Shown: positions 1-64,000 of the stretch, one piece after another
How the letters are laid out: every line of letters begins with the position of its first letter
Numbering within the stretch: the first letter of the stretch is position 1
DNA from: Blasia pusilla
Lineage: Eukaryota
NCBI GenBank assembly: GCA_050084515.1
Contig: CM114271.1
Location: 30,628,001-30,692,000, forward strand
DNA length: 64,000 nucleotides
Reading direction: 5' to 3'
Position numbers and translations under genes: made by a program
The notes under the pieces: model-generated
Told to the model about the DNA's origin: nothing
The model's input: only the letters and a program-made list of their open reading frames with translations
The model's database searches: none

Positions 1-1
1 A

Positions 2-531
2 CACACTGGACGACAGTTTTACACCAACTGCACAATTTTGGGAACAGTCCTCTTTGTTTTTGGAAACGCGGCTGCTTTGTTTCGGAGTTGTCATCTGCTC
101 GTGAGATCGGGTTGCGCTACGCTTTGAGGAGCGTATTGACGGCTCAAGGTCTGACCAATCTGGTCCAAAGCACACGCTTGGTGTTTAAGAATTGCACCAT
201 TTCGGGCACGCTATATTACATGGAGGATCTTCACAAAAATGCGGTATCGCTTCAATCCTATCTCGGGCGGTCGTGGAAGAGGTTCTCCCGGACGATGTTC
301 ATCTACTCCTACCTGGACTCCGTGATATAACCCGAGGGATGGATTGCTTGGGATGGAACTTTCGCGTTGGATTCACTCTTCTACGGGGAGTATCAGTCGT
401 GTGGCCCTGGAGCGGTTTCCGCCTCGAGAGTTCCGTGGTCCAACCAGCTCACCTCCAACCAGGCCGATGCTTCCGGCATCGAGAGATTCATCCAAGGAAA
501 CCGCTGGCTTCCCTGCGCAAGGATTTCTTGA
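2..531 (+). pseudogene. Pectin methylesterase (pectinesterase) C-terminal part, disrupted
   Basis: Frame 2 reads HTGRQFYTNCTILGTVLFVFGNAAALF, matching the PME motif RQFY...GTVDFIFG with the catalytic Asp replaced by Leu. After a frameshift, frame 1 gives TAQG...YLGRSWKRFSRT...VI*PEGWIAWDGTFALDSLFYGEYQSCGPGA...FIQGNRWLP, with an in-frame TAA at 328-330. Confidence 0.85.
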
Positions 532-578
532 TTTTCAAGAAAACAAACGCAGACACTCACATGCAATTTGATCTTGCG

Positions 579-771
<193 letters not shown>

Positions 772-3313
772 AGCGCGATGAAAGTAGAGTTGGAGAGGAG
801 GGAATGCAGACATTGACTTAGTCCAGGGATGGCGTCTTAGAATCGGCTGAAGAGAAGTGGAAGTACGAAGCTCGCAACTACTACTCGTAGCTGTGCCCCA
901 CGTGGTCCTTTTGCTTACAGCCTTCCAAGACAGACTGACTGACAGAGCGCTCTTTCCGACTCGTGACTCATTTGCTTCACCGACAAGCTTTAGGGGCTCA
1001 CGCAGACAACTTGAGACTCAAGAGTACAAGAAGAAAGCGGCTTCGGTACCACAATCCTCCTTAGGCTATGCCCCCGGAGTTCGGAGGAGCTCTGCTATGG
1101 ACTCTGGAGCATGGAGCTATGGACAGTCGTGGAGGGAGGGAGCTGCTGCTCACCACTTCATTGTTCTCGCAACGTGAGCAGTGCGTGACAAACCTTCATG
1201 ATCCCCTTCTTTCCAGCTCTTTTTTCCTAGCTTCAGAATCGAGGTTTCGTCCTCTAGAACCCCTACGTTCGTCCCTCAACTACCCGCGGCGACTACAAGA
1301 GCGGCAAAACACGACCATCTCGTTTTGCCACGTGCAGGTTACGTGGGTGACCTTTATCAGCTATTAATGCCGCTAGAGGACGGGCAAGGGTGAAACATAT
1401 TCCTGATCGGAGCGGGGCTCAAATCCCGCCCACTTGGCCCGCACTTCATGACTCGGCCTTACTCACATAGCCCTGCTATATGTCAAGAGCTAGGGGGACT
1501 TTGGGTTTTAGTTATGAAAATCATTTTTTCTTATGCCTGGATTTGGCTCTCTTACAAATTTTATAGCGTTTTTATTATTTGAGTCTTATGAAATTATATT
1601 AGTAGTTATGTTTTTTTACTTGAAATATCTAATTTATATTGAAAATTTAATATGGTCTTTTTAAATTTGCAGTGAATAATATTGCGTATGCAGAGTGAGC
1701 CTAACTAGCTTACGCCATGTCAACTCTCTCATCGAGATGCAAGAGGCCGATAATTGTGGAAGAAATTGTAATAAATACGAGTCGTGAATATTTGGTAGAG
1801 AGAGATGAACATAGATTTTCATTATCTCGCTCTGAACGAAAACGAAAATTGTTTGAGGTGGACCCTAAATTTTTTGCTCCTATTTCAAATGGTTTCAATG
1901 AGACTCAGGAGGTTAGAGAAGTTTCAATAGGCGAGGAAATTGTGATTACTCTCAATAGTAATGAGAGATACTCTGTAGATATTTGTCCTGGTCTTGAAGA
2001 ACTTGACGATGGAGAATATTCCTCCACTTCCCTCTATGATTCCGAGGGATGGTATGTTGGTGACGAGTTCGACCTGGAATATAGGTGTATGGATTATGGG
2101 GATTTAGACATAAGTGCAGATAGTCGAGATATTGGAGATAAGTAGCCTAGAGAGTACTATCTATTGTATATATCCAATTAATCATCAAATCCATGTTCAT
2201 TTTGTTCTCAGATATGTCTGTTTTAGATTGTTGAGTTGAGCAAACAATCAAGTTTCATTTCTTTGGGAGTGGAATGACTAAAAAAAGTAAGTCTTCTCTG
2301 CTTGTGTTCTAATATTCAGGTGTGGAGATTTAGTATCCTTTTCTATTGAGTATTTCTTTTATTATTTTGAAATATTTCTTTTATTAAAATAATTGTGTGG
2401 ATAATGCAAGATACTTTATAAATGAGTGTTGACGATTTACGCTTTAGCGACGGTGAGTTCTACGTTCCTCTTGATGAACAAGAAAGGGATTATACACCTA
2501 TAGATGTCAACGTCGTAGAGGTGATACAAATATCAAGTCTGGAGTATGTCCCATCGCCGATCGTTGAAAATAGGAATAATGCTTCAAGTCCTGGCTATGT
2601 TCCATTGCCGATTTTTGAAAATCTGGATAAGGCTTTAAGTCCTAGCTATGTACCATTTCCAATTTTCGAAAATGGGATTAATGCTCTTAATGTTAGCATA
2701 AGCCCTTTGAGAAATGGTCAATGTTGTAGTTATGATGAGAGTGCATCTAGGATTTTAACCACACCTGTGGTGAATCATCATTCCATTTCACAAGAAGTAG
2801 TTGGAGGTCAGGAGGGAGAAGGAGATACAGATTCCACACATGATTGCATCCCTTCCTCAGATCCTATAACATCTAGCCATTCATTTGTACGTGATTGTTG
2901 CGGGTCGGGGTCATGGGAAATTAGTGATTGTCATACAATTTGCTTTGAGGACTCAAGTGAGATGAGTACGGCCGAGTCTCATTGCCTGTTAGAATGATTT
3001 TCCTATTTCAGATTTTTATAAAAACTTCAGTTATGTGTAAATTTATTTTTTAATATAGATTATAATATTCACGGACCAAATCTTGAGTAGAAGTTTGTTT
3101 TACAAATTTTTCTCTTTTTTTCTATTTTTTTTTTATATATTGACAATACATATTTTGGTCGGATGGTTGATATTGTCACATGATGCATGAATTTCAAGAG
3201 GAACCATGGAGGCGAAATGAAAAAAGACCATTCGCAGACATCACCAATGTAGTCTCTTAACCTAATGTGGAGCATGATCACCACATTTCATGTAGTGCTC
3301 CATCTTCTATACA

Positions 3314-4520
3314 GATTTCGGAGGAAGCAGAGAAGCTTGCATATAAGAAGGCTAGAAGGGTTGCTTCTCAAAGAAACAGAAAGGCGCTTCAAGATATGCG
3401 ATTTGTAACTCATTCAACGACTTTGTCATCTCCAATGTAAGGATACTTAGCATTATGATTATAGAATGATATCGTAACCATATATTCACACTCTAGATTT
3501 GTTGTGTGACTTTAATATCTTTCATGTTTGTGATGTAGACTTCCAAATCCATCGAACCCGCAATGATTACGTGATATACATCAAATTGTGAGAGGTCAAG
3601 AACAAAAGCGAAGACATGCTAAATTAGTTGAATTGAGATCTATTGAAATTGTTGTGAATGTTCCTTCGATGGAAGAATTACAGCCACCCATCATCGATGG
3701 CTCACCAAACGCAAATACTAGAAGATATTTATTTATGTATAGCATTTCTACTTTTTATTATAATAATAGTTATAATTTTTTTTCGTATTATGACTTTTTT
3801 TTATTCTTTGTTCAGGTTGGTAGCAACACCTTACAATGGAAATCTTCATGCTTCAATAGACACTACATCGTCTCCAATGTATGTTTCATCCACTCATTAA
3901 TTTCTTATTTTTTATTGGTTTTTTTTAATTTGATTTTTTAAATTTAATTATTTTGACTTGATTTTTATTAATATTTTTTTTCTCAGTCTTCCACTTCCGT
4001 CCAACCCTCGGGGATTACATGCTATGCTTCAAGTTGCACGAGCACAAGGCCAGAGAAGAAGACACAATAATTTGGCCCAAGCGAATGTTTATCAATTGTC
4101 TGTGAATCTTCTTCCTAGAGAGGAAGTCGAGGCTATAACTACTAATGACTTTCATACTCAAGCTAATATAAGGTATGCTTTACATACTTTTATTATTGAT
4201 GCTTCCTTCTTGGTCTTAAATTTTTATGAATGATTTCTAATAACAATTTTTTTTTTGCAGGCCAATTATGGTACATCATGAAGTTGAAGCTATTCCAAAC
4301 TCTAGGATTGTGGTCTTACCATCTCCAATGTATATTTCTAAACTATATACTCAAATTTAATATAGATATGTTTGTATGTATATTTATTCTTATTATAATC
4401 ATGTATATTAATTTCTTAACCTATGCTTGCAGTCTTCCAGTTCCTACCAATCCTCTACGATTATCTCACATGCTTCAAGTTGCTCGAGCTGAGGGCCAAA
4501 GAAGAAGACATGCTCATTTG
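3314..4520 (+). repeat. Tandemly repeated exon-intron module (about 440-bp period) in the Helitron N-terminal region
   Basis: Three copies of AG|xLPxPxNP...xQVARxxGQRRRH begin at about 3540, 3988 and 4434. Each is preceded by a small exon ending TCTCCAAT|GTA at 3436, 3878 and 4329. Confidence 0.7.
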
Positions 4521-4775
4521 GATGAAGTACATGAGATTGCACATGTTGGAAATTCGTTGATAAGGAATGATGCCAATGGATCTAATCGTGAAGGCCACAT
4601 GGAAGTGAATGAAGACAATGTACATGCCTCGATTCCAAATGTGGGATCACATTTGGATGAAGTACATGAGATTGCACATGTTTGTGATCCGTTGATAAGG
4701 AGCGATGCCAATACAGCCAATCGTGAAGGCCACATGGAAGACAATGTACATGCCGCGATCCAAATGTGGGATCTA
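4515..4775 (+). repeat. About 135-bp tandem duplication within Helitron coding region
   Basis: HLDEVHEIAHV...REGHME...DNVHA occurs twice in ORF 4230-4787. Confidence 0.9.
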
Positions 4776-4870
4776 GAAGGGTTGTGAACTTGAAAAAGTT
4801 GTTCAATATTGCATGTATTCCTAACTTTGAAGAGAATCACATTCGAATTCTTAGGTTGGGAGATCGTATT

Positions 4871-5440
4871 GATAGTATGACTGGCCATTTTAGTGTTGGA
4901 CTTATGAATGTTGTTTTTCCGACTTGCAATGCTCTACATTGAAAGTGTGAGAGAGTGAAATATACTAGGTTTATAAGCTCGCCTTTTAGTATGTGTTGTG
5001 GGCATGGTAAGATTCAATTACCTTATTTGACAGCTTCACCTTCTATACTAGCAGAATTACTTTCTAGTATGAGTTCAAATAGTCTTCATTTTTTGCGTAA
5101 TGCACGTGCCTATAATAGTGCTCTTCAATTGGCATCTACTGGGGCACATATGACAGAGCAACGAGGCGGTACAAGAAACTTCAGGATTCAAGGTGGTGTA
5201 TATCATTCTATTGGACCTCTTCATGCTGGAAGTGATGCTCCTCCACAATTCGCGCAAATTTATATTCATGATGATGAGCATCAGATGGAACATAAAAGAA
5301 GGATTATGAGTGGAGATTATCGCGATCAATTGAGGCCAGAGATCTTAAGGGGATTACAAGATATGTTACATGCCCATAATCCATATGTGGCTTTATTTTG
5401 AAATATGGCTATTGATCCATGTAATTCTGACTTTCATATT
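4871..5440 (+). pseudogene. Helitron Rep/Helicase, zinc-finger and N-terminal Rep region (upstream of the insertion)
   Basis: GLMNVVFPTCNALH*KCE...FSMCCGHGKIQLP...RAYNSALQLAS...FRIQGGVYHSIGPL...PQFAQIYIHD...LQDMLHAHNPYV. Confidence 0.88.
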
Positions 5441-5924
5441 TGTCACATCTGAGTAGCCGATAGGCCCAGATCTATCGTGGATAGGGCGTAGGAGCCAGCG
5501 GACTATCTTGAGTGTAACTTTGTCCCACGGTGTCGGATGAGGTTGAGGATAGGTCCATTGTGTCAGGAACGTCGTTTCTGACAACTTTCATGTTGAGGTC
5601 TTTTACAGCCGAGTGACTTGTTGACCAGGTCACCCGCCCCTGGTAACTCTTGTGGCTTGAGTTACCAAGGGGAAGGCTATTTTTAGAGGAAGAGCCTTTT
5701 GGCTCTTCCCAACCCTATATAAGAGAGGAAGATGGCTTTCCTAAGCCATCTTTCTCATGTTGGGCCGTTGGAGCACCTCCCTTGTATGTGTGTGGGATAG
5801 GACTAGGGTGCTAGCGTCCGGATTCCTTGATAGCAAAGGGTGGACGAGGCTCGATATGCCGATGTAGATTGAGGAGTGGAGTTTTAGGCCGGGTGTGCCG
5901 TTTTTACAACTCTTTATTTTTACA
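5441..5924 (+). repeat. Terminal repeat block B1 (LTR-like; promoter, R and U5)
   Basis: About 95% identical by eye to 14457-14937. Contains TATATAA and ends ...TTTTACA. Confidence 0.92.
5716..5722 (+). promoter_or_regulatory. TATA box of element 1; predicted TSS about 5747-5748
   Basis: CCTATATAAG within block B, flanked by the hairpins GGAAGAGCC-tttt-GGCTCTTCC and AAGATGGCTT-tcct-AAGCCATCTT. Confidence 0.65.
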
Positions 5925-5935
5925 TGAGAAAGATG
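5925..5935 (+). promoter_or_regulatory. Putative self-priming primer binding site
   Basis: TGAGAAAGATG lies directly after ...TACA and is the reverse complement of CATCTTTCTCA (5747-5757). No TGG-type tRNA PBS is present. Confidence 0.7.
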
Positions 5936-7079
5936 TCAGGGGGCTGGTGGGAATTCGTTGTTTGCAGGTAGGCAAGCGAGTTGCCTTGGTCGGGAGCCCC
6001 TGGAGACGTGTGTGTTGCGGGTGTTTGTCATTTTTATGTTTGGAAGGCCGTGGGCAGAAGCACTGTCCATTTTTCTCAAATTTTGCTGGTACGGATTGAC
6101 GCGGGACAGCAGCCGAGTGTAGTGTGCGGCGGAGCATTGGGTGTACGCGAATGAGGGTGTCGAGAGAGAGAAGAAAAGAGAGTTAGGGCTTGCAGCCGTC
6201 GGGGGCGCTGACGGGCGTTTAGGTTGGCGGGCGCGGACAGACAACGGCAGACAGGCGGCGACGGGAGCTGACAGGCGGCAACGGCGCGGCCTTCCCCCCC
6301 TCCAACGTGGTAGGAGTGGATGTGGTGCAGTTGTAGCGGCAAACGTGGTAGGACGGACGAGGTCGGTCCGGCGAATGTGGTTGCGCATGCATGGGCAACG
6401 TGATGGCAGGGAGGATGTCGACGTGGTGAGTGTCCGACATAGTTGGACAGTGGGCGTGACATGATGTTTTGGAGCGCGATAGGGCATTGCGAGAGTTGAC
6501 GATAGAGGGGCAGTGTGCATGATGCCGACGGGTTGTCCGCATATGTTGACGGAAGGATCGACGTGTTGGTCGAGGAGAGTGTTGTGTTGCGGAGATTGTC
6601 ATATCATATGGAGGAGTGCATGTTGACGGTGCAGCAGGTTGGAGGGCGTGATCAGGTTACCCATTCGAGTCACTTTTCCCGCACTTGTCGTGTGTGATTG
6701 AGAGTGTTGGGTATCGGGTAGTAGCTGGTGCTAGGTGGGTGAAGTGATGGTGACGAGTGTAGATTTTTTTCATGTGTAGCATGTTGGTGGATATACGGCG
6801 GTTGTCGAGTAGGGGTCGCGTGTATGACCCGAGAGAGTGTCGCTAGGTTAGGTGAGTCAATTGGGAGGCTCATGGTGAGCCCGAGTGTTGAGCGTGCGTG
6901 AGGCCGGGTATGTCATCACGGGATTGATGTTAGCATAGGTGAGCTAGTGAGGCGTGTGGGAGACTCTCGGTGAGTTTGAGTGCTTGAGCGGGTGAGACGG
7001 GTTTGTCATCACGGCGTTCTTCCATGGTTTGGAAGAACGGGGTAGTACGAGCAGTAGTAGTGGTGTGACACGGAGTTGA

Positions 7080-8400
7080 GTGAGATACCAAGGGGTTACC
7101 AGTGAGGAGCTCCCTCGACATCCATCCGTGGTTGGATCGTCATCAAAGGACGCTGGGTCTGGTGACGAGATCACAGACAGAGACAGTAGTACTTGGCAGG
7201 AGATAGACGACATGGGCTATCGGGGCATGCGTCGTTTCTCGGGTGTAGTGGGCACCATCGACTTAGATGATTTTATCCAGGAGTTCGACACATGGTGCAA
7301 ATTCCAGGAGATACGGACCCCGACACGGTTCAACCCTTTCATGGCATGGAAGGGGTTGTTCCAGCACTTAGAGGGTCCTCTGATGGATGACTACATGGAG
7401 TTTTGATCACTATATTCATTAGAGATTGATGCTTGGAGGATGTATTGGGCTCCAGGGTATGTGTCCACTATTGGTTGCGAGGCATATGATAGGATTGTGA
7501 GAGGAGAGAGACCCACACCATCAGCCTGGAGACTAGATGGAGAGGAGGGCAGTGAGATAAGCGATGTGGCAGAGACCTCTGGTGGTAGAGGGCCACCCAG
7601 CTTCAGCCCCACAGTGGAGTTCTTCCGACAGTTGGGGAAGGGCTACCAGGGCGTACGCACCGACAAGCTGAAGAGTCTACAGGATTTTCAGCGACGATCG
7701 GGTGAGAGTCTGAGAGAGGCATTCACACGCATGAGGAGGCTGATCATTGGTACGTTTAGAGTGACTGAGGCGCAGTCAGTCTAGTATTGGTACGGGGTTC
7801 TGGACCGAGAACTACGGAGGAGAGTCCGAGATGCGGTGCTGATTCACACAGCGAAGCCCACATTGAAGGTGGTCTTTGAGTTGTCTGAGCGTATTGAGCT
7901 CAACATGAGTGAGGAGCAGGTAGTGACCGCTGAATTTTCTCGAGAGTCGACGGGTCCACGAGCGACGGTGACCCCACAGGTGCCACAGCGAGCACCAGTA
8001 CCACGGGAGCGGGCCAGTGTGCCTAGAGAGCAGGGCGGGTACCATGAGCCTATGAGGCAACGACCCGTACCTACATATGTTGTCCAGCAGGGACCGATGT
8101 GGTCTTGTTGGACGTGTGGAGGGGCCCATAGACAGAGAGACTGCCCACAGCATGGGAGAGGACCACCAACGCCTCCGATTGCTCAGGAGTCACAGAGGAT
8201 GGCCCCACCACAGCACCTGTGTGACCATTGCCACAGATATGGTCACTCTAGGGATAGATGTTTTGACCTTCGCCGAGGGGCACGTCCAGAGGTAGGCTGA
8301 GGGCCTGGGGGCGGTCGTCCTTGAGGAGGTCGGGGAGTTCTTCCTGGACGTGGTGGTAGAGGACCACCACCAGCTAGAGGAGATGGAGCAGGAGCACCAG
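7080..8400 (+). pseudogene. gag of element 1, with two CCHC zinc knuckles
   Basis: RFSGVVGTIDLDDFIQEFDTWC...QRRSGESLREAFTRMRRL, followed by CWTCGGAHRQRDC and CDHCHRYGHSRDRC. Contains in-frame stops. Confidence 0.85.
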
Positions 8401-9068
8401 AGCCGGCACTTCTCTCACGCATCGATCAATTGGAGCAGAGGATTGCGGCCATGACGATGATGCAGCTTAGGGAAGGCACGGAGCTGCGAGCAGCTATTGT
8501 AACTCCAGCTTCTACCTCTTACCCTGACCCGGGTGAGGATCTCGCCAGTATGGGATTTATGTGTAGTGCAGCCCAGGTTGAGGCAGCTGCAGTGGTGACT
8601 CGGGGTGCTGTGAGAGGCACCGAGCCATCGAGAGGTGGAGTAGAGATTGACCCACCAGAGGGGATCGATGGGCGGCAGGCCAAGGTTCCACAGTCGTTCA
8701 CATTGTCCGAGGCACTACACACACCATCGATGGTGCCTCGACGACCAGCGGTGCCTACAGTTCAGGCACCTACGTCGACGTCAAGAGGAGTTGGAGTGAC
8801 AACTCCTATGCCGGCTCGAGTGGAGTCAGTGTCGACCATAGTGTTGGAGGTGGCCACCAAAGTGAGTCAGACTCCACTATTTTCCGCCATAGAGTTGGCG
8901 ACGTTGGGAGTTGGACCACCTGAGGTGTTCTGGTTGGCCGCCACGTTGTGTGAGCGTGGAGAGATGACTGCTTCTTGTTCAGAGGTAGTTGAGGAGGTGG
9001 TGGACTTGCCCTCAGAGCCGGTGCTGGGGACGTTCCCGACATAGTCAGGGCATGCGGCGGCGGCGAAG

Positions 9069-9581
9069 TTGGTAGATATGCCAGCTCGACCGGCCATAGA
9101 GCGAGCAGTGGTGACACCTCGAGTAGTGTTACTGGATAGCCGAGCTGGAGTATTTTGCTTGGTTAGTCCGACGGGGACAATATACCACCCGCAGCGCGTC
9201 CTACTTGATTCGGGAGCGCAACCCTTGATGTTAGGGAAGGCGGCGTGTTTAGCGTTGGGGTTACGGAAGGCCGACATTGAGCCTTGTCCCTTCCAGATAC
9301 AGACCTCGATTGGGGGCGTATCACCCACTCAGTATATGACTCGACAGGAGATTGTTGTTAGAGTCCAGCCAGAGCATGCGACGGATAGTGCTATGGTGCG
9401 CACATATGCAATTACGACACCAGTTGAGTCGTACGATGTGTTGGTGGGGAGTATAGTGTTATATCCCCTAGGATTCATCCTTGAATTCTGGGAGGAGACC
9501 GTTGCTTATCGGCTAGGATGGCGGTCTGGTGACGGCCGGATGAGTCAGTTACCTATGCAGTTTGTGGGAGGAGGTGGTTGA
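9069..9581 (+). pseudogene. Aspartic protease of element 1
   Basis: VLLDSGAQP active site and YDVLVG motif, in the same frame as gag. Confidence 0.9.
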
Positions 9582-9925
9582 TCACGAGGCGAGTCTGTGA
9601 CCACGTTGGCAGCTTTCATAGGTAGTGTTAGCTGGCCAGGAGAGTTGTTGGAGGGAATGCACATGCGGAGGATATCCCAATAGCGGATAGTCCCACGGAG
9701 AGACACGCCATGGCGCGTGTCTCTTCCCATGTTGGCGAGGCCTCTTCACCATTGTGGAGTACGACTCGAGAGCTACAGAGGAGTGTCGACGACCACGTGA
9801 AGCAGGCGTGGAGTCATGTTTTTATCCCAGAGCAGCGAGAGTCACGTGGCAATCGGGCTCTTGGAGTGGAGACGTTGACCCCACTAGATACCACACATGT
9901 TGTGTGGCAGTGCCCTGAGGAGGGT

Positions 9926-10870
9926 GTTAGGGTGTTAGATCTCTTCGGAGGGATTAGCACGGGATTGGCTGCACTATTGCAGGCGGGCATACGAGTGCAT
10001 CAGTACCTTTATGTGGAGAGAGATGAGACCGCGCGGTGAGTATCATTACGTCACGTGGCGAGATTGGTCCACAGGTATCCTGAGTTGTTGCTGATATCTG
10101 CAGTACGAGGATATCAGCATACGCTACCCGCCGACATCTCTTTGGTGGGGGTGCAGGATCTGGATAGAGTTGGCACCATTCATTTGGTGATTGCTGGATG
10201 GCCATGTGAGGGTCATTCATCAGCTGGCCGAGGATTTGGATTGCAGGATCCGAAGTCAGGGATGTTTTGGGAGATGTTGCGAGTATTACAACACTTGCAG
10301 GAGAGTCAGATATGTTCTCCAGCGTACATTTTGGAGAACGTGCCGTTGTTGGGAGACACTCGTGGACGAGTGATGACGAGTGTACATCAGGTGAGGTCCT
10401 GGTTGGGACCTGCTCTGTTGTTAGATGCAGCGAGAGTTGGGTCAGGTGCCCATCTTCCACGACTGTGGTGGATGAACCTGATACCATCAAAGGTACTAAG
10501 TCGAGCATATAGTGGAGTCGAAAGAGCACCACATCTCACAGTGGATGGTATTTTGGGCTCAAGGCGTCGATCTCAGGTGGTGACACGGGATGATAGACCA
10601 CCTTTGGCCATGGCCAATAGGGTGGGGGAGTTGAGGGCAGCCTTACCTACGTTGGTGAGCTTCCCAGCATCCCATGCCTTTCGCCAAGGAGGGCCAGGCA
10701 TTATTTGGGATGAGGTGACCGGAGCATTGGAGGAGCCTACAGCAGATGAGCGCGAGCGCGCCATGGGGTTCACTACCGGTACTACGGCGGTGCCAGGGAT
10801 GACCGAGGCATCCCGGAGACAGGTTTTGGGGCAGGCGATGGACCTCAATTGTCTCACATGGATAGTCAGC
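9926..10870 (+). pseudogene. C5 cytosine DNA methyltransferase domain, DNMT3-like, inside element 1 pol
   Basis: Motifs in canonical order: I VLDLFGGISTG, II YVERD, IV IAGWPCEG, VI YILENV, VIII LLDAARVGSGAHLPRLWWMNL, IX ERERAMGF, X SRRQVLGQAM. One stop at 10037-10039. Confidence 0.93.
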
Positions 10871-11180
10871 CTAGGTGTGGCTAAGCAGAGACGAATGCGA
10901 GTGTCATCCATGCCGTCACGTCCACGAGTTGGACCATTGCCCTCTGTGGTCAATCATGAGGCATTGGCTGGGGACGAGACGAGGAGAGATAGGCACCCAT
11001 GGACTTCCTGGGACGTCATCCGAGCAGAGAGTGCGAAGGCGGCTAGAGTAGCACATGTTCAATTTTTTGGATGTGGAGCATGGTGTAGAAGGTCAGAGTG
11101 GAGTGGTTGTTGCGGAGGTGGCTAGGGTTGCTACATAGCAACCAAAGCCGGAGGTTGCGTCCTCTCCGAGTGAGGTCACG

Positions 11181-12631
11181 ATGGAGACTTGGGAGCCTGT
11201 GATAGGTCTCAAGTTGATAGGAGGAGAGCGACGGCGAGTTCATAGGTTTCTGAGAGGGCATGTCAGTTGTTTTGCCTTCAATATGAGAGACTTGGGTACG
11301 CTGCAGGGTCTCGGGATACGGATTGAGTTGGCTAGTGATACGCCGATCTTTCGTCAACCCTACAGGTATTCTGATATGGAGCGAGTCTTGATTCAGAGCA
11401 GGAGTCAGGACTTGTGGAGTTTTCACATGGGGAGTATGCATCTGCCACAGTCATGCCGGCGAAGAAGGATATGTATGGCAATTGGACGGATAGGCGGATG
11501 TGTGGAGATTACCGTCCTATCAACCGACAGACGAGGTCAGATCGATATGCCATGCCTACTCCTGAGGAGATCTTTGATGCGATAGGGCATGCAAAGATCT
11601 TCAATACTTTAGATCTCCGTGCTGGCTATCATTAGCTTCTTATCAGGTTGGAGGATAGGGAGAAGACAACATTCTGGGGGATGGATTGGTTCGGGAGAGA
11701 TTGCTTGTATCAGTGGCGGTTCTTACCATTTGGGTTGAAGAACGCGCCTGCAGAGTTTCAAAGAGTGATGGATAGGATTCTGGCTGGCTTGGATTTTGTA
11801 CGATGTTACATAGATGATATTCTTATCTTCAGTTCCACGGTTGAGGAGCATGAGCGACACTTGGAGGAGGTGTTTTGGCGATTTCAGTTACATGGACTGA
11901 AGTTACATCCAGGCAAGTGCAGATTCTTTCAAGAGCAGATTGAGTACTTGGGACACACCATATACCCAAGTGGGTTAGGTGTTCAGCAGACGAAGGTAGA
12001 GGCTATTGCGCAGATTCCACGCCCTACAGATGTGAGTCGAGTCCGAGCATTTCTTGGACTGACGAACTTCTATTGACGGTATGTTAAGGGTTTTAGTGCG
12101 ATCACAAAGTCTTTGACCTTGTTGACGAGACTTGATCAGGTTTGGTTGTGGGGAGATGATCAGGAGCGAGCATTTCAAGAGCTCAAGGACAGGTTGATGT
12201 CCTCACCCATTTTACAGAGACCGGTTAGGGGTCGCCCATTCCAGTTACATAAGGATTGGAGCATGTTGGATCTAGGAGCAGTGCTTACTCAGAGGGATGA
12301 CGAGGAGAAGGAGTTCGTTGTGGCTTATGCGAGCCGATCGAACAACATTGCAGAGGCAAAGTACAGCTCCTATGAGGGAGAGTGCTTGGCTGTAGTGTGG
12401 GCCGTGGCACATTTTAGGTGCTATTTATTTGGCAACCCTTTCACACTTATCACCGATCATCAGCCGTTGAGGTGGTTGATGGAGTCCGACAAGCTTACGG
12501 GCAAGCTTGCCCGGTGGGCTATATTACTACAGGAGTATGAGTTTGAGGTGATTCATAGGCCACGTTGGCTTAACCAGGATGCGGATGGGTTGAGTCGTAA
12601 CCCATGTCCGAGTCAGAGAGACGACACATGA
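11181..12631 (+). pseudogene. Reverse transcriptase and RNase H of element 1
   Basis: RRMCGDYRPIN, LDLRAGYH, LPFGLKNAPAEFQ, YIDD, DWSMLDLGAVL, YEGECLAVVWAV, TDHQPL. Confidence 0.95.
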
Positions 12632-12989
12632 GCTCGATGGCACGGAGAGAGTGATGAGGAGATGGTGCCCGGTTGGCATGCATGTGGCTATCTTTGTTGG
12701 TTGACTATGGTAGGTCAGCCACAGGTGATGACTCCAGTGGTGGGGTTGGATGATGAGTCTTTGGATCCGGAGGTTAGTGAGGAGGTGACAGGTGGTCGTG
12801 ATATCCATGACGACGTGGAGGTTGTGGAGTTCTTGCGCACTGGCGTCATTGCGAGTATAGTGAGTGCTAGGGAGTGGGATCGGATCCTACAGAGAGACAA
12901 GAGGTTCAAGTGGGAGGGGACTCACATTTTGCGGGTATGGGGAGATGGTAGGACACGAGTGGTACCTCACCCTTCCCAGCGAGCACGTA

Positions 12990-14100
12990 TAGTGCGACAT
13001 GCCCATGAGGAGTTGGGACATATCGGAGTAAAGCGTACTTACAGCTCACTCTAGGTCCAGTATTGGTGGCGCGGCATGCATACTGGGGTACAGTAGTTTG
13101 TGGCCAGATGTATGGTATGTAACAGAGTGCAAGCATCCTTCAATGCTCCCACTCCGCAGTTACATCCTTTTCCGATTATGGATTTAGGTTATCGGTGGAG
13201 TTTAGACTTTGCGGGACCTTTGCCATTGACAGGACGTCATCATAGGTACGTGTTGGTCATGGTGGAGCATTTCTCCAAGTGGATAGAGTTGGTGGCACTA
13301 CCAAACAAGGCGAGCGAGGGAACAGCTTATGCGTTTCTAGATCGTGTGCTTAGTCACTTTGGTGCATCGGCGGAGGTGTTGACTGACCAGGGTACCGAGT
13401 TGAGGGGAGAGTTTCAGGCCTTGTGTGATCAGGCGCTGATAGATCACCGCACCACGTCCAGAGATCATCCTGAGGCGGATGGGTTGGCGGAGAGAGTGGT
13501 ACATACGGTGAAGAGAGGATTGCGCAAGTATGGCTTGCAGCAGGGACTGTTGAGGGAGTGGGACCTACAATTGCCATGGTTGGCTATGGGTTATCGCTTT
13601 AGTCGGCAGGCATCCTTGGCGTCATTTTCACCGCACTTTTTGCTCTTTGGGAGAGAGCCAGATTTACCTACAGTGATTCGACGTGACATGGTGGAGGTGT
13701 TAGATCTTGATGATCCAGATGTGTGGGTACAAGCATGTTCTCAGAGGGCAGAAGTTTTTCGTAGAGTTATGCCTATGGCCTTTGAGAACTTAGCTATTGC
13801 CCAACATAGAGATACATTGAGGTATGCGACCATTCGTAGAGGAGGTTCTCGTCCAGGGATTAGGAGGCTCCTCTTGGAGATTACGTGTATTTACAGCATG
13901 CGGCACCCACGACGCTAGATGTCATTGCAGGGCGCACGATCCTACGTGTGCGCGAGGTATTACCGACCGGAGTCCTCATGTTGGAGGGACGGGATGGTAT
14001 GGTTTGGAAGGATCATGAGCGCAATTGTGCGCCATGTCATCTTCCGAACGTAGATGGGACGGTGGATCCGAGCTTGGCAGTGGTACTTGCAAGCTTGAGG
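12990..14100 (+). pseudogene. DDE integrase of element 1
   Basis: HHCC (HEELGH...CMVC), WSLDFAGP, LTDQG, DGLAERVV. Confidence 0.93.
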
Positions 14101-14240
14101 TGTATGTTGTGCGGATCTGCGAGGGGTGCAGCCACCATGTTGGTATGTGATGGTTGTTCTCGAGGGTGGCATATGTCATGTCTGACCCCCCTCTTGATGT
14201 GGTTCCCACGGGACGATGGATATGTCCGAGATGTGTATAG
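14101..14240 (+). pseudogene. PHD finger at integrase C-terminus (element 1, frameshifted)
   Basis: CMLC...MLVCDGCSRGWHMSCL...PTGRWICPRC follows the C4HC3 pattern. Confidence 0.88.
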
Positions 14241-14307
14241 GGTAGTAGGTCATGTTAGAAAGATGTGATATTTTCTTTCTAGAGTTGGGAGGATCCAACT
14301 TCCAGCT

Positions 14308-14317
14308 AGGGGGGCGG
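14308..14317 (+). promoter_or_regulatory. Polypurine tract of element 1
   Basis: AGGGGGGCGG lies immediately before block A (TTGTGTGATC). The equivalent in element 2 is GGGGGCGAG at 63527-63535. Confidence 0.65.
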
Positions 14318-14454
14318 TTGTGTGATCTCCATGTATATGTATGAGTTGATTTTTGTACATGTGTGGATCGACCTGTGTGTGGGGAAGATCGGTGTTGTGT
14401 GGTGTACATATGACCAGCGATGTATGTTGTGTAGCGATATGTATGCGCACGACA
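14317..14454 (+). repeat. Repeat block A1 (138 bp, ends GCACGACA)
   Basis: Near-identical to 14938-15075, with 5 differences counted. Confidence 0.92.
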
Positions 14455-14456
14455 GC

Positions 14457-14937
14457 TGTCACATCTGAGTAGCCGATAGGCCCAGATCTATCGTGGATAG
14501 GGCGTAGGAGCCAGCGGACTATCTTGAGTGTTAACTTTGTCCCACGGTGTCAGATGAGGTTGAGGATAGGTCCATTGTGTCAGGAACGTCGTTTCTGACA
14601 ACTTTCATGTTGAGGTCTTTTACAGCCGGGTGACTTGTTGACCAGGTCTCCCGCCCCTGGTAACCTGTGCGTGTAGGTTACCAAGGGTAGGGCTATTTTT
14701 AGGGGAAGAGCCTTTTGGCTCTTCCCAACCCTATATAAGAGAGGAAGATGGATTTCCTAAGCCATCTTTCTCATGTTGGGCCGTTGGAGCACCTCCCTTG
14801 TATGTGTGTGAGATAGGACTAGGGTGCTAGCGTCCGGATTCCTTGATAGCAGAGGGTGGACAAGGCTTGATATGCCGATGAAGATTGAAGAGTGGAGTTT
14901 TAGGCCGGGTGTGCCATTTTTACTACTCTTTGTTTTT
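14457..14937 (+). repeat. Repeat block B2
   Basis: Copy of 5441-5921. It lacks the terminal ACA and joins directly to A2. Confidence 0.92.
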
Positions 14938-15075
14938 GTTGTGTGATCTCCATGTATATGTATGAGCTGATTTTTGTACATGTGTGGATCGACCCGTGTG
15001 TGGGGAAGATCGGTGTTGTGTGGTGTAGATGTGACCAGCGATGTATGTTGTGTAGTGATATGTATGCGCACGACA
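14938..15075 (+). repeat. Repeat block A2
   Basis: Copy of 14317-14454. Its last 21 bp recur exactly at 15364-15384. Confidence 0.92.
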
Positions 15076-15388
15076 TGTAGTTCCAAACGGATTGCTCCCA
15101 AGATCCCAATGGGTTAGCAACAAATATAGAATCGGTGCCTAGGTTCTTTATTGTGTCCCAAAGTGTCGCGCATGCTAAACGTCATTTGGAGCCATACTTA
15201 GTTTAAGTCTAATTGGATTCTAAGATCCAATTCTGGCTGTAGAAGGCGTCCGATAAGTGGAATATAACTTGTATTGGACTATAGTTCCGAACGTCCTTTA
15301 GTTGGTGGTACGTGTTGTTGCGTCTCCCGGAGAGCTCCTTCGGTCGGAAATAGTTGGTCTATTGTGATATGTATGCGCACGACATATT

Positions 15389-18300
15389 GTTCTTAAGGGT
15401 AGTAAGCGAGGTCTTGATGCAAAACGATACACCTTGCTTGTTGCTTCAGAGATTGCAGCTATCTTGCCCAGAGATGGGAGTGAGCCAGGAGAAGGACGTG
15501 ATATTATTGTTTGCTTACATAGAGGAGGGATTCGTCGTCTGTCAGACTTGAATGAAGCATATATCCCATTGCACTTTGTTTTGGCTTTTGTTTATGGTGA
15601 AGCAGGTTGGCATCCTGGGATACCTTTGCAAGTGCAACATGATCATAAAGATGATCTGCCGTTAAGAGGGGATGCTATGATGGACGAAGATAGAGATGAT
15701 ATTGTACAGGGAGGAATTCAAGGTGAGGTTACCACTCATGAGGCGAGTTCAAAGACCATTACAACTTTACAAGTTGCTTCATTCAGACTTCAAATGCGAG
15801 CTAACGCTATGGATAATAATCGGTTTTTGAGGTTTGGTTGTCTTACTCAAGAATATATGGTGGATATGTATGCGACTATCGAAATGCAACGGCTAACTTG
15901 GATACGATTGCATCAAAAAGAGTTGAGAGCTTATTTATACGAAGGTGTTAGAGATGCTATGACTCGGCATGATGTGAACGGTCAAGGCATAGGGAGACGT
16001 ATTATCTTACCTTCGTCTTTCATAGGAGGAGCCCGTCACATGCATCAATTGTACCATTATGCTATGGCCATTGTGAGACATTTTGGGAAGCCTGACTACT
16101 TTTTAACTATGACTTGCAATCCCGAATGGCCAGAGATTACTTCTGCTCTGCTTCATGGGCAATCAACGTCTGATCGTCCTAACGTGGTTGTACGTGTTTT
16201 CCAAAAAAAGAAGAAGGAGTTGTTGAGACTTATATTGGATAAGCATATTTTGGGTCGAGTGGTAGGATGCATTCACGTGGTTGAGTTCCAAAAGAGAGGG
16301 CTACCACATGTGCATATCCTAATTATTCTTGCTTCTGAGGATAAGCCAAGGACAACCTCTGATTTTGACGATATTATATGTGCTGAGGTTCCGAATCCCA
16401 TGACTCATCTAGGCTACATTCTACTGTAAGAAATTGTATGATTCATGGTCCGTGTGGAGTAGCACATCCAACTGCACCTTGAGTAGATAAAACGACAAAA
16501 AAATGTTCCAAAGGATACCCAATGCCCTTTGCATCAATGACAATGGAGAATGAGGATGGAAATCCTATTTATAAGAGGTAATTCATTGGTTTTGTTGTTT
16601 ATTTTGTCATTTAATGTTCTTCTATTAGTGTGCTATCTATTTTCCCCAACTATTAACATACTTCTATATGTGTTTATGCAAGCGGGATAATGGCAGATTG
16701 ATTAATAAGTCAAATCATGACTTTGATAATCGTTGGGTGGTTCCATACAATCCAATGTTATATACTTTATTTGATTGTCATATCAATCTAGAGATAATAA
16801 ATAGCATCTTGGCAATAAAGTACTTTTATAAGTATGTGTACAAAGGATCAGATGCCACAACATATACCTTGACAAATACTACATCAAGAGAGGATACTAT
16901 TGATGAGATATCATTATATCTTGATGCAAGGTATTTCGATCCCTTCTATCTTTCAAGATCTCCCAATTTTTCCTAGGATATTATGTGTGACTCTAACAAT
17001 ATTTATATTGTATGATATGAAGGTACGTTTCTTCTTCAGAAGCATGTTGGCGAATCTTCAAGTTTAGTCTACATGCAGAGCAACCAAGTATTGTGAGATT
17101 AATTGTTCATCTTCCAGACAGTCAAATGGTATATTTTTATGGCAAGATTCATTGGGTAATATTCTGGAGCGAAGTAAGGAAACCACTCTCACTCAATGGT
17201 TTGCAACAAATATTTCTGGTTCGACTGCGCGACAATATCTTTATTTGGAGTTCCCTTCTCATTACTCTTGGAATAAGAAGCAATGGCATCCGAGAAAACG
17301 TGCACGAAAAGGATGTGGACATCCTATTGGACGTCTGTATATGACAAATCCAGGTAAACTTTCTATTCTTTGTTAAGATACAATTATTAAGGAAAAATTT
17401 GAGTTAATGTTAAAATCATGTTCATGCTTCCTTCCTAATACTTTTTTTTTGGCTAATCCTAGCTGAAGGGGAGCGTCATTGGTTACGATTACTTCTCCAT
17501 CATGTGAGAGGAGCTCAATCATATCAAGATTTGAGAACCATCGATGGTGTAGTTTATCCTACCTTCAAAGAGACCGCTATTCAGATGGGACTTTTGGAGG
17601 ACGATAGAGAGATCTTTTCTTGCTTTGAAGAGGCAGTTGTCATTCGTACTGGCTATTCATTACGTCTACTCTTTGCCATGAGTCTTCTATATAATACACC
17701 TTCCCTTCCGGCTATGGTGTGGGAACATTTTTTGGTTCATTTGACAGAAGGTCTTCTACATCAAAGGCGTGAGGTAATATGCATGCCTTTTGTTAAGTCA
17801 ATTTTTTTCTTATTTCTCTTATGAATATTTTGGGTACTTTATTTATGTTTTAACTTCTATATTTGTTCCTTGTAATAGAGAATTGGTATTCCGACCCTTC
17901 CATTGGATGTTCATATTATTAATCTTGCGTTATTGGAGGTCCATTACCATCTTCAAGATCATGGTAAAAGCATGGCGGACTTCCCCGACATGCCTCAACC
18001 AGATTTCCAATCTCGTGATTTATCTATTTCGCGTCTAGAAGAGGATCTACGATCATGATATGCTTTGTGAACGTGTGAGAGTATGAGAGATGTCTTTAAA
18101 TGATGGACAACGAGCTATTTGGGAAATTATTTGTAATGCTTTTCGCGATATCTTACAGGATGCGCCACGTTCTGTAAGTGGATATTATGTATAGTATATA
18201 TTTTTATTTTATTTTTTACTCTTTTAATTTCTTTAAGTTTTATTCTTTTAAAGTGCTTGTCTGTAACGAAAAATATGGATTTTTCAGGCAAAATTTTTCT

Positions 18301-19972
18301 TTATCGATGGTCCTGGCAGAACAGGAAAAACCTTTTTGTTCAACCTTCTTTCTGCAATGGTACGGAGCGAGGGTCATATAGCTCTTGCAGTTGCATCTTC
18401 GGGGATTTCCGCTTTATTATTGGATGGAGGTTGTACTGCTCATTCTCGATTCAAGATTCCTATCCAAGTATATGAAAGTTCCACTTGCAAGTAAGTCTAG
18501 ATTTAAGATTTCTTTTCCTTTTATGGCATCCATATTATTGTTTTATTCTTTGATTTATCCTTCATAAATGTTCCTCACATATTGTTTTGTTATCGATTTT
18601 CCAGCCTATCGGTCAATAGTCATATGGCCCGCCTTATACAAAAGGCGAAGTTGATCGTGTGGGATGAAGATCCTATGACCCATCATTACGCATTTGAGGC
18701 CGTTAATCGTACTTTCCAAGATATCATGGGTTTGATGGATCCTCCATTACGAGACTTGCCTTTTGGGGGGGAGATCGTTTTATTTGGTGGTGACTTTCGA
18801 CAACTTCTTCCAATTGTTCGTCGTGGAGATCGTGCAACAGTTGTGCGTGCAACACTTAGGAGATCTCTTATTTGGTTTGACGTGAGATTATTGAAACTCA
18901 CTACCAACATGAGAGTTAATATTGTACAAGGTATTAAAGAATAAACCTAATATTTCACCTTTTTCATTTCATCTGGTTTTTGTTTATTTTTAATATTTAC
19001 TTATTCCTTCATCTTATATTTATTTGTAGGATATGCACGAGAAGAGCAAGAAGCGTTTGCAACGTGGTTATTAGAGGTAGGAGAGGGACGTATACCGTTA
19101 CATTTGGACTTTGGAGAGGATTTTATACAAGTTCCGGATGCGATAACTTTTAAAACCACAAGGATCAATGATCTCATTGACATTGTTTATGGGCACAATG
19201 TTCATAAGTGGAGTGACATTGATTTCTTGAGGGGTACATCCATTTTGTCAACCAAGAATACTATTGTGGATATTATAAACGCGGAAATCATGTCTCGATT
19301 TCCAAGAGAGGTAATATTTATATTCTTGAATATCATTATTATATTTTGATTGTTATATTGCTACATTTTTCTATCATCTCTCTTATTATTAATGATTTAT
19401 TTTGTTTTTGCAGGAGCATACTTTCTTGAGTGTTGATTCTGTTTCCAACGATGAGATGAGACTTGTTTATCCAACAGAATTTTTGAATACATGCTTACCA
19501 TCTAGATTGCCACCTCATTGTTTGACTTTGAAGATTGAAGTTCCGATAATGCTATTACGGAATATGAATGGAGCAAAGGGACAAGAAAACGGGACTCGGC
19601 TGGTGATAGCTGGCTTTAGTCGACATCTTATAGATGCAACAATTATCACGGTAAAAAAAAATTGGAGCTCGAGTTTTCAATCCACGCATTCCATTGATTG
19701 CTTCTGATTTCGGCCTACCTTTTGATTTACGACGATTTCAATTTCCTATCCGTCCTGCTTTTGCAATGACTATTAATAAATCTCAAGGTCAAACATTAGA
19801 TAGAGTTGGTATTTACTTGCCCAATCAAGTATTTTCTCATGGGCAATTGTATGTTGCCTTGTCAAGAGTAGGCTCTAGGAATTCTATTCATATTATGACA
19901 AATAATGAAAATGCTACTAACAAAATAGATATTTACAGTAGGAATGTTGTATATAATGAAGTGTTAAATTAA
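15389..19972 (+). pseudogene. Helitron Rep (HUH) and PIF1 helicase, multi-exon, disrupted
   Basis: Rep motifs PDYFLTMTCNPEW, VVEFQKRGLPHVH, KYFYKYVYKG. Helicase motifs FIDGPGRTGKT, VASSGISA, LIVWDE, GGDFRQLLP, FAMTINKSQGQTL, FSHGQLYVALSRV, NVVYNEVL. Confidence 0.93.
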
Positions 19973-20101
19973 ATTAAAGTAACATTATATGTGTGAAGTT
20001 TTATATTGGTATGCATTTTCTAAATTTTGTAATGCTTCACTTATTGATATTTACTTATTGGTATGGATGGTATGATTAATTTTGTATATGCTAAATTTTG
20101 A

Positions 20102-20132
20102 TGCCGGTGCATCGCACGAGCATTCTTACTAG
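20102..20132 (+). terminator. Helitron 3' hairpin and CTAG terminus
   Basis: TGCCGGTGC-atc-GCACGAGCA imperfect stem, then TTCTTA-CTAG|T. Confidence 0.8.
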
Positions 20133-21920
20133 TAAGAGTTAAGGCTAATACATAACCTCATCTAGGAGGTTACCCTACTTAACATGTCATCCATGATCCA
20201 TCTCTACTAAAGTCCGACACATAAGAATTCATCATTCCACCATAAAAGATGTTACATGTGTGTGATGGTCTGTCACTTTACTTCCTCTCTCCCCTAGGAT
20301 CTTTCACTCTCTAGTTGGAGATTGTGTAATGCGTTGACACCATGTTTAGATCTCCTCAATATCGGTGAACACACCATTTTATCTAGTGAACACAAATAGA
20401 TCTAGTAAATGTGTTGTAGCTCTTGAGGATGTGAAGATTCTGGCCGGAAGAATTTGAGAATTTCAGATCCAGTTTGTCACTTACCGGCCAAAAACCGAGG
20501 GTTCAGGGAGGGTGTCTTTGTATTCATACCTGTTTAGCTGGGTGGAATGACAAAATCTTCAAAAATTGCCGCTCGGTTTTGTAGAAACACTCGCTCGGTT
20601 TTGTAGAGACCGGAAATGTACCCTGAATCAATCCAACGTGTGATGGGTTCATAGAACATTCTTAGAAACTCAGATGCATGTGTAGATAGAGTGAGCTCAG
20701 TTAGAATGAGCTTTTTAAATGGATGGAGTGACTCGAGGTTCCAACTAGTTTGTGCGATTCGTCCTCGGATACCCATCGTGGAGGGTACGTATCCGACTCG
20801 CACGACAACCACGCTCCTGCGTGTTTTACGTGCGTGAAAGCCCTCCAAGGTGCTTGGTCCTGTCCGCACTTCCCGAGGTTTCCCGGCCAGAAATTCCGGG
20901 ACGCTAAGTGGGGGACAAGAAGTAAGAAATTGTACACAAGAGCCTGTGAACAAGGCAGAGTGCATCACTCTCCTCAAGTTCCGGGAGACTTTTGACCAGT
21001 TACTGTGCTCGGGCCGGAGTATGACGCCTTCGGGTCTGAAGGTCTGCTTTCCTCGCGAAGGAGAAGCTAGCGATTGCGTGGATTATGGGATTGATAATCT
21101 CTCGGCGGCGATTACTTCGCTTGACGATCTGATTTCCGCTCTAAAGTTAGACTCACTACGAGAGTCGGAGTTGGCTGGCGTCTTCCTGGAGGCGTATATA
21201 GCTACGTGCCTTGAGTGGGGCGATCCTGGAAAGAGAACGACATCGGATTCTTTAAGCTTCCGTCCATCAGATTGTACTTTATTAAGCTTCCTTCTCTCGC
21301 ACCGCACTGTACTGTAGCTAACCTTATTTAATTTACCTTATGGTCCAAGAGTCCCACTAACCGCGTTCGGAGACTCGCCTGGACAATCAAAACGCGCCTG
21401 GGCCGTTGACTCTAGCACTTACCCCAGGGCCCCACCCCAGCTGACACAGGCCGGATTGCGACCCGGCCCTAGGGTGGTGTTGGAGTGCATGTGCATCCCC
21501 AGCAGGATTCGTTTGGTTTAAGGCAAATTGGGCCGGTCATTCTACCAGTTCCCGTCAAATTTACTGGCTGGAAGAATGACTCGGGCGACCTAAATGGTCG
21601 TTAGGTTGTCCTCCAGTCGCTGGTCATTGATTGAAGGTGCCATTGGCAGGTGTACGCGTTATGAGAGTTCTTAGAGAAGGTTTATTGTTTCAAAACTATG
21701 CGGGGACCTAGGTCTTGTTCTAAAGTCACTCTCTTAGATCCTTCAAAGGACCAATTCCAATTAGATTTCCTCGGCCTTAGTTGACGGCGTCTTTCACAAA
21801 CTCGATCAAGTCGAGTTCCGTAGGTTTGGATAACCTCCACCATGAGACAATAGTGTAAAAGTCAGATTGAATGTAAGGAAGAAATAAATAATGAAGCAAT
21901 CTAGATGAGGTGATTTAAAC

Positions 21921-22135
21921 CAGGGTTCGGGGAGTTTTTTCATGGGACCCGGTAAATTGCCGGGAATTTCCAGTCGGAAACAGTAATCCCCATTTTTGAA
22001 CCGGTTTTCAGATACTAAATACAAAGGACAAGCTCGAATCCAACCGGTTTCTCGTAGGCAGTTTTAAAATCAGTCGATAATTCTCGAATTTTACCAGCTA
22101 GCTTTACTCGTAACCCCGGATCTCCCCTATCATTG
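21921..22135. mobile_element. hAT-like MITE (215 bp)
   Basis: 8-bp TSD ATTTAAAC (21913-21920, 22136-22143). Imperfect TIRs CAGGGTTCGGGGAG / CTCCCCTATCATTG, with internal ACCGG/CCGGT repeats. Confidence 0.7.
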
Positions 22136-25100
22136 ATTTAAACCAGTGAGGCGACCCAAAAACCCAAAAGTGGGGCGGGTTATTATAAAAAAACAATAAT
22201 ACTAAAATGTAAATGTACACATAGTATAAAAATTAAAAAAGGTGCTAAAGGGTATTGACATCTAATTTTGTGCATAGATGTCTTCGTTATTAAACGAGGC
22301 CAATACAAATCACAAAAAGAGATCATAATTCATACCATAATTCAAGGCAGGGATACATGACGTAGGCATTCCATGCAAACAACGGGGAGACACTAATATA
22401 GAGTTGAATGCACTACTAAAAAAACATATTAGACCAATCCGATGGGAACCTAATTGTTCGGTCATTTTTTTACATAATGTTATTAGTGCGTGTATATCTT
22501 CTAGGGCCATTTGGATCGAGCATTGAGTACTTATGTCAAAGTCTTACATACTAAGACATACAAAGGATGCTACAATTTAAAAAAAAAAGAAATCAATACA
22601 AAGATTTATAATGATAGGCCCGAAACCATAAAAGAGATGTTCGAATGAAGATTATGGTTCAAATGTGTGACAGATCATCAGATCATCGGTTACAAGCAGA
22701 CTTAATAGTCATCGAACCCACATAACATGTTCATAGTGTTGGCCCACGTTACTTTAGGGATTCGTTGGAGTACTATGGTGTCTCTACACAAAATGTGTAA
22801 TCCTACACGCATCTGGGGAACCGCAACTTAAGCCTTTAAGAGGGGCCATAATTACCTATCCTTATAATAAAATGTACAACTTAGTAATTTAATAAATATA
22901 CAAAACCTTCACGTATAACTTAAGAACGCACACTAAAACAGTGTTGGTTAAGAGTGCCACGATGAAGGAAAGGTGTTCGAGAGGTGTTCGAACGTCAAGA
23001 GGGCATTCTTTGGGCATATCACGTAAGGCTTGTAATATCGCGTGTAATAATTATTTTTTAATATTAAGACATAGTAGAATCCACCCTAGCTATTTAAAAA
23101 AAATTCATTACAATGGACATAGAAGGAAAAAATGTCTCGAGGAAGGAAGCAAGAAATGGATTTATTTTTTTGGCAACAAGCGAACAAAAGAAACCAAATC
23201 AATGAATTACATGTTTGATAACATGAAACAAATATGACATAAAAAATAAGACATGAACACTAGTGGTTGGTCACACATAAATGGACGGCAAGGTGAGTGG
23301 CCATCAACCACTTCAACTTGAAAAATCAACGCCAATGCTTGTGCACACAACATGTTGTAATACCACAAGATGCATTGAAGAAAATAAGTATCGACAATAG
23401 AGAGAGAAGGATTGTGAGAAGGGATGAGTTGATGATTCTTGAGGGAATGATGAGCATATGTTGCAAGAGAGAATTGACATACGCGTTTAAGTCCCCAAAA
23501 GCTTCCACTCCAAAAGGAATAAATCCAAATCACAAATAGCTAAGTCTATGGTGCCCACATTAGCGAGGAAAAGGGAAGTGAATAATGATCATGGGTCTAA
23601 GGAGGAAAGTCTTTGGTAGAATCCACCAAAGTCAAAACCTAGACTAGCTAATCGTGAGACTAGGAAGGGCGGAGAAACCAACTGTAGGGTTAACACTAGG
23701 CGAAACACGCAAGTGTCTTGTGACTAGCCTTAGGCAAGAAAGGGGCACAACTCCTCCTAGGGACAAAGGAAATTAAGGCAAGCAAGGTTTGAGACCTTGA
23801 AGCTATGTGCCTAGTCAAGGGCAAGAAGCAATCAATATGTCAATAGTCAAGATGGGAGAGACGTACGCGATGAGACTAGTAACGAAATGCAGAGGGTGGC
23901 AAGGTAACCATAACAAACCAAACGAGGAGTTAATACAAACGCTAGCCACAAGAAATGTGAAATGCGGGTCCAAGCTAGATTCAAGATGCTTTTAGGGACC
24001 TGAGAGTTGCATAATCTGCTGGAAGCCTCTGCCAAGTCATCTTAATGGATAACTAGTCAAACGTGGGTCCACGGGTCGCAAACCACGTTTGGGTTGAGGG
24101 CCAAAATCAAGGGCATGAGGGGTACAATGGGAAAGGCGGGTTTTCCCCCCGAGTACCCTAGAAATATCTATAAGGGGGACTCTCTCCCCCTCTACCCACT
24201 TCAAGTCCTTGAACTAGGAACTAATCATTATGCATGTTTGGCCTTGTTTCGAGTTTGAGCTATAGGACACATCTTGAGGAATTAAGTGACACGCTTTGGT
24301 ATAGGCAAGCAACTTAGAGAGATTGGTCAAGGCTTGGAGAAGAAAATTTCTAGGGAGATGGTACACACTTAGGAAGACTCTACCCGATTAATGCTCGACA
24401 ACTTCTAGGCTTCTTGCAAAGAGCGCAATCGGTTATATAATTAAGTCTTTGGGACTCAACCTAAGTCTTCCGCTAGCAAAGCTTAAGTTTAGGAGTGTTT
24501 CAAGGTGAAACTAGAAAGAGTACAAGTCATACTCTATGACTTCGTATCAAAGAAAACCGCCAAATAGGCTACGGGTAGTGGGGGATTTTGGCGGCAATTA
24601 TCGGCATAGCCAAGGATGGAGACAAGCCCCATAAGGGAAAGAAGAAGGTCAAAGATCTTGAACTATCTTGGCTTAGGGAAGTTTTGAGGCATGCAAGGAA
24701 TAACCCTAAATGACCCGATTGATCTCTGATGGGACTTTGAGGATATGAGGAAATTCAACGAGTTACTCGATCAAGATGAGGGTTTAGAGGACAAAATGAA
24801 AATTGGAAAAAACTTATTGTCCAAGACTCTTGGCGACTCGTTTGAGGAACTTGATCTCAAGGGATTTGATGCTCTAAGGGGTGAACCCAAGGATTCACCG
24901 TCTGTGAATAGGAAGGTTAGCGGGGACACTTGGAGGAAAGGTGTCGGGGTTCAACCATCCATGAGTTTCAATGAGGTTCAACGCACTATCTTTGAGGCAT
25001 TGCATTGAAGGAAAAGCCACAAGTCCAAATAGACTATGTAGTTGGAAAGACCATGAAGGCATGTAGCTAAAATTTTTCTCATCCCCAAGGTATCAAGTAA

Positions 25101-27492
25101 GAGACATGAGGAAGGATTTTTCTGTGTACAGAGGCAAGATGGATGTCAAACGCCTCAATGAGTGGGTGACTAAGGGTGAGCACATTTTTTGGATCCACCA
25201 AGTTCCAAAAGCTAGGTGGGGAGTCGAGGCCTTTTTGAAGCTAGAGGCATATGCACTTACATGGTATCAAGAATTTTGTAAGGACCATTATACCATGAAG
25301 CCAGATTAGGGGGTGCTCACCTTGAAAATGAGGTGTTTGGCCCCACAGAATCAAGTGATCCAAGACAAGATTCGATTGTGACAAATGCAGTCAAGAAGCT
25401 TGATCATAAGCTTCATTACTCAGTTCCAAGAATCGTTGATGGTGATTGATGATATGTCACATGCCAACCAAGTCTTCAATTTATGGAGGCAATGCCTCCC
25501 AAGTGAAACAGAAAATGAGGGAGAAAAGTGCAACATCTACATTTAAGTTTGGGAAGTTGAAGGCAGCCATTGATAGGGCTACTCAATTGATGGCAAGCAA
25601 TTTGAGTCTCAAGAAGTGAAGAAGGTGGTCCCCATTATGAAGGCAAGGATACCATTCAAAAAACAAGAGGAAACCCAAAGAGAAAAGGCCACAAGTGGGG
25701 TTAGAACCCAAAAGGTTCAAACCTTAACCAATACAAAGTTCCAAGCATGGGGCCACCTTCAGTGAACCGCGCACTAGAGGGTGTTATGTGTGCAATGACC
25801 CGAGATATTTCAAGGAACAGTGACCGAATGTGAAAGGGGCAAACACGAAGAAGATCAGACCTGTGCCATAATGAGCACAAGAAATCATCAAGGGCAAGAA
25901 CGTTGACCAAGTAAGGGAGACAACCGCCTTGACGTTTAGCATGATTGATTGGGAGCCTTTAGAGAATGAGTTGAGTGAAGGTTATGAGCCTCCAAAGGAT
26001 TTGCATCAAGATGCTAGTGAATGCCAATTTCTAGTTGAGGTACTGATTGTAGGGAAATTTATGGTTATGTTTATTGACACAGGGGTGAGGTGACTTGCAC
26101 CTTTCCAGATCCAAAGGCGGTGGAGAGGTTGGGAGTGCCAATAATCAACATCGACCAAACCCAAGTTGTGATCTATAAGGATGGACACTCGAGCAATACC
26201 TCCTCACAAACATTGAACATAAAGATGGTAATTCCAAGAGACAAGACTAAGTTTAGCACCAAGGAAATTTTCTAGATATGATTTTATCACTTGGGTTTTT
26301 GGGTAGACATGCTATAGGTATTAAATCAGCCAAAGGCAAAGTAGAGGTTCTTCTTGCTGATGGAAATATCATGATGATTCTTGAGATTCAAAGAGCAAAT
26401 TTTCATCCTCAAATTTTGAGGGTTAATCAAGTAAAGCATGTTGCTCAATTGATTTTGGCCAAGCAAATTGTAAAGGATCTCAAGGGTGGGTTCCAATGTT
26501 GGGGAGTCACACTGAAATTTGTGGAGTCTGAATGTTGAACCACTTAAGAAGGAACTAAAAACAAACATTTTGCCTACAATGAGGAAAATCTTGGTAGGAT
26601 TCACGAATGTCTTAACGTGGGAATTTCCGAAAGGGTTGTCGCCTAGACAAAACGTGGATCATAAGATCAAACTCAAACCCAAACTATCCCCGATGGCAAG
26701 GAACACTTGGAGGATGACTCCCCAAGAAAGGAAACTCTTATATGAGCACATCAAGGTATTGGAGGAATGCGGGTTCATTTGCGCGAGCAAGTCGCTGTTT
26801 GGAGCCTCTTCCCTTCTCATCTCAAAGAAGGATGGGTCTATTCACTTGTGCGTGGATTATAGGGTATTTAAAAAAATGACCATCAAGGACAAGTATTCAT
26901 TGCCTTTGGCAAATGACTTGTTTGATGAAGTGGCAAGGTCCAAGAATTTTACCAAGATTGACGTAAAGGAAAGGGTATTACCAATTCTGAAGCATTGAAG
27001 AGGATGAACATAAGACCATGATGAGGACCAGATTAAGAACCTATGAGATCCTAGTGATGCTATTTAGACAAACTAGTGCCGCATCTTAGGATTTTATCTC
27101 TTAGGATCCATTAGATAGAGGGGTAATTTTGTCTCTTAGGATCCGTTAGATAGAGGGGTAATGGTGTTCTCCGATAATATCCTCATATATTCAGTGATTC
27201 AAGAGGAACACAAGGTTCTACTTAAAGAAGTCTTGGGATGTTTGAGGATGAACAATTTTTTTGCAAAACCTTCTAAATGTTGCTTCATAATCCAAGAAGT
27301 GGAATTATTGGGGCACACGTTCACAATGGAAGACAAACAATCCAATTGTGATATGCTAGAGGCTATCAAGTATTGTCAACACCAAAGAATTTGACCGAGA
27401 TATGATGATGTGTTGGATTTGTAACCTTCTATAGTCTATGAAGAGATATCCAAGATTATCCAAGGTTGCTAGACTAATCTACGACTTCACGC

Positions 27493-27933
27493 CAAGGTTG
27501 CGCACGGAAATTTTTTTGTATGTGCGGACATGTCTGTCCTATGGATGGACATGTTTGTGCGTGCTCGCAGCCGCGGTTGGTCCTCCCGCAATGTAGAGTG
27601 GGGCTTAACTAGTGTACACCCAATCTAGTGACCCGTCGCCCGTTCTTGCCACCCATTTTATAGCCCACATGTACACCAAGCCCATAGAGGTCCGCATCAA
27701 GCCTGCTTGGTCCATACCATCCCGCAATAGGTCTGTGCAGGACCTGCATTGGCCCACGGTAGGCTCGTAGAGCTGGCGAGGGCTCGTAGTCCGCACCCGT
27801 TCTCATGTTCCAAGCCCCCATAGGCAACCGAGGTACCAAAAACACCTAGGTAGATGACTGATTGGGTATATATGGGGACATGTGTGGACTTGTTCATCCC
27901 ATGGACGGACAAGCTTGTTTCTATGCAGCCTTA
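27493..27933. mobile_element. hAT-like MITE (441 bp) inserted in Gypsy relic
   Basis: Ends CAAGGTTGCGCACGG / CTATGCAGCCTTA, with a degenerate 8-bp TSD CTTCACGC / CTTGAGGC. Confidence 0.65.
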
Positions 27934-28195
27934 CTTGAGGCATAAAGCAATGATGTTTCAACTTTCAATGGTCTAAGGAATGTTAGGAGGAAGTTGAACA
28001 ACTAAAATTTCTAGTAAGAGACCCCTATATATGTACTAAAGTTTCAAAAAATTGGGATGCCATTCAAACTTTGTGATTGGAGGAGTATTGAACCAAATGG
28101 GTCAACCAGTTTCTTATGAGTCGACCAAGTTAGAAAATTTTTGGGGGATCCACTTATGATAGGGAGATATATGCAAGGTTTAGGGTTTAGGGCAC

Positions 28196-28239
28196 ATTTT
28201 GAATCAAGTCGATGTGGCCACATTGACTTGATTCAAAAT
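28196..28239. repeat. 44-bp near-perfect palindrome
   Basis: ATTTTGAATCAAGTCGATGTGG|CCACATTGACTTGATTCAAAAT, with 1 mismatch. Confidence 0.9.
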
Positions 28240-30700
28240 CACAACCCAATCTCGACGAAGATCAAGAGTGGAGTATAACCTAGGAGGAGGAAGTTCAAAG
28301 ATCTTAAGAACTTTCACAAACCCCAACATAAATGGCATTTTTCAAAACTTGAGAAGATGAGAACAAATTGAACCTTGTGATAATACTTTGCAAAACTTTG
28401 AACAATCCTCTATTTTCTCTCTTCATGTTTTATGATTCATGCATCAACGTGGGGCATGTTACTTTGGTTGATGGTTGAGGTGCTTAAATGTCTCCCCATA
28501 ACCAAGTCTTCGTCTCCAGTTATTTCCACAAGTACACGACACGCTTCCAAAAGTACACGGCAGCCTCGACCGGTTCCTCCTCAAAACCAGCCCCGAGTTT
28601 TACTTGTCCGGGTGCTAGTTATTATGACACGGTTACTTACTTTGTACGAACTCCTACATTGGAGACTTTAGATCCTATGAAGTCATGATACTAACACGAT
28701 ACACCTTAGTATCCAACTGGCATCCTATAATTTTCTGTACAAAAGGTGGTAATACTTGTGACTTCTAATACTTGTTAGTTTTGTTAACATCTTTTAGATT
28801 TCGAGTCATTTTTGCATTTTCATTGTTGGGTAGCTGGAGCTTCGACTCTACAACGTTTTAACGTGGAGAATGAAAGTACCTGGAAACTTTATCATAGGGG
28901 AAATGCAAATTACATAACATGCGTGTAACTTGGGAGTTGGGGGAGGCATGCTTGGATTCGAGACATGCTTTATACCTTGGAGAGAGTGGAAATTGACTCT
29001 AATTTAGTTTAGGAAGTGAGACACTAACTCTCGGGAATCAAGTGGTATAACAAGATCCTGAATAGGTTGTAGAAAAAAGAATTACTTCCATCGGAGGTTT
29101 TGGAGATTTCACCGGTTCGTCACGTGTGTTTCCTATTCTTATCTCTTACAATGGGAGTTAACGCACGCTCCGCTCCTTTGGAACGTCTGAATATATATAA
29201 ATTAGCCACACTTCTAGCTTCTACGGTCGTTCATTGATTGGTTTGACTTACAGGTTCATAGTTGTTTTGAAGTCAAACACAAAGTTTTTTTTTAGGGTGT
29301 TCATTTTATTTTATTTATAATTGATTGGAGCTTTCTAGTTTCTCCTCTCCATCTCTTTTGTCATGCCCACCGTGTTTGCCAAACGAGACGTGCTCTTCAC
29401 TCTCTTTTCATTTGATAGTGGTAACGGATAGTTGAAAACCTTATATTATCTAAAATCGATTTTGGTATGGGTGTCTACTCCATGACAGCACCCCAAAGTC
29501 AATGTTTCCATAGGACACATTGGTCAAGAGAGGTGCCAAGTTAGAGACCCTTTACGTTATTATTCTTGAGTTTTTCTCTTGCATTAGTCACAAAACTCCC
29601 TTTTTGTGTAATGAATTCAAAATATGTTCAATAATCCCTTTTTCCACCCCTACTAAATATGAGTAAATCAGGTTTTATAAATATTTTCTGCCACCTTTAA
29701 TTCGTGGCTTTCACTGTAAAGCCAGACCGAGTCATGAGATGTGCACCATGTCCGCCAAGATGAGCTGGCCCAATACACGTCCTCCAGTGGTACGACATTT
29801 TACCATAGATCGTTCTCCAAATTTAGAGTTGTATCAACGAACGATTGATCATTGTAAATCGTCTTGTAGATCATGTGTACCTGCACATGGAGCTACATAC
29901 AATGTCACGTACACTTGGGGATACTCAAACCAGGCTTACAGAAACTCGGCACGTGGATAGAACTTCCCGGGTCCCAGGAGCATTCGACGGGGGAGAAATG
30001 CACATATAAGAAGGTCACGGGATCGAAGTCACGGGGTCCGACGGATGGGTTTCTGAATCTTGAAAGTAAACGGTACGGATCACAGATTCTGACAGTACCC
30101 GTCCGACCCCCTATCCATGAAACAGCAAGGTATCTCTAACTCACACTGATGAGCTAAATAATTGTCGAGGACAGCTTTGTGGATCGGCACTCTATGAGCT
30201 TGAAATGGTTTTTTTGTTCGTGTATTGGTCATGAAAGAGAATCATGTTGTGGGTGGCTCAGATCCGTGACAAAAACTTGACGCTTCGCATTTACTCGGGT
30301 CTCGCAGATTCATGGTGAGGACCACTTCGAATCGCAATGAGTCTGTCCTCGCGGGTATGGCTGGCTGATTTCTCCCGTGATCAGCGGCTGAATTCTGATT
30401 TGGAGTTTCTTCGTGGATTTGCTTCGACAGTCAATTGCAAATCAGGGCATCCATCTTTCGAGAATCCACGAGGTGAGCTAGATTGTGAAAATCTGAAATT
30501 ACACGAAACCTCTATCGTCTCTCTCGCTCTGTGGTCTGCCACAAATCTTTCCATCGTGGTAAGCAGGAGGACACATCAGTGATCATATAAACTGTGTGAA
30601 GAAGGGGTTTGAGCCGACTTCGTGGTCGGCATACTACAACATCCCAGACACTACGCGGGAAAAAATAACCCGGAGAGTTGGCGACTGGTGGAAAGTGACG

Positions 30701-32383
30701 ATGGGTGAGGCTCCAAACGTAGTTCTGCCGCCGGAGCACAACGAGGCAAAGGCAGCAGCCGCCGTGGAGGTTGACGCAGCGGACAGTGGCCCGCATCAGG
30801 TTTCTTCTAAATATGGGAATTCGAAGGCAATGACGACTCGCAGTCCGAGACCTACAAATGTGGTACATGAAAAAGCCATCCCAAGTGAATCAGACGAAGA
30901 GTCGGACGGTGATGACAGCAGCTCTTGGACAGCTCCAGCGACGACGCCGAGAACCACAGGAAGGAAGCCGGAGGAGAGAAGCGACTACGACACTGATACA
31001 GATCTAGAGTCCCTATTCAACAACGCAGGGGCAGGCGCCTTTACGACCAAGCAGGGGATTCATGAAAGCGCATCCACGACTTCTACCCATGGCATGCCAA
31101 CGGGTCCGAACACTGTCATCGCCGACGACAAGACACAGAGCAAATTACCACGACGGAGGTGGAGGGATGCGAAGCGTGGCCGGGTAATAGACTACGACGA
31201 CAGTGATTATAGTTCTGGAGATTGTGAGGACGTGACAGCACAAGGAGCTTCCGGTGCAGTGGATTTTTGGTCTGGCTCAAGTCCCATGAAATCCAGAACT
31301 TCTCGACGTCGAGACCGCTTAGAGGAATGGAATGACCGGGGCTCTTCAAGTGATGAGAATGGTGGCAGCGATGACGACATGCGTACGGATTCCTATTTGG
31401 CGAAGTCAGCCGGGAAAATTCCCAGTTTTGCGTCTAGTAAGTCTTCGGTGAGCAGGAATCAATATTATTGGAGGGATGACACCGACATTCTGAGGTCCAA
31501 AGTTTCAGGTAATCACGGAGAAGTTGGCTCTCGTTCTCTGAGGTTGGATTCGGATTTCAGAAGTAAGCATCTTGAAGCAGATAACTTGCCAAAAGCACTA
31601 AATTTCAAGGAGCTTCAACCTCAACCTAGGAAGAGGAACCATGGGAGCAGTGCTTCCTTCTCAGGTGTTTCCGGTTCCCACTTGCGGGGTAAGACAGAGA
31701 AGATATTTCACTCGTTCCAGAAATTTGGGAGTGGATCGGACGAAGAGGAGAGCAAGACAATCGCCGTGAGGAATCTGGCGTCGACAGTGACGGAGGAGAC
31801 TCTCCGCGAGTTCTTCGGTGGGGTGGGAGCTGTGGTGAACGTACAGAGGCGGTTTGGATCTGCCAATTGTGCCTACGTAGAGTTCAAATCCACCGCTGCC
31901 GCGAAGAAGGCGGTGCAAAAGAATGGCACCAAGCTGCATGAGAGAGTTATCATTTGTGATCTTGCTCAAAAGAACTCTACATTCCGACCAAAAAGTGCAG
32001 AGCCACCTTCCGAACTTGCCCAGGAGCCCAGCGAGGCTCCCCTATCCGCTCTCGACTATCTTGCGACACTCATAAAGTTGGATGTACCTGGAGATTCGAA
32101 AGGCAGGGATCGAATCGAAATGGCGACACGTTCCATCAGATTGAAAGGTCCGGCGAGAGATTACGGAAGCACTCATGTTTCATCGGGCTCCTGGAACTGC
32201 AATATTGACCGACAGGTTCAGCCACTGGATGATTCACCCGGAGATTCACAACCTACGACGAGAAGAGGAAGTCTTCGAGGGCTCAGAAAGTTGTCGCGGT
32301 CTTGGGGCAAATTCCGACGGAAATGCACGGGCCGGTGGAACAGCTGTAAGAACTGGTGGCCATGGACCAAGCGGGCCCGATGA
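30701..32383 (+). CDS. Single-RRM RNA-binding protein with long acidic/Ser-rich N-terminus (nucleolin-like RRM); start uncertain
   Basis: Frame is open from 30596 with the first ATG at 30701. RRM at about 31757-31966: TIAVRNLASTVTEETLREFF...CAYVEFKSTAAAKKAVQKNGTKLHERVIICDLA. Confidence 0.75.
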   Translation: MGEAPNVVLPPEHNEAKAAAAVEVDAADSGPHQVSSKYGNSKAMTTRSPRPTNVVHEKAIPSESDEESDGDDSSSWTAPATTPRTTGRKPEERSDYDTDTDLESLFNNAGAGAFTTKQGIHESASTTSTHGMPTGPNTVIADDKTQSKLPRRRWRDAKRGRVIDYDDSDYSSGDCEDVTAQGASGAVDFWSGSSPMKSRTSRRRDRLEEWNDRGSSSDENGGSDDDMRTDSYLAKSAGKIPSFASSKSSVSRNQYYWRDDTDILRSKVSGNHGEVGSRSLRLDSDFRSKHLEADNLPKALNFKELQPQPRKRNHGSSASFSGVSGSHLRGKTEKIFHSFQKFGSGSDEEESKTIAVRNLASTVTEETLREFFGGVGAVVNVQRRFGSANCAYVEFKSTAAAKKAVQKNGTKLHERVIICDLAQKNSTFRPKSAEPPSELAQEPSEAPLSALDYLATLIKLDVPGDSKGRDRIEMATRSIRLKGPARDYGSTHVSSGSWNCNIDRQVQPLDDSPGDSQPTTRRGSLRGLRKLSRSWGKFRRKCTGRWNSCKNWWPWTKRAR

Positions 32384-35300
32384 CAACGGAGGCCGTTTGT
32401 CAATCTCTCCTCTCATTTCAGCCGAGACAACCCAAGGCGCTCCACAGTTCACAGTACGGATCAAGAGTTCAAGGCTGAGTCCAAACCGTAAGGATCTTCT
32501 CTATCACTATCTTCTGGTTCCTCTTCCTTCGACTATGCTCACTGCAATCATTCCCAAATTTGCTAGCGTCTCGCAACGTCCTCGTCATGATCACGGTTCA
32601 CACACGGAGCCGCCCCGTTCAAAATCATAAATTTTGTCCTCGAGAAGTGACCATCATTTTGTCTCTTCTCGTAATTTGTTTTCCTCTGTGAATTTCAAAG
32701 CTTCTTCATAAAATCAAAACTGATGGACCGGAGCGGAGCGCAAAAGACGACATCTACCTTGCGGTTTTGCTAGTACCTGATTGCCTTGAAGGAGGCATAC
32801 AGGCGATTTGGTAGACTTCTAGTGTAGATCACAAGAGATCATCTCTACTCGGCAGTCTCTTTCCAACTCGGTCGATTTCATACACCGTTTCATGGAAGGG
32901 AACACTACATACGAACGTCGACGATGCTCAAAAGTTGGTAGGTCTCTCATCATGGCGAGACCCAGGCTGTCCCAACATGGAAAGGGTACGGATGCCCATT
33001 ACCTAGCTTGCAAAACCTTGAAAATGTACAAATCAAGATTCAGAGACTTCAGATCTAAGTTCGTTCATGGCCGAACCCGTTCTATATGAGTAGATCTATG
33101 ACAAGCTTGGTATGGGATACGATGCTTGAAGCAGTGCCTTCCAATCGTCAAATATGACAGAAGGAGAACCTAGATTTGTGTCACGAGATGAATGGGAAGG
33201 ATATGGCTCTGAAGAAGGTGAGGTTCTATCCCGGTCCATGTAAATCTAGAAACTGGTTTGTATACTTGGATTAATGTCAGCGTTTGTGAAGGTTCGTTAG
33301 TTAGAGAAAATTAAAGTGTTGGCACTCAGCTCATTGGGTACCAAATTGCAATTGGAAGATCCAGAGTCTACGTCGCATGGACTTCCGCAGTAAGTAAGAC
33401 GAGAGACTCAAATCTCTCTTCTTGGTTACATTTCAGGGGATCAAACATGTGTTTTTACGTAAACTCCTTCGATCAATTACTTCTCGAGAAGTCTCTTTCT
33501 ATTTTCTTCAGACGAAATTATAAACTGGGCAGTCTACGTCTCCTATGTTGACTCGTTCGTGCACTTCGTAAGAATCGAAAAACTTTTGGAATGCGACTGT
33601 AAAATGTTGTTTAATTGATGAATCGTAGCTCATACTCGTTTAAATAATGAGCACCAAGTTCGAGGCCCTCACTTGCGAATTGGAGGTCATAGTCATGTAA
33701 TATTGTATGGTGAGCACCGACCACTTGACATGTGCCATCCAGGCAGGTCTTAAAATTCTATTTGAAGACGAATGTCATCATGGAATTCAATGAGAACTAG
33801 CTCATGGAATCAAATCAAAATTTTTAATTTTTAATGAGTGAATATGATAATTGGTGCAAGGGGTAGTGATCCTGATAACCATCATTAAAAACTACAAAGT
33901 CAAACAAGTTTCGCACTAAAAGTTCATAAACCTAATCGTAAGTTCGTAAAACTGACTTGAATACACTTCTTAATACACTGACACCTAAACTAAGCGGTTG
34001 TAGCTAACCCGCAAAGCACTCGCAACTGCAAATCCAAGAACTCTCAAGGAAGCACATTTGCTCGTAGGCTTGCACCATTCCATCAAAGTCCTAAACAAGA
34101 AACACATTCGAGTCAGCGAGCGGAATGCAAGCAGCGAAAGCACGTCCTCGCAATTTTTGCAAGTGTGGTATGGTTGCTTATACATTTAGGAGAAAAATTT
34201 CCCAGATGTAGGAGTAAAAATTTCTGTAATCTACTTGAGCTTCGGTCTGTGTGCAGTCGGTAGAGTTCCTAAATGTGTCAAGACTATGGAAAAACGCTGA
34301 GCGTGCTTGAAGTCTAGTGGGTCAGTATTACGAACAGGTGTGCGCACACAATGGCAGATGACTCACAAACATCGACCATTAGCCTGCTAGAGAAAGATCA
34401 TGACCTAAGAGCATATGGAGGATGGGATTCTTAGGACATGCACGCATTTGTTGTGAATTCGTTTATTCCCATGGTGCTATTTTGGACCCTCGTGAACTAT
34501 CAATTTCATTAATTCTGTCTCCCTCTCACTTCTCTATGAGTAAAGTCTCTCACACATATGATACCTTCTTCACTTCCTCGCACCCATTCAAGTCTATATC
34601 GCACCGTCCAACCAGGGAGCGGGTTATCTGGGAGTATGATCAGTTCTCTCTTTCCACGAACACGTTGTTTCGTCAGCACTCACACTATAGGAGAGTGTCT
34701 CCCTCCTCTCATATGGTACCTTCTTCACTTCTTCCTCTCTCTGCACCCATTCCAGTCCCAAGCACTGCCCAACCAGGGGTCTATAGTCGCAAGGATACGA
34801 CAGGCACTACTCAATGAGTACAGTCTCTCTCTCTCTCGGTGTGCGCGTCTAATCATGCGCGAAACGAAAACATAGAAGGGTGGCATCTATGCTGCCGAGT
34901 CTCCTCCGCTGCGACGTTCTCCGCTCTTCGTGTGCACCAAAAGTGGAGTATCACGATCGTCGCGTATTCTGCGCTGCGACGGTTTTCACGTCTGATTCAC
35001 ATCGTTCGACAACAGTGTCCGTCGGTGCTTCAACAAAAGAATATCTGTCTTCTCCGTCATCAGCTGCACCTATCGCTCTCTACCCTTCCTTTGCTCTTAC
35101 GAGCTCCGACGCCTTCTCTGGTTTCGTTTGGCGCAGCCAATGCTGCGCCTACCTTGCTTCATTGCAAGCCGCAGGCCAGCGAACCTGTCGTCTCGCCTTA
35201 CATGACGAATGTACCCTTTACCTGTCAATCCTTCCACCGAATCCAACTTCTACACCGTGTTGTGGGCTCTTTCATTTCGGCTTCTCACAGCCATTGCCCT

Positions 35301-36922
35301 GGAGTTTTCTAATACCCCATTTCATAATTTGTATGGCCCCACACTAGTTTATACGTCGTATTGAAAAGGTACAACTTACACTAAGTCGACAAGAAATACG
35401 GAAAGAAGAATGAAAACACAATGAGAAGAAAGGCTAGAATCCTTATGCGCCGAAGACGTGATTTCTGTGTAGTAGGCGGTCTTTTGCTTTTTCTGTGTCT
35501 AGGCTGCACCAGCCTATCACTACCATTTCTTTCCAATTCTTCATCTCTAAGTTTCACTCTCAGCAGAGTTACCTTATCATGTGAATCATGCAGTAGGGAA
35601 GAAAAACCCTTCTCATCACTGATTTCTTATCAGATGACTCATGCACAAGGGAAGGAAGGCTACTATGACGTATGAAAGCCGACGACTCCACATTAACCAA
35701 TTCTGCAAAGGTAATGTCAGGTCACTACCCCTCCTCAAAAAAAAAAAAGGAGCTCTTAATGTAATTCCGTGTGAGGCACCACGTGCATACTAAAAATGTC
35801 GTCAGATCTAAAATCTATCGGACTTTCTTCACAAGTGAACACTGAACAGGGTTGAGCATGCCCTTCGCACTGAGCAACTTGAACCGTGAGATGCGGAATC
35901 TGACGGACAGCAGCATTCTACTGATGGATGGGGAGACATCCATAGAACGAACTATTCTCGGGACAAGGCTTGCCGATTTGAGCTCTTGCTGTCGTGGTAG
36001 AACAGTTGCGCAGATTCTCATGAATTTGATGATTTTCCATTCGATGATCTCATTTCAAAACCGGGGAAACCGTGGCCGCCCGAAGATCTAGAAAGGAATG
36101 ATTTCTCAGGCAAAAGAGAGGAAACTTGCGAAGACTTTCGATCGAGGAATGCTAGCTGGCAATTCAAGTTTGTCGAAGTCGACTTGTCTGGCAGGCAGGG
36201 CTCCGGGAGAAAGAAATTCTGTGACAATGCCATGACCTAGCGGACGCTGAAGGCACAATATCTGTAGATGTAGATTGGAGGGAGAAGATAGGACAGGGCT
36301 AGGTATATCAGTGCGTTTGTGGAGGTGCTCAACGCTACAGAACAGGTTTGGGATCCCGTGCACTCCCCTTAGAGAATAGCTCGCAATTTAGAAACCACAT
36401 TGAGTTAAATCTGATGGAGATAGGGTTGCTCTAGTGGACTACAGACGAGGGGATGTTATGTATTGCTGCAGAGTCCCTTGCAGGCGACGGTTTGTTTCAA
36501 GTCGGAATTTCTGGGATATTAGTTGAGGCTTTAATGAGAGTGCCAGACTGCGTGTGACCCGTGCGAGCAGATCTCTAGCTCCTCGGGCAGAGGAGTCTCG
36601 TTTTCTCTCTATATGTGAGGTGGTCCTTCGAGATTTTCTCAGGGAAAAAGGTGTATAACTGGACCACCAATTGTCTTATCGATTTGATCGTCGATGTCTC
36701 TCCAGGTTCGAGGAAGCCATCAACGAAGATGGTGTAAATTGTTGTCCATACTTACCCAATCAACGTATTTTCATGGGGAGCATTCTAATCGAGTACAGGG
36801 ATCTCGAAGGACCTTGCTGATTTTGAAAACGTGCCCGCACTGTTCGCTACATTTTTGTCCATCCGATCGGAAGTCTAAGCCGAAAGGAAGTGCGAAATTG
36901 CCTTGTGAGATTCCTGATCGAC

Positions 36923-38691
36923 ATGGCGTGGCATCAAAGCCTGACGCCAGAAATAAGAGAAGAGACGATACAGCGAATGTAAGTTCTCCTCATGATCACC
37001 AGTTTCAATCTCTTTCGTATACGTATGTCCAGGACTTGTATACGTAAAGGTCTACCTCACTGTCTCCGACACAATGTGCCATTGACTCATCGCCTAACAC
37101 GTTTACTGTAGTACTCCACCCTATTGCGAGTGTATCCGTATGCTAATTCAAGAGATGTCCTTGACAAAATCTGAAAGCTGAATTGTTTTCAAGCTTGGCC
37201 AGAACAATCCTGAAAGGTGAATTGCTTTCAGTTGTGATTGTCTCGCTTTACTTCATAATTTCGTTCACATTTAATTTATCTGATGGATAGCGCTCCTGAA
37301 CAATGATCAAAGAGGTTCTCAGTTTCCAGAGGAATTGGCTAACAGATTTCAATTGTGGAGCTCAATTCCACAAAGTCACGACTAGAATTTACCAAGTACT
37401 TCAAGATTCAGTAATTAATGAATTGAGAGACTTGTGATGGATGCCTGCAGACTCTCGACTCTCGAAAGTCACGTATCTGTGGAAGGACTCCCCGAAGATA
37501 CACTTCTGAGGTTTTCCAAGAACTTTGAACAACATTGCTTCGAGACTGCAAAGGATCTGGTGAGCACGTACGACAGCTGTGTGATCGTTCCTCAGTTACA
37601 GCCAGCGCGTCTGGAGATTCTGATAAGTTCACTCAATTGCATGCTACCTAAATAATGGTTGACAGACCGGGTCACATGGTTTGCACAGCTCTAGAGCCTA
37701 TAAACTCTCGTACCTGTAACTCTTTCAATCTACCTTTCTCGTCTAGAGTGCTTTCGATCGCTGGACTGGTTTAAACGAGGTTGATCAGGGTTCAGAGATT
37801 AAAATGCACAAGCTGAACGACTTTCTTAAAGCTCGAGCGCCAGGTTTGTCTCAAGTCATTACTATCTACTACCTAGATCATGCATATTACAAAATGCACA
37901 TAATTGGGATCATGAAAGCTTTAGAGATTCGCCGAAGCTTGTACAAGATTGAGCATCAAAATTTTATGTCTCAAGGTATCAGAAACCTCCAATCTCTGAC
38001 GTTGGTGGTCAAACTTGCAGATAGAATATGATCGGAAAGTCACATCGGAAATTGAATCAATGGAGAACCACATTCAACAATGCGAGGAACAGCCTTTCCA
38101 GGCTAGAAAATACGTAGGGTTCCTCGGTTCTATTAAAATGTCGTACTCTTCAAGAACAGGTTCGCAAAAGTTGGAAACTCTGTCAGCCCTTTCTCCTTGA
38201 TACTTGCATTCATGACTTACTAGCAACAAATCTTATCTGATTTCCAATCAATAAAGCTCCTCACGATACGTATGGAAGGTTGATATGCCTACCTGCAGAA
38301 CTCCTTTTCATTCGCTATACTGATGGCACACATATCGTTTTGTCTCGCAGTGACTGTCCCTGCTCCTCAAGGTCGGAGAGCTCAGGATTATGATCCGGAC
38401 GCTGTAACAATGGAACGGTCGGCACTAAATGTCCTCAGGAGGAAGGGGATTTTCAAAGACAGGGTATCTACTATACTTGAGAAAACCAAACTTCTTAGGG
38501 CTGTAAGTGGCGGGTCGGGACCTGGTAAGCAAACTGGTTCAGTTGCCCAGCCTCACAACGCGGTCAAGAAATTACCCAGTGCAACTGCGATAGCAAGTGC
38601 CGCGTCTATTCTACTCGCAAAGAAACGTTCTGGAAAACTGGAAGCCGATCATGGTGTTTCTCCGCAGCAGACCACACGAACTGTGAACTGA
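36923..38691 (+). CDS. KIX-domain protein (MED15-type KIX), spliced
   Basis: Exons 36923-36978, 37451-37559 and 38021-(38113 or 38159) have GT-AG introns in matching phase. They give MAWHQSLTPEIREETIQRILSTLESHVSVEGLPEDTLLRFSKNFEQHCFETAKDLIEYDRKVTSEIESME, which resembles the plant MED15 KIX pattern. The last exon ends at 38691. Confidence 0.65.
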
Positions 38692-40049
38692 ACCCAAACG
38701 TCCGAAAAACATAAAATGTGTTCATCCATGCGATCAGTAGGTCCATTCCATTCTATAGCAGCGTCGTGATTCAGTTGTCCCGCGATACCAGCTCCTCACA
38801 CGTAGGAGCAGGTAATTCCCACGCTCATATTTCTTTCCCATATTTAACCTCCACATGGTGCTATGTGCATATGAGAAAAGTAGAATATCACAAACGAAAA
38901 TTTTTCTTGCTAAACTTATGAAGTTATAGAAGTTGTAGAACTTTAGCTCTATGTGAAAGGGCATCTCGTGAGATTGTACTATTTAGACATTCCGGACTCT
39001 AATTCAAAGTATTATTGCTTTGTGGGATTGATTGATTAGTTTCCCCACTTTCTATTCATTATTTGTACTATTCATTTCATTTCTCTTTCGAACACATTCC
39101 CATACTTAGAAATTAGGTCTTCGTCCAGCTCCATTGGGAGTCCATTTTTGCCACTTTTTGGATACATGGTGACTTCTAGTTTATGAATACATTTCATGCG
39201 ACTCCATTGCGATTCCATTGAGGCTCCGCGCAACTTTGCATGTCGTCATTCATTTGCAAGTCTGGATCACGGTTCTGCTATCGCCACTAAGACAACTCAC
39301 ATTGAGCTCATAACTAACTTGCAAATAGCGGCTTCTTTAACTTTCACTTTGTGACTACTGAGGCTTCTATTGGTGTAGCAATGCGGCATGAGACTCGTTT
39401 TACAAGTCATTTATGAGTCTTGAATCTCACTACAAGTCAGTTGTAAGACTCGGAACTCAAACCTCGATGGTAAATTCCCCTTTCGTCTCCAAATTGTTCC
39501 ATTTTGGTTTTTCCTCCTAGTAACTTTTTATGACTCCTTGCCTCACTTTGCAACTAGATCATTGTCATAATGGAGGTAAGTTTTGAGATTATTTTGGCTA
39601 GAGAATTTCTTGGGGGAATGTTTTTGAAGGAACATCTAGATGATAGGAGGTCATAGTATTAAAGATTTTTTTCCCAAAATTATTCAATAAGAACTGAAGG
39701 AAGAAAAAAAAAAGTCTTCCCAATTTTCTCAAAAAGAAATTGGAAGAAGTTAAATCCCCCTTGAGAAAGTGTTTTATAGACCTAAAAATAAGGCCAAATA
39801 AAATGAAAAAGGAGTAGAAAACAATTACTTTGTGAGTTGTTTGCAAGTCCTTGGCTAGTCCAAAACCACTACTTTTCAAGTACAAAAGAAATTATGTGGA
39901 TTTTCTATTTCTTTATTTTTTTATTATTATGACTCAATTTTTGTGACTTGTTTGCAAGTACAGATACTCAAAATTACCAGTAAAAAACTTGCAAAAGTGC
40001 ATAAATGGTTTTATTCATTTACAATTGTTGGACTCACAAAAATCTTCTC

Positions 40050-42230
40050 TATGTGAAGAAGAAGCATGGGAATTTGAGATTGTATATTGATTATCGTACA
40101 TTGAACAATGTGACAGTGAGGAATAATTACCCTATTCTGAGGATCGATGCTCTCTTTGATAGAGTGGCAAGGGCTAAGTATTTTAGTAGGATTGCCTTGA
40201 AGTCAAGATATTACCAGATTCAGATATCAGTAGAAGTTGAATGGAGAAGATTGCGTGTAGGACAAGATATGTTTCTTTTGAGTCTGTAATGATGCCCTTT
40301 GGTTCGTGTAATGCACTTTTGACGTTAACATTTATCATGTTGATGAACTCCATAGTTTGTAACGAGATAGATGCATATGTTATCATCTTTAATGATGGCA
40401 TATTGATCTATTCAAAGTCATTGGAGGAGCATGCTTGACATTTTAGGATGGTTTTGTCAAAACTTAGGATGAACAAGTTGTACGCAAATGTAGGAAAGGA
40501 GAAAAATCGGGATGGGCAAAATCAAGTTCTTGGGTCACGTGGTTAGCGCAAAGGGAGTTAGTCTAGGTATGGATAAAGTGAAAGCAATTTCTGAGAGGAA
40601 ACCATGTTCAACACTGAAGGGGATGAGGAGGTTCATCAGTGCAGTTTAGTTTTATCGGCCTTATATGAGAAACTTTTCAGTAATAACGAGAGGTCTTATA
40701 GATTGGACCGAAAATTTTGCTAACACGACATGGACCAAAGAAGTGAATGAGGCATTCAACTCAGTCAAGAAGCTCTTATCGCACGAGCGAGTGCTAAAAC
40801 TTCTGGAGTCTGACAAACCGTTCGAGGTACACACAGATGTTAGTGATTATGTGATTGCACGAATGTTGGTGCAAGGAAGACTTATAGCGTACGAGAGCAA
40901 GAAGCTTTGCGATAACTAATGCGAATAGCTTACTCATGAGAAGGAGTGGTGCATTTCTTGAGAAAGTGGCGTCATTATTTGGGACTTCACCGGACTTGAG
41001 TATTCACCGATAATATATCACTCAAGTATTTTGAGGCACAGGATTGAGTGACACCAAAGCAAATACATGGCATGATATATGAACATTTATTAATATGAAG
41101 TTGGTCCAAAATCCAGGGAAGAATAATGTCATTCGTGATGCGTTGAGTTGCACGGATGAATACATGCCATCGACAATACAAGTGTTGAGAGCAATGTTCC
41201 CTTAGGAAATAGATCTGCAGAGAGGGATCTGTGAAGGATATATGAAGGATACCCAAGCATTAGAGTACCTAATGAAGTTGAGGCTGGGAGAGAAGTTGGC
41301 TTACATAAGTTTGAGACATGAATTACTAATGTTTAAGTAGAGCAGGATCTATGTTGGTGACGGTAAGCTGTGGACGAAGGTGTTGATAGAGTGTCATGAT
41401 GGATCCTTGTTAGGACATAAGAAGAGACTTGACTAGGAGAGAAGTCTTGACTAAGAGGTTCTTCTAGCCCAACGTGAAGGAGTATGTTGCTCAGTTTGTG
41501 AAGACCAATGTGACATGCCAAGCAAATAGAGTTTCTTATGAGAAGAAATAAGGCTTACTTCACCCATTGAAGGACCCTTGTAAGGCATAAGAATGGATTT
41601 TATTACGAGTCTTCCAAAGTACGAGGAACACAATGCTTTACTTGTGATAGTTGACCGGTTCAATATGTTGTGGAGGTTTGTCTTGACGATGGCTTCTATG
41701 ACGGCCTGTGCAACTTCCCAACTCATCTTGGATAGCTAGTGGCGAGCACATGGGTTACCAAGGAGTATTTTTTAGATAGAGATCCAAAGTTTATCAGTGT
41801 CTTTTGGAAGCATCTATTTAGAAGATTGAGGATGAAGCTGAGTTTTAGTATCGTATTTCATCCTCAAATAGAGGGGAAAACTGAGAGAGTAAACTCGATC
41901 CTGAATCAATACTTAAGGAATTATGTAAGTGCAAACCAACGACATTGGGTAAGGTGGCTAAGTATGGTTGAGTATAGTTACAACTCAATCATACATTTTG
42001 CAACTAGAGAATCTCTGTTTCTTTTGGCGTATGGATGTGTGCCATTAGGGCCTCTTGAACAGGCCCTTTCAAAGGGAACTACATCGACACAGATCCGATA
42101 AGTAACAACAAAAGGTTTGTTAGCGGAGATGCAAGAACGTGAGAAGCGAACATAAGAGAGTCTATAAAAGGCTTGGCTAAGGTACGTTAAGAAGGCTAAT
42201 GAGAGTTGACGACAAGTAAGTTTCCAAGTA
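40050..42230 (+). mobile_element. Decayed Ty3/Gypsy pol (RT-RH-INT)
   Basis: KKKHGNLRLYIDYRTLN...NYPILRIDALFD, KPFEVHTDVSDY, DRDPKFISVFW...FHPQIEGKTERVN. Confidence 0.88.
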
Positions 42231-42759
42231 GGGGCTAACACTTGGGCTTGCCTTAGCGCCAACAAGGCACATCACTCTATCTTAGGGCTTGGGTTGATCT
42301 CACTTGTGATAGCATGAGTGAACCTAGTGACGCCTAAGTCAAATATGAGAGAAAACCAAAATAGTATATCTTGTGGACCTTGTAAACATGTGGGTTGTTT
42401 ACGTGTTGTAAGCAAGTGAAGTCTTAGGAAGAAGACTTAGTCAGCTTATTTGATATGTTAGGTTAGTTTGAAGGAATAGATCTAGGCTTATCAAAGAGGA
42501 GAAGCTAAATATTTCTAAGTGGTGCATGCAAAAACCTAAGACTTAAGCCAAAAGGGGAATTGCATGTTAGCTACCATAACTAAATTTGATGTCAAGGGGG
42601 CTTCCCAAAGAAACCTTAAAATTAAAAGGTTTACCTTGATAAGGATATCAACCTCTAAAGACGGGTGAATGTCACAACCCTCATAACCAAACATGTGCCG
42701 ATGTGAAACATCAAGACTCATGTAGGCTCAAAATAGGATAGATGCACATCAGAGAAGTT

Positions 42760-43195
42760 TCTTGAAGGAGACATGAGATATGAGACGCAAGTAAGGTTGA
42801 GTATTTCATGTATTTATGGTCTTGAAGAAGACATGAGATATGAGACGCAAGTAAGGTGAGTGTTTAATGTGTTAATGGTCTTGTCACGTCTATTAGGATA
42901 GATCAATGAGATCTAGTGGAGCGCCTTCAGAGATACTAGAGAATAGCATGAGGACGTTGAGGATGACCTGCAGAGACCACGAGTAACTTGAAAGAGCAGG
43001 TTTTCCCTTCATTTCAGCTCATTTGGAGCCATATAGAGAAACTTACTATTTGGGGTAAGTTTCCATTTAGAGTATAGTTGAATTTCCACTTTGGAAAATG
43101 ATCCTTGATCCGCTACAGGAGGCCAAGAGCCAAGGAGGTGACCTGTGAGCATAGGTTACCGTAGAGAGGGCTTGAGAGAGGGAAGGGAGTATACC

Positions 43196-43227
<32 letters not shown>

Positions 43228-43615
43228 CTCATTCTTTCTTTGTTGAACCTCTTGGCATGAGGTGGCGGAGCTATGGTCCTCCTTGCCTTGGGTGTGTAAT
43301 CTCTCTCATGTCAAACCAAACCTCTCATTAGGAGAGTGCGTTTGGTTTGACATAAGAGAGAGTGCACACCATGAAGAGCTAAATGTGAGATGTTGATGTG
43401 AGATTTGATCGATTTACAAAGAGAGAATGAGAGATATTGGTACTTCTCGTCTCGTTGTTTGGATGCCATGAGTTAGCATGGGATCGTGCATGTTTGTGTG
43501 TATGTTCGGTGACAGCAATGTATGTTTTGTAACGATGTGTATGCGCATGACAGTCTTAAAGGAGACATGAGATATGAGACGCGAGTAAGGTTGAGTGTTT
43601 AATGTGTTAATAGTC
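42760..43615 (+). repeat. Three about 60-bp tandem repeats; the third is interrupted by the 42882-43552 insertion
   Basis: Unit TCTTGAAGGAGACATGAGATATGAGACGCAAGTAAGGTTGAGT... Confidence 0.85.
42882..43552 (+). mobile_element. Solo terminal-repeat unit (671 bp) with the same termini as element 1
   Basis: Starts TGTCAC and ends CAGCAATGTATGTTTTGTAACGATGTGTATGCGCATGACA, homologous to the block A end. 4-bp TSD GTCT (42878-42881, 43553-43556). Confidence 0.85.
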
Positions 43616-44699
43616 GTGACTCAGGTGACTTGGACCAAGCGCAAACCAAGACTTGGGACTAGTCAAGTGCAAGAAGAGTGGGTTGCTAAAGAGGATGAGA
43701 ACCCAAATTGGACCTTGACTAGTGTTTGGGGTTTTACTGTATGGCGTTGGAAAGCTTATGCAAAGCCGATTCCAACACACTAGAGATCTAGACAAATGCA
43801 TAAGCAAAGATTGAGAAATCGTCCGAAAATGTAGGAAGGATTGTTGGGCTAAGGACCAAAAGGAGCAGCGTAAAAGTACTTTCCCAAAGGTAGGGGGAGG
43901 TCAAAGAACCCTAGCAGTATATATAAGGGAGAGGGTCTGCAAGGGTGCTTGGTACCCACTTTGGAGAGCCATGGGGAAAACCAAGGGAACGGAATAGATC
44001 GAGAGGTTGGCATTTGGGTGCGATCCCCAAGGCAAGTCCAAAGGAATGAATTTTAGAGGTATCCCTTGGATTCCAACCTACGACTCAATTCTTGGCTCTC
44101 GATTAGTGACTCATATGAGGTCCATTGGATAGTTTGGAGCACTTGGCATGCGAGCACCGTTTAACTTATTTAATATGCCTAGACTATCTGGAGAGTGTGT
44201 CCCAAGTCTTGGGAGACTTGCTAGTGTTGGGAAGTGAGGAATTAGGACCTCTAGAGCTTGATGAATGGCGAGAGTTGAGAACTCGGGGAATTGGAAACTT
44301 TGTTGGCTCAAACCAAGACCAATGAGAGTGTCTTTGGGTGTAGATCAGCAAAGTGAGCTTGATCTATTGAACATACACTTCCGAATCACGTGAGATTGAC
44401 ACGCAAGAGGAGTAGACGTACGATATGCATGGTGTTAATCGCCAAGCATTGGGCACCTAAAAGTGGGTGTCATAATTGGAGTTCAGAAAAATTTTGCTCC
44501 AATTTTGTTAGGTGTTGAAACTTGGAGAGTCTATCCCATTTTATATATGTAGATGAGAAAAATTCTCTCATAAGAAGGGATTACCACACTATTCTCAAAT
44601 ACATGAGCAAAAGTATTGATTCATTACAAGAAAGAAGGATGATAAGCTTATGGTGAGAAGACCAACCCAACGTCTTCAAGATTATCATTTATTTCTTAA

Positions 44700-46240
44700 A
44701 GGAGGGCCAAAGAATATTGAAGAGACAAGCTCAATGGTTGAAGCATTAGTATGTATCAAGAGCAATCAATGAAGGAAGAAATTGATGAGGAGCTTTTTCA
44801 ATGAAGAGGAATAAAACTTGGATTATTGTTACATTACCTCTAAGAAGAAAGCATTTGGGATATATTTGGATCCTAAAAAAAAAGGGAAACGAAATGGGAT
44901 TATTTCTAGGTAGGAAGCAAGATTAGTTGCTAAAAATGGACTATACCAAAACATTTTCATCTATCATTAAAATTCCTTGAATGTGGGTAATATTGATTGT
45001 GGTGGCTCAACAAAATTCAGAGATACACCAAGTTAAAATTGATGTAAAGGAAAATTTAATTTCCTTAACGGAATGCTTAATAAGGATACTAACATGAAAA
45101 TTCTTGAGGGATTAAAAAAAGAAGGATAAGAAAAATCCGGGTTGTCTTCTCAAGAAGTCAATTTATGGTTTAAAGCAATCTTTGAGGGTGTGATATCAAA
45201 AAACCAATTCATTTGTATTCCAAAAAGGCTACTTAATTAAAATCATCTATTGATTCAAATGTTTATATGGTAACCCTCAACCACCAAGGATTTGTGGCCT
45301 TACCTTTATATGTTGATGATACTACTATATATGTTTAATAATAAAGCTTTTCAATTCTATGAAAGTCTTAAGAGAAAAGTTGGAGAAGAGGATTATGAAA
45401 GAAGTTCATCAATTTCTTAGGATGGAAATCAAAGGAAATTGCGTAGAATGGACGAAAACTTCTCAACAAAGATACTATTACAAAAACTCAAGTGAATGGG
45501 TACATCTTTCGAACTGCGAACCAAATTATGGTAAAATATTGTGGCACCATACTAGAGGAGAAGAGCATGATACAAAGAGATTGACAATAAAATACGGTTG
45601 GAAGTTTAATGTGGGCACTGGCAAGGGCTCGGCGCGAGTTGAGGGCAGGCGGTGAGCCTGCACAATGGGGGCCAAGCCTGCCCTACATGCCGCACAAGAG
45701 GTGCGGGCTTTATCCACCCGGGTCTACGCGGCGGGCTTGGGTGCGGGTCGGGGTTACCGTGGCCCGCGCAGATATGTCTGTCAATAAGACGGACATAAGT
45801 CCGCGGACGCACACTTTGTCCGTGTGCAACCTTGGTGGAGGAGCAATAAGTTGGGCAAGCAAGAAACAAAAGTCTATTGCCTTATCTACATACAAAATTG
45901 AATATATGGTTTTAAGCAAAGGAACATTTGAAGCCATTTGATTGATGAGACTGCTTATAGATTTGGAATAAATGAAAAAAAGCATGAATATTATAAGTGA
46001 TAATCAAAATGTATTGGCTTTGGTGGAAACAACAAAGCATCAGGATTACAACAAACATATCGATAATCAATATCATTATATAAGTAAATGGGTCAAAAGG
46101 AGATAATTGTAACTACAAATAATAAGATACAAACCTTAGACTATAATTGTGATACAAGTTATATGATATAGGATATATTAACTAAGAGTTTTAGTAAAGA
46201 AAAAAATAAAATTCAAGTAATAAATTAGGATTGAGTTATA
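44700..46240 (+). mobile_element. Decayed Ty1/Copia RT-RNase H
   Basis: ARLVAK, LLKKSIYGLKQS, LYVDD, GGAISWASKKQKSIALST, SDNQ...KHID. Confidence 0.88.
45592..45834. mobile_element. MITE fragment of the same family as 27493-27933
   Basis: GC-rich insert in the Copia relic ending CCGTGTGCAACCTTG, the reverse complement of CAAGGTTGCACACGG. Left boundary approximate. Confidence 0.65.
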
Positions 46241-48246
46241 TGAAATAACTTAATATTAGAACGAGGAAGATAATCTATTGTTATAGAAATCATTTCACAT
46301 GGTGGAAAAGAAACAGGAGAGATGCTCCAGGAGATTTTATTCCTCCCTAACATCTGTCACCAAGGACGTTTCCCTTGCACACATAGACAGAACTTAATCA
46401 AAGTGTGATTTTTGAGTCCAAATCTGGACACTCGGACAACTTTTACGGAATAAACAGCGATCCCGACAGCCAAGAGTCACCCTTTGCTCCGGTATACCTT
46501 TCTCACGGTCGAAACTGAGCTTAGGTAGATGGTGCATAGTCTGTTGACTGACACCAAGGAGTTCCAAACTGGCCGACGGTCCATTGAACGTCAAAGCGAT
46601 GCCGTTTAGGGCTTTAGGGTTTAGGGTCGAATTATGAGTACACCCCTCCTCTTCATTCGCTCTTCACCATATGTATACACACTTAATTTTGGTGCAAGTG
46701 AAAACTTTGACATAATGATGCGGAGTTATTGGACACACCTGAATCTTTAAATATTAAAATATAACCAGTGTGCGGCCAGTGAGAGGGGGTTACTACGAGA
46801 AACTACGAGAAAAAAAACGACCCTTATGCGTAGAGGCCGTAACAAGAGATAGGTCTTTTTAATAACACGTTGAATCTGGTTGTTAAGTGAATGCTATAGT
46901 TTTATTATTTTTAAAAAGTTAGTTATTTTGTTTTGATACCATCTTTCAATAGATAAAAGAAAATAATTCATTTGATCAAATTTTTAAATCTAAAATAGAG
47001 ATAAAAATTTTCTCCCAATCGAACTTGAAAATGAAATAATAAGAAAAATTATTATTTTGAGAATAATTCTTGTCTCACATTTTTTTATTATGTCTTTTAG
47101 ATTTTTTTTCCCAAGTTGTGAATTAAATTTCCCTCCAAACTAAAATTGAAAATTAATTTTTATACAAATTTTCTTACATGTACCTTGAAAAAATCCGTTT
47201 AAATTTTCACTAGGATCAGTAAAATTGAGAACACAGAAATTTTTAATTGGGATTTTTCAATTATTAATTTTTTTAAAATGAATTGAAACGTTCTTTCATT
47301 CTACTCTTGTGGTTAGTACAAGGTGAAATTAAAAAAAAGACCAATCGCATTCATTCATCTGAAATTTCACAATGGTCACTTTTGAAGATGTTTTAGGTCC
47401 CTTATTATTTTGATATATAAATTATAGGACTAAATTCCCACTGTCTAAATTCCTGATTAGTCGTGCAGGGTAAACTAACTCAACCTCGGGTTAGAAAACC
47501 GAGGATGAAAAGGAGCGAGGGACATTTTTGCCTCGCGAGCCGATCAGCCGACTCTCAAAGTAGAATGACGAATCGTTTTAGTGACATCTGTGGGAATGAG
47601 AAGCACGGGCGTCCAAAGCTGGCTGTCGGGAGATTCTGCAATCCATTTCATGTGTTTCTGTATACTCGGTTAGGTAAACTAGATATCGGTGTGCCTTTAG
47701 ATTCGGAGACTGATAAGAAGAATCGTACAAGAAGGAAAACTTTGCCGAATCGGGCCTGCTCCTCGACGTACCCGGTCTCTTCAAGGAATCTCGTATGAAG
47801 CAAAAATTCCAAGTCTAAAGCCAAGAGAGCAGCTATCTATTAACGGCCGAGCAAGTCGAGGTATTCCTACAGAGAGTTACGCGTTTGTCAAGATCTATGT
47901 ATCTGACAGTGTGTATGTACATGACAAGGCCTTATTTGCAACAACATCGAGGAAAGCAGGTCACTTTGACCCATCTGTTACAGACTCTCCCGTTGGTGAG
48001 AAAGATTAGATCGCGCTTGGTTGTGACCGGCTTCGGTGACACGGGAGCAGCTGGGATGCACCGAAATTGGCGCCAGTGGGTGCTGACCATCGACATCAGG
48101 GAGGAGTGTCTCGACAGAGACACAACCGGCGGCCAAGTTCCGGATCTGGGAACACTCTTCGCAGAACCTCTGCCCTCCTCATCGAATGCCTAAGTACTCT
48201 CATAGTTAGAAAGCTAGTGTTGACTTCACATCATCGATGAATCCGG

Positions 48247-50066
48247 TTAGTGCCAGCTAGCGGTTCTTCTTGACCTTACGCGGTCGGTCCTTTCTGCAAC
48301 CTTCATTTTGCTCATTCTCTTCTGTACCTGTTCCAATTGAATCTGCCTAAGCTTGTCCGAGACCTCGCTGATATTGGGTCGGTTAGTCGGCTCCGAGCTA
48401 CAGCACTTGAGTGCGAGCTCTACCACCTCCCGGATCACATCCTTCAGGCATTCTTTACAGGGAAGTTTCGACGAATCGCTGCAGGGGCACCAGATGTAGG
48501 AGTCGACCGTCTCCTCCCAAAGCCCGAGCACCGACATCTCACTGACAAGATCTGGAAGAAATGTCTTCGATCGGCTCGGTTCCCCTGCTCTCAAGCCCGT
48601 CACGAGCTCCATGAGCACCACTCCAAAGCTGTATACATCCGCTGTATCTGTCAACTTGCCAGTTCTCTCGTAGTGAGGATCCGTATACCCGCGAGATCCT
48701 TTCACCTTGGTATGGCAGTAGCTCCGCTGTTTCTCGTGAGACACGGCTGCAGCAATACCGAAATCTGCAAGCTTGGCTCTCCGGCTCATGTCCAGAAGAA
48801 TGTTGGTGGATTTCACATCGCGGTGGTAGATGGCAATTTTGCTGTTGTAGTGTAGCGCCGTGATGGCGTCGGCGACATCGATAGCAATAGTCAATCGCTC
48901 GTCCCACGCCAATCGTTCCGAGAATTTTCCATGTAAGTGCTGTTCCAAGTTCCCGTTCGGAACGTACTCGTAGACGAGAAGGGGATCTTGTTCATAGCAC
49001 GAGAAACCGATCAGCTTCACCAAGTGGTCGGATTTTGGGAGACTGCGCTGGAGAAATACTTCGTACAAGATTTCCTCAAGTGAGTGTCCCTTCACTGCTT
49101 TGTACCTCTTCACAGCCACTCGCTGGTCATCGAAGAGGAAGCTTTGAAATACTTGTGCCACCTTCCCGCTTCCCACCAGTTTGAGCTCCGAGAAGAAATT
49201 TGTAGCGCTTCTCAGCTCCCTGTATGAGAACCAACTGCATTGAATAGTTGCCGCCCTTCGCCAGTACCACTGTGCAAACCGAACAGCTGTAGGACCACAC
49301 GAAAAAATCTTAGACTGTATTCCGTTCTGAGACTCCGGTTACAGTCGTGACAACCGTTTCTGCAACATGACTTCCGAGCTTAACTATGGAGCGGGCAACT
49401 TCGATAGCTGGTAAATTTTCTGATCTTAGTTGACCTCAATCCGGATGGTGTCCACATGAACAAAGGAAGATGACTGTGCAACCATACTCGAGAACCTAAT
49501 AGCTCTGAACAGCGAGAAAGTTGGATCTACAGTCCTAATGGATAATGAATGATTCCTCTTCTCCGCAAAGGCTACAGCGACACAAGACTATACTGGATAT
49601 AATTGTTTAGTCGAAGCTGACGAACCGTGTACTCATTCCCTGGAATAGCTAAATGAAGCGATCACTTTCGAATGATCAAGTAGACATTACCTTTCTTCTT
49701 CTCCAACAGTGTTGAAAATCTGACGAAGGGAGGCGCGCAAGTCAAGATAGAAGACTGACCTCCTTCCAGATTGAAGTATTCGAAGAAGAACTGAATGAAG
49801 TCACTCCAAGTTGCCACCTGAAGGGGGCACGCAACCGCATATTTGATATGCGTCGACGCCAAAAGGAGAGTGTGGTCAGCTGACAGTCCCTGCTGTATGG
49901 CCCAATGACTAAAAAGATTGAGCCAGAGTTCGGCCTTGCTCGGGCTCTCATCGCCGGAGAACGGAGGCACGATGATGTCACCAGCCTTGGCGCGTGGAAT
50001 GAGTGTGTCCAAGCACATAAAATTGAACTCGCTCCGAAATTCCTCGCTCAGTGCATAATGTACCAT
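48247..50066 (-). CDS. RLK/Pelle-family Ser/Thr kinase with gag-like N-terminal exon (about 471 aa; exons 50066-49691 and 49286-48247)
   Basis: Kinase motifs FSYRELRSAT, GSGKVAQV, VAVK, LLVYEYVPNG, HRDVKSTN, DFG, DVYSFGVVLMEL. Donor AAG|GTAATG and acceptor CTACAG|CT are both phase 1 and join in frame. Further upstream exons cannot be excluded. Confidence 0.8.
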
Positions 50067-52446
50067 CGTTAGACCTCTAGTTTCACTTGGCGTCTTCAGA
50101 CACACGGGATGCACGGCAAGAGGAAGGAATGGGCGAGAAAATATTCACTTGAGGCAGTAATCTCGCGAACTGTGGCACAGAAATGCCGATAATGCTTCTC
50201 GAATCAAGTTCGTGCTTGAGGCATGAATCAGAGAGTTGAGGGAATCTACGAGCGGGCACGAATGCGAGAGGAACTCCAAATGAATTTGAAGAAGCGTTGC
50301 TGAAACGAAGTATACAGCCGAGGAGCTTGAAACAGGTAAGGGCACGGGCTCCAGAAGCTGCCTAGGGAAGAGTAGCAAGACGAGGTCTGTAGGAACTCAA
50401 GCTCGGCAGGTTTTAAGGACATCCGGAAAAGAGCATAGAAGTCACCGGGAGGAGAATGCGCGGTGAAATCGACCGATTCGATCATATTCCTTCATACTAT
50501 TTCTACCCTAACGAATGCATACGGATACCGTACAAAGTGTCCCTTCCTCAACTTGTTCCATAGCCACCGACCCAGCTCGCCTCCTTTAAGGTTTCCGATG
50601 TCCTATTTTTAGACACATTTTAGTGATCTCACATGGCTGAGAATCAGGACATAACTATTAGCAATATGACAGGCTACAATCTCAAACCATTTTAAAGAAC
50701 AAGAGGCCAAACATGGAACTCGAAGTGATCATTGAATGTATAAAAGGGAAGCGCTCGCATTAAGGTGAGGAATCTCTTTCTCCTTCCATCTCATAGACAA
50801 AATTACACTTCCAGTCTGTAGGGGGATTGAAGTTTGTCGGTTCTGCAGGACTGGAAACATGGGTCATTATCCGCTGCGAGACTCCACACATCTTATCTAA
50901 GTTCCAACCTTTCGAGTGACGAATTGTTTATCAACAGGAGTCCAGAAATGGATACTTGCTCGGAACCGGAATAACTATTCCGGAGTCGAGGCTTGCTTGG
51001 TAAGTGCGTGCAGAAGGTTGGGGATTTCAGAGTCGATAGTTCAAGGATCTCTGTTGATTTAGTGAGGAGTTTCATCGAAAATCTGGTAAGAGTTTCAAGT
51101 GAACGTAAAACCCCAATTGTGGAAATCATGCGGCAACTCTTTGGTGTCCTCAGGTGAAATTATGTTACGGGTTTCCTACTAGCTTTCCCACAGCGTGTGT
51201 CCGGGTTGATCCCCCCGCGCCTCCCACCTCCCACCTCCCACCTCCCCCAACCCCTCACCGCCCTATTAAAAGCACCTGCAGTGCCTGGCAACATGGGTTC
51301 TGGCGATTTGCCTGGCGGTTCTCACTCTCTCTCCACCTGAGACGATCAACGAGATTATGATATCTTCGTGCGCTTGGATTGGACGAGTGAATGAATCAGG
51401 AGCTCCCGCAGCCCGCAGTATCAAGATTCGGGACACAATTAGTCGGCACCTGCGGAGGTACTTTTAAAGTTATTGGAAGGGGATGGGTGCTGTATCTGTA
51501 ACCATCAATTGAATTGTTTGGACTATCGTCGCATCGTTTAGAGAGATCCCAATCCATAACGACTTATCTCCGCCTAATATCCTCATTAGTCTCGATTTCC
51601 GGGAACTTTCGTTACCGATAGCCCATTTTTTTGTCTCCTTTGACCTTGATCGAAAACTGTTGAGCTCATCATTTCGTTGCCCTACTTAGTCCAAGGTTCA
51701 TGATATGGCGTTAACGAGGGACACTGCCAGCAGATCGCAATCCGCCCTCAGAACAATCAGAACCCAATCGTTCGAAGCATGTGGACATGTGGCATTATTA
51801 GAATGGTGGACAAGCTTAATTTGGATCCATACTCATTGTCCAGGTAACGAGTTCGGTGGACTTTCAGTACGCTACATTGAATTTGCACTCTTTGGCCTAG
51901 AGGCCTGCTCTTCAACGAAGAGAGCATGTACCCGGAGTCCCCTGCAATACGAGAAAGTTTCTCTATTTGGGGTCCACGGCACATAGGACTTCCCAGATGG
52001 GTCTTTGCCAGAAGATAGACTCCGTAGAAAGGGGACGCTCACATGGATGATGGACTTTCTACTAGGCTGGAATCGTTATGTATTTAGTAGCCTTTCCATG
52101 TGGGGGCACATGTAACACACACACACATTAGAAAATGTTTTACCCGTCCGCTCTCGGACCTTACGTGTGTAGTGTGCTCCACCTTGCTATGTGTAGTTCC
52201 TATGTGCATAAGAAGGTGATAGGAGAATAGAAAGCATGAATAAAAAGGGGAAACCCATTGGAGAGTACAAAAGAGGGGGACTTAAAGAGTGGAGTCGGCG
52301 AGGGCCACAACTGGCCCGGAAAAAGAAAAGGGGGACAACCTCCTATTGCCTGAGCTCACAACATCTGCAATACTTAGAAAGACATGACCACCACTAAGTG
52401 GGCCTCTAGTGTCGACGTCTCCCACAGCCTGAGCCCGCCGTGAAAG

Positions 52447-52750
52447 CCCATTAGCTTGGGTATGCTACAGAACTACGGAGACCCATTGCATGCAATAAAG
52501 AATCGCACAAGCTAAGGACAACCCATGAGCCCAATTCATAAGGAACAAGTCAAACCTCTCCCCCATAGCCCCACACATCTCTATGGCTAGGGGGATGAAT
52601 CCATGTCCATCATGAAGTTGACTATAGAGATGGGTTTTCTTCGCCGCCGCCACTCCTTGTAGCAATCTCCCTTGTGCCACCATCAGGGCTCGCATAGCCT
52701 CCAACGTAGGAATTGTCACTATAACATCCACCGCCACCACCTCAATCTCT
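52447..52750 (-). mobile_element. Relic of a non-LTR retrotransposon C-terminal restriction-like endonuclease (CRE/R2-type)
   Basis: VDVIVT...AAAKKTHLY...FIPLAIEMCGAMGE...MQWVSVVL*HTQA matches the RLE pattern D...K..Y...F.P.A.E..G..G...Q.SV.LQ. Confidence 0.6.
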
Positions 52751-52911
52751 CGCGTCATATGAAGATGAGCGATAGGAGATAGGATGTAATAAGAAGGTGA
52801 CTGAAGTTGCTGCAATGCCAAAGGGTTAATTACAAGGTTATTTATGGAGTTCATGGCCTTCATTTCCTTGTCAATATAATGTTTCTGGATATTCTCTACT
52901 TTATAAGGTCC

Positions 52912-52997
52912 TAGAAGACGTTTTGGAAGACGTTTTGGAAGGTTTCCACAAGTTAGACTTAGAAGACGTTTTGGAAGGTCTCCACAAGTTAGACTTT
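52912..52997. repeat. Short tandem duplications
   Basis: AGAAGACGTTTTGGAAGG...CCACAAGTTAGACTT repeated. Confidence 0.8.
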
Positions 52998-54424
52998 TTT
53001 TAACAAGAAATTTTTTTAACTATAGTAATCCACGCATAAACACCCGTGTTTATTTTATCATTAACATTTGTGCAAGGGGGATCCATATTCACTCATATTT
53101 GTGCAAGGGGGATTAAAACCTATGTGGATATATCTCCATTAATGTGTATGCACATCCAAAATATATTTGTAGGAATTCAAGATGTTTTCATTTTATTAAT
53201 CCATGGACCATATTCTCCCCTAAAGCACCTACTAATCAAATTGATTTTCTCGGGCTATATGGGATACTAGATCCCATCTACGAGCACATTTTACAGTGTG
53301 AATGAGGAAAATTTGTAAAATATATTGTGGTTTATAGCCTCAATGGGTTGTAGTAGGGGAGGAGGTTTTTAAGTTCTTTAGGGTATCTACCACCACAAAC
53401 TATAGGGATGGATATAAAGTTTTTGAACGTATGAGTTTGTAGGCTTGGAGCAATTTGAGACATAAGATGATCAAGGTGGTTCATGAATCATATAGATTGG
53501 TCGATCACCAATCTATGGTATTATTGGGGGATAACTTCTTTATTTATAAACATCTTTGCATTTGATATATGGCAATGGGGCAATTAGAAAAAAATTGGTA
53601 GCATATATTCGAATAAATTGGAAAATCACTCAATGACATGTGAATCACACAAGATGTACGTGATCCACTTCTCGTGTGGAAGCTACATCCATGATCAAAC
53701 ACTCTCGGATTGCTTCACTGAAATTTGCACACCTCGTACATCACGAGTTCTCCTATACTCACTCTCAAGCCTTAAGTCAAGCTAGAATCCGAGCGCGCGG
53801 AAAAATTACTCCGGACCCTAATAAGGCTTCAGCTAAATAGCCATGAAACCGCTATATGTACCGTACCACAGAGGCCAGCCCCTACACCACCTCATCCCCA
53901 CCGGGGCGGTCATAAATGTTGAGCAAGCTCGCCTTTCAGGGATCTTCATGTCACTCTTCTAACTAATAGAATTTTAGTCACATAGACAACAACACAACAT
54001 TAGTAGAAAACGGACCATTTTAAACCCATATATTTGACTTGTGTTACTAAGAGTTATTTGAATTACACTAAGTTACTCTAGGACCAATCAATTGACTCGT
54101 GAATTACTCACAAGATAGTTTATTCATAATTAGTGACTAGTGTAAACTTAGAGAGGGAGGAAGGGTTTTGGATCTGGGTGGAATGACCAACCATTACTTA
54201 ATTCCAATACCAATTTGCAGTCATGGAAGGGTTTTTTGACTTCGAACACAAAACCCATATTTTTATTACTTTTCTAGAAGAATATCTTACATGCTACATT
54301 TTTGGATATAGGTTGAATAGGATGAAAGGATATACATGAGGAGGAAAAGAAACTATATAAGTGGAAACTAATGGACCACTGCTTAGGTAATTAAACCTCA
54401 TGATATTTTTCTTTAGGGAGGGTT

Positions 54425-54742
54425 CATACCTTATGTAGGGCCGTAGTGTCTAGGTAGAGATGCGGTTTCATACATAGGGTTGAGGGTTATGCAATTGAGG
54501 GTGACTTTTCCAATAGGGCCCGCTCTTAGGTTGGAGGATATAGTGTGGAGTGCACTCAAAAAACAGTTAGTTCTTTGAGTTGAGCCTGTTGCGTTGGGAG
54601 TTAACCTTGGTAGTGAGAAGAGCTCTTGGCTATGATGGTTCCCGCAAGCTTTGACCTGGATTCTCCCATCGTGGAGTGGGTTTGGCTTGATTGTATGTGA
54701 TTCTATATGTGTTTCATGACTGTAGGTCTTTCACAGATTTCA
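54425..54742 (+). repeat. Block B1 of element 2 (lacks the first about 50 bp)
   Basis: Direct repeat of 63693-64000. The right boundary is inferred from the putative PBS at 54743-54754. Confidence 0.85.
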
Positions 54743-56229
54743 CTCACAGAACTAGAGTAGATCGATGGTAGCTTCGATTGTGGATCAGTAGGATCTGGTT
54801 AGGGTTGATTGTGTACTCAGCCGTGGATGTTTGTGGCTTGTGGCCTATGTTGGAGGTGGGAATCTGGTGCGTGATTGGTTGAGAAAGAAGCGCCTTGCTG
54901 AGAGCTTTGCAACGCGCTTTAGATCGCCAGATTTCGTTAAGGGAGTTGGAAGTTATCAAGGATTGAAGATACTGGTTCGTGTTCGACGGTTTCCTGATGT
55001 AGAGAGCTTGGAGTGCGGAAGCTCTGTTGAAGTTCATCCAGATCGGGTGACAGGTTCCTGTTGCTACTTGTATTGGGATCTTATGTGAAGCTATCTGCTT
55101 GAGTGTGTAGAGTGTTGCGGATTTCTGCAGGCATGAATCTGGGCGGAAGCGCTGTCGGATTTGCAATTCTGGAGATGTATGGACAACAAGTTTGTCTGAT
55201 TTTTATCTTGGAGTACAGAGCTTGGTTGTAGCTGATTTTTTGTAAAGAGATAGCTATGGTGGTCAATTGAATTTTGGTCGAAAAAAAATCAATTTTGGTT
55301 GAGGATTTGTGGAGTAATTGGTGATTGGAATTTCGCGGACTAGCTCAAGGTCTGGCTATGGTGGACAGCAGATCGGAGGGGCTGGTTGGTTGGTGATTTG
55401 TCTGTTGTTGGAGACGCCTATCCCATTGGGGGCGCCCTGGTTGGGCCTCTCTCCATAGCAAAGCATGGCGATAGGGGCATGTCTCAAGCATTTCTCGAGG
55501 CTTCGAGGCAACTCGTGGTAGCTCGGAGCGAGTGGGCGTGAGAGGCGGAGTAAGGAGCAAGGAGCAAGGAGCAAGCTTGCTTGCTTGGGCGTGAGGCAGT
55601 TTTTGCAAGATTTGTGATTTGAGTGTTGCATAACTGGTCATCCATCTTTGGGCTATTATGCCTGGAAGACGCTTAACTGCTGAGTTCTTAACTATGCCAA
55701 TGTACACACTGGTGTAGCTCATTTGGTGTTGTTCGGAGATGTGTTAGGCGCTTTATGCATCTCAGGTTTTTGGTTGATGGATCTCTAGCGCATAGTAGGG
55801 TGTAGCCTCTCCATGCAAGTGATATTTTCAGATGCTACGAGTCCGACTAGCACGTCATCGACCGCGGCGGAGTAGCTATTGCGTTAGAATTGTGTGGTGG
55901 GTTCTGTGGATTTAGGGGGCGCCACGTTTGGTGGATTTTGTTACCTTGATTTCCATTTGCGATTGGAGGGTTGTCGTTGGACTTCCTCTGTTTGGATCCC
56001 CTCCATCGTTGCTTCTTGCTTGGGGCCCATTGTTAGGGATGTTGATTTCCATAGTAGTGTTACTCTTGTGTGCTACCGGTAGTGAGACTGGAGTGATGAC
56101 CAGTAGACCGTGGGAGGCTTCTTGTGGTGATGAAAGGTTAGGTTGCCTACACCCATAGCTATTAGAGCTAGAATAGTACAGCGACATCAACGTCACTTGG
56201 TTACTTAGTGGTGGTAATTTGATGGTGGT

Positions 56230-57582
56230 GTGGCATCGGTGTTGGTCATCACGGAGCTGTCTGGTGGTCTGGTTGGGGACCGTGGTGCGGACAGTGGTGG
56301 TTTTACACGGAGTGAATTGAGGTATCGGCTACCTTTTCCACTTCCGACAGTTGATGAAGAGGAGGACGAGGGTGTTCCAAACACCAAGTCTTCTACGTTG
56401 TTATCGAGTGTTGCAGCTCCATTGATCTGGGACATGGACGGGATATATAGGGCCATGAAGGGCCCAGGACGATACTCGGATGCAGTGGGCACCATTGAGT
56501 TGGAGGACTTCATGCACGAGTTTGATACGTGGTGTGATATGCAGATGTTGCGGAACGCCACGTTGTTTACACCCTTCTTGGCTTGGAAGGGGTTGTTTCA
56601 GCAGTTGGAGGGGCCACCCATGGATGATTACCATGAGTTTAGGAAGGACCATGTTGCTGAGATTGAGGCGTGGAGAAAATATTGGTCTCCAGGTTATGTG
56701 TCTATCACCCATGGTGGTATTGGTAGTAGTGCTACTACTATGCTAGCCAGCCCGACGTTGAGTGGTACGAGTATGAGCCGGAGTGGGGGTACCAATGGAG
56801 GAACCCATGGAGGTACCAGTGGGGGTACTAGTGCCCCACCATCGTTCAGCCCGATTGCAAAGTTCTTCAACAGGTTGAAGAAGAACTATCAGGGAGTGAA
56901 GACACAGAAGTTGAGGAGTCTTCAGGAATTTGAGCGAAAGACTGGTGAGAGTCTTCGTGAGTCATACACTCGTATGCGACGCTTGATTTCACTTACCCAG
57001 GGTGTGACTGAGGCTCAATAAGTCCACTTTTGGTATGGGATCTTGGATAGAGAGTTGCGCCGCAAGGTACGTGATGCTACTCTTATGAGTGATGATTCAC
57101 CCACATTGACCCATGTGTTTGCTCTATCTGAGAAGATTGAGCTTAACATGGTGGAGGAGAGAGTGGTGACATCCGCATTCAATAGGGATACAACTACTAC
57201 TTCTCGTGTTCAGCAGTCCACCTCACAATCTCATAGTAGTGATGGTGGTAGTAGTAGTGGGAGTCGTGGGGGGTACACACGACCTCAGTCAGGTCCTAGA
57301 GGGTCACCTGCGTAGAGACCATTGCCTTCATTTGCTGCCCCGCAGCAAGGACAGTCATGTTGGACATGTGGAGGTGATCATGTTAGGAGGTTTTGTCCCC
57401 AAGAGGATGGGACACGGACTTTGGAGGATGGGCCTCAGTCGGCCACAACTCAGTGTGATCATTGCGGGAGACCAGGTCATCCTCGAGAGCGTTGCTTTGA
57501 TCTTCATCCAGAGTTGAGATCAGGCTGCGGCCGTGGTGGAGTAGCTCCGCGAGGCCGAGGTGGTAGGGATGGTAGAGGTTGA
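56230..57582 (+). pseudogene. gag of element 2
   Basis: GTIELEDFMHEFDTWC, ERKTGESLRESYTRMRRL, CWTCGGDHVRRFC, CDHCGRPGHPRERC. Confidence 0.85.
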
Positions 57583-58241
57583 CCAGTGGTTGGAGAGCCT
57601 ACGGTGGCTACCCCTACCACTACAACAGAGTTAGCTATGGTCGTCGAGATTGAGCTTGATTGGAGCAGAGTTGGCTACTATGGTCGGTATCCAAAGAAAG
57701 AGCGTGTTCGGGAGCAAGGGCTTCCACCTCTTATGGAGGGGATGATCTCTCTTATATGGCGAGTGCAGCACAGGTTGAGGCATCAACTGCAGTTATGAGA
57801 GGAGCCACTCGAGCGTCAGAGCCACGTGGTGCTACTGTGGAGTTGGATCCACAAAGGGGTGAGGCTGGGAGGCAGGCTAGGCTTCCCGAATCATTCTTGT
57901 TGTTTTAGGTGCTTAGGACTCCATCCATGGTTCCTATGCAGCCTATTGAGCCGACAGTGGGGACAAAGGCATCTACATCGCGTGTAGTAGATACGGATGC
58001 AGCATCTAGTGCAGTATTGCGGATGGCAACTTCAGTGTTGGGATCCCCATTGTTTTCGGCCACGGAGCTGATGGCTTTAGGAGTTGATGAGGTGGATGAG
58101 GGTGTTGCGGTGGAGCGACCCTTTTTGTCAGGTGTTGCATTGAGTACCAGTGCTACTTGGCAAGCAACAGCGGCAAAGATGGATGCATTACCAGCTTGAC
58201 GAGCCATTGATCGTGAGAGGCTTACACCTGGTGTATGTAAG

Positions 58242-58691
58242 TTGGACAACCAGAGTGGGATATTCCGATTGGTGAGTCCTATAGGTCAGGTGTATAGACC
58301 AGATAGAGTCTTGTTAGACTCTGGCGCCCAACCTTTGATGTTGGGAAAGGCGGCATGTATTGGTTTGGGTATTCGGAGGTCAGAGCTTGAGCCTTGCCCA
58401 TTCCAGATTCAAACATCACTTGGAGGAGCCAAGGATAGGTCTCAATTCATGACACGGGAGAAGTTGTCTCTACAGTTGAGACCAAATCATGCGACTGATA
58501 GCTCTCGGTTGGGAGTACCTGTAGTGGTCACATCAGCCGAGTCGTATGATGTACTACTTGGAGGAGCAGTATTGTATCCGATGGGTTTTCAGATGGACTA
58601 CTGGACTGAGACAGCGTCTTATAGACCTGGTTGGCAGTCCGGGGATGGACGTATGAGCCAGGTTCCTGTGAGATTTATTTATGGGGCTTGA
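58242..58691 (+). pseudogene. Aspartic protease of element 2
   Basis: VLLDSGAQP and YDVLLG. Confidence 0.9.
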
Positions 58692-59045
58692 CCAAGAGGG
58701 TCTTCCCCAACGGTGTTAGCATCTGTGGCTGGTTTTAGTGGAATAGTCACTTGGCCAGGAGACTTTTTGGAGGGTAATGTTTCTGCTATGGATTCTCCTG
58801 TGCATGAGGAGGTAAAGGAGGTCCCTAGTTTTGCAGTAGTGGCATCCTCATCGTTGGATGTGCCACTTTGGAGTTCAGGCGGTGCACTACGGCAAGAGGC
58901 TGATCGCCTAGTGTAGGAGGCTTGGTGTGAGGCTGTTATACCTCACGAGGAAGAGGAGGCCCCACGGCGGACTCCTACTTCTGGTCCAGTTGGGTTATCC
59001 CCTTTGGATACTACACCCATTGTATGGCAGTATCCGCCAAAGGGC

Positions 59046-59990
59046 ATTTTTGTGCTAGATCTCTTTGGTAGGATTAGCACTAGTTTGGCTGCAGTGTTGC
59101 AAACCGGTATTCCTGTGCAGAGATACGTGTATGTGGAGCGAGATGAGACGGCCCAAAGAGTCTCATCCCGACATATGGGTCAGTTGATGCGGAGATATCC
59201 TCAGTTGTTGCCGCCATCAACTATTCGTGGGTACCAGCGTGCTTTGCCGTCACACATTGCATTGTTGGAGGCGCAAGATCTTGAGAGGGTTGGTCCTGTG
59301 GATTTGGTGATTGCTGGATGGCCATGTCAGGGTCATACACGTGCTGGTCGTGGTGAGGGATTACACGACCCTAGGTCTCGATTGTTTTGGGAGATGTTAC
59401 GGGTGTTACGACATCTTCGGGTTCATCAGGCTCGTGCTCCAACTTACATTCTGGAGAATGTTCCATTGTTGGGTGACACTCAGACCCAGATGATGGCGAG
59501 TGTTCATGAGGTGCGGTCTTGGATTGTACCAGCGGTGTTGTTGGATGCAGCGCGAGTTGGCTCGCGTTCACATCGTCCACGCTTGTGGTGGAGAAACTTG
59601 TTGCCTAGGGAGGTTCTACGTCGAGCATATGATGCAGTGCAGCGGGATTCTTGCCTTACAGTGGATAGTATCTTGGATACTGGGCGACTTTCTCAGGTGG
59701 TGAGGGTTATTGATCCGTCACCCATGGTAGTGGTGAACCGTGTGGGCCAGCCTAGGATGGCACTATGTAGATTTCTGAGTTTTCCCTCGTCACATGCCTA
59801 CAGGGAAGGTGGTTCCGGGCTTGTATGGGATTCTCATGTGCGACAGTTGGTGGAGCTTAACGCTGATGAGAGAGAGCGTGCGATGGGATTTGCTATTGGT
59901 GTGATAGCGGTTGCTTCCATTTCTGAGGCTTCAGGACGTCATGTGTTGGGTCAAGCCATGGACCTGAATTTTTTGACTTGGATTTTGAGT
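59046..59990 (+). CDS. DNMT3-like C5 cytosine methyltransferase domain of element 2 (no stop within the domain; surrounding polyprotein disrupted)
   Basis: VLDLFGRISTS, YVERD, DLVIAGWPCQG, YILENV, LLDAARVGSRSHRPRLWWRNL, ERERAMGF, GRHVLGQAM. Same frame as PR and RT. Confidence 0.92.
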
Positions 59991-60245
59991 CTTGGTATGG
60001 CCGAGTAGCGTCGACTTCGGACTATGTCTATGGGTCTTCCACCCCTTGTGATGAGCTCGATGGCTACCGGGACGGTAGAGACATCGGCAAGGGGCGAGGA
60101 GAATAGTATTTTGCATCCTTGGAGTAAATGGGATGTAATGGCTGGGAATGTGGAGTTGGTTGCTCATGTTGGTTGAGAAGTTATTTGCTTAGATGATGGT
60201 GTAGCTAAGGGTGTACCATCTTATGAGGGGGTTATCTAGTAGCCA

Positions 60246-61730
60246 ATGGCGTCATCCTCTCCCTCTAGTGTGCTAGTGGAGGAGATTTGGGAGCCATTAC
60301 TTGGGCCCAAGCTTAGGGGAGGTGAGAAACGACGCTTGACACAATTCCTACGTGCTTATAGGAGTTGTTTTGCCTTATGCATGAAGGAGTTGGGTTCTTT
60401 GGTTGGACCCGGTATACGGATTGATTTGGCTAGTGATTCGCCAATCTTCCGTCGTCCCTACCGATATAGTGATATGGAGAGGGACCTGATTCAGAGTAGG
60501 ACGTTGGACCCTTTGGAGGCTGGATTAGTGGAGTTGTCGCATGGAGAGTATGCATCAGCCACTGTCATGCCTACTAAAAAGGATGTGCATGGCAACTACA
60601 CAAATAGGCGGATGTGTGGAGATTACGGTCCTATCAATCGGCAGACCAAGGCCGATAGGTATGTCATGCCTACACCTGAGGAGATCTTTGATGTGGTGGG
60701 ACAGGAAAATATTTTTAGTACTTTGAATCTTCGGGCAGGATACCATCAGTTGCCAATTCGAGAGAGAGACAAGGCCAAGACAACATTTTGGGGTGTCAAC
60801 TCTCATGGCAAGGATTGTTTGTACTAGTGGAAATTCTTACCCTTTGGGTTGAAGAATGCACCTGCCGAGTTTCAGAGAGTGATGGACAAGATCCTAGCAG
60901 GGTTGGATTTTGTTCGGTGTTACATTGATGATATCTTGTGTACAATAACAGGGTGGAGGAGCATTAGATACATTTGTAGATTGTGTTTGAGCGGTTGAAA
61001 ACTCATGGTCTACGTTTGCATCCAGGAAAGTGTAAGCTCTTCCATGAGGATGTTGAGTACTTGGGTCATGTGATCTATCCAGGTGGTTTGGGAGTTCAGC
61101 AAGCAAAGGTGGAGGCTATTGCACTTATTCTTGGTCCGGTAGATGTGAGTAGAGTTCGGGCATTCATGGGATCAGCGAACTACTATCAGAGGTATGTGAA
61201 GGGATTTAGTGCTATGGTAAACCCTTTGAACCAATTGCTGAAATCAGATCAAGAGTGGCACTGGGGAGATGATTAGGAGAGAGCTTTTGTGGAGTTCAAG
61301 GCCCAGTTGGTAACGGCGCCTATCTTGAGGAGACCTATCAGAGGGCGCCAATTTCAGTTACACACTGATTGGACTAGGTTGGGACTTGGAGCGGTGTTGA
61401 CACAACATGATGATGAGCACATGGAGTTTGTGGTGGCCTATGCAAGTCGTTCGAATAATGCAGCGGAGTCGCGCTATAGTTCATATGAGGGAGAGTGCTT
61501 GGCAGTAGTGTGGGTTGTGGCACACTTTAGATGTTACTTGTTTGGCACAAAGTTTACCCTTATTACTCATCACCAGCCGCTCAAGTGGTTGATGGAGTTT
61601 GACAAGCTTACAAGGAAGCTTGCACGGTGAGCTCTTATCTTACAAGAGTATGACTTCCAGTTGGTACATAGACCTGGAGTTGCCAACCTTGATGCTGATG
61701 GGTTGAGTAGGAACCCATGTACTAGCCAAG
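60246..61730 (+). pseudogene. RT and RNase H of element 2
   Basis: RRMCGDY, LRAGYHQ, LPFGLKNAP, YIDD, HTDWTRLGLGAVL, YEGECLAVVW. Confidence 0.93.
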
Positions 61731-62109
61731 AGGATGCAACTGGGGCTAGATGGCATGGCGAGGTTGATGAAGAGATGGTGCCAGGTTGGCATGCATCCGC
61801 CTTTTTATGTTGGTTAGGGGTGGACTCTAGTATGGAGGAAAAAATGACATCTTACTCTAGTCAGAGGGTAGATGGCCAGCCTTCAGATCCTAAGGTTGGA
61901 GATGGTGGTACGGATCAGCATGATATTCATGATGATCCGTTGGTGTTGGAGTTCCTACGGACCAGTAGGATGCCAGGCATAGTGAGTGCCAAGGAGCGAG
62001 ACCGTGTTCTTCAACGTGCTAAGAGGTATCGATTGGAGGGAACACATATTCTCCGTGTGTGGGAGGATGGTAGAGTACGAGTAGTGCCACATTTGGCTTA
62101 GAGAGAGCG

Positions 62110-63361
62110 CATTGTGGGACATGCCCATGAGGAGTTGGGACATTTTGGGGTAAAGCGTATGTTTAGCTTACTCCTTGGTCAGTATTGGTGGCGTGGCATG
62201 TATACTCAGGTACAGCAGTTGGTGTCATATTGTATGGTTTGTGACTGGGTGAGGGCATCATTCAATGCCCCTACACCATAGTTACACCCCTTGCCTATCA
62301 TGGGGTTGGGTTACTATTGGAGTGTGGACTTTGCGGAACCTTTACCGTTGACTGTACGACATCATCAATATGTGTTGGTGATGGTGGAGCACTTCTCCAA
62401 GTGGATTGAGTTGGTGACATTACTTGACAAGGCAAGTGAGGGAAAGGCATATGCGTTTCTTGATAGAGTGCTTAGTCATTTTTGTGCACTAGCTGAAGTG
62501 CTGACCGACCAGGGTACAGAGTTTCAGGGTGAGTTTCAGGTCTTGTGTGACAAGGCGTTGATTGATCATCGGACCACGTCTCGAGATCATCCAGAGGTGG
62601 ATGGTTTGGCTGAGCGTGTGGTTTAGACGATGAAGAGGGCATTGCGCAAGTATGGCCTCTGAAGGGCATCTTGGCGATAGGATATTCAGTTGCCATGGTT
62701 AGCCATGGGGTATAGGTTCAGTCGCCAAGCATCCTTGGCTTCCTTCTCACCTTATTTTCTGTTATACAGCCGAGATCCAGACTTGCCAGCATAAATTTGT
62801 CAGGAGTCTAGTGAGGTGGTGAACCTTGATGACCCAAAGATGTGGATGAGAGTGTGTTCTCAGCGGGCAGAGCTCTTTCGGAGAGTTATGCCAATAGCCT
62901 TTGAGAATCTTGCCATTGCTCAACACAGGGATACGTTGCGGTATGCAACCATTCGGGGTGGAGGTTATTGACCATCAATTTGTAGGTTCCATGTGGGGGA
63001 CTATGTCTATTTGCAGCAGATTGCACCGACAACGTTGGATGTGACGGCAGGCCGCACTATTTTACGAGTGCGCGAGGTGTTAGCTTCTGGAGTTGTCATG
63101 TTGGAGGGTCGTGATGGAGTTGTTTGGAAGGACCATGTGCATAATTGTGCGCCATGTTATCTTCCAAATGTGGATGGTACTGTTGACCCAAGCTTAGCCA
63201 TGATACGTGCTAGCTTGAGGTGCATGTTGTGTGGGTCTGCTGGTAACGCAGCCTGTATGTTGGTGTGTGATTGGTGTTCTAGGGATTGGCACATGATGTG
63301 TTTGACTCCACGTATGGATGTTGTTCCTACTGGAAGGTGGGTTTGTCCTCGATGTACTTAG
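62110..63361 (+). pseudogene. Integrase and C-terminal PHD finger of element 2
   Basis: HEELGH...CMVC, WSVDFAEP, LTDQG, LAERVV. PHD at 63221-63361: CMLC...CDWCSRDWHMMC...WVCPRC. Confidence 0.92.
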
Positions 63362-63535
63362 AAGAGGTAGATGACTTGATCTTTGCATGATATGGATTAC
63401 AGATGTGCGACGAACGATGGGGCAATCTAGTACCCGGCCTTCTGATTCGTGCACCCACGAAGGTGTATAGCATGTAGTAGATGTATAGGGCTACTTGGGA
63501 GTTAGAGGGACCTAACCGCCAGTTATGGGGGCGAG

Positions 63536-63640
63536 TTGTGGTACAGTTGTGTTTGTGTATGCTCTCGTCTATGTTATGTATGTATGTGAGTATGGTATGT
63601 CAGCGATGTATGTTGTATGACGATGTGGATTCACACGACA
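63536..63640 (+). repeat. Block A of element 2
   Basis: Follows the PPT-like GGGGGCGAG and ends CAGCGATGTATGTTGTATGACGATGTGGATTCACACGACA, then AC-TGTCA. Confidence 0.75.
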
Positions 63641-63642
63641 AC

Positions 63643-64000
63643 TGTCATGACCATACATATTATGTCGTAGAGTATAGTGTGCTAGTAGAGGCCATACCTT
63701 ATGTAGAGCGGTAGTGTTTAGGTAGAGATGCAGTTTCATACATAGGGTTGGGGGTTACTCACTTGAGGGTGACTTTTTCAGTAGGGCCCGCTCTTAGGTT
63801 AGAGGATATAGTGTGGAGTGCACTCAAAGAACAGTTAGTTCTTTGAGTTGAGCCTGTTGCGTTGGGAGTTAACCTTGATAGTGAGTAGAGCTCTTGGCTA
63901 TGGTGGTTTCCGCAAGCTTCGACCTGGATTCTCCCATCGTGGAGTGGGTTTGGCTCGATTGTATGTGATTCTATGCGTGTTTTATGACAGTATGTCTTTC
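63643..64000 (+). repeat. Block B2 of element 2 (truncated by the window end)
   Basis: Starts TGTCA and matches 54425-54732. Confidence 0.85.

Follow-up and report, generated by a model that had tools for sequence, protein, structure and literature searches.

How does an element with the coding sequence of a Gypsy retrotransposon come to begin with one repeat and end with another? The question is raised by an insertion in a Helitron of Blasia pusilla, within a 64,000-nucleotide stretch of contig CM114271.1 (the window). By direct sequence inspection the insertion, element 1, spans positions 5441–15384, has the ends TGTC...GACA and is flanked by the duplication TATT (5437–5440 and 15385–15388). 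The host Helitron reading frame rejoins when the insertion is taken out. For an empty-site test, 120 Helitron homologues were queried, and 119 gave at least one HSP in the two flank regions. Both flanks were matched in frame 2 by 97 of these 119, and on removal of 5441–15388 the flank matches became contiguous within 5 residues in 82 of the 97. The match to homologue P0107 stops at 5440 and restarts at 15389, at the same residue. The features of element 1 and of related units in the window are as follows.

5437..5440, + strand: left target-site duplication TATT (sequence; Helitron protein matches rejoin across the insertion)
5441..5921, + strand: B1, left terminal repeat, starting TGTC, with a TATA box at 5716–5722 and a putative transcript start (repeat comparison; family depth ~1.8x interior)
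5747..5760, + strand: 14-nt arm in B, 31 nt past the TATA box, putative RNA 5' end acting as self-primer from a predicted transcript start (100% complementary to 5922–5935)
5922..5935, + strand: putative Tf1-like self-priming primer-binding site, starting immediately past the B repeat (complementarity and repeat boundary)
5936..7220, + strand: 5' untranslated leader (~5925–6523 is poorly covered by reads, a variable or subfamily-specific stretch)
7221..9656, + strand: gag-like region with in-frame stops and a frameshift (tblastn, liverwort proteins, 43–48% identity)
9656..11044, + strand: cytosine-5 DNA methyltransferase region, upstream of reverse transcriptase (PF00145, E 5e-8; 59–60% identity to liverwort proteins)
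11175..12631, + strand: reverse transcriptase and RNase H (PF00078, PF17917, PF17919; homologue comparison)
12632..14268, + strand: integrase (H2C2 zinc finger and rve core) with C-terminal PHD finger (PF17921, PF00665, PF00628)
14304..14316, + strand: polypurine-tract-like G-run directly 5' of A1, also in element 2 (sequence; putative function)
14317..14454, + strand: A1, ending GACA, last ~40 nt kept across related families (repeat and read comparison)
14455..14456, + strand: 2-bp spacer GC, centre of the inverted repeat GACA-GC-TGTC; GC, AC, GT or AT in reads of other copies (sequence and reads)
14457..14937, + strand: B2 (repeat comparison)
14938..15075, + strand: A2, abutting the B2 end, with a U5/U3-type junction at 14937/14938 (junction seen again in 342 X21 reads and in X1, X3 and X6 contigs)
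15076..15363, + strand: segment X, starting TGTAG, within the insertion (no match in the window; inside the Helitron gap)
15364..15384, + strand: third, partial A end (21 nt), the true right terminus, GACA (repeat comparison)
15385..15388, + strand: right target-site duplication TATT (sequence; Helitron matches)
42882..43552, + strand: solo B-A unit, related family, with ends TGTCAC...ATGACA and GTCT on both sides (ends match that family's read consensus)
54421..64000, + strand: element 2, a ~70% identical relative (5' B' truncated; 3' part runs out of the window)

B1 and B2 were 94.8% identical over 482 columns, and A1 and A2 96.4% identical over 138 nt. The GACA-GC-TGTC junction lies at 14451–14460, and a complete A-NN-B unit occurs only once in the element (14317–14937). 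No A copy was found upstream of B1 at this locus. Alignment and the Helitron frame thus confirmed the layout of the original prediction, namely B1, A1, GC, B2 and A2 with TGTC...GACA ends and a 4-bp duplication. The layout was also expected to run cleanly to the right end, and there the prediction failed: the 288 nt of segment X stand between A2 and a partial A copy, which ends the insertion and whose 21 nt are identical to the end of A2. Segment X has no match elsewhere within the 64-kb window and, lying inside the Helitron gap, is part of the insertion. The two ends do not carry an identical, complete TG...CA LTR: the element starts with B on the left and finishes with A on the right. The short target-site duplication of Ty3/Gypsy elements is present, as TATT here and as GTCT around the related solo unit.

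The coding region has the Pol order reverse transcriptase, RNase H, DDE integrase (PF00078, PF17917/PF17919, PF17921, PF00665), colinear with homologues. A cytosine-5 DNA methyltransferase (DNMT) domain, PF00145, lies inside the polyprotein region at 10040–11125, as it does in liverwort and other homologues. The tyrosine recombinase domain PF00589 was found in none of 12 element ORFs (Pfam, E ≤ 0.01) and none of 7 homologues, as anticipated for an element with a DDE integrase. The gag-like region had no Pfam match. The closest proteins come from liverworts and a moss, which points to a bryophyte as the probable host. Element 1 is an old, degenerate copy from a high-copy Ty3/Gypsy family of the Gypsy-DNMT3 type, a name used for such streptophyte elements in a 2026 preprint, and the family encodes gag, a cytosine DNA methyltransferase, reverse transcriptase, RNase H, DDE integrase and a PHD finger.

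Raw reads from the same organism (run X21) were used to examine the rest of the family. Among the joints listed, B ends met A starts in ~387 reads, 342 at one junction and 45 in four near variants. A ends met B starts in 372 reads, with the spacers GC (166), AC (84), GT (73), AT (25) and a GC/TATC variant (24); in short reads the A-NN-B junction of a circle is indistinguishable from the internal one. The two classes are thus about equally frequent (~387 vs ~372 among listed joints), and summed depth is ~1750 on B vs ~900–1000 in the interior, a ratio of ~1.8. Because of these equal counts and this depth ratio, the layout can be assigned to the whole family: we are highly confident that B - interior - polypurine tract - A - NN - B - A, with TGTC...GACA ends and a 4-bp duplication, is family-wide. 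The pattern is not due to chance, as the same two junctions recur in hundreds of family copies in raw reads. Both are also present in contigs of runs X1, X3 and X6, the last carrying a second organism label. Conventional LTRs in most copies, the outcome named in advance as contrary to the split layout, were not seen; besides the junction counts, 56 records overhanging the A start in X1 extend into the B end (agreement 0.93) and not into random flanks. The B-to-A junctions, which had been expected to vary, were nearly uniform. Across families, A diverges except in its conserved final ~40 nt.

The repeat boundaries coincide with putative priming sites. Positions 5922–5935 are a perfect 14-nt complement of 5747–5760, an arm 31 nt past the TATA box, and this self-priming-like site begins exactly where the B repeat stops (5921/5922). 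Likewise, A begins exactly after the G-run polypurine tract. Since the polypurine tract abuts A and the putative primer site abuts B, the B-to-A joint can be read as a precise U5/U3 junction, in agreement with its predicted identity as an LTR-LTR junction. The ACA said to be lost from B2 was never part of the repeat: at 5922–5924 it forms the first 3 nt of the sequence complementary to 5747–5760, B1 ends at 5921, and B2 has therefore lost nothing. Two of these boundary facts, the putative Tf1-like primer site at the B end and the A start after the polypurine tract, are reported here as new. The first ~600 nt after B1, in which the putative primer site lies, are atypical for the family; summed depth over ~5925–6523 is ~335, then ~75, vs ~900–1000 in the interior. 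Element 2 yielded no self-priming pair.

Two further units in the window carry parts of the same arrangement. The solo B-A unit is flanked by GTCT at 42878–42881 and 43553–43556, inside a ~60-bp tandem repeat, and its excision restores the junction of the tandem-repeat units. Its ends match the read consensus of the B start and A of its own family. The 3' part of element 2 consists of a polypurine tract, A' (63535–63640), AC and B' from 63643 to the window edge, so that both informative 3' parts in the window, those of elements 1 and 2, have the order polypurine tract-A-NN-B. No A' was found before or after the truncated 5' B' of element 2.

This layout, together with the integrated ends, suggests that the integrase acts at a site inside the repeat and not at the repeat ends. 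Reverse transcription would build an LTR of the form A-NN-B, with the polypurine tract adjoining A and the putative self-priming site adjoining B. Such an LTR would have no TG...CA, the sequence used by integrases, at its outer ends; the B end reads ...TTTATTTTT, without CA. The ends of the reverse-transcribed DNA would then join head to tail, as they do in a two-LTR circle, and the integrase would cut after CA on both strands at the CA-NN-TG inverted repeat within the LTR beside the primer site. What the cut frees would be a linear molecule in the permuted order B...A, its CA-3'OH ends recessed, to be inserted as usual. Internal CA-NN-TG cutting in a two-LTR form is the best overall explanation, and we judge the chances for and against it to be evenly balanced; the circle and the internal cut themselves, reconstructed from sequence, come at or slightly below that level. 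The near uniformity of the B-to-A junction (342 of ~387 listed reads) fits precise blunt joining and fits a templated process equally well. Two identical internal sites per circle, chosen at random, would also yield B-A-NN-B-interior-A and B-interior-A copies. The two informative 3' parts in the window, those of elements 1 and 2, show a single layout, and with B ~1.8 times as deep as the interior few copies can be of the B-interior-A kind. The right end of element 1, a partial A after 288 nt and not A2, also counts against this model.

Two-LTR circles are textbook dead ends, and their productive use by integrase has been argued since the 1980s. The family offers a test of such use, with its integrated ends at an inverted repeat midway in the LTR delimited by its putative priming sites, and the outer ends of that LTR lacking the CA that an integrase needs. 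If the internal-cut model is true, the family is a natural case requiring a joined-end intermediate, and the model would account for a Gypsy element that looks like DIRS without a tyrosine recombinase. More tentatively, and with the balance somewhat against it, the whole Gypsy-DNMT3 lineage, from charophytes to bryophytes, may not integrate its cDNA ends but first join them head to tail, the integrase opening the molecule within U3, at a CA-NN-TG site dedicated to attachment. All proviruses would then be circular permutations with split repeats, and a eukaryotic retroelement would have an obligatory two-LTR-circle intermediate independently of the tyrosine-recombinase elements. Insertion sequences of the IS3/IS911 type integrate from a circle via abutted ends, and there too two ends separated by a short spacer are brought together and used jointly by a DDE enzyme; these are, however, bacterial DNA transposons, with neither reverse transcription nor LTRs.

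Among the alternatives, a rather unlikely one is that reverse transcription itself yields the permuted linear B...A with no circle, by way of additional template jumps or by priming the plus strand a second time from the conserved A end, comparable to the rebuilding of DIRS/PAT ends from internal repeat junctions, and that the integrase acts on ordinary ends. The uniform B-to-A junction, the single layout in the window and the conservation of the last ~40 nt of A amid diverged sequence are all in its favour, as is the report that DIRS-1, whose cDNA is mostly linear, needs an internal complementary region to complete retrotransposition. However, the A end is not polypurine, none of the A copies is followed by a primer site, and no worked-out series of jumps produces a terminal A. 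The G-run upstream of A and the putative self-priming site downstream of B, moreover, sit at the repeat boundaries, where a standard LTR cycle needs them.

It is improbable that the true LTR is B-A, with conventional TG...CA ends, and that element 1 lost A from its 5' LTR and gained A1 as an extra internal copy. Such an LTR would be expected to give two B-to-A junctions for each A-to-B junction, and the reads give 387 vs 372. The related solo unit is indeed B-A with a target duplication, and the ~600 nt after B1 are atypical. Yet the 14-nt primer-site complement starts at the first base past the B repeat, the polypurine tract precedes A and not B, and element 2 has no A' on either side of its 5' B'. 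A one-off event (local rearrangement, nested insertions, assembly error, or one rearranged copy passively multiplied within the Helitron) could account for the odd segment at 15076–15363 and for the location in a repeated Helitron (flank depth ~98), but is highly improbable given the recurrence of both junctions across hundreds of raw reads and contigs of three other runs, a Gypsy family depth ~10x that of the Helitron flank, and two related families in the window that share the junction or ends in other contexts.

The layout has a precedent among Gypsy elements and is not new: a Gypsy element with DIRS-like repeats and a DNMT has been published in one figure legend (Fig. 4c of de Mendoza et al. 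2018, PMC5890265), which describes KnitGypsy-Dnmt3 of Klebsormidium nitens as having DIRS-type repeats with Gypsy domains. Set beside it by description only, element 1 shares the Gypsy domain set, the DNMT inside Pol and the DIRS-like repeats stated in that legend, the features of the Gypsy-DNMT3 type. It differs in host, with its closest proteins in liverworts and a moss. Section 9 and the Fig. 4c legend of PMC5890265 describe neither ends nor a target duplication, and neither priming sites nor a mechanism.

The order B-interior-A-NN-B-A is formally the two-repeat-pair order of PAT, Ngaro and DIRS elements (A1-internal-B1-A2-B2), and the internal A-NN-B corresponds to the two termini brought together. 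Those elements are described as having a tyrosine recombinase and no target duplication (PMC8969392), whereas element 1 has a DDE integrase, TG...CA ends and a 4-bp duplication. The putative primer site of element 1, next to the B repeat and complementary to a stretch just past the TATA box, resembles that of Tf1/sushi elements and of the plant Tcn1 clade, for which self-priming was predicted (Neumann et al. 2019); these have conventional LTRs and mostly a chromodomain, and element 1 is likened to them by its putative priming site. In two-LTR circles, the prototype foamy virus and HIV-1 integrases are reported to cleave at the palindrome where the LTRs meet. The equivalent step in element 1 would be cleavage by a DDE integrase at a CA...TG palindrome within a circular form, giving 3'-processed ends. 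In the viruses, however, the palindrome is the junction of LTR ends and the provirus keeps conventional LTRs, whereas in element 1 the site lies inside the LTR defined by reverse transcription and the inserted copy is permuted. Programs that search for LTRs as identical terminal repeats will annotate such elements wrongly, and in this genome they are abundant.

The two halves of the split LTR, B and A, each aligned closely with a second copy in the Gypsy element. B1 and B2 shared 94.8% identity over 482 columns, and A1 and A2 shared 96.4%, bearing out the split repeats where the original prediction had placed them. The GC between A1 and B2 gives a 10-nt palindrome, GACAGCTGTC, and B2 abuts A2 without a spacer at 14937/14938. 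The insertion is closed by a third, partial A end, whose 21 nt are identical to the end of A2, and is flanked by TATT on both sides.

Repeats and boundaries of the insertion (window positions, forward strand)
5437-5440, TATT, left flank
5441-5921, repeat B1
14317-14454, repeat A1
14457-14937, repeat B2
14938-15075, repeat A2
15076-15363, segment X
15364-15384, partial A end
15385-15388, TATT, right flank

The right flank of the insertion is a Helitron Rep domain (PF14214). When 120 longer homologues of the Helitron flank protein were compared with the window, 119 matched in two flank regions, and 97 of the 119 matched both flanks in the same frame. After removal of 5441-15388, protein coordinates were contiguous within 5 residues in 82 of these 97, and one homologue stopped at 5440 and restarted at 15389 at the same residue. 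An insertion ending at A2 was rejected, as it would need ~104 extra codons of host sequence, and the codons past A2 are not host. Thus, 5441-15384 is a single insertion with a 4-bp duplication. Segment X (288 nt), which separates A2 from the final A end, belongs to it, so the layout is not as clean as first described. Segment X opens with TGTAG, immediately downstream of the A2 GACA, and finishes as an A end; beyond this shared A end, no similarity was found to the rest of the window or to the solo B-A unit described below. Candidate origins are a short B-A unit from a further family, joined before integration, and filler DNA. At 5399, where the left Helitron frame has a stop, most reads from other Helitron copies carry a C. 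Direct repeats occur within the left portion of this frame (3536-4746), with 92-nt units at a distance of ~447 nt and 97-nt units at a distance of 135 nt, so the frame is modular upstream of its Rep domain.

Public reads were mapped to window positions 5300-14456, which hold one B and one A, so that joints between repeats appeared as split reads. In X21, a run of raw whole-genome reads with the same organism label, of which ~1 in 100 was sampled, summed depth was ~900-1000 in the interior, ~1750 in B and ~1775 in the last bin (interior end and A). Among the joints listed, which exclude 150 further joints and >4000 loose ends, 342 reads passed from B end to A start at 5921>14317, with 45 more in four near variants, and 372 passed from A end to B start; short reads cannot place such a junction in a given layout. 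The two junction types were equally common and B was covered at about twice the interior depth, which fits the order B-interior-A-NN-B-A, where NN is a 2-nt spacer. Conventional A-NN-B LTRs would give no B-to-A joints, and B-A LTRs no A-to-B joints, so neither arrangement fits. Contigs of runs X1, X3 and X6, of which X6 has a different organism label, likewise showed both junctions, and in X1 the 56 records overhanging the A start carried the B end with 0.93 agreement, not random flanks. The permuted split layout is therefore no one-off, both junctions occurring in hundreds of raw reads at equal frequency. The B|A junction had been expected to vary; instead, most of the ~387 listed reads fell at one joint. 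The spacer showed several forms.

Spacers between A end and B start (reads in X21, among the joints listed)
GC, 166 reads
AC, 84 reads
GT, 73 reads
AT, 25 reads
GC, with the B start in a TATC variant, 24 reads

The spacers differ by transitions of the type expected where a CHG site is methylated, and C>T and G>A also predominate among read differences overall. Over 5925-6523, the ~600 nt after B1, family reads reached only ~8-35% of interior depth. The stretch holds three overlapping ORFs on the minus strand (5936-6656) and represents either a leader that varies or an insert specific to a subfamily. Within A, the last ~40 nt (14415-14454) are the only part common with a sister family that is commoner in the reads, and 2342 reads break off before 14415/14418. 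Sharing confined to the A end suggests that the right end carries a conserved recognition sequence. Twelve metagenome loci matching a 19-nt A-end word had only 20-21 nt in common with the window, and were set aside as chance matches in unrelated DNA.

A G-run at 14304-14316, conserved in element 2, directly precedes the first base of the A repeat. The 14 nt directly after the B end (5922-5935) are fully reverse-complementary to 5747-5760 in B, a stretch that lies 31 nt downstream of a TATA box at 5716-5722; by estimate, ~0.001 such complementary pairs would be expected by chance in 660 nt. No tRNA-type primer site was recognised by eye after B1. The pair corresponds to a Tf1-type self-priming arrangement, where the first RNA bases fold back on the primer site, and self-priming has been predicted for the plant Tcn1 clade (Neumann et al. 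2019). The ACA supposedly lost from B2 is instead part of this putative primer site after the B repeat. Given these positions, reverse transcription should build an A-NN-B unit, and at the B|A joint U5 would meet U3 without loss or gain of any base. At its outer ends, A-NN-B reads GTTGTG... and ...TTTATTTTT, the second without CA, and the inverted TGTC/GACA pair lies in the middle of the unit.

The simplest route from this reverse transcription product to the observed copy, all of its steps hypothetical, would begin with head-to-tail joining of the ends of the reverse-transcribed DNA, as in a two-LTR circle. Integrase would then cut after CA on both strands at the internal CA-NN-TG of the LTR adjoining the primer site, leaving a pair of recessed CA-3'OH ends with 5' overhangs of 2 nt. 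Recessed CA-3'OH ends are the usual substrate for strand transfer, which here would give B-interior-A-NN-B|A with a 4-bp duplication. Such chemistry has precedent, since prototype foamy virus and HIV-1 integrases have been reported to cleave two-LTR circles at their palindromic junction; what would be new in the Gypsy model is a cut site other than the LTR-LTR junction itself. A circle would hold two identical sites, and random choice between them should also yield B-A-NN-B-interior-A and B-interior-A copies. Neither was seen in the 64-kb window, and at the B:interior depth ratio observed, the latter can make up only few copies. The uniform B|A junction fits precise joining, but is also compatible with a templated process. 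The main rival is of this kind: reverse transcription would directly make a permuted linear DNA, for which DIRS elements, as described, offer an analogy. We consider this rival unlikely. Circle formation followed by an internal integrase cut has, in our judgement, something close to an even chance; the mechanism is attractive and testable, and unproven. The original observation is borne out and its interpretation in part; the lost ACA, the junction variability and the clean layout without segment X are the points corrected.

Element 2 (54421-64000+), a relative with ~70% identity to the element in pol, agrees with it in 3' layout, with a G-run followed by A' (63535-63640), AC and a B' that begins TGTCAT. 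Its left end is uninformative because the 5' B' is truncated, and no self-priming pair or TATA box was found in its 5' part. A related family is represented at 42882-43552 by a 671-nt solo B-A unit within a target duplication of its own. It starts TGTCACGTC..., the same sequence that follows an A end and AC in thousands of reads of the commoner sister family, and ends ...GCGCATGACA, preceded by bases that match the read consensus of that family's A. GTCT lies on both sides, and the unit interrupts a tandem repeat of ~60-bp units (42760-42881, 43553-43618), whose unit junction is restored by its removal. Recombination between B1 and B2 in a split-repeat element would leave exactly such a solo B-A, with the same TG...CA ends. 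Within the solo unit, a (GA)n run (43200-43228) is matched by a long tract of (GA)n near 584-776.

The layout is already in print, in a legend only: that of Fig. 4c in de Mendoza et al. 2018 (PMC5890265) gives a DIRS-like repeat arrangement with Gypsy domains for KnitGypsy-Dnmt3 of Klebsormidium. Passages of that paper on the element are silent on its ends, duplications, priming sites and mechanism; the figure and supplements may hold more. Gypsy-DNMT3 of streptophytes is mentioned in a 2026 preprint, and beyond these two sources no Gypsy with such repeats was found in the portions of the literature covered, Marchantia and liverwort work included. The architecture is real and unusual, not unrecorded, and by its domains and repeat layout the element fits the KnitGypsy-Dnmt3 kind. 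New here are the spread of this kind to a bryophyte-type host, the split layout as the family norm at read level, the TG...CA ends with target duplications, and the coincidence of repeat boundaries with putative priming sites.

Pfam domains in the element occur in the order cytosine-5 DNA methyltransferase (DNMT), RT, RNase H, integrase zinc finger, rve core and PHD finger, and 7221-9656 aligns with liverwort proteins over their N-terminal, gag-side portion. Many stops break the reading frame, so this copy is dead. No tyrosine recombinase was found in the element or in seven scanned homologues. The closest proteins carry liverwort names (60-67% identity), followed by a moss protein (51%), which makes a bryophyte the probable host; the element is also present in air metagenomes. 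Scans with a homologue and with a 13-protein alignment found no relatives among viral contigs. A 10,362-nt genome contig, L013, holds a complete distant homologue, a Gypsy polyprotein of eukaryotic type that includes DNMT and PHD (ORF 3595-9516). Terminal or split repeats of at least 30 nt are absent from the contig, probably because the assembly stops at repeats, which makes the contig uninformative on architecture. L013 is filed under a bacterial metagenome-assembled genome, and is most likely a misbinned eukaryotic contig. In a comparison that took in proteins P0158, P0167 and P0170, the DNMT (9656-11044) lies upstream of RT (11175-12631) in the element and in the liverwort proteins, and more distant homologues have the order RT, RNase H, DNMT, integrase and PHD. 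One module thus occupies two places among related Gypsy elements.

What the first reader, a model, noticed from the sequence alone, without database searches (positions are those of the whole stretch)
9926..10870. Retrotransposon carrying its own DNMT3-like DNA methyltransferase between protease and RT
Seen: C5-MTase motifs I, II, IV (PC), VI (ENV), VIII, IX and X in non-permuted order. LLDAARVGS.AH.PRLWW.NL, ERERAMGF and RRQVLG parallel the DNMT3 motifs (IDAKEVSAAHRARYFWGNL, EMERVFGF, RQRLLG) rather than the circularly permuted DRM. gag-PR share one frame in element 1 and PR-DNMT-RT share one frame in element 2, implying a single polyprotein that is cleaved and packaged. Established: DNMT-carrying retrotransposons are reported in dinoflagellates and the charophyte Klebsormidium. 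Inference: this extends them to what looks like a land-plant genome. The enzyme may methylate cDNA in the particle or the insertion site.
Basis: partly seen in the sequence, partly recalled or inferred. Interest (0 to 1): 0.88.

Follow-up and report, generated by a model that had tools for sequence, protein, structure and literature searches.

The report
Moss-type jumping gene carrying DNA methyltransferase
Two decayed copies of a plant retrotransposon each carry their own DNMT3-like DNA-methylating enzyme, and they belong to a large family with intact members in liverworts and mosses, where its role could be tested.

Summary
Window 9926-10870 encodes a non-permuted C5 cytosine methyltransferase (Pfam PF00145; best solved relatives DNMT3A/B/C, far above DRM) lying between protease and reverse transcriptase of a Ty3/gypsy-type element (E1, 5441-15384). 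A second copy, about 73% identical, lies at 54425 to the window end (E2). Both copies are dead: stops, frameshifts and hits in conserved motifs. The family is alive elsewhere. Organism-named relatives are liverworts and mosses (Marchantia, Calypogeia, Riccia, Sphagnum), near-intact copies occur in metagenome contigs, and dN/dS of the methyltransferase is 0.13-0.18.

New points:
- In intact relatives gag-PR-DNMT is one ORF that ends in a conserved in-frame UAG (UAG-CAR-YYA context), followed in frame by RT-RNaseH-integrase-PHD.
- The repeats are split (A-coding-B-A-B), as described for Klebsormidium KnitGypsy-Dnmt3, yet the ends are TG..CA with a 4-bp target duplication.
- A sister clade in green algae carries the same DNMT between RNase H and integrase.

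It is a new member (bryophyte host range) of a known kind. What the enzyme does is untested. My best guess is methylation of the element's own new DNA. Structure prediction and a phylogeny with named DNMT3/DRM sequences could not be run.

The parts
5437..5440 (+). E1 target-site duplication TATT, left copy
   Evidence: The same TATT lies at 15385-15388. DNA contigs of run X1 join about 5423-5434 directly to 15383, i.e. Helitron copies without the insertion.
5441..5921 (+). E1 repeat A1 (starts TGTCAC)
   Evidence: 95.2% identical to 14457-14937. Differences: 24 substitutions, 17 of them transitions, and 2 indel columns over 480 aligned columns.
7080..8300 (+). E1 gag remnant with a CCHC knuckle at 8220-8261; in-frame stops at the ORF breaks
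   Evidence: ORFs 7080-7406, 7407-7784 and 7785-8300 are all in frame 0. CCHC pattern found. The homologous ORF1 of L011 hits zf-CCHC.
9045..9581 (+). E1 aspartic protease (LLDSGA at 9201-9218)
   Evidence: The homologous stretch in L023 and L026 hits Asp_protease_2. The E2 copy gives only a weak gag-asp_proteas hit, E 0.067.
9926..10870 (+). E1 DNMT3-like C5-MTase domain, decayed: TGA at 10037-10039, PCE instead of PCQ, HLPR instead of HRPR
   Evidence: PF00145 33.1 bits; motif coordinates; E1 differs at 5 of 61 family-conserved columns.
11136..11144 (+). E1 TAG CAA CCA, homologue of the family's conserved stop between DNMT and RT
   Evidence: It is in frame with the downstream RT-leader ORF 11139-11585. 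The upstream frame is shifted by an indel.
11375..12076 (+). E1 reverse transcriptase (YIDD at 11807-11818)
   Evidence: RVT_1 E 1.6e-24.
12077..12631 (+). E1 RNase H
   Evidence: RT_RNaseH E 1e-34.
12632..13918 (+). E1 integrase (H2C2 zinc finger plus DDE core)
   Evidence: Integrase_H2C2 E 5.7e-4 and rve E 1.4e-13.
14101..14181 (+). E1 PHD finger after the integrase
   Evidence: PF00628 E 1.4e-6.
14304..14316 (+). E1 polypurine-like tract AGCTAGGGGGGCG directly 5' of repeat B1
   Evidence: The same 13-mer lies directly 5' of B1 in L021; near-matches in L023 and E2.
14317..14454 (+). E1 repeat B1
   Evidence: 96.4% identical to 14938-15075.
14451..14460 (+). Palindromic B1/A2 junction GACA-GC-TGTC
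   Evidence: Exact in E1, L021 and L026; one mismatch in E2 (63637) and L023.
14457..14937 (+). E1 repeat A2
14938..15384 (+). E1 repeat B2 (14938-15075, ends CGACA), interrupted by a 288-nt insert (15076-15363) flanked by a 21-nt duplication. The true element end is at 15384.
   Evidence: empty-site joints to 15383.
54425..54732 (+). E2 repeat A1; about 50 nt of its 5' end are missing when compared with A2
   Evidence: 92.5% identical to 63693-64000.
56218..57495 (+). E2 gag remnant (CCHC at 57454-57495)
58200..58691 (+). E2 protease (LLDSGA at 58311-58328)
58917..60008 (+). E2 DNMT3-like ORF, 363 aa and open: motif I LDLFGRISTS 59055-59084, AGWPCQGH 59313-59336, ILENVP 59448-59465, motif VIII 59559-59600, IX 59868-59891, X 59946-59969. 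It ends in a premature TAG.
   Evidence: PF00145 39.5 bits; DNMT3A E 6e-12; E2 differs at 10 of 61 conserved columns; in relatives a Q stands where E2 has its stop.
60237..60245 (+). E2 TAG TAG CCA at the family's conserved stop position
60243..63361 (+). E2 RT, RNase H, integrase and PHD (YIDD 60921-60932, PHD 63221-63301), with stops and frameshifts
   Evidence: PHD E 1.3e-7.
63521..64000 (+). E2 polypurine-like tract (63521-63533), repeat B1, junction GACAACTGTC (63637-63646) and repeat A2, cut by the window end

Best explanation
The finding is the catalytic domain of a DNMT3-like cytosine-5 DNA methyltransferase encoded by a Ty3/gypsy-type retrotransposon. The element's order is gag(CCHC)-protease-DNMT-[UAG]-RT-RNaseH-integrase-PHD.

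The window holds two diverged, dead copies: E1 at 5441-15384, inserted in a Helitron, and E2 from 54425 to the window end. The family is large and under purifying selection. Intact-looking members occur in liverworts and mosses, and a sister clade in green algae carries the DNMT between RNase H and integrase.

Shown:
- the domain identity and the motif order;
- its position in the element;
- the decay of both window copies;
- purifying selection on the DNMT;
- a conserved in-frame stop after the DNMT;
- split direct repeats (A-coding-B-A-B) with TG..CA ends and a 4-bp target-site duplication.

Inferred:
- gag-PR-DNMT is the main translation product, and RT-RNaseH-integrase-PHD is made by readthrough of the leaky UAG.
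- The DNMT therefore enters the particle at Gag-like amounts and is released by the protease.
- It methylates cytosines of the element's newly made DNA, or of the fresh insertion. The PHD finger on the integrase reads chromatin at the target.

The confidence given applies to the identity and anatomy. For the inferred steps I would put readthrough at about 0.6 and methylation of the element's own new DNA at about 0.4.
For: Identity: PF00145 is above its cut-off in E1 and E2. PDB ranking puts DNMT3A/B/C at 58-63 bits against 31 bits or less for DRM and bacterial enzymes.

Position: PR-DNMT-RT holds in E1, E2, L011, L023 and L026. Among 307 stored homologues, 50 read PR-DNMT and further ones read PR-DNMT-RT or longer.

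Selection (dN/dS of the DNMT):
- E1 against E2: 0.176, with off-frame controls at 0.84 and 1.92. For comparison RT is 0.086, RNase H 0.069 and integrase 0.125.
- E2 against 16 metagenome copies: 0.07-0.27.
- Intact pairs: L023-L024 0.149 at dS 0.24, and L023-L026 0.131.

Conserved stop: TAG CAG TTA, TAG CAA TCA and TAG CAA CCA lie in frame on both sides in L023, L024, L026 and L011, and E1 has the homologous TAG CAA CCA. A stop stands in the same column in 23 of 23 aligned copies, 16 TAG and 7 TAA. ORF1 gene models of Marchantia and Calypogeia end 88-92 residues after motif X.

Repeats: A1...B1-A2-B2 is seen in E1, L021 and L041/L042. Target duplications are TATT (E1) and AAGG (L021). Empty-site contigs exist in run X1.

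Family size: 422 clusters at 50% identity score E<=1e-30.

Hosts: bryophyte names.

Transcription: sense-oriented RNA reads come from sibling copies. All 20 of 20 reads over 10208 carry C, which gives PCQ.
Against: Both window copies are inactive. E1 has stops, frameshifts, PCE and HLPR. E2 has the motif I G-to-R change and a premature stop. Nothing in the window itself can act.

No enzymatic activity, substrate (DNA or RNA) or sequence context was tested.

Readthrough is inferred from sequence only. The close metagenome group has CAA CCC, which departs from the YYA consensus. The L048 lineage has no stop between DNMT and RT. L011 also carries a TAG between PR and DNMT in a different context.

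Across all 152 copy pairs that gave a value, the median dN/dS is 0.45 and the maximum 0.97, as expected if most copies decay neutrally after insertion.

A phylogeny against named DNMT3, DRM and Klebsormidium sequences could not be made, so 'DNMT3-like' rests on similarity ranking.

RNA depth over the DNMT region is very low, 0 to 1.2.
Confidence: 0.8

Rival explanations
1. The methyltransferase is a passenger. A host DNMT3 fragment was captured by chance in a few copies and has no role in the element.
For: Both window copies are broken. Many family copies carry 1 to 7 stops in the DNMT.
Against: The domain sits at the same place in dozens of independent polyprotein models. dN/dS is 0.13-0.18 between lineages and between intact copies, close to the integrase value. 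Catalytic motifs are kept in 33 or 34 of 34 family rows. There are 422 diverged clusters.
Confidence: 0.03
2. The domain is conserved but does not methylate the element's DNA. It might methylate RNA, methylate host chromatin to blunt host silencing, or serve as a DNA-binding or scaffold module in the particle.
For: de Mendoza et al. 2018 (Discussion read) report that one Symbiodinium LINE-borne DNMT failed to methylate DNA in yeast, and they raise RNA as a possible substrate. No activity data exist for the gypsy type. The L031 lineage has EC for PC and ENT for ENV.
Against: The full set of catalytic motifs, including PCQ and ENV, is nearly invariant, which argues for catalysis. The closest solved relatives are de novo DNA methyltransferases.
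Confidence: 0.15
3. The conserved stop after the DNMT is not read through. RT-RNaseH-integrase-PHD is expressed another way, such as reinitiation, splicing or a second transcript, or the stop simply marks two separate proteins.
For: RNA depth is higher over 11097-14500 than over the gag-DNMT stretch, which a shorter second transcript could produce. The close group has CAA CCC rather than CAR YYA.
Against: The stop is in frame with both ORFs in 4 of 4 intact loci, and CAR follows it in them. ORF2 has no conserved start codon at its beginning in the sequences shown: the residues after the stop are Q-L-E, Q-S-Q and Q-P-V. The RNA reads come from mixed sibling copies at very low depth.
Confidence: 0.25
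4. The sequences are host DNMT3 genes, or domesticated derivatives, that merely lie next to transposon debris.
For: UniRef labels some Marchantia and Sphagnum models 'DNA (cytosine-5-)-methyltransferase'.
Against: The DNMT shares a frame with PR and RT and lies inside terminal repeats with a target-site duplication. No PWWP or ADD domain was found in any ORF scanned. Run X1 laid 94,195 contig pieces on E1, so the family is highly repeated.
Confidence: 0.02

Closest known systems
KnitGypsy-Dnmt3 of Klebsormidium nitens (de Mendoza et al. 2018, PMC5890265; sections 9 and 11 and passages read)
   Same: A gypsy-type LTR element with a non-rearranged DNMT3-related domain inside the polyprotein. Ka/Ks is below 0.2. 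The paper says the repeat structure is 'the same as that of a DIRS retrotransposon', and defines that as A-coding region-B-A-B. E1 and L021 show exactly this arrangement.
   Different: The host is a bryophyte, not a charophyte alga. I could not compare the position of the DNMT in the polyprotein, the PHD finger or the stop, because figures and supplements are not held. No Klebsormidium sequence appeared in any search, so there was no direct sequence comparison.
Green-algal gypsy elements with RT-RNaseH-DNMT-integrase-PHD (gene models of Monoraphidium neglectum, Haematococcus lacustris, Cymbomonas tetramitiformis)
   Same: The DNMT clade is homologous (217-405 bits to the family profile). The pol backbone is the same: RT-RNaseH 45% and integrase-PHD 44% identical to L023. 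A PHD finger follows the integrase in 16 of 18 scanned.
   Different: The DNMT lies between RNase H and integrase, not between protease and RT. The two arrangements fall on the two sides of one branch of the DNMT tree (53 against 83 rows, FastTree local support 88).
SymbioDIRS-Dnmt3 of dinoflagellates (same paper)
   Same: A DNMT3-type domain inside Pol, and A-coding-B-A-B repeats.
   Different: It has a DIRS-type RT and a tyrosine recombinase. Here there is a DDE integrase (rve), TG..CA ends and a 4-bp target duplication.
Host DNMT3A/3B/3C (solved structures, e.g. 2qrv, 6kda, 8tci)
   Same: They are the best-scoring solved relatives. Motifs I, IV, VI, VIII, IX and X align in the same order.
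   Different: No PWWP or ADD domain. The domain is embedded in a retrotransposon polyprotein. The residues after the catalytic Cys are Q-G-H, where DNMT3A has N-D-L.
Plant DRM2
   Same: A distant DNMT3-related catalytic domain.
   Different: DRM matches only through motifs I-IV, which lie at the C-terminal end of the DRM chain (query 19-145 against chain 225-349), and scores 26-31 bits against 63 bits for DNMT3A. The order here is not permuted.
Chromoviruses (gypsy elements with a chromodomain after the integrase; recalled, not from a call)
   Same: A chromatin-reader module is fused to the integrase C-terminus.

Membership tests
C5 cytosine DNA methyltransferase (PF00145) | Profile match above the curated cut-off | tested here: met
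   33.1 bits (E1) and 39.5 bits (E2) against a cut-off of 22; 46-51 bits in intact relatives.
C5 cytosine DNA methyltransferase (PF00145) | Catalytic PC(Q) cysteine, ENV and AdoMet motif I all intact | tested here: inconclusive
   The Cys is kept in both copies. E1 has PCE and an in-frame TGA. E2 has G-to-R in motif I. All motifs are intact in L011, L023, L026 and Marchantia Mp_4g09160.
DNMT3 subfamily | Closest to DNMT3 among characterised methyltransferases | tested here: met
   A family profile against PDB gives DNMT3A 63.5, DNMT3B 60.8 and DNMT3C 59.1 bits, then tobacco DRM 31.1, M.HhaI 29.5 and DRM2 26.4 bits.
DNMT3 subfamily | Falls inside the DNMT3 clade in a phylogeny with named DNMT1/2/3/5/6, DRM and bacterial sequences | not testable with these tools
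   The best 150 representatives were all transposon-type. No named canonical DNMT3 sequence was returned.
DNMT3 subfamily (canonical animal form) | N-terminal PWWP and ADD domains | tested here: not met
   Pfam found neither in the E1 or E2 ORFs nor in the ORF1 of L011, L023 or L026.
DRM (domains rearranged methyltransferase) | Circularly permuted motif order (VI-X before I-IV) | tested here: not met
   The order is I, IV, VI, VIII, IX, X along the + strand.
Ty3/gypsy LTR retrotransposon | PR-RT-RNaseH-integrase(DDE) order | tested here: met
Ty3/gypsy LTR retrotransposon | Two identical complete LTRs at the ends | tested here: not met
   The 5' end carries only A. The 3' end carries B-A-B. No B-like sequence follows A1: score 16 against a shuffle mean of 17.4.
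Ty3/gypsy LTR retrotransposon | TG..CA termini and a short target-site duplication | tested here: met
   E1 TGTC...GACA with TATT; L021 TGTC...GACA with AAGG (2 of 2 complete copies examined). Empty sites are seen in run X1.
DIRS-like elements | Split direct repeats A-coding-B-A-B | tested here: met
   E1, L021 and L041/L042. The definition is taken from the PMC5890265 legend.
DIRS-like elements | Tyrosine recombinase instead of a DDE integrase | tested here: not met
   rve and Integrase_H2C2 are present.
KnitGypsy-Dnmt3 | Direct sequence relatedness of DNMT and RT to the Klebsormidium elements | not testable with these tools
   No Klebsormidium protein appeared among the listed hits. The paper's figures and supplements are not held.
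Type I programmed stop-codon readthrough (UAG CAR YYA; consensus recalled) | A UAG followed by CAR YYA, in frame with the downstream ORF | tested here: met
   L011, L023, L024 and L026 (4 of 4 intact loci), plus the E1 homologue. The close group has CAA CCC.
Type I programmed stop-codon readthrough (UAG CAR YYA; consensus recalled) | Measured readthrough | not testable with these tools
   Needs a reporter assay.

The most novel reading that the evidence does not exclude
A single old lineage of gypsy-type retroelements runs through green plants, from chlorophyte algae through Klebsormidium to liverworts and mosses, and carries an epigenetic writer (DNMT3-like) together with a reader (PHD). In this reading:
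- The writer moved once, between the RNaseH-integrase linker and the C-terminus of Gag-PR.
- In the bryophyte form it is made at Gag-level amounts, upstream of a leaky UAG.
- The elements replicate through a junction-bearing, circle-like intermediate. Their integrase opens it at the conserved palindrome GACA-GC-TGTC, which would explain DIRS-like split repeats combined with a target-site duplication.
- With very many copies per genome, they may contribute to the host methylome of bryophytes.
Probability: 0.25. Interest if true: 0.8.

Novelty: new member of a known kind. Interest (0 to 1): 0.55.

Why it matters
Retrotransposons that encode a cytosine methyltransferase are paradoxical, because cytosine methylation is the host's main way of silencing them. 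Their role has stayed open since they were described in Symbiodinium and Klebsormidium, neither of which is easy to manipulate.

This work shows that the gypsy-DNMT3 type is abundant in bryophytes, and that Marchantia polymorpha, a tractable model, has apparently intact gag-PR-DNMT gene models. That makes the question experimentally approachable.

The conserved leaky-type stop puts the DNMT on the Gag side of expression, which constrains models of what it acts on. The split repeats with integrase-type ends and a target duplication are an unusual replication anatomy. Annotators should also know that many 'DNA (cytosine-5-)-methyltransferase' gene models in bryophyte genomes are transposon ORFs, not host DNMT3 genes.

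Tried and rejected

Not possible with the tools at hand:
- A phylogeny with named DNMT3, DRM or Klebsormidium sequences, because none was returned.
- An RT phylogeny against REXdb lineages, because no such library is on hand.

Sequencing runs: no RNA holder is listed in the run index for 9000-12000.

Repeats: I looked for a B-like sequence after A1 to rescue a canonical LTR and found none. I looked for a conserved primer-binding site after A1 in E1 and L021 and saw no obvious shared motif, so I make no PBS claim.

Rejected readings:
- A host gene fragment or a chance match (see the rival explanations).
- DRM, because the motif order is not permuted.

Literature: nine searches found no report of DNMT-carrying gypsy elements in liverworts, mosses or chlorophytes. 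PMC12344493 (passages read) and bioRxiv 10.64898/2026.05.21.726589 (passages read) mention only 'streptophytes', citing the 2018 paper. Supplements are closed, and those of PMC5890265 and PMC12344493 may list such elements.
Full report
WHAT IS THERE

The window holds two related elements on the + strand. E1 has a 481-nt repeat at 5441-5921 and again at 14457-14937 (95.2% identical). E2 has a repeat at 54425-54732 and again at 63693-64000 (92.5%), cut by the window end. E1 and E2 are about 73% identical in nucleotides over gag, DNMT and pol.

Pfam on the stop-to-stop ORFs of E1 gives, in order:
- DNA_methylase PF00145 (10040-11125; 33.1 bits, cut-off 22)
- RVT_1
- RT_RNaseH
- Integrase_H2C2 and rve
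- a PHD finger (13864-14268)

A CCHC knuckle lies at 8220-8261 and a protease motif, LLDSGA, at 9201-9218. E2 has the same order, with an open 363-aa DNMT ORF at 58917-60008 (PF00145, 39.5 bits) and a PHD finger.

WHAT KIND OF METHYLTRANSFERASE

phmmer of the E2 ORF against all PDB chains puts DNMT3A first (E 6e-12), then DNMT3B and 3C. Tobacco DRM scores 8.7e-5, M.HaeIII 1.9e-4 and DRM2 0.07.

A profile of six family members sharpens this: DNMT3A 63.5 bits, DNMT3B 60.8, DNMT3C 59.1, then DRM 31.1, M.HhaI 29.5 and DRM2 26.4. DRM matches only through its C-terminal motifs I-IV, as expected for a permuted enzyme.

No PWWP or ADD domain was found. So 'DNMT3-like catalytic domain, not DRM' is supported by similarity ranking.

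THE WINDOW COPIES ARE RELICS

E1:
- an in-frame TGA at 10037-10039, between motifs I and IV;
- frame changes between PR and DNMT, and around the DNMT/RT boundary;
- PCE instead of PCQ, and HLPR instead of HRPR;
- it departs from the family at 5 of 61 strongly conserved columns.

E2:
- departs at 10 of the 61 columns, including the second glycine of motif I (G to R);
- ends in a premature TAG where relatives have Q.

The differences between the repeat copies are mostly transitions: 17 of 24 substitutions in E1 and 17 of 23 in E2.

THE FAMILY IS REAL, LARGE AND SELECTED

The word-indexed search found 199 near-length relatives. Of the 15 listed hits that carry an organism name, 14 are bryophytes (Calypogeia fissa, Sphagnum troendelagicum and S. 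tenellum, Marchantia polymorpha and M. paleacea, Riccia sorocarpa). One is a 2.4-kb contig labelled as an Obscuribacterales MAG.

Among longer proteins there were 43 hits, and all 16 organism-named ones are bryophytes. Fourteen are Marchantia polymorpha gene models of 949-1333 aa. One of them, MARPO_0091s0058, combines RT, RNase H and DNMT.

Mp_4g09160 (1278 aa) has CCHC, motifs I, IV (GWPCQG), VI, IX and X. It ends 90 residues after motif X.

A profile search of 1.84 billion representatives found 9853 hits at E<=1e-3, 1811 at E<=1e-10 and 422 at E<=1e-30. The best 150 all score at least 217 bits, and many are polyproteins of up to 3456 aa.

A metagenome scan returned 50 loci. Three are near-intact:
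- L023 has a 1369-aa gag-PR-DNMT ORF followed by a 1047-aa RT-RNaseH-integrase-PHD ORF.
- L026 is alike.
- L011 has gag/PR, DNMT and RT in one frame, separated by single stops.

dN/dS (Nei-Gojobori, my script):

| Comparison | Domain | dN/dS |
|---|---|---|
| E1 against E2 | DNMT | 0.176 (off-frame controls 0.84, 1.92) |
| E1 against E2 | RT | 0.086 |
| E1 against E2 | RNase H | 0.069 |
| E1 against E2 | integrase | 0.125 |
| E1 against E2 | gag N-terminus | 0.39 |
| E2 against 16 non-redundant metagenome copies | DNMT | 0.07-0.27, dS about 0.7 for 15 of them (L011: 4.3) |
| L023 against L024 (intact) | DNMT | 0.149 at dS 0.24 |
| L023 against L026 (intact) | DNMT | 0.131 |

Over all 152 pairs that gave a value, the median is 0.45 and the maximum 0.97. 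This fits neutral decay after insertion.

A CONSERVED STOP AFTER THE DNMT

In L023, L024, L026 and L011 the DNMT ORF ends in TAG. The next two codons are CAG TTA, CAG TTA, CAA TCA and CAA CCA, and the RT ORF follows in the same frame. This matches the UAG-CAR-YYA leaky-stop context known from tobamoviruses; that consensus is recalled, not taken from a call.

E1 has the homologous TAG CAA CCA at 11136-11144, in frame with the RT leader. E2 has TAG TAG CCA at 60237-60245.

In an alignment of E2 with 22 metagenome loci, several of them near-identical pairs, a stop occupies the same column in 23 of 23 rows (16 TAG, 7 TAA). In the 22 loci it is followed by CAA CCC.

Marchantia and Calypogeia ORF1 models end 88-92 residues after motif X.

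I infer that gag-PR-DNMT is the main product and that pol is made by readthrough. This is not shown. One diverged lineage (L048) has no stop there. L011 has an additional TAG before the DNMT, in another context.

REPEAT ANATOMY

E1 is not bounded by two equal LTRs. Its layout is:
- A1 (5441-5921);
- the coding region;
- a purine tract AGCTAGGGGGGCG (14304-14316);
- B1 (14317-14454);
- the dinucleotide GC;
- A2 (14457-14937);
- B2 (14938-15075).

B1 and B2 are 96.4% identical. Nothing B-like follows A1.

The last 21 nt of B2 recur at 15364-15384, around a 288-nt insert. The element therefore ends at 15384 (…CGACA), and TATT flanks it on both sides.

Contigs of DNA run X1 join about 5423-5434 directly to 15383. 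These are Helitron copies without E1, which fixes the boundaries.

L021 shows the same A1...B1-A2-B2 layout, the same purine tract, TGTC...GACA ends and an AAGG duplication. L041/L042 show the same layout.

The B1/A2 junction is the palindrome GACA-GC-TGTC. It is exact in E1, L021 and L026, and has one mismatch in E2 and L023.

de Mendoza et al. 2018 describe 'A-coding region-B-A-B' as the DIRS arrangement and say KnitGypsy-Dnmt3 has the same repeat structure. The bryophyte elements share this feature, but they have a DDE integrase and a target-site duplication.

The purine tract precedes B1, and the junction looks like an LTR-LTR circle junction. A replication route through a junction-bearing intermediate that the integrase opens at the palindrome is therefore conceivable. 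This is speculation.

A SISTER ARCHITECTURE

Of 21 long representatives scanned with Pfam:
- 18 read RT-RNaseH-DNMT-integrase, 16 of them with a PHD finger;
- 1 reads CCHC-DNMT-RT-RNaseH-integrase;
- 2 show only the DNMT.

Domain order was then taken over the 307 stored proteins. On a FastTree tree of 203 DNMT domains (53 protease-side, 83 integrase-side, 67 undetermined), the two arrangements need one change. They lie on the two sides of one branch with local support 88, which is below the tool's 95 mark.

The pol backbone is shared. L023 against P0170 is 45% identical over RT-RNaseH and 44% over integrase-PHD.

Of the 7 organism-named integrase-side hits, 6 are chlorophytes (Monoraphidium neglectum; Haematococcus lacustris, three hits; Cymbomonas tetramitiformis; Gonium pectorale, weak). 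One is a contig labelled as a Minisyncoccia MAG.

E1 and E2 fall in a 22-row set, supported at 100, together with the Marchantia and Calypogeia models.

EXPRESSION AND ABUNDANCE (OBSERVATION ONLY)

Three RNA-seq runs with the same coded species label as the best DNA holders gave 202, 186 and 236 reads on 5300-15500. Nearly all are 95-99% alike, so they come from sibling copies rather than from E1. Over 11097-14500 almost all have the first mate on the minus strand. That indicates sense RNA if the libraries are of the usual stranded type. Depth over the DNMT is 0 to 1.2.

At 10208, 20 of 20 RNA reads carry C, which gives PCQ where E1 has PCE. DNA run X1 laid 94,195 contig pieces, so the family is highly repeated.

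HOW IT MOST LIKELY WORKS

The element encodes its own de novo-type C5 methyltransferase. Placement inside the Gag-PR precursor (bryophyte form) or inside Pol (algal form) means that the enzyme should be packaged with the genome. The most economical reading is that it methylates the newly made element DNA or the fresh insertion. de Mendoza et al. proposed this for DIRS-borne DNMT3 (Discussion read). The PHD finger on the integrase is a plausible chromatin reader for target choice. All of this is inference.

COMPARISON AND NOVELTY

The kind, gypsy-DNMT3 in a streptophyte, is known. Nine full-text searches found no report of it in liverworts, mosses or chlorophytes. Two later papers speak only of 'streptophytes' (passages read). 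Supplements that might list such elements are closed.

I file it as a new member of a known kind. It comes with three added observations that may be new: the leaky-type stop, the split repeats combined with a target duplication, and the relocated DNMT in an algal sister clade.

Noticed in passing
window 4943-5401 and 15385-about 17800: A Helitron is interrupted by E1. ORF 15368-16429 hits Helitron_like_N (E 1.8e-55). Contigs of run X1 show copies of this Helitron without the insertion.
   Followed up: partly
window 15076-15363: A 288-nt segment sits inside the last 21 nt of repeat B2, flanked by a 21-nt direct duplication (GTGATATGTATGCGCACGACA). Its origin is unknown. X1 summed word depth in the bin that holds most of it (15189-15500, with flanking Helitron) is 149, against about 45,800 in the preceding bin.
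   Followed up: no
window 5922-14316 and 54733-63692: Both elements are strongly G-rich over C on the coding strand: G 31-33%, C 18-20%, GC skew 0.2-0.3. CpG observed/expected is 0.58-0.75. I did not determine whether this is the family's own composition or a strand-biased mutation.
   Followed up: no
window 40000-46000: Another stretch with GC skew 0.20-0.26, but only three ORFs of 110 aa or more. It may be an old element remnant.
   Followed up: no
P0221, P0282 (representative proteins): Some algal-type polyproteins carry a G-patch domain between the DNMT and the integrase.
   Followed up: no
P0041, P0354: Two family members are labelled by their source as bacterial MAG proteins (Obscuribacterales, Minisyncoccia), on contigs of 2.4 and 10.4 kb. 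They are probably eukaryotic contigs that were binned wrongly.
   Followed up: no
L031:3970-4872: A diverged lineage (34% identical to E2) reads GWECQG and ENT where the family has GWPCQG and ENV. It may have lost catalysis.
   Followed up: no
window 30563-32380 (+) and 48250-49338 (-): Likely host genes between the two elements: an RRM-domain ORF and a protein kinase ORF.
   Followed up: no

What the first reader, a model, noticed from the sequence alone, without database searches (positions are those of the whole stretch)
48247..50066. Gag-capsid-like exon spliced in frame to an RLK/Pelle kinase
The upstream exon encodes IVPPFSGDESPSKAELWLNLFSHWAIQQGLSADHTLLLASTHIK...VATWSDFIQFFFEYF, resembling the retrotransposon gag pattern (P.F.G...WL...LA...TW..F...F...F). 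Canonical phase-1 splice sites join it to an intact RD kinase, with no signal peptide or evident transmembrane segment. Inference: a domesticated capsid domain used for oligomerisation or as an integrated decoy/sensor, in the manner of plant kinase-fusion immune proteins.
Basis: partly seen in the sequence, partly recalled or inferred. Interest (0 to 1): 0.7.

Follow-up and report, generated by a model that had tools for sequence, protein, structure and literature searches.

The report
Capsid-like domain fused to liverwort kinase
This is a real, expressed liverwort gene for a cytoplasmic receptor-like kinase whose conserved 100-residue N-terminal domain weakly but consistently resembles the N-terminal lobe of a retrotransposon capsid, which if confirmed would be an old and undescribed capsid-kinase fusion.

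Summary
On the minus strand, an ATG at 50066 opens an exon that is spliced in phase 1 to a 345-codon exon encoding an intact RD-type RLK/Pelle kinase, with no hydrophobic segment. They also show a second, slightly commoner donor at 49760 (50 reads plus one contig). That second donor matches the annotated orthologues and gives 448 aa instead of 471 aa. The N-terminal domain is therefore residues 1-102, not 1-125.

The same domain-plus-kinase architecture occurs in Marchantia polymorpha (MpRLK-Pelle_WAK_LRK10L-7, -3, -9 and one more), Riccia and Calypogeia. These fall into at least five paralogous clades. The domain is about as conserved as the kinase.

Capsid ancestry is suggested but not proven:
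- Family profiles put Drosophila Arc capsid N-lobes on top of the PDB (E 0.06-0.5).
- Ty3_capsid is the only Pfam family among the weak hits that fits the other lines (4 of 7 divergent members, best E 0.0011, below cut-off).
- Protein-language-model neighbours of two members are all gag families.
- The window's own sequence and its own clade give no signal.

I put capsid N-lobe origin at about 0.65-0.7. The function is inferred to be a docking or self-association module for the kinase.

The parts
50067..50372 (-). 5' UTR (approximate 5' end)
   Evidence: RNA depth falls to zero between 50372 and 50432, and molecules end at 50372 in X10. It holds one 6-codon uORF at 50224. A further ATG at 50422 lies at or beyond the transcript end.
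49761..50066 (-). N-terminal domain, codons 1-102. It comprises a conserved leader (residues 1-33, 49968-50066) and a capsid-N-lobe-like part (residues 34-99, 49770-49967).
   Evidence: The ATG at 50066 is the first Met of the open frame. All orthologues start at the same place. 48 of 102 columns are invariant among 6 sequences. The profile aligns with Arc N-lobes over positions 34/35-103.
49760..49760 (-). Last base of exon 1 in the short isoform (first base of the split codon). The donor GTCAGT follows at 49759.
   Evidence: 50 junction reads and one contig join 49760 to 49286. The orthologue proteins agree with this junction.
49691..49759 (-). Optional exon-1 extension of 69 nt (23 codons), used when the downstream donor GTAATG at 49690 is chosen.
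   Evidence: 37 junction reads join 49691 to 49286. The extension is absent from the orthologue proteins. An open frame of 23 codons is not unlikely by chance.
49287..49690 (-). Intron common to both isoforms (404 nt; 473 nt for the short isoform). GT..AG, phase 1.
   Evidence: Joints table and the depth drop; sequence.
48247..49286 (-). Exon 2 coding part: linker, kinase and C-terminal tail, with the stop codon at 48247-48249.
   Evidence: tblastn with the Marchantia orthologue gives 75% identity over 344 aa.
48349..49191 (-). RLK/Pelle protein kinase domain. Motif codons start at: GSGKVA 49173, VAVK 49119, HRD 48825, DFG 48765, DPHY 48681.
   Evidence: Pfam PK_Tyr_Ser-Thr 3.4e-36 and Pkinase 2.1e-35. 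Motifs located. Best solved relatives are FERONIA, RIPK, Pto, PBL2, CERK1, BIK1, BAK1 and IRAK4.
47800..48246 (-). 3' UTR, which continues below the stretch that was laid.
   Evidence: Same-strand RNA depth of 17-63 down to 47800. An X1 contig running from 49113 extends 210 nt beyond 47800.

Best explanation
This is the window organism's orthologue of Marchantia polymorpha MpRLK-Pelle_WAK_LRK10L-7. It is a soluble (cytoplasmic) RD-type RLK/Pelle serine/threonine kinase with no ectodomain or membrane span. In their place, a single 5' exon encodes a conserved domain of about 100 residues.

That domain most likely descends from the N-terminal lobe of a Ty3/gypsy-type retrotransposon capsid. It has no C-terminal lobe and no zinc knuckle. 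It was captured as one exon before the liverwort classes diverged, and the fused gene then duplicated into several paralogues.

Inferred mechanism: the lobe acts as a protein-protein docking module. Capsid N-lobes bind each other, and mammalian RTL8, which is an N-lobe alone, binds the N-lobe of PEG10. The liverwort domain would either bring kinase molecules together for activation-loop trans-phosphorylation or dock the kinase on a partner.

Two alternative donors 69 nt apart place 0 or 23 residues between the module and the kinase.

Shown: gene structure, expression, both junctions, kinase family, conserved fusion. Inferred: capsid ancestry (about 0.65-0.7) and the docking function.
For: Gene and splicing:
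- Open frames and translations.
- 37 and 50 junction reads in three RNA runs, plus a spliced contig.

Kinase:
- Pfam hits at 1e-35.
- Catalytic motifs GSGKVA, VAVK, HRD and DFG are present.
- The best solved relatives are plant RLKs/RLCKs, followed by IRAK4, among the 60 listed.
- No membrane span.

Conserved fusion:
- All 5 hits of the first search carry the N-domain plus a kinase.
- The exhaustive phmmer search over 1.84 billion representatives found 12 hits at E<=1e-3.
- 6 of those 12 carry the kinase. The other 6 are 119-203 aa.
- Further fusion proteins come from Riccia and Calypogeia fissa.
- In the tree the window groups with Mp LRK10L-7 and a Riccia protein (support 91/93), inside five deeper clades.
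- N-domain versus kinase identity to the window runs in parallel in 10 homologues (71/77 ... 35/39 %).

Capsid likeness:
- The 17-sequence profile found 4 PDB sequences at E<=10. The top three are Drosophila Arc2, Arc2 and Arc1 capsid N-lobes (E 0.15, 0.18, 0.51), aligned over the whole lobe.
- The 7-sequence profile of divergent members found 3. The top two are Arc1 (E 0.06, 0.12).
- P0018 alone has Arc1 as its top hit (E 0.31).
- Pfam Ty3_capsid matches 3 of 17 and 4 of 7 members, best E 0.0011, on profile positions 13-92 (the N-terminal half). Retrotrans_gag matches 1 member.
- ESM Atlas feature neighbours with a Pfam family are DUF4939/RTL8, DUF7041 and Retrotrans_gag for Mp LRK10L-7 residues 1-102.
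- For Mp LRK10L-9 residues 1-110, whose domain is about 30% identical to the window's, they are DUF4939, DUF7041, Retrotrans_gag, DUF1759 and Ty3_capsid.

Precedent for an N-lobe-only protein binding another N-lobe: PMC11684626 (abstract and passages read).
Against: - No capsid match reaches significance. The best Pfam score is 17 bits against a cut-off of 29.1. PDB E-values are 0.06-0.5.
- The window's own domain has no Pfam hit at E<=10 and no PDB hit.
- The profile of its own clade (8 sequences) has none either.
- P0010 alone has none.
- For P0012 an unrelated IscU ranks above Arc1.
- CTD4 matches as many members of the 17 as Ty3_capsid does (3 of 17).
- Atlas scores of 0.88-0.93 occur for 4-10 in 100 shuffled proteins, and the shared-feature counts (110-136) are low.
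- No bona fide gag protein appeared in the 12 phmmer hits or in two profile searches.
- hhalign against ORFs of the retroelement in the same window gave nothing.
- The fold was not predicted.
- There is no evidence at all on binding or oligomerisation.
Confidence: 0.6

Rival explanations
1. The N-terminal domain is a liverwort-specific helical domain with no retrotransposon ancestry, and its likeness to gag is chance or convergence of a small aromatic-rich helical bundle. It would still be a regulatory or docking module of the kinase.
For: - All capsid matches are below threshold.
- The window's sequence and its own clade give none.
- No gag protein appeared in any homology search.
- Atlas scores are in a range that shuffled proteins reach 4-10 times in 100.
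- In the window's clade the stretch corresponding to the third helix is shortened.
Against: Three different methods and libraries (HMMER against PDB, HMMER against Pfam, language-model features) each land on the same superfamily out of thousands. They align in the same register, from the F-x-G motif to the T/S-W-x-D/E-F helix. Arc hits sit 3-5 bits above the best unrelated hit in both profile searches.
Confidence: 0.3
2. The fused capsid lobe is an integrated decoy or sensor. It co-assembles with Gag of active Ty3/gypsy elements or a reverse-transcribing virus. The kinase then phosphorylates Gag or starts a signal, restricting the element.
For: - The architecture is a capsid-N-lobe-like module joined to an intact RD kinase.
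- RTL8, an N-lobe-only protein, enters PEG10 particles and lowers their yield (PMC11684626).
- The family has expanded into several paralogues.
- Ty3/gypsy-type elements are present in the same window.
Against: - The domain is about as conserved as the kinase over deep divergences. That does not fit the rapid evolution expected in an arms race.
- It shows no similarity to the ORFs upstream of the protease of the local element.
- No binding test was possible.
Confidence: 0.1
3. The exon-1 to kinase link is an annotation or assembly artefact, with two separate genes or a chimeric transcript.
For: None found.
Against: - 87 junction reads in three RNA runs and a spliced contig from a different study.
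- The same fusion in annotated proteins of four other named liverwort species in three genera.
- One continuous minus-strand coverage block.
Confidence: 0.01

Closest known systems
MpRLK-Pelle_WAK_LRK10L-7 of Marchantia polymorpha (P0003). Paralogues are LRK10L-3, LRK10L-9 and MPTK1_3g06070. Relatives occur in Riccia and Calypogeia.
   Same: Same architecture and length (446 aa against 448 aa) and the same start. Identity is 71% in the N-domain and 77% in the kinase part. It is the nearest neighbour in the tree.
   Different: These records are named only for their kinase. The precomputed Pfam lists show no family on the N-terminal 100 residues. The WAK_LRK10L label is the source's and was not tested here. 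Typical WAK/LRK10L kinases have an ectodomain and a membrane span (recalled), which these lack.
Arc / dArc1 / dArc2 and Ty3 capsid N-terminal lobe (Pfam Ty3_capsid PF19259, Retrotrans_gag PF03732)
   Same: These are the best, though sub-threshold, sequence matches. They cover the whole N-lobe in one register.
   Different: There is no C-terminal lobe, nucleocapsid zinc knuckle or pol (no CCHC; only about 30 residues separate the domain from the kinase). In the window's clade the third-helix region is shortened. Scores are below family cut-offs, so membership is not established.
RTL8 / FAM127 (Pfam DUF4939), a mammalian domesticated gag reduced to the capsid N-lobe
   Same: It is the top named language-model neighbour for two family members. 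It has the same size (about 110 aa) and is likewise an N-lobe alone. RTL8 binds the N-lobe of PEG10 (PMC11684626), which gives a working model for docking.
   Different: RTL8 is a free-standing protein of eutherians. Here the lobe is fused to a kinase, in liverworts, and would be an independent capture.
Co-opted plant gag genes Crtg8-11 (Wang and Han 2021, PMC8321522)
   Same: These are host genes derived from LTR-retrotransposon gag and retained over long times.
   Different: All four are in angiosperms, and that section states that none had been documented in plants before. The main text does not mention kinase, Marchantia, liverwort or bryophyte (abstract, section 7 and a term search of the main text were read; supplements were not seen).
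Plant kinase fusion proteins and integrated decoys of immune receptors (recalled, not from a call)
   Same: A kinase joined to an unrelated non-kinase domain.
   Different: No genetic or biochemical link to immunity here. The domain is slowly evolving and the family is old.

Membership tests
RLK/Pelle (IRAK-type) protein kinases, RD class | Protein kinase domain above the Pfam cut-off | tested here: met
   PK_Tyr_Ser-Thr 125.3 bits (cut-off 23.1) and Pkinase 122.8 bits (cut-off 31.7)
RLK/Pelle (IRAK-type) protein kinases, RD class | Catalytic motifs: Gly-rich loop, VAIK lysine, HRD with Arg before the catalytic Asp, DFG | tested here: met
   GSGKVA, VAVK, HRD and DFG are found in the translated protein. 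Activity itself was not assayed.
RLK/Pelle (IRAK-type) protein kinases, RD class | Closest relatives are plant RLK/RLCK and animal IRAK kinases | tested here: met
   Best PDB sequences: FERONIA 2.5e-42, RIPK, Pto, PBL2, CERK1, BIK1, BAK1, then IRAK4 at about 3e-34
Receptor-like cytoplasmic kinase (no ectodomain) | No signal peptide and no membrane-spanning segment | tested here: met
   Maximum 19-residue Kyte-Doolittle mean is 1.20. No dedicated signal-peptide predictor was available.
WAK_LRK10L subfamily of RLK/Pelle | Kinase domain nested inside the WAK/LRK10L clade in a kinome tree | not tested
   This is only the name that the NCBI records give to the Marchantia orthologues.
Retrotransposon Gag capsid (Retrotrans_gag PF03732 / Ty3_capsid PF19259) | Sequence match above the family's curated cut-off | tested here: not met
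   The window's domain matches 0 families at E<=10. The best relative, P0012, scores 17 bits against a cut-off of 29.1. Ty3_capsid matches 3 of 17 and 4 of 7 members, best E 0.0011.
Retrotransposon Gag capsid (Retrotrans_gag PF03732 / Ty3_capsid PF19259) | Profile match to solved capsid N-lobes | tested here: inconclusive
   Arc1 and Arc2 are the top hits of two family profiles, at E 0.06-0.51. The profile of the window's own clade has none.
Retrotransposon Gag capsid (Retrotrans_gag PF03732 / Ty3_capsid PF19259) | Four-helix N-lobe fold | not testable with these tools
Retrotransposon Gag capsid (Retrotrans_gag PF03732 / Ty3_capsid PF19259) | Bilobed capsid (N- and C-lobe), usually with a CCHC nucleocapsid | tested here: not met
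   Only about 30 residues lie between the domain and the kinase. There is no CCHC motif.
RTL8-like N-lobe-only domesticated gag | Binds the N-lobe of a full Gag or of itself | not testable with these tools
This needs a bench test.

The most novel reading that the evidence does not exclude
Liverworts captured a Ty3/gypsy capsid N-lobe as the first exon of an RLK/Pelle kinase before their classes diverged. They now use the fusion as a Gag-recognising kinase: the lobe co-assembles with Gag of retroelements or reverse-transcribing viruses, and the kinase marks or signals the assembling particle. This would be a capsid-sensing innate defence built from the element's own capsid.
Probability: 0.1. 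Interest if true: 0.85.

Novelty: new variant of a known kind. Interest (0 to 1): 0.6.

Why it matters
If the capsid ancestry is confirmed, three things would follow:
- It would be a gag co-option in bryophytes, far older than the four angiosperm cases listed in the systematic survey I read (PMC8321522).
- As far as my searches show, it would be the first capsid lobe fused to a protein kinase. Searches found no paper describing it. Subscription journals are not covered by those searches.
- It would show that a single capsid N-lobe can be reused as a protein-docking module in a signalling enzyme.

The family has orthologues in Marchantia polymorpha, which is an established model plant (recalled). 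Deletion, interaction and kinase assays there would be ordinary experiments.

Tried and rejected
Tools that were closed or held nothing:
- Whole-genome search: no genome is held for this window.
- Complex prediction for a homodimer of the domain: not available.
- The listing of cluster members, to name the sources of P0008-P0018: switched off. The taxa of those proteins remain unknown.
The stored homologues P0003 and P0019 were used instead.

Searches that led nowhere:
- Second copy in the window: tblastn and an hmmsearch of the family profile over 786 six-frame ORFs found only the gene itself.
- hhalign of the family alignment against three ORFs of the Ty3/gypsy-like elements in the window: probabilities below 1%. 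Those ORFs have no gag Pfam hit either.
- Profile word-index searches for longer proteins found only domain-kinase proteins and no gag: 9 hits at E<=0.01 and 5 hits at E<=10.
- The search for related loci with the divergent alignment on viral contigs: the alignment was too variable to search with.
- The search for related loci with the close-orthologue alignment on metagenome contigs: 351 pattern matches, none confirmed.
- The search for related loci with the local element's RNase H on viral contigs, meant to fetch unbiased gag sequences for a profile-profile test: 6 pattern matches, none confirmed. The profile-profile test against a gag alignment could therefore not be made.
- Repeats around the gene (44-54 kb): none of 40 nt or more.
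- The look-up of sequencing runs: no RNA holder was listed in the index. The RNA evidence comes from laying the raw-read runs.

Readings rejected:
- A remnant WAK ectodomain. There is no signal peptide, no Cys-rich pattern and no Pfam hit.
- An annotation artefact, refuted.

Full report
**1. What is in the sequence**

The feature lies on the minus strand. An ATG at 50066 is the first Met of a 160-codon open frame.

A second open frame of 363 codons (49338..48247) holds a complete protein kinase domain. Pfam gives PK_Tyr_Ser-Thr 3.4e-36 and Pkinase 2.1e-35.

**2. Expression and splicing**

No indexed RNA holder was listed. I laid three raw-read stranded RNA runs carrying the same species label (X8-X10, one study, three samples) and one contig run (X1, another study) on 47800-50600. 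About 6-12% of each raw run was read.

- Exons are covered at about 12-90 in the direction expected for a minus-strand RNA. The fully intronic bins are at 0-3.
- A second junction, 49760 joined to 49286, has 50 reads (24, 6, 20) and one 799-nt spliced contig in X1.
- The second donor is GGAG|GTCAGT. It is in the same phase and lies 69 nt upstream in the transcript.

The gene therefore makes two in-frame isoforms of 448 and 471 aa, with about 57% and 43% of junction reads respectively.

All annotated orthologues correspond to the 49760 junction: their proteins pass directly from the end of the domain to the linker. Whether the 23-residue insert matters is open. Its frame being open is not unlikely by chance.

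The 5' end is near 50372. Coverage continues below the stop codon to beyond 47800, which is the 3' UTR. Fixed differences from the window show that the RNA comes from another strain. The only one inside the coding sequence (49165) is synonymous by my reading of the codon.

**3. The kinase**

- The motifs GSGKVA, VAVK, HRD and DFG are present.
- The best solved relatives are FERONIA, RIPK, Pto, PBL2, CERK1, BIK1 and BAK1, followed by IRAK4. This is an RD-type RLK/Pelle kinase.
- The highest 19-residue hydropathy mean is 1.20, so there is no membrane span. The N-terminus is not signal-peptide-like. The protein is a receptor-like cytoplasmic kinase.

**4. Relatives**

- A word-index search with the 125-aa exon peptide found 5 proteins, all with the same N-terminal domain followed by a kinase. 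They are Marchantia polymorpha MpRLK-Pelle_WAK_LRK10L-7 (71% identity) and -3, two from Riccia fluitans and one from Riccia sorocarpa.
- An exhaustive phmmer search of the 102-aa domain against 1.84 billion representatives found 12 proteins at E<=1e-3.
- Of those 12, 6 have the kinase. The other 6 are short, 119-203 aa.
- Of the short ones, P0010 is 88% identical to the start of a 424-aa Calypogeia fissa kinase. P0014 shares its domain with the 565-aa P0017. P0009 reads through the donor.
- P0012, P0018 and P0023 have a different conserved continuation and may lack a kinase.
- Profile searches added Mp LRK10L-9, MPTK1_3g06070 and further Riccia proteins.
- Every named source is a liverwort, from both Marchantiopsida and Jungermanniopsida. 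The unnamed ones could not be looked up.

A maximum-likelihood tree of 15 full-length rows puts the window with Mp LRK10L-7 and its Riccia orthologue (support 91/93). It resolves five deeper clades, four of which contain both a Marchantia and a Riccia member or a Calypogeia member. The short proteins were left out of the tree.

The fusion is therefore old and has been kept through several duplications. Identity to the window is about equal in the domain and in the kinase part for all 10 homologues compared, from 71/77% down to 35/39%. Among the six closest sequences, 48 of 102 domain columns are invariant. This is protein-level evidence of constraint. No codon-level test was possible because no orthologue DNA was at hand.

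**5. Is the domain capsid-like?**

Against:
- The window's own domain has no Pfam family at E<=10 and no PDB hit.
- The profile of its own clade (8 sequences) has no PDB hit at E<=10.
- No homology search returned a gag protein.
- All matches listed below are under the usual thresholds.

For, from PDB sequence searches:
- A profile of 17 domains from all clades (A2) found only 4 PDB sequences at E<=10.
- The first three are capsid N-lobes of Drosophila Arc2 (0.15, 0.18) and Arc1 (0.51). The fourth is unrelated (SYCP3, 5.4).
- The alignment spans profile positions 34/35-103 and the entire 73-residue N-lobe construct.
- A profile of the 7 more divergent members (A4) found 3 sequences. The first two are Arc1 (0.06, 0.12), then ADAMTS-5 at 1.7.
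- Single sequences gave mixed results. P0018 has Arc1 on top (0.31). P0012 has IscU at 0.15 above Arc1 at 0.52. P0010 has nothing.

For, from Pfam:
- Ty3_capsid matches 3 of 17 members. CTD4 also matches 3 of 17. Retrotrans_gag matches 1, and six other families match 1 each.
- Among the divergent set, Ty3_capsid matches 4 of 7. Retrotrans_gag, DUF624 and DAAD match 1 each.
- The best E-value is 0.0011, and the match falls on profile positions 13-92 of 198, the N-terminal half.

For, from the ESM Atlas feature search:
- For Mp LRK10L-7 residues 1-102, the named neighbours are DUF4939/RTL8 (0.91), DUF7041 (0.90) and Retrotrans_gag (0.88).
- For Mp LRK10L-9 residues 1-110, the named neighbours are DUF4939, DUF7041, Retrotrans_gag, DUF1759 and Ty3_capsid (0.85-0.91).
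- That these families belong to one gag clan is recalled, not tested.
- The tool warns that such scores occur for 4-10% of shuffled proteins.

Taken singly, each line is weak. Together, three methods over three libraries select the same superfamily in one register. I put capsid N-lobe ancestry at about 0.65-0.7.

The window's clade has a shortened stretch where the third helix would be. This may explain why it gives no signal of its own.

The decisive fold comparison could not be run.

**6. What the domain is not**

- It has no C-terminal capsid lobe. Only about 30 residues separate it from the kinase.
- It has no CCHC knuckle.
- No retroelement genes lie beside it, and there are no repeats around the gene.
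- It shows no likeness to the ORFs of the Ty3/gypsy-like elements elsewhere in the window.

If it is capsid-derived, it is a long-domesticated fragment. It is comparable in extent to mammalian RTL8, a 113-aa N-lobe-only protein that binds the N-lobe of PEG10 and lowers particle yield (PMC11684626; abstract and passages read).

**7. Mechanism (inferred)**

The domain most likely serves as a protein-protein docking module for a soluble RD kinase. It would act either by self-association that favours trans-phosphorylation or by binding a partner.

The decoy/sensor reading, in which it binds retroelement Gag, is possible. It is not favoured by the slow evolution of the domain.

No binding prediction could be made.

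**8. Novelty**

The orthologues are annotated only as kinases, and no family is recorded on their N-termini.

The systematic survey of deep gag co-option lists four plant cases, all in angiosperms. Its main text does not mention kinases or bryophytes (PMC8321522; abstract, section 7 and a term search were read, supplements not seen).

Six literature searches found no description of a gag-kinase fusion or of this domain. Papers outside the open library were not searched.

**9. Verdict**

- The capsid interpretation is plausible but unproven.
- The functional interpretation is untested.
- Interest is 0.6.

Noticed in passing
window 9045-14265 (+), with a second copy at about 58200-63358 (+): A Ty3/gypsy-type retroelement carries accessory domains. 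The domain order is protease-like, C5 DNA_methylase (PF00145: 10040-11122 and 58917-60005), RVT_1, RT_RNaseH, integrase and PHD finger. The reading frame is broken by single in-frame stops. DNMT-carrying retrotransposons are described for dinoflagellates and charophytes. The listing for PMC5890265 shows no mention of Marchantia (listing and abstract start only).
   Followed up: partly
window 6001-16000 and 54001-64000: There is strong strand asymmetry over the retroelement copies: GC skew +0.18 to +0.32 and mostly negative AT skew (G>C and T>A on the coding strand). A further G-rich stretch at 40001-46000 has positive AT skew. The cause is unexplained. It could be the elements' native composition or strand-biased deamination.
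   Followed up: no
window 15368-18941 (+): A Helitron-type element: Helitron_like_N 1.8e-55 (15368-16426) and PIF1 helicase 2.3e-31 (18507-18941).
   Followed up: no
window 30563-32380 (+): A 606-codon open frame with an RRM_1 domain (2.6e-13), probably a host RNA-binding protein gene.
   Followed up: no
proteins P0012, P0018, P0023 (not in the window): These are short relatives of the domain (164-220 aa) with no kinase in the recorded sequence. They share a conserved continuation after the domain. They give the best Ty3_capsid and Arc1 scores of the family. They may be free-standing or differently fused versions of the domain. Their sources are unnamed.
   Followed up: partly
window 47964-48175: In the 3' UTR the RNA runs differ from the window by a fixed substitution (47964), small insertions at 48003-48005 and loose read ends at 48128, with a dip in depth at 48082-48175. 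This looks like strain differences rather than splicing.
   Followed up: no

Follow-up and report, generated by a model that had tools for sequence, protein, structure and literature searches.

A DNMT3-like domain within a Gypsy-type element

The window analyzed here is a 64-kb (64,000-nucleotide) stretch of DNA from Blasia pusilla. We found that a Gypsy-type retrotransposon, referred to here as E2, extends from approximately position 54425 to the window end, and that a DNMT3-like cytosine methyltransferase (DNMT) domain sits between its protease (PR) and reverse transcriptase (RT). The window also contains E1, a second and diverged copy that is organized in the same way and served as the comparison element. 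The repeats of E2 visible in the window are A1, B1, and part of A2, while B2 falls past the window end. The features of E2 are as follows.

54425..54732, + strand: repeat A1, 5'-truncated, without the first 50 nt present in A2
56434..57560, + strand: gag, frame 1, with two in-frame stops (tblastn with the Marchantia relatives P0122 and P0121, 65% identity)
approximately 57358-57495, + strand: two CCHC knuckles of gag, their strings visible in the translated ORF 57316-57582
58200..58691, + strand: aspartic protease, DSG at 58317-58325, ending in TGA; conserved LLDSGAQPLMLGKAAC block in the alignment with E1
59046..59990, + strand: DNMT3-like C5 cytosine methyltransferase domain (PF00145; DNMT3A match), stop-free with damaging substitutions
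60237..60245, + strand: putative leaky-stop remnant TAG TAG CCA, read from the sequence, in the frame of the RT start and 82 codons past the DNMT domain
60291..61276, + strand: reverse transcriptase with a frame change near 60935 and in-frame stops (tblastn with P0128 and P0135; YIDD in the alignment)
61277..61700, + strand: RNase H (PF17917, E 2.1e-29; PF17919, E 4e-28)
62069..62968, + strand: integrase (INT; zinc-binding part and DDE core) with several in-frame stops (PF00665, E 4.7e-11 on 62282-62626)
63221..63355, + strand: C-terminal PHD finger (PF00628, E 1.3e-07, residues 84-128 of ORF 62972-63361)
63534..63640, + strand: repeat B1, ending ...CACGACA and preceded by a G-rich tract (63525-63533), laid out as B1 of E1
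63643..64000, + strand: repeat A2, recognized by its match to A1 and cut by the window end

Repeat A1 is 92.5% identical to 63693-64000, and 17 of the 23 mismatches are transitions. A2 starts with TGTCATG at 63643, and no A2-like sequence was seen to the left of 54425. The RVT_1 match to the reverse transcriptase is weak and falls on the piece 60980-61276. Elsewhere, the window contains a plant receptor-like kinase, with FERONIA as its best match among solved structures (E 2.6e-42); the window gave no Rfam match at the gathering threshold and no tRNA with ARAGORN.

Translated in its own frame, 59046-59990 yields 315 codons without a stop, within a stop-to-stop ORF of 363 aa (58917-60008). The original prediction held that PCQG, ENV, and HRPR are preserved in an open domain, and all three are indeed present (59322-59333, 59454-59462, and 59571-59582, respectively). 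The domain matches Pfam DNA_methylase (PF00145) with an E-value of 6.1e-10 and 39.5 bits against a cut-off of 22. Among solved structures it matches DNMT3A (E 6.1e-12), DNMT3B (6e-10), and tobacco DRM (8.7e-5), followed more weakly by M.HaeIII (1.9e-4) and the tRNA enzyme DNMT2 (0.06); DNMT1 was not among the solved structures matched at E ≤ 1. An AlphaFold2 model of the domain (pLDDT 72.9, pTM 0.78) gave the same picture in Foldseek, where every listed match was a DNMT3A, DNMT3B, or DNMT3C entry (top E 1.9e-15, TM 0.61-0.75). The model is poor (pLDDT below 50) over residues 201-257, which correspond to the target-recognition part. The catalytic domain of animal DNMT3A/DNMT3B is thus the best match of the E2 domain by both sequence and fold, at approximately 20-23% identity. 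A HMMER alignment places PCQ, ENV, and the RxR-like HRPR, which we take to be motifs IV, VI, and VIII, in the unrearranged order of DNMT3A (I, IV, VI, VIII, IX, X). Unlike the animal enzymes, the E2 domain comes without PWWP or ADD domains and forms part of a retroelement polyprotein.

The SAM-binding motif I (FxGxG-like; FGGISTG in the clade of E2) is not intact. It reads FGRISTS (59064-59084), an alteration that had been foreseen, compared to FGGISTG in E1 and other relatives. E2 carries AGG opposite the GGG of E1 and AGT opposite its GGA. Either codon can be reached from one for glycine by a single G-to-A transition, and the first of the two glycines is conserved in 64 of 65 relatives. Among 76 relatives, 40 DNMT columns are at least 95% conserved, PCQ and ENV included; E2 deviates at eight of them and E1 at one. 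These data suggest that the E2 copy is probably inactive as an enzyme, though its domain is a member of the C5 methyltransferase family by descent.

Comparison with E1 and selection on the methyltransferase

E1 shows the complete arrangement of repeats, A-coding-B-A-B, with its coding region between A1 and B1. Its features used here are listed below.

5441..15384, + strand: E1, whole element
5441-5921, + strand: repeat A1
9926..10870, + strand: DNMT domain, FGGISTG intact, in-frame TGA at 10037, PCEG for PCQG and HLPR for HRPR
11136..11144, + strand: putative leaky-stop context TAG CAA CCA, in the frame of the RT start
14317-14454, + strand: repeat B1, followed by a GC spacer
14457-14937, + strand: repeat A2
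14938-15075, + strand: repeat B2

The repeats of E1 are 95.2% (A1/A2) and 96.4% (B1/B2) identical. On the 3' side of B2 lies a 287-nt odd stretch and then a third copy of the B end. E1 is inserted in a Helitron, ends in TG...CA, and is flanked by TATT at 5437-5440 and 15385-15388, a 4-bp duplication. The 2325 codons of E1 contain 13 in-frame stops, of which one falls within the DNMT domain, and there are five frame changes. E2 carries 23 in-frame stops in 2275 codons and at least two frameshifts; both copies in the window are inactivated.

We found that E1 and E2 are colinear from gag to the PHD finger, with the DNMT domain between PR and RT in both and with alignable flanking linkers, as expected from the claim that the domain and its position are common to both elements. 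The order PR, RT, RNase H, and DDE integrase is the same in E1, E2, and an intact relative, L001, a 9285-nt contig that is filed under a cyanobacterial metagenome-assembled genome and is in fact a complete, intact relative of the element. Amino-acid identity between E1 and E2 is 56% for gag, 62% for DNMT, 71% for RT, and 78% for INT, so that gag, which had been described as diverged, gives the lowest of these figures. E2 had also been credited with different B repeats; its B1 does differ from the B repeat of E1, with which it shares only the end ...CACGACA, the 2-nt spacer, and the TGTCA at the start of A, and since B2 of E2 lies outside the window the statement holds for B1.

We next asked how strongly the DNMT has been constrained, using a comparison with RT that had been set beforehand. 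The dN/dS (NG86) between E1 and E2 was 0.175 for DNMT (bootstrap 0.10-0.25), near that of RT (0.139; bootstrap 0.08-0.20) rather than close to 1, while INT gave 0.109, gag 0.187, and the DNMT-RT linker, the internal control, 0.70; these ratios are rough since dS is saturated (1.3-2.1, with no value obtainable for PR, RNase H, and the RH-INT linker). Both copies carry post-insertion noise. Identity at second codon positions and at four-fold sites, respectively, was 82% and 39% for DNMT, 83% and 41% for RT, and 43% and 25% for the linker. The closeness of DNMT to RT supports long-term selection on DNMT. Our data show purifying selection on the DNMT in the lineages between E1 and E2, of a strength similar to that seen for RT.

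If instead a single chance capture had left the DNMT as a neutral passenger of no benefit to the element, one would have to accept a dN/dS far under that of the linker, the gap between second codon positions and four-fold sites, the 40 conserved columns, and retention of the domain both in the intact 9.2-kb relative L001 and across 172 clusters of related proteins (50% identity, E ≤ 1e-30). What speaks for a passenger is that the passages on the assay of the Gypsy-borne enzyme (PMC5890265) contain no demonstration of activity. We regard this reading as extremely unlikely.

Decay of E2 and the open DNMT frame

Given that E2 is decayed elsewhere, we asked whether its stop-free DNMT frame indicates function. 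The probability that all 23 stops miss a prespecified block of 315 codons is 0.032, and 39% of simulations with 23 stops in 2275 codons contain, at some place, an uninterrupted stretch of 363 codons or more. The missing stop is therefore only weakly beyond chance, while the domain itself is certainly beyond chance. Opposite the 21 E2 stops that could be aligned, E1 has CAG seven times and CAA, CGA, and TGG once each. The observed/expected CpG ratio is 0.58 in E2, compared to 0.75 in E1 and 0.75 in the rest of the window. The open frame of E2 would then be a chance survivor of a decay rich in C-to-T and G-to-A changes, an enrichment that would be expected for a methylated, silenced element.

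A host methyltransferase or regulator domesticated from E2, its frame still maintained by selection once the remainder of the element had decayed, would account for the fact that no open stretch in E2 is longer (363 codons, the next being 195) and, if the block is taken as named in advance, for the absence of stops from the domain. Such a gene would nevertheless have changed 8 of 40 near-invariant positions, the motif-I glycine included, and would have its first Met at residue 86 of the ORF, with none ahead of motif I. Furthermore, the stops bounding the ORF align with sense codons in E1, an equally long run is common in the simulations, and stop-prone codons are not fewer in the domain (31 of 315) than elsewhere in E2 (139 of 1960). 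Domestication is, in our view, very improbable. The open frame of the E2 DNMT may be due to chance, and it is no sign of function in this copy because the copy is dead and its DNMT damaged; 59046-59990 belongs to a dead copy and is itself without function.

We also considered a programmed stop at the end of PR, where the TGA of E1 at 9579 aligns with the TGA of E2 at 58689. This candidate was rejected: 25 of 45 relatives spanning the site have Arg there, and a parallel CGA-to-TGA change is therefore the simpler reading.

Relatives, the ORF1/ORF2 boundary, and the place of the DNMT

Relatives of the window elements occur in Marchantia, Calypogeia, Sphagnum, Riccia, and Closterium, and the closest relatives of E1 and E2 by sequence are those from liverworts and Sphagnum. 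The DNMT of E2 is 72-77% identical to copies in other genera and 62% identical to that of E1. The E1 DNMT is at most 68% identical to its relatives by BLASTP and at most 71% in the tree alignment. That E2 is closer to copies in other genera than to E1 fits, together with the dN/dS comparison, the proposal of an old, selected lineage. The lineage is probably also abundant, as had been suggested; support for this comes from outside the window, from the 172 clusters and from the spread over several bryophyte genera and Closterium. A scan of bacterial and archaeal genomes returned five loci, four of which were unrelated Streptomyces methylase genes matched over only approximately 55-100 residues; the fifth was L001.

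For the tree, we excluded those of the 194 collected proteins that covered less than 85% of the domain (118 proteins). E1 and E2 fall in one 27-row clade (SH-aLRT 99) together with liverwort and Sphagnum copies. A quick tree placed E1 outside a 23-row clade (SH-aLRT 97) of E2 with Marchantia, Calypogeia, and Sphagnum copies; an AU test did not reject E1 and E2 as sisters (p 0.204), and we therefore do not claim that their split predates the moss-liverwort divergence. Among 24 long distant relatives, 21 have the order RT-RH-DNMT-INT and two have the DNMT before RT. It follows that in some part of the wider group the domain was relocated or acquired on more than one occasion, and the two positions would also suit two separate captures of a host gene by the ancestors of E1 and E2. 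Against this, the domain occupies the same place in E1 and E2 between alignable linkers, and the two share the well-supported 27-row clade; separate captures are the least probable of the origins considered here.

The layout of the family is an ORF1 encoding Gag (with two CCHC knuckles), PR, and DNMT, a stop, and an ORF2 encoding RT, RNase H, INT, and PHD, between DIRS-like ends of the A-coding-B-A-B type. In L001 a single in-frame TAG separates ORF1 (PR and DNMT) from ORF2 (RT, RNase H, INT, and PHD). Within the group at approximately 45% identity, all 18 environmental relatives longer than 1200 aa end 91-174 aa past the DNMT domain. Four of the 11 gene models from Marchantia polymorpha terminate 81-83 aa past it, and the TAG TAG of E2 lies 82 codons past. 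The Marchantia models P0125 and P0128 span the boundary; these could be copies without the stop or contain predicted introns.

The junctions read TAG CAA TCA in L001, TAG CAA CCA in E1, and TAG TAG CCA in E2. The consensus for tobamovirus-type (type I) read-through is UAG_CAR_YYA (Firth and Brierley 2012, PMC3542737, in its passages on this motif). In L001 and E1 the hexamer that follows the ORF1 stop matches CAR_YYA exactly and ORF2 continues in frame, while E2 has one mismatch, its TAG TAG CCA being one C-to-T step from TAG CAG CCA. The pattern occurs twice in the 64-kb window, the E1 site among the two, where 3.5 matches are expected by chance. From these contexts in three DNA sequences, one of them mutated, we infer read-through at the ORF1/ORF2 UAG; the motif is known from plant RNA viruses, and its use by the Gypsy-Dnmt3 elements here would be by analogy. 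The DNMT thus appears to end ORF1, just upstream of a leaky-stop context.

These elements closely resemble KnitGypsy-Dnmt3 of the alga Klebsormidium nitens, described in the available passages of de Mendoza et al. 2018 (PMC5890265) as a Gypsy-type element with an unrearranged Dnmt3-like domain. The likeness, drawn from the published description rather than from sequence, covers the Gypsy domain set with the Dnmt3-like domain inside the coding region (as in E1 and E2), the DIRS-like A-coding-B-A-B repeats (seen whole in E1), a streptophyte host, and a reported DNMT Ka/Ks below 0.2, compared to our dN/dS of 0.175. The host of KnitGypsy-Dnmt3 is a charophyte, whereas liverworts and Sphagnum are the source of the closest relatives here. 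A term search of PMC5890265 returned no occurrence of "PHD", and its passages on the element describe no leaky-stop context either. SymbioDIRS-Dnmt3 of Symbiodinium, in the same account, likewise combines a Dnmt3-like domain with A-coding-B-A-B repeats, and two domain orders coexist in it; it differs in using a tyrosine recombinase, where the elements here have a DDE integrase (PF00665) and E1 has TG...CA ends with a 4-bp flanking duplication. We consider it very likely that 59046-59990 is the DNMT3-like domain of an old, inactivated copy of a Gypsy-type element of the KnitGypsy-Dnmt3 kind, whose DNMT is under selection at the level of the lineage.

In live copies, the DNMT would be made as the C-terminal part of ORF1 together with Gag and the protease, while RT, RNase H, integrase, and PHD would be made only upon read-through of the UAG in its CAR_YYA context. 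The protease would free the DNMT, which might then methylate cytosines of the element's new DNA or of the insertion site; a "self-methylation" of the elements' own DNA has been raised in PMC5890265. The relevant passages of that study report that two DNMT domains of SymbioDIRS-Dnmt3 methylate CG de novo in yeast, and that the KnitGypsy-Dnmt3 domain gave no de novo methylation, a result its authors call inconclusive.

An enzyme that acts on RNA, such as the element's genomic RNA, or that serves mainly as a nucleic-acid binding module would fit the failure to find DNA activity for the Gypsy enzyme, and RNA methylation has been raised for a LINE-borne DNMT (both in passages of PMC5890265). Co-production with Gag would also put the enzyme beside the packaged RNA. 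Its nearest relatives by sequence and fold are nevertheless the DNA enzymes DNMT3A/B/C, with DNMT2 only at an E-value of 0.06, and the DNA-type PCQ and ENV, the RxR-like HRPR, and the target-recognition region are conserved. We consider an RNA target unlikely, and methylation of DNA by the freed DNMT is the course we would favor for live copies.

The kind of element is already published (PMC5890265), while its occurrence in liverworts and Sphagnum is possibly new. According to the passages cited, DNMT-carrying retrotransposons have so far been known from dinoflagellates and one charophyte alga (PMC5890265), and land plants are stated to lack such elements in the relevant part of an opinion paper (PMC6338049). 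The species table in the supplement of PMC5890265 contains Physcomitrella and Selaginella but not Marchantia. A literature search, with subscription journals and PDF supplements outside its reach, found no paper on DNMT-bearing Gypsy elements in bryophytes, and relatives of the window elements stand unremarked in annotated liverwort and Sphagnum proteomes. More tentatively, we suggest a land-plant clade (liverworts, Sphagnum, and Blasia pusilla) of PHD-integrase Gypsy elements, comprising at least two old subfamilies, in which the DNMT moved from a position between RNase H and integrase to the end of the Gag-PR frame, before the leaky UAG. If this is true, the methyltransferase would be made in Gag-like amounts and the polymerase only by read-through, which would point to a DNMT that is structural or associated with the particle and helps to mark the newly made DNA of the element itself. 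Retrotransposons carrying the enzyme that is normally used to silence them are rare. What benefit the DNMT brings to a Gypsy-type element is a question left open by the yeast assays described in PMC5890265. Marchantia is genetically tractable and could therefore serve to ask what a transposon gains from a DNMT of its own.

A methyltransferase domain inside a Gypsy-type element

We found that the frame predicted to be stop-free, 59046-59990, encodes 315 residues with no stops when translated in its own frame, and that it lies within a stop-to-stop frame of 363 codons (58917-60008). All of the motifs named in the original prediction are present, namely FGRISTS (59064-59084), PCQG (59322-59333), ENV (59454-59462) and HRPR (59571-59582). 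Motif I is altered as described: it reads FGGISTG in a second copy (E1, below) and in the family, and two glycine codons have each been hit by a single G-to-A transition. The Pfam C5 cytosine methylase profile matches the domain (E 6.1e-10), and among solved structures its sequence is closest to DNMT3A (6.1e-12), then DNMT3B and DNMT3C. An AlphaFold2 model built with 33 aligned sequences (pLDDT 72.9, pTM 0.78; residues 201-257 poorly modelled) was used for a Foldseek search, in which the listed matches were all DNMT3A/B/C entries (top E 1.9e-15, TM 0.61-0.75). The observation of a DNMT domain at 59046-59990 is confirmed. This domain is part of a Gypsy-type retrotransposon copy, E2, that extends from approximately 54425 to the end of the window.

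Layout of E2
54425-54732: repeat A1
after A1: long leader
after the leader: gag, with two CCHC knuckles
after gag, before DNMT: aspartic protease (DSG)
59046-59990: DNMT domain
after DNMT, in this order: RT (with YIDD), RNase H, DDE integrase
C-terminal, after integrase: PHD finger
after the PHD finger: repeat B1
after B1: repeat A2, cut off at the window end

The diverged comparison copy, E1 (5441-15384), has a complete repeat order (A1, coding region, B1, a 2-nt spacer, A2 and B2), ends in TG...CA and has a TATT duplication on each flank. It splits a Helitron-like coding region (4943-5401 and 15368-16429; Helitron_like_N, E 1.8e-55 for the right part). Between B2 and the right-hand TATT, which matches that of the left flank, E1 has an extra segment (15076-15384) made up of 287 nt of unrelated DNA and then the final 22 nt of B for a third time. 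This could reflect a small insertion near the end of E1 that created a long target duplication. The two copies are colinear over 2228 codon pairs and the place of DNMT is identical, as had been proposed. They also represent two distinct families, with coding DNA 67-73% identical and no similarity between repeats or leaders by BLASTN. No third DNMT copy was found within the 64-kb window, where the only other RT traces (26516-27328 and 40014-40901) are decayed, Gypsy-like and without DNMT.

The sense strand of both copies (5441-15384 and 54425-64000) contains 31-33% G and 18-20% C, with T exceeding A. GC skew is 0.18-0.32 per 2-kb bin, and the numerous minus-strand frames of 80-150 codons within E1 and E2 are probably by-products of this skew. 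Other features of the window include a host-like receptor-like (Pelle/RLK) kinase exon on the minus strand (48247-49338; best solved match FERONIA), a host-like 606-codon open frame with an RRM domain on the plus strand (30563-32383), and a long (GA)n/(TC)n microsatellite (535-821) that appears among the ORFs as poly-ER or poly-LS.

Decay of both copies and selection in their lineage

Both E1 and E2 are dead. Along homology-guided frame paths, the 2275 codons of E2 are interrupted by 23 in-frame stops and at least two frame changes, and the 2325 codons of E1 by 13 stops and five frame changes; one of the E1 stops (10037) falls inside DNMT. Repeat pairs are 92.5% identical in E2, and 95.2% and 96.4% identical in E1. 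Of 40 DNMT columns showing conservation of 95% or more among 76 relatives, eight are changed in E2 and one in E1. Among 21 E2 stops with an aligned E1 codon, that codon is CAG seven times and CAA, CGA and TGG once each; the CpG observed/expected ratio is 0.58 in E2 compared to 0.75 in both E1 and the rest of the window. This stop pattern and low CpG content suggest that E2 is a decaying methylated, silenced element. In both copies the protease ends in a TGA at the same alignment position (9579-9581 in E1, 58689-58691 in E2). A programmed stop was considered here and rejected, as 25 of the 45 relatives spanning this site have Arg there; the likelier reading is that CGA mutated to TGA at a CpG in E1 and E2 in parallel.

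The open frame of E2 is only weakly meaningful. With the domain named in advance, the probability that all 23 stops miss DNMT is 0.032. We read the open frame as luck, since the probability of some open run of at least 363 codons anywhere in E2 is 0.39, no Met lies ahead of motif I in the DNMT frame, and the enzyme is damaged.

The original interpretation of a selected lineage is supported by the comparison it had proposed, dN/dS of DNMT against that of RT, in which DNMT is constrained like RT.

Divergence between E1 and E2 (NG86; ratios are rough because dS is saturated, at 1.3-2.1 and not computable in three regions, and all are inflated by post-insertion decay)
gag: dN/dS 0.187
DNMT: dN/dS 0.175 (bootstrap 0.10-0.25); identical second positions 82%, four-fold sites 39%
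DNMT-RT linker: dN/dS 0.70; identical second positions 43%, four-fold sites 25%
RT: dN/dS 0.139; identical second positions 83%, four-fold sites 41%
INT: dN/dS 0.109
C-terminal region with PHD: dN/dS 0.070

The linker stands clearly apart even with ratios this rough, and DNMT was selected in the E1/E2 lineage.

A leaky-stop context at the end of ORF1

An intact relative, L001 (contig CADCWO010000201.1, 9285 nt), is a complete Gypsy-DNMT element with a 46% identical DNMT, filed under an uncultured cyanobacterial MAG. Its 127-nt terminal overlap is as expected from assembler collapse of repeats, and the contig, a eukaryotic retrotransposon, was probably mis-binned. P0041, a protein labelled 'Candidatus Obscuribacterales', is a member of this group too.

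In L001, the frame with protease and DNMT closes on a single TAG, and the next 1047 in-frame codons encode RT, RNase H, integrase and PHD. The efficient read-through consensus described for tobamoviruses and other plant viruses is UAG_CAR_YYA (PMC3542737). The L001 stop with its following bases reads TAG CAA TCA (3489-3497), and E1 has TAG CAA CCA (11136-11144) in the frame of its RT start, both exact matches to the consensus; TAGCARYYA has only two matches in the 64-kb window, the E1 site being one. E2 reads TAG TAG CCA at 60237-60245, 82 codons past DNMT and one C-to-T step from CAR_YYA. Protein lengths agree with a predicted ORF1 that ends shortly after DNMT: in the group with approximately 45% identity, all 18 environmental relatives longer than 1200 aa end 91-174 residues past DNMT, and 4 of 11 Marchantia polymorpha models end 81-83 residues past it. 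Some other Marchantia models continue across the ORF1/ORF2 boundary. On this arrangement, DNMT would be made together with Gag and protease, and the polymerase and integrase would be made via stop read-through.

Relatives and the published element

A word-indexed protein search returned 199 proteins near the query length and 43 longer ones (E <= 1e-3). Named sources include Marchantia polymorpha (14 of the longer proteins, plus further fragments), M. paleacea, Calypogeia fissa, Riccia sorocarpa and four Sphagnum species; a Closterium match was obtained with the E1 frame as query. The best identity is 76% to the E2 DNMT and, to that of E1, 68% by BLASTP or 71% over tree-alignment columns, which suggests that proteins of the host itself are not in the searched set. 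These relatives and the receptor-like kinase point to a bryophyte-like streptophyte as the probable host. Searched exhaustively, a set of 1.84 billion cluster representatives contained 3352 matches at E <= 1e-3, of which 630 reached 1e-10 and 172 reached 1e-30.

In a quick maximum-likelihood tree of 78 DNMT-domain rows, E1, E2 and every liverwort and Sphagnum copy form one 27-row clade (SH-aLRT 99), within which a 23-row subclade (SH-aLRT 97) unites E2 with Marchantia, Calypogeia and Sphagnum copies and leaves E1 outside. The proposed old age of the lineage is supported by divergence and distribution but has no firm branching order behind it, as E1 and E2 as sisters are not rejected by the AU test (p 0.204). 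A Pfam scan covered 24 long, more distant relatives (33-39% identity), with Pfam-silent DNMT positions taken from the exhaustive search; 21 have the order RT, RNase H, DNMT, integrase and two have DNMT before RT, one having no assigned order. These two positions indicate that the domain moved or was captured twice within a wider PHD-bearing Gypsy group. The majority of these distant relatives (P0199-P0279) thus differ from E1 and E2, with DNMT between RNase H and integrase, and P0279 also has a G-patch domain between DNMT and integrase.

This kind of element is already published, and the E2 copy is a wreck. KnitGypsy-Dnmt3 of Klebsormidium nitens is described as having a Dnmt3-like domain inside the Gypsy coding region, DIRS-like A-coding-B-A-B repeats, Ka/Ks below 0.2, and copies with heavy CHG and CHH methylation; the isolated domain had no detectable activity in yeast, which its authors judged inconclusive (de Mendoza et al. 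2018, PMC5890265). On every feature compared, E1 and E2 resemble this published description. The survey table of that report includes Physcomitrella and Selaginella, and Marchantia is absent from it. An opinion paper (PMC6338049) states that land plants lack such elements. In a 2025 paper (PMC12344493), the sole citation for streptophytes is still the 2018 report, and our full-text searching, with subscription journals outside its reach, found no bryophyte copies in the literature. The presence of Gypsy-Dnmt3 elements in land plants may be new.
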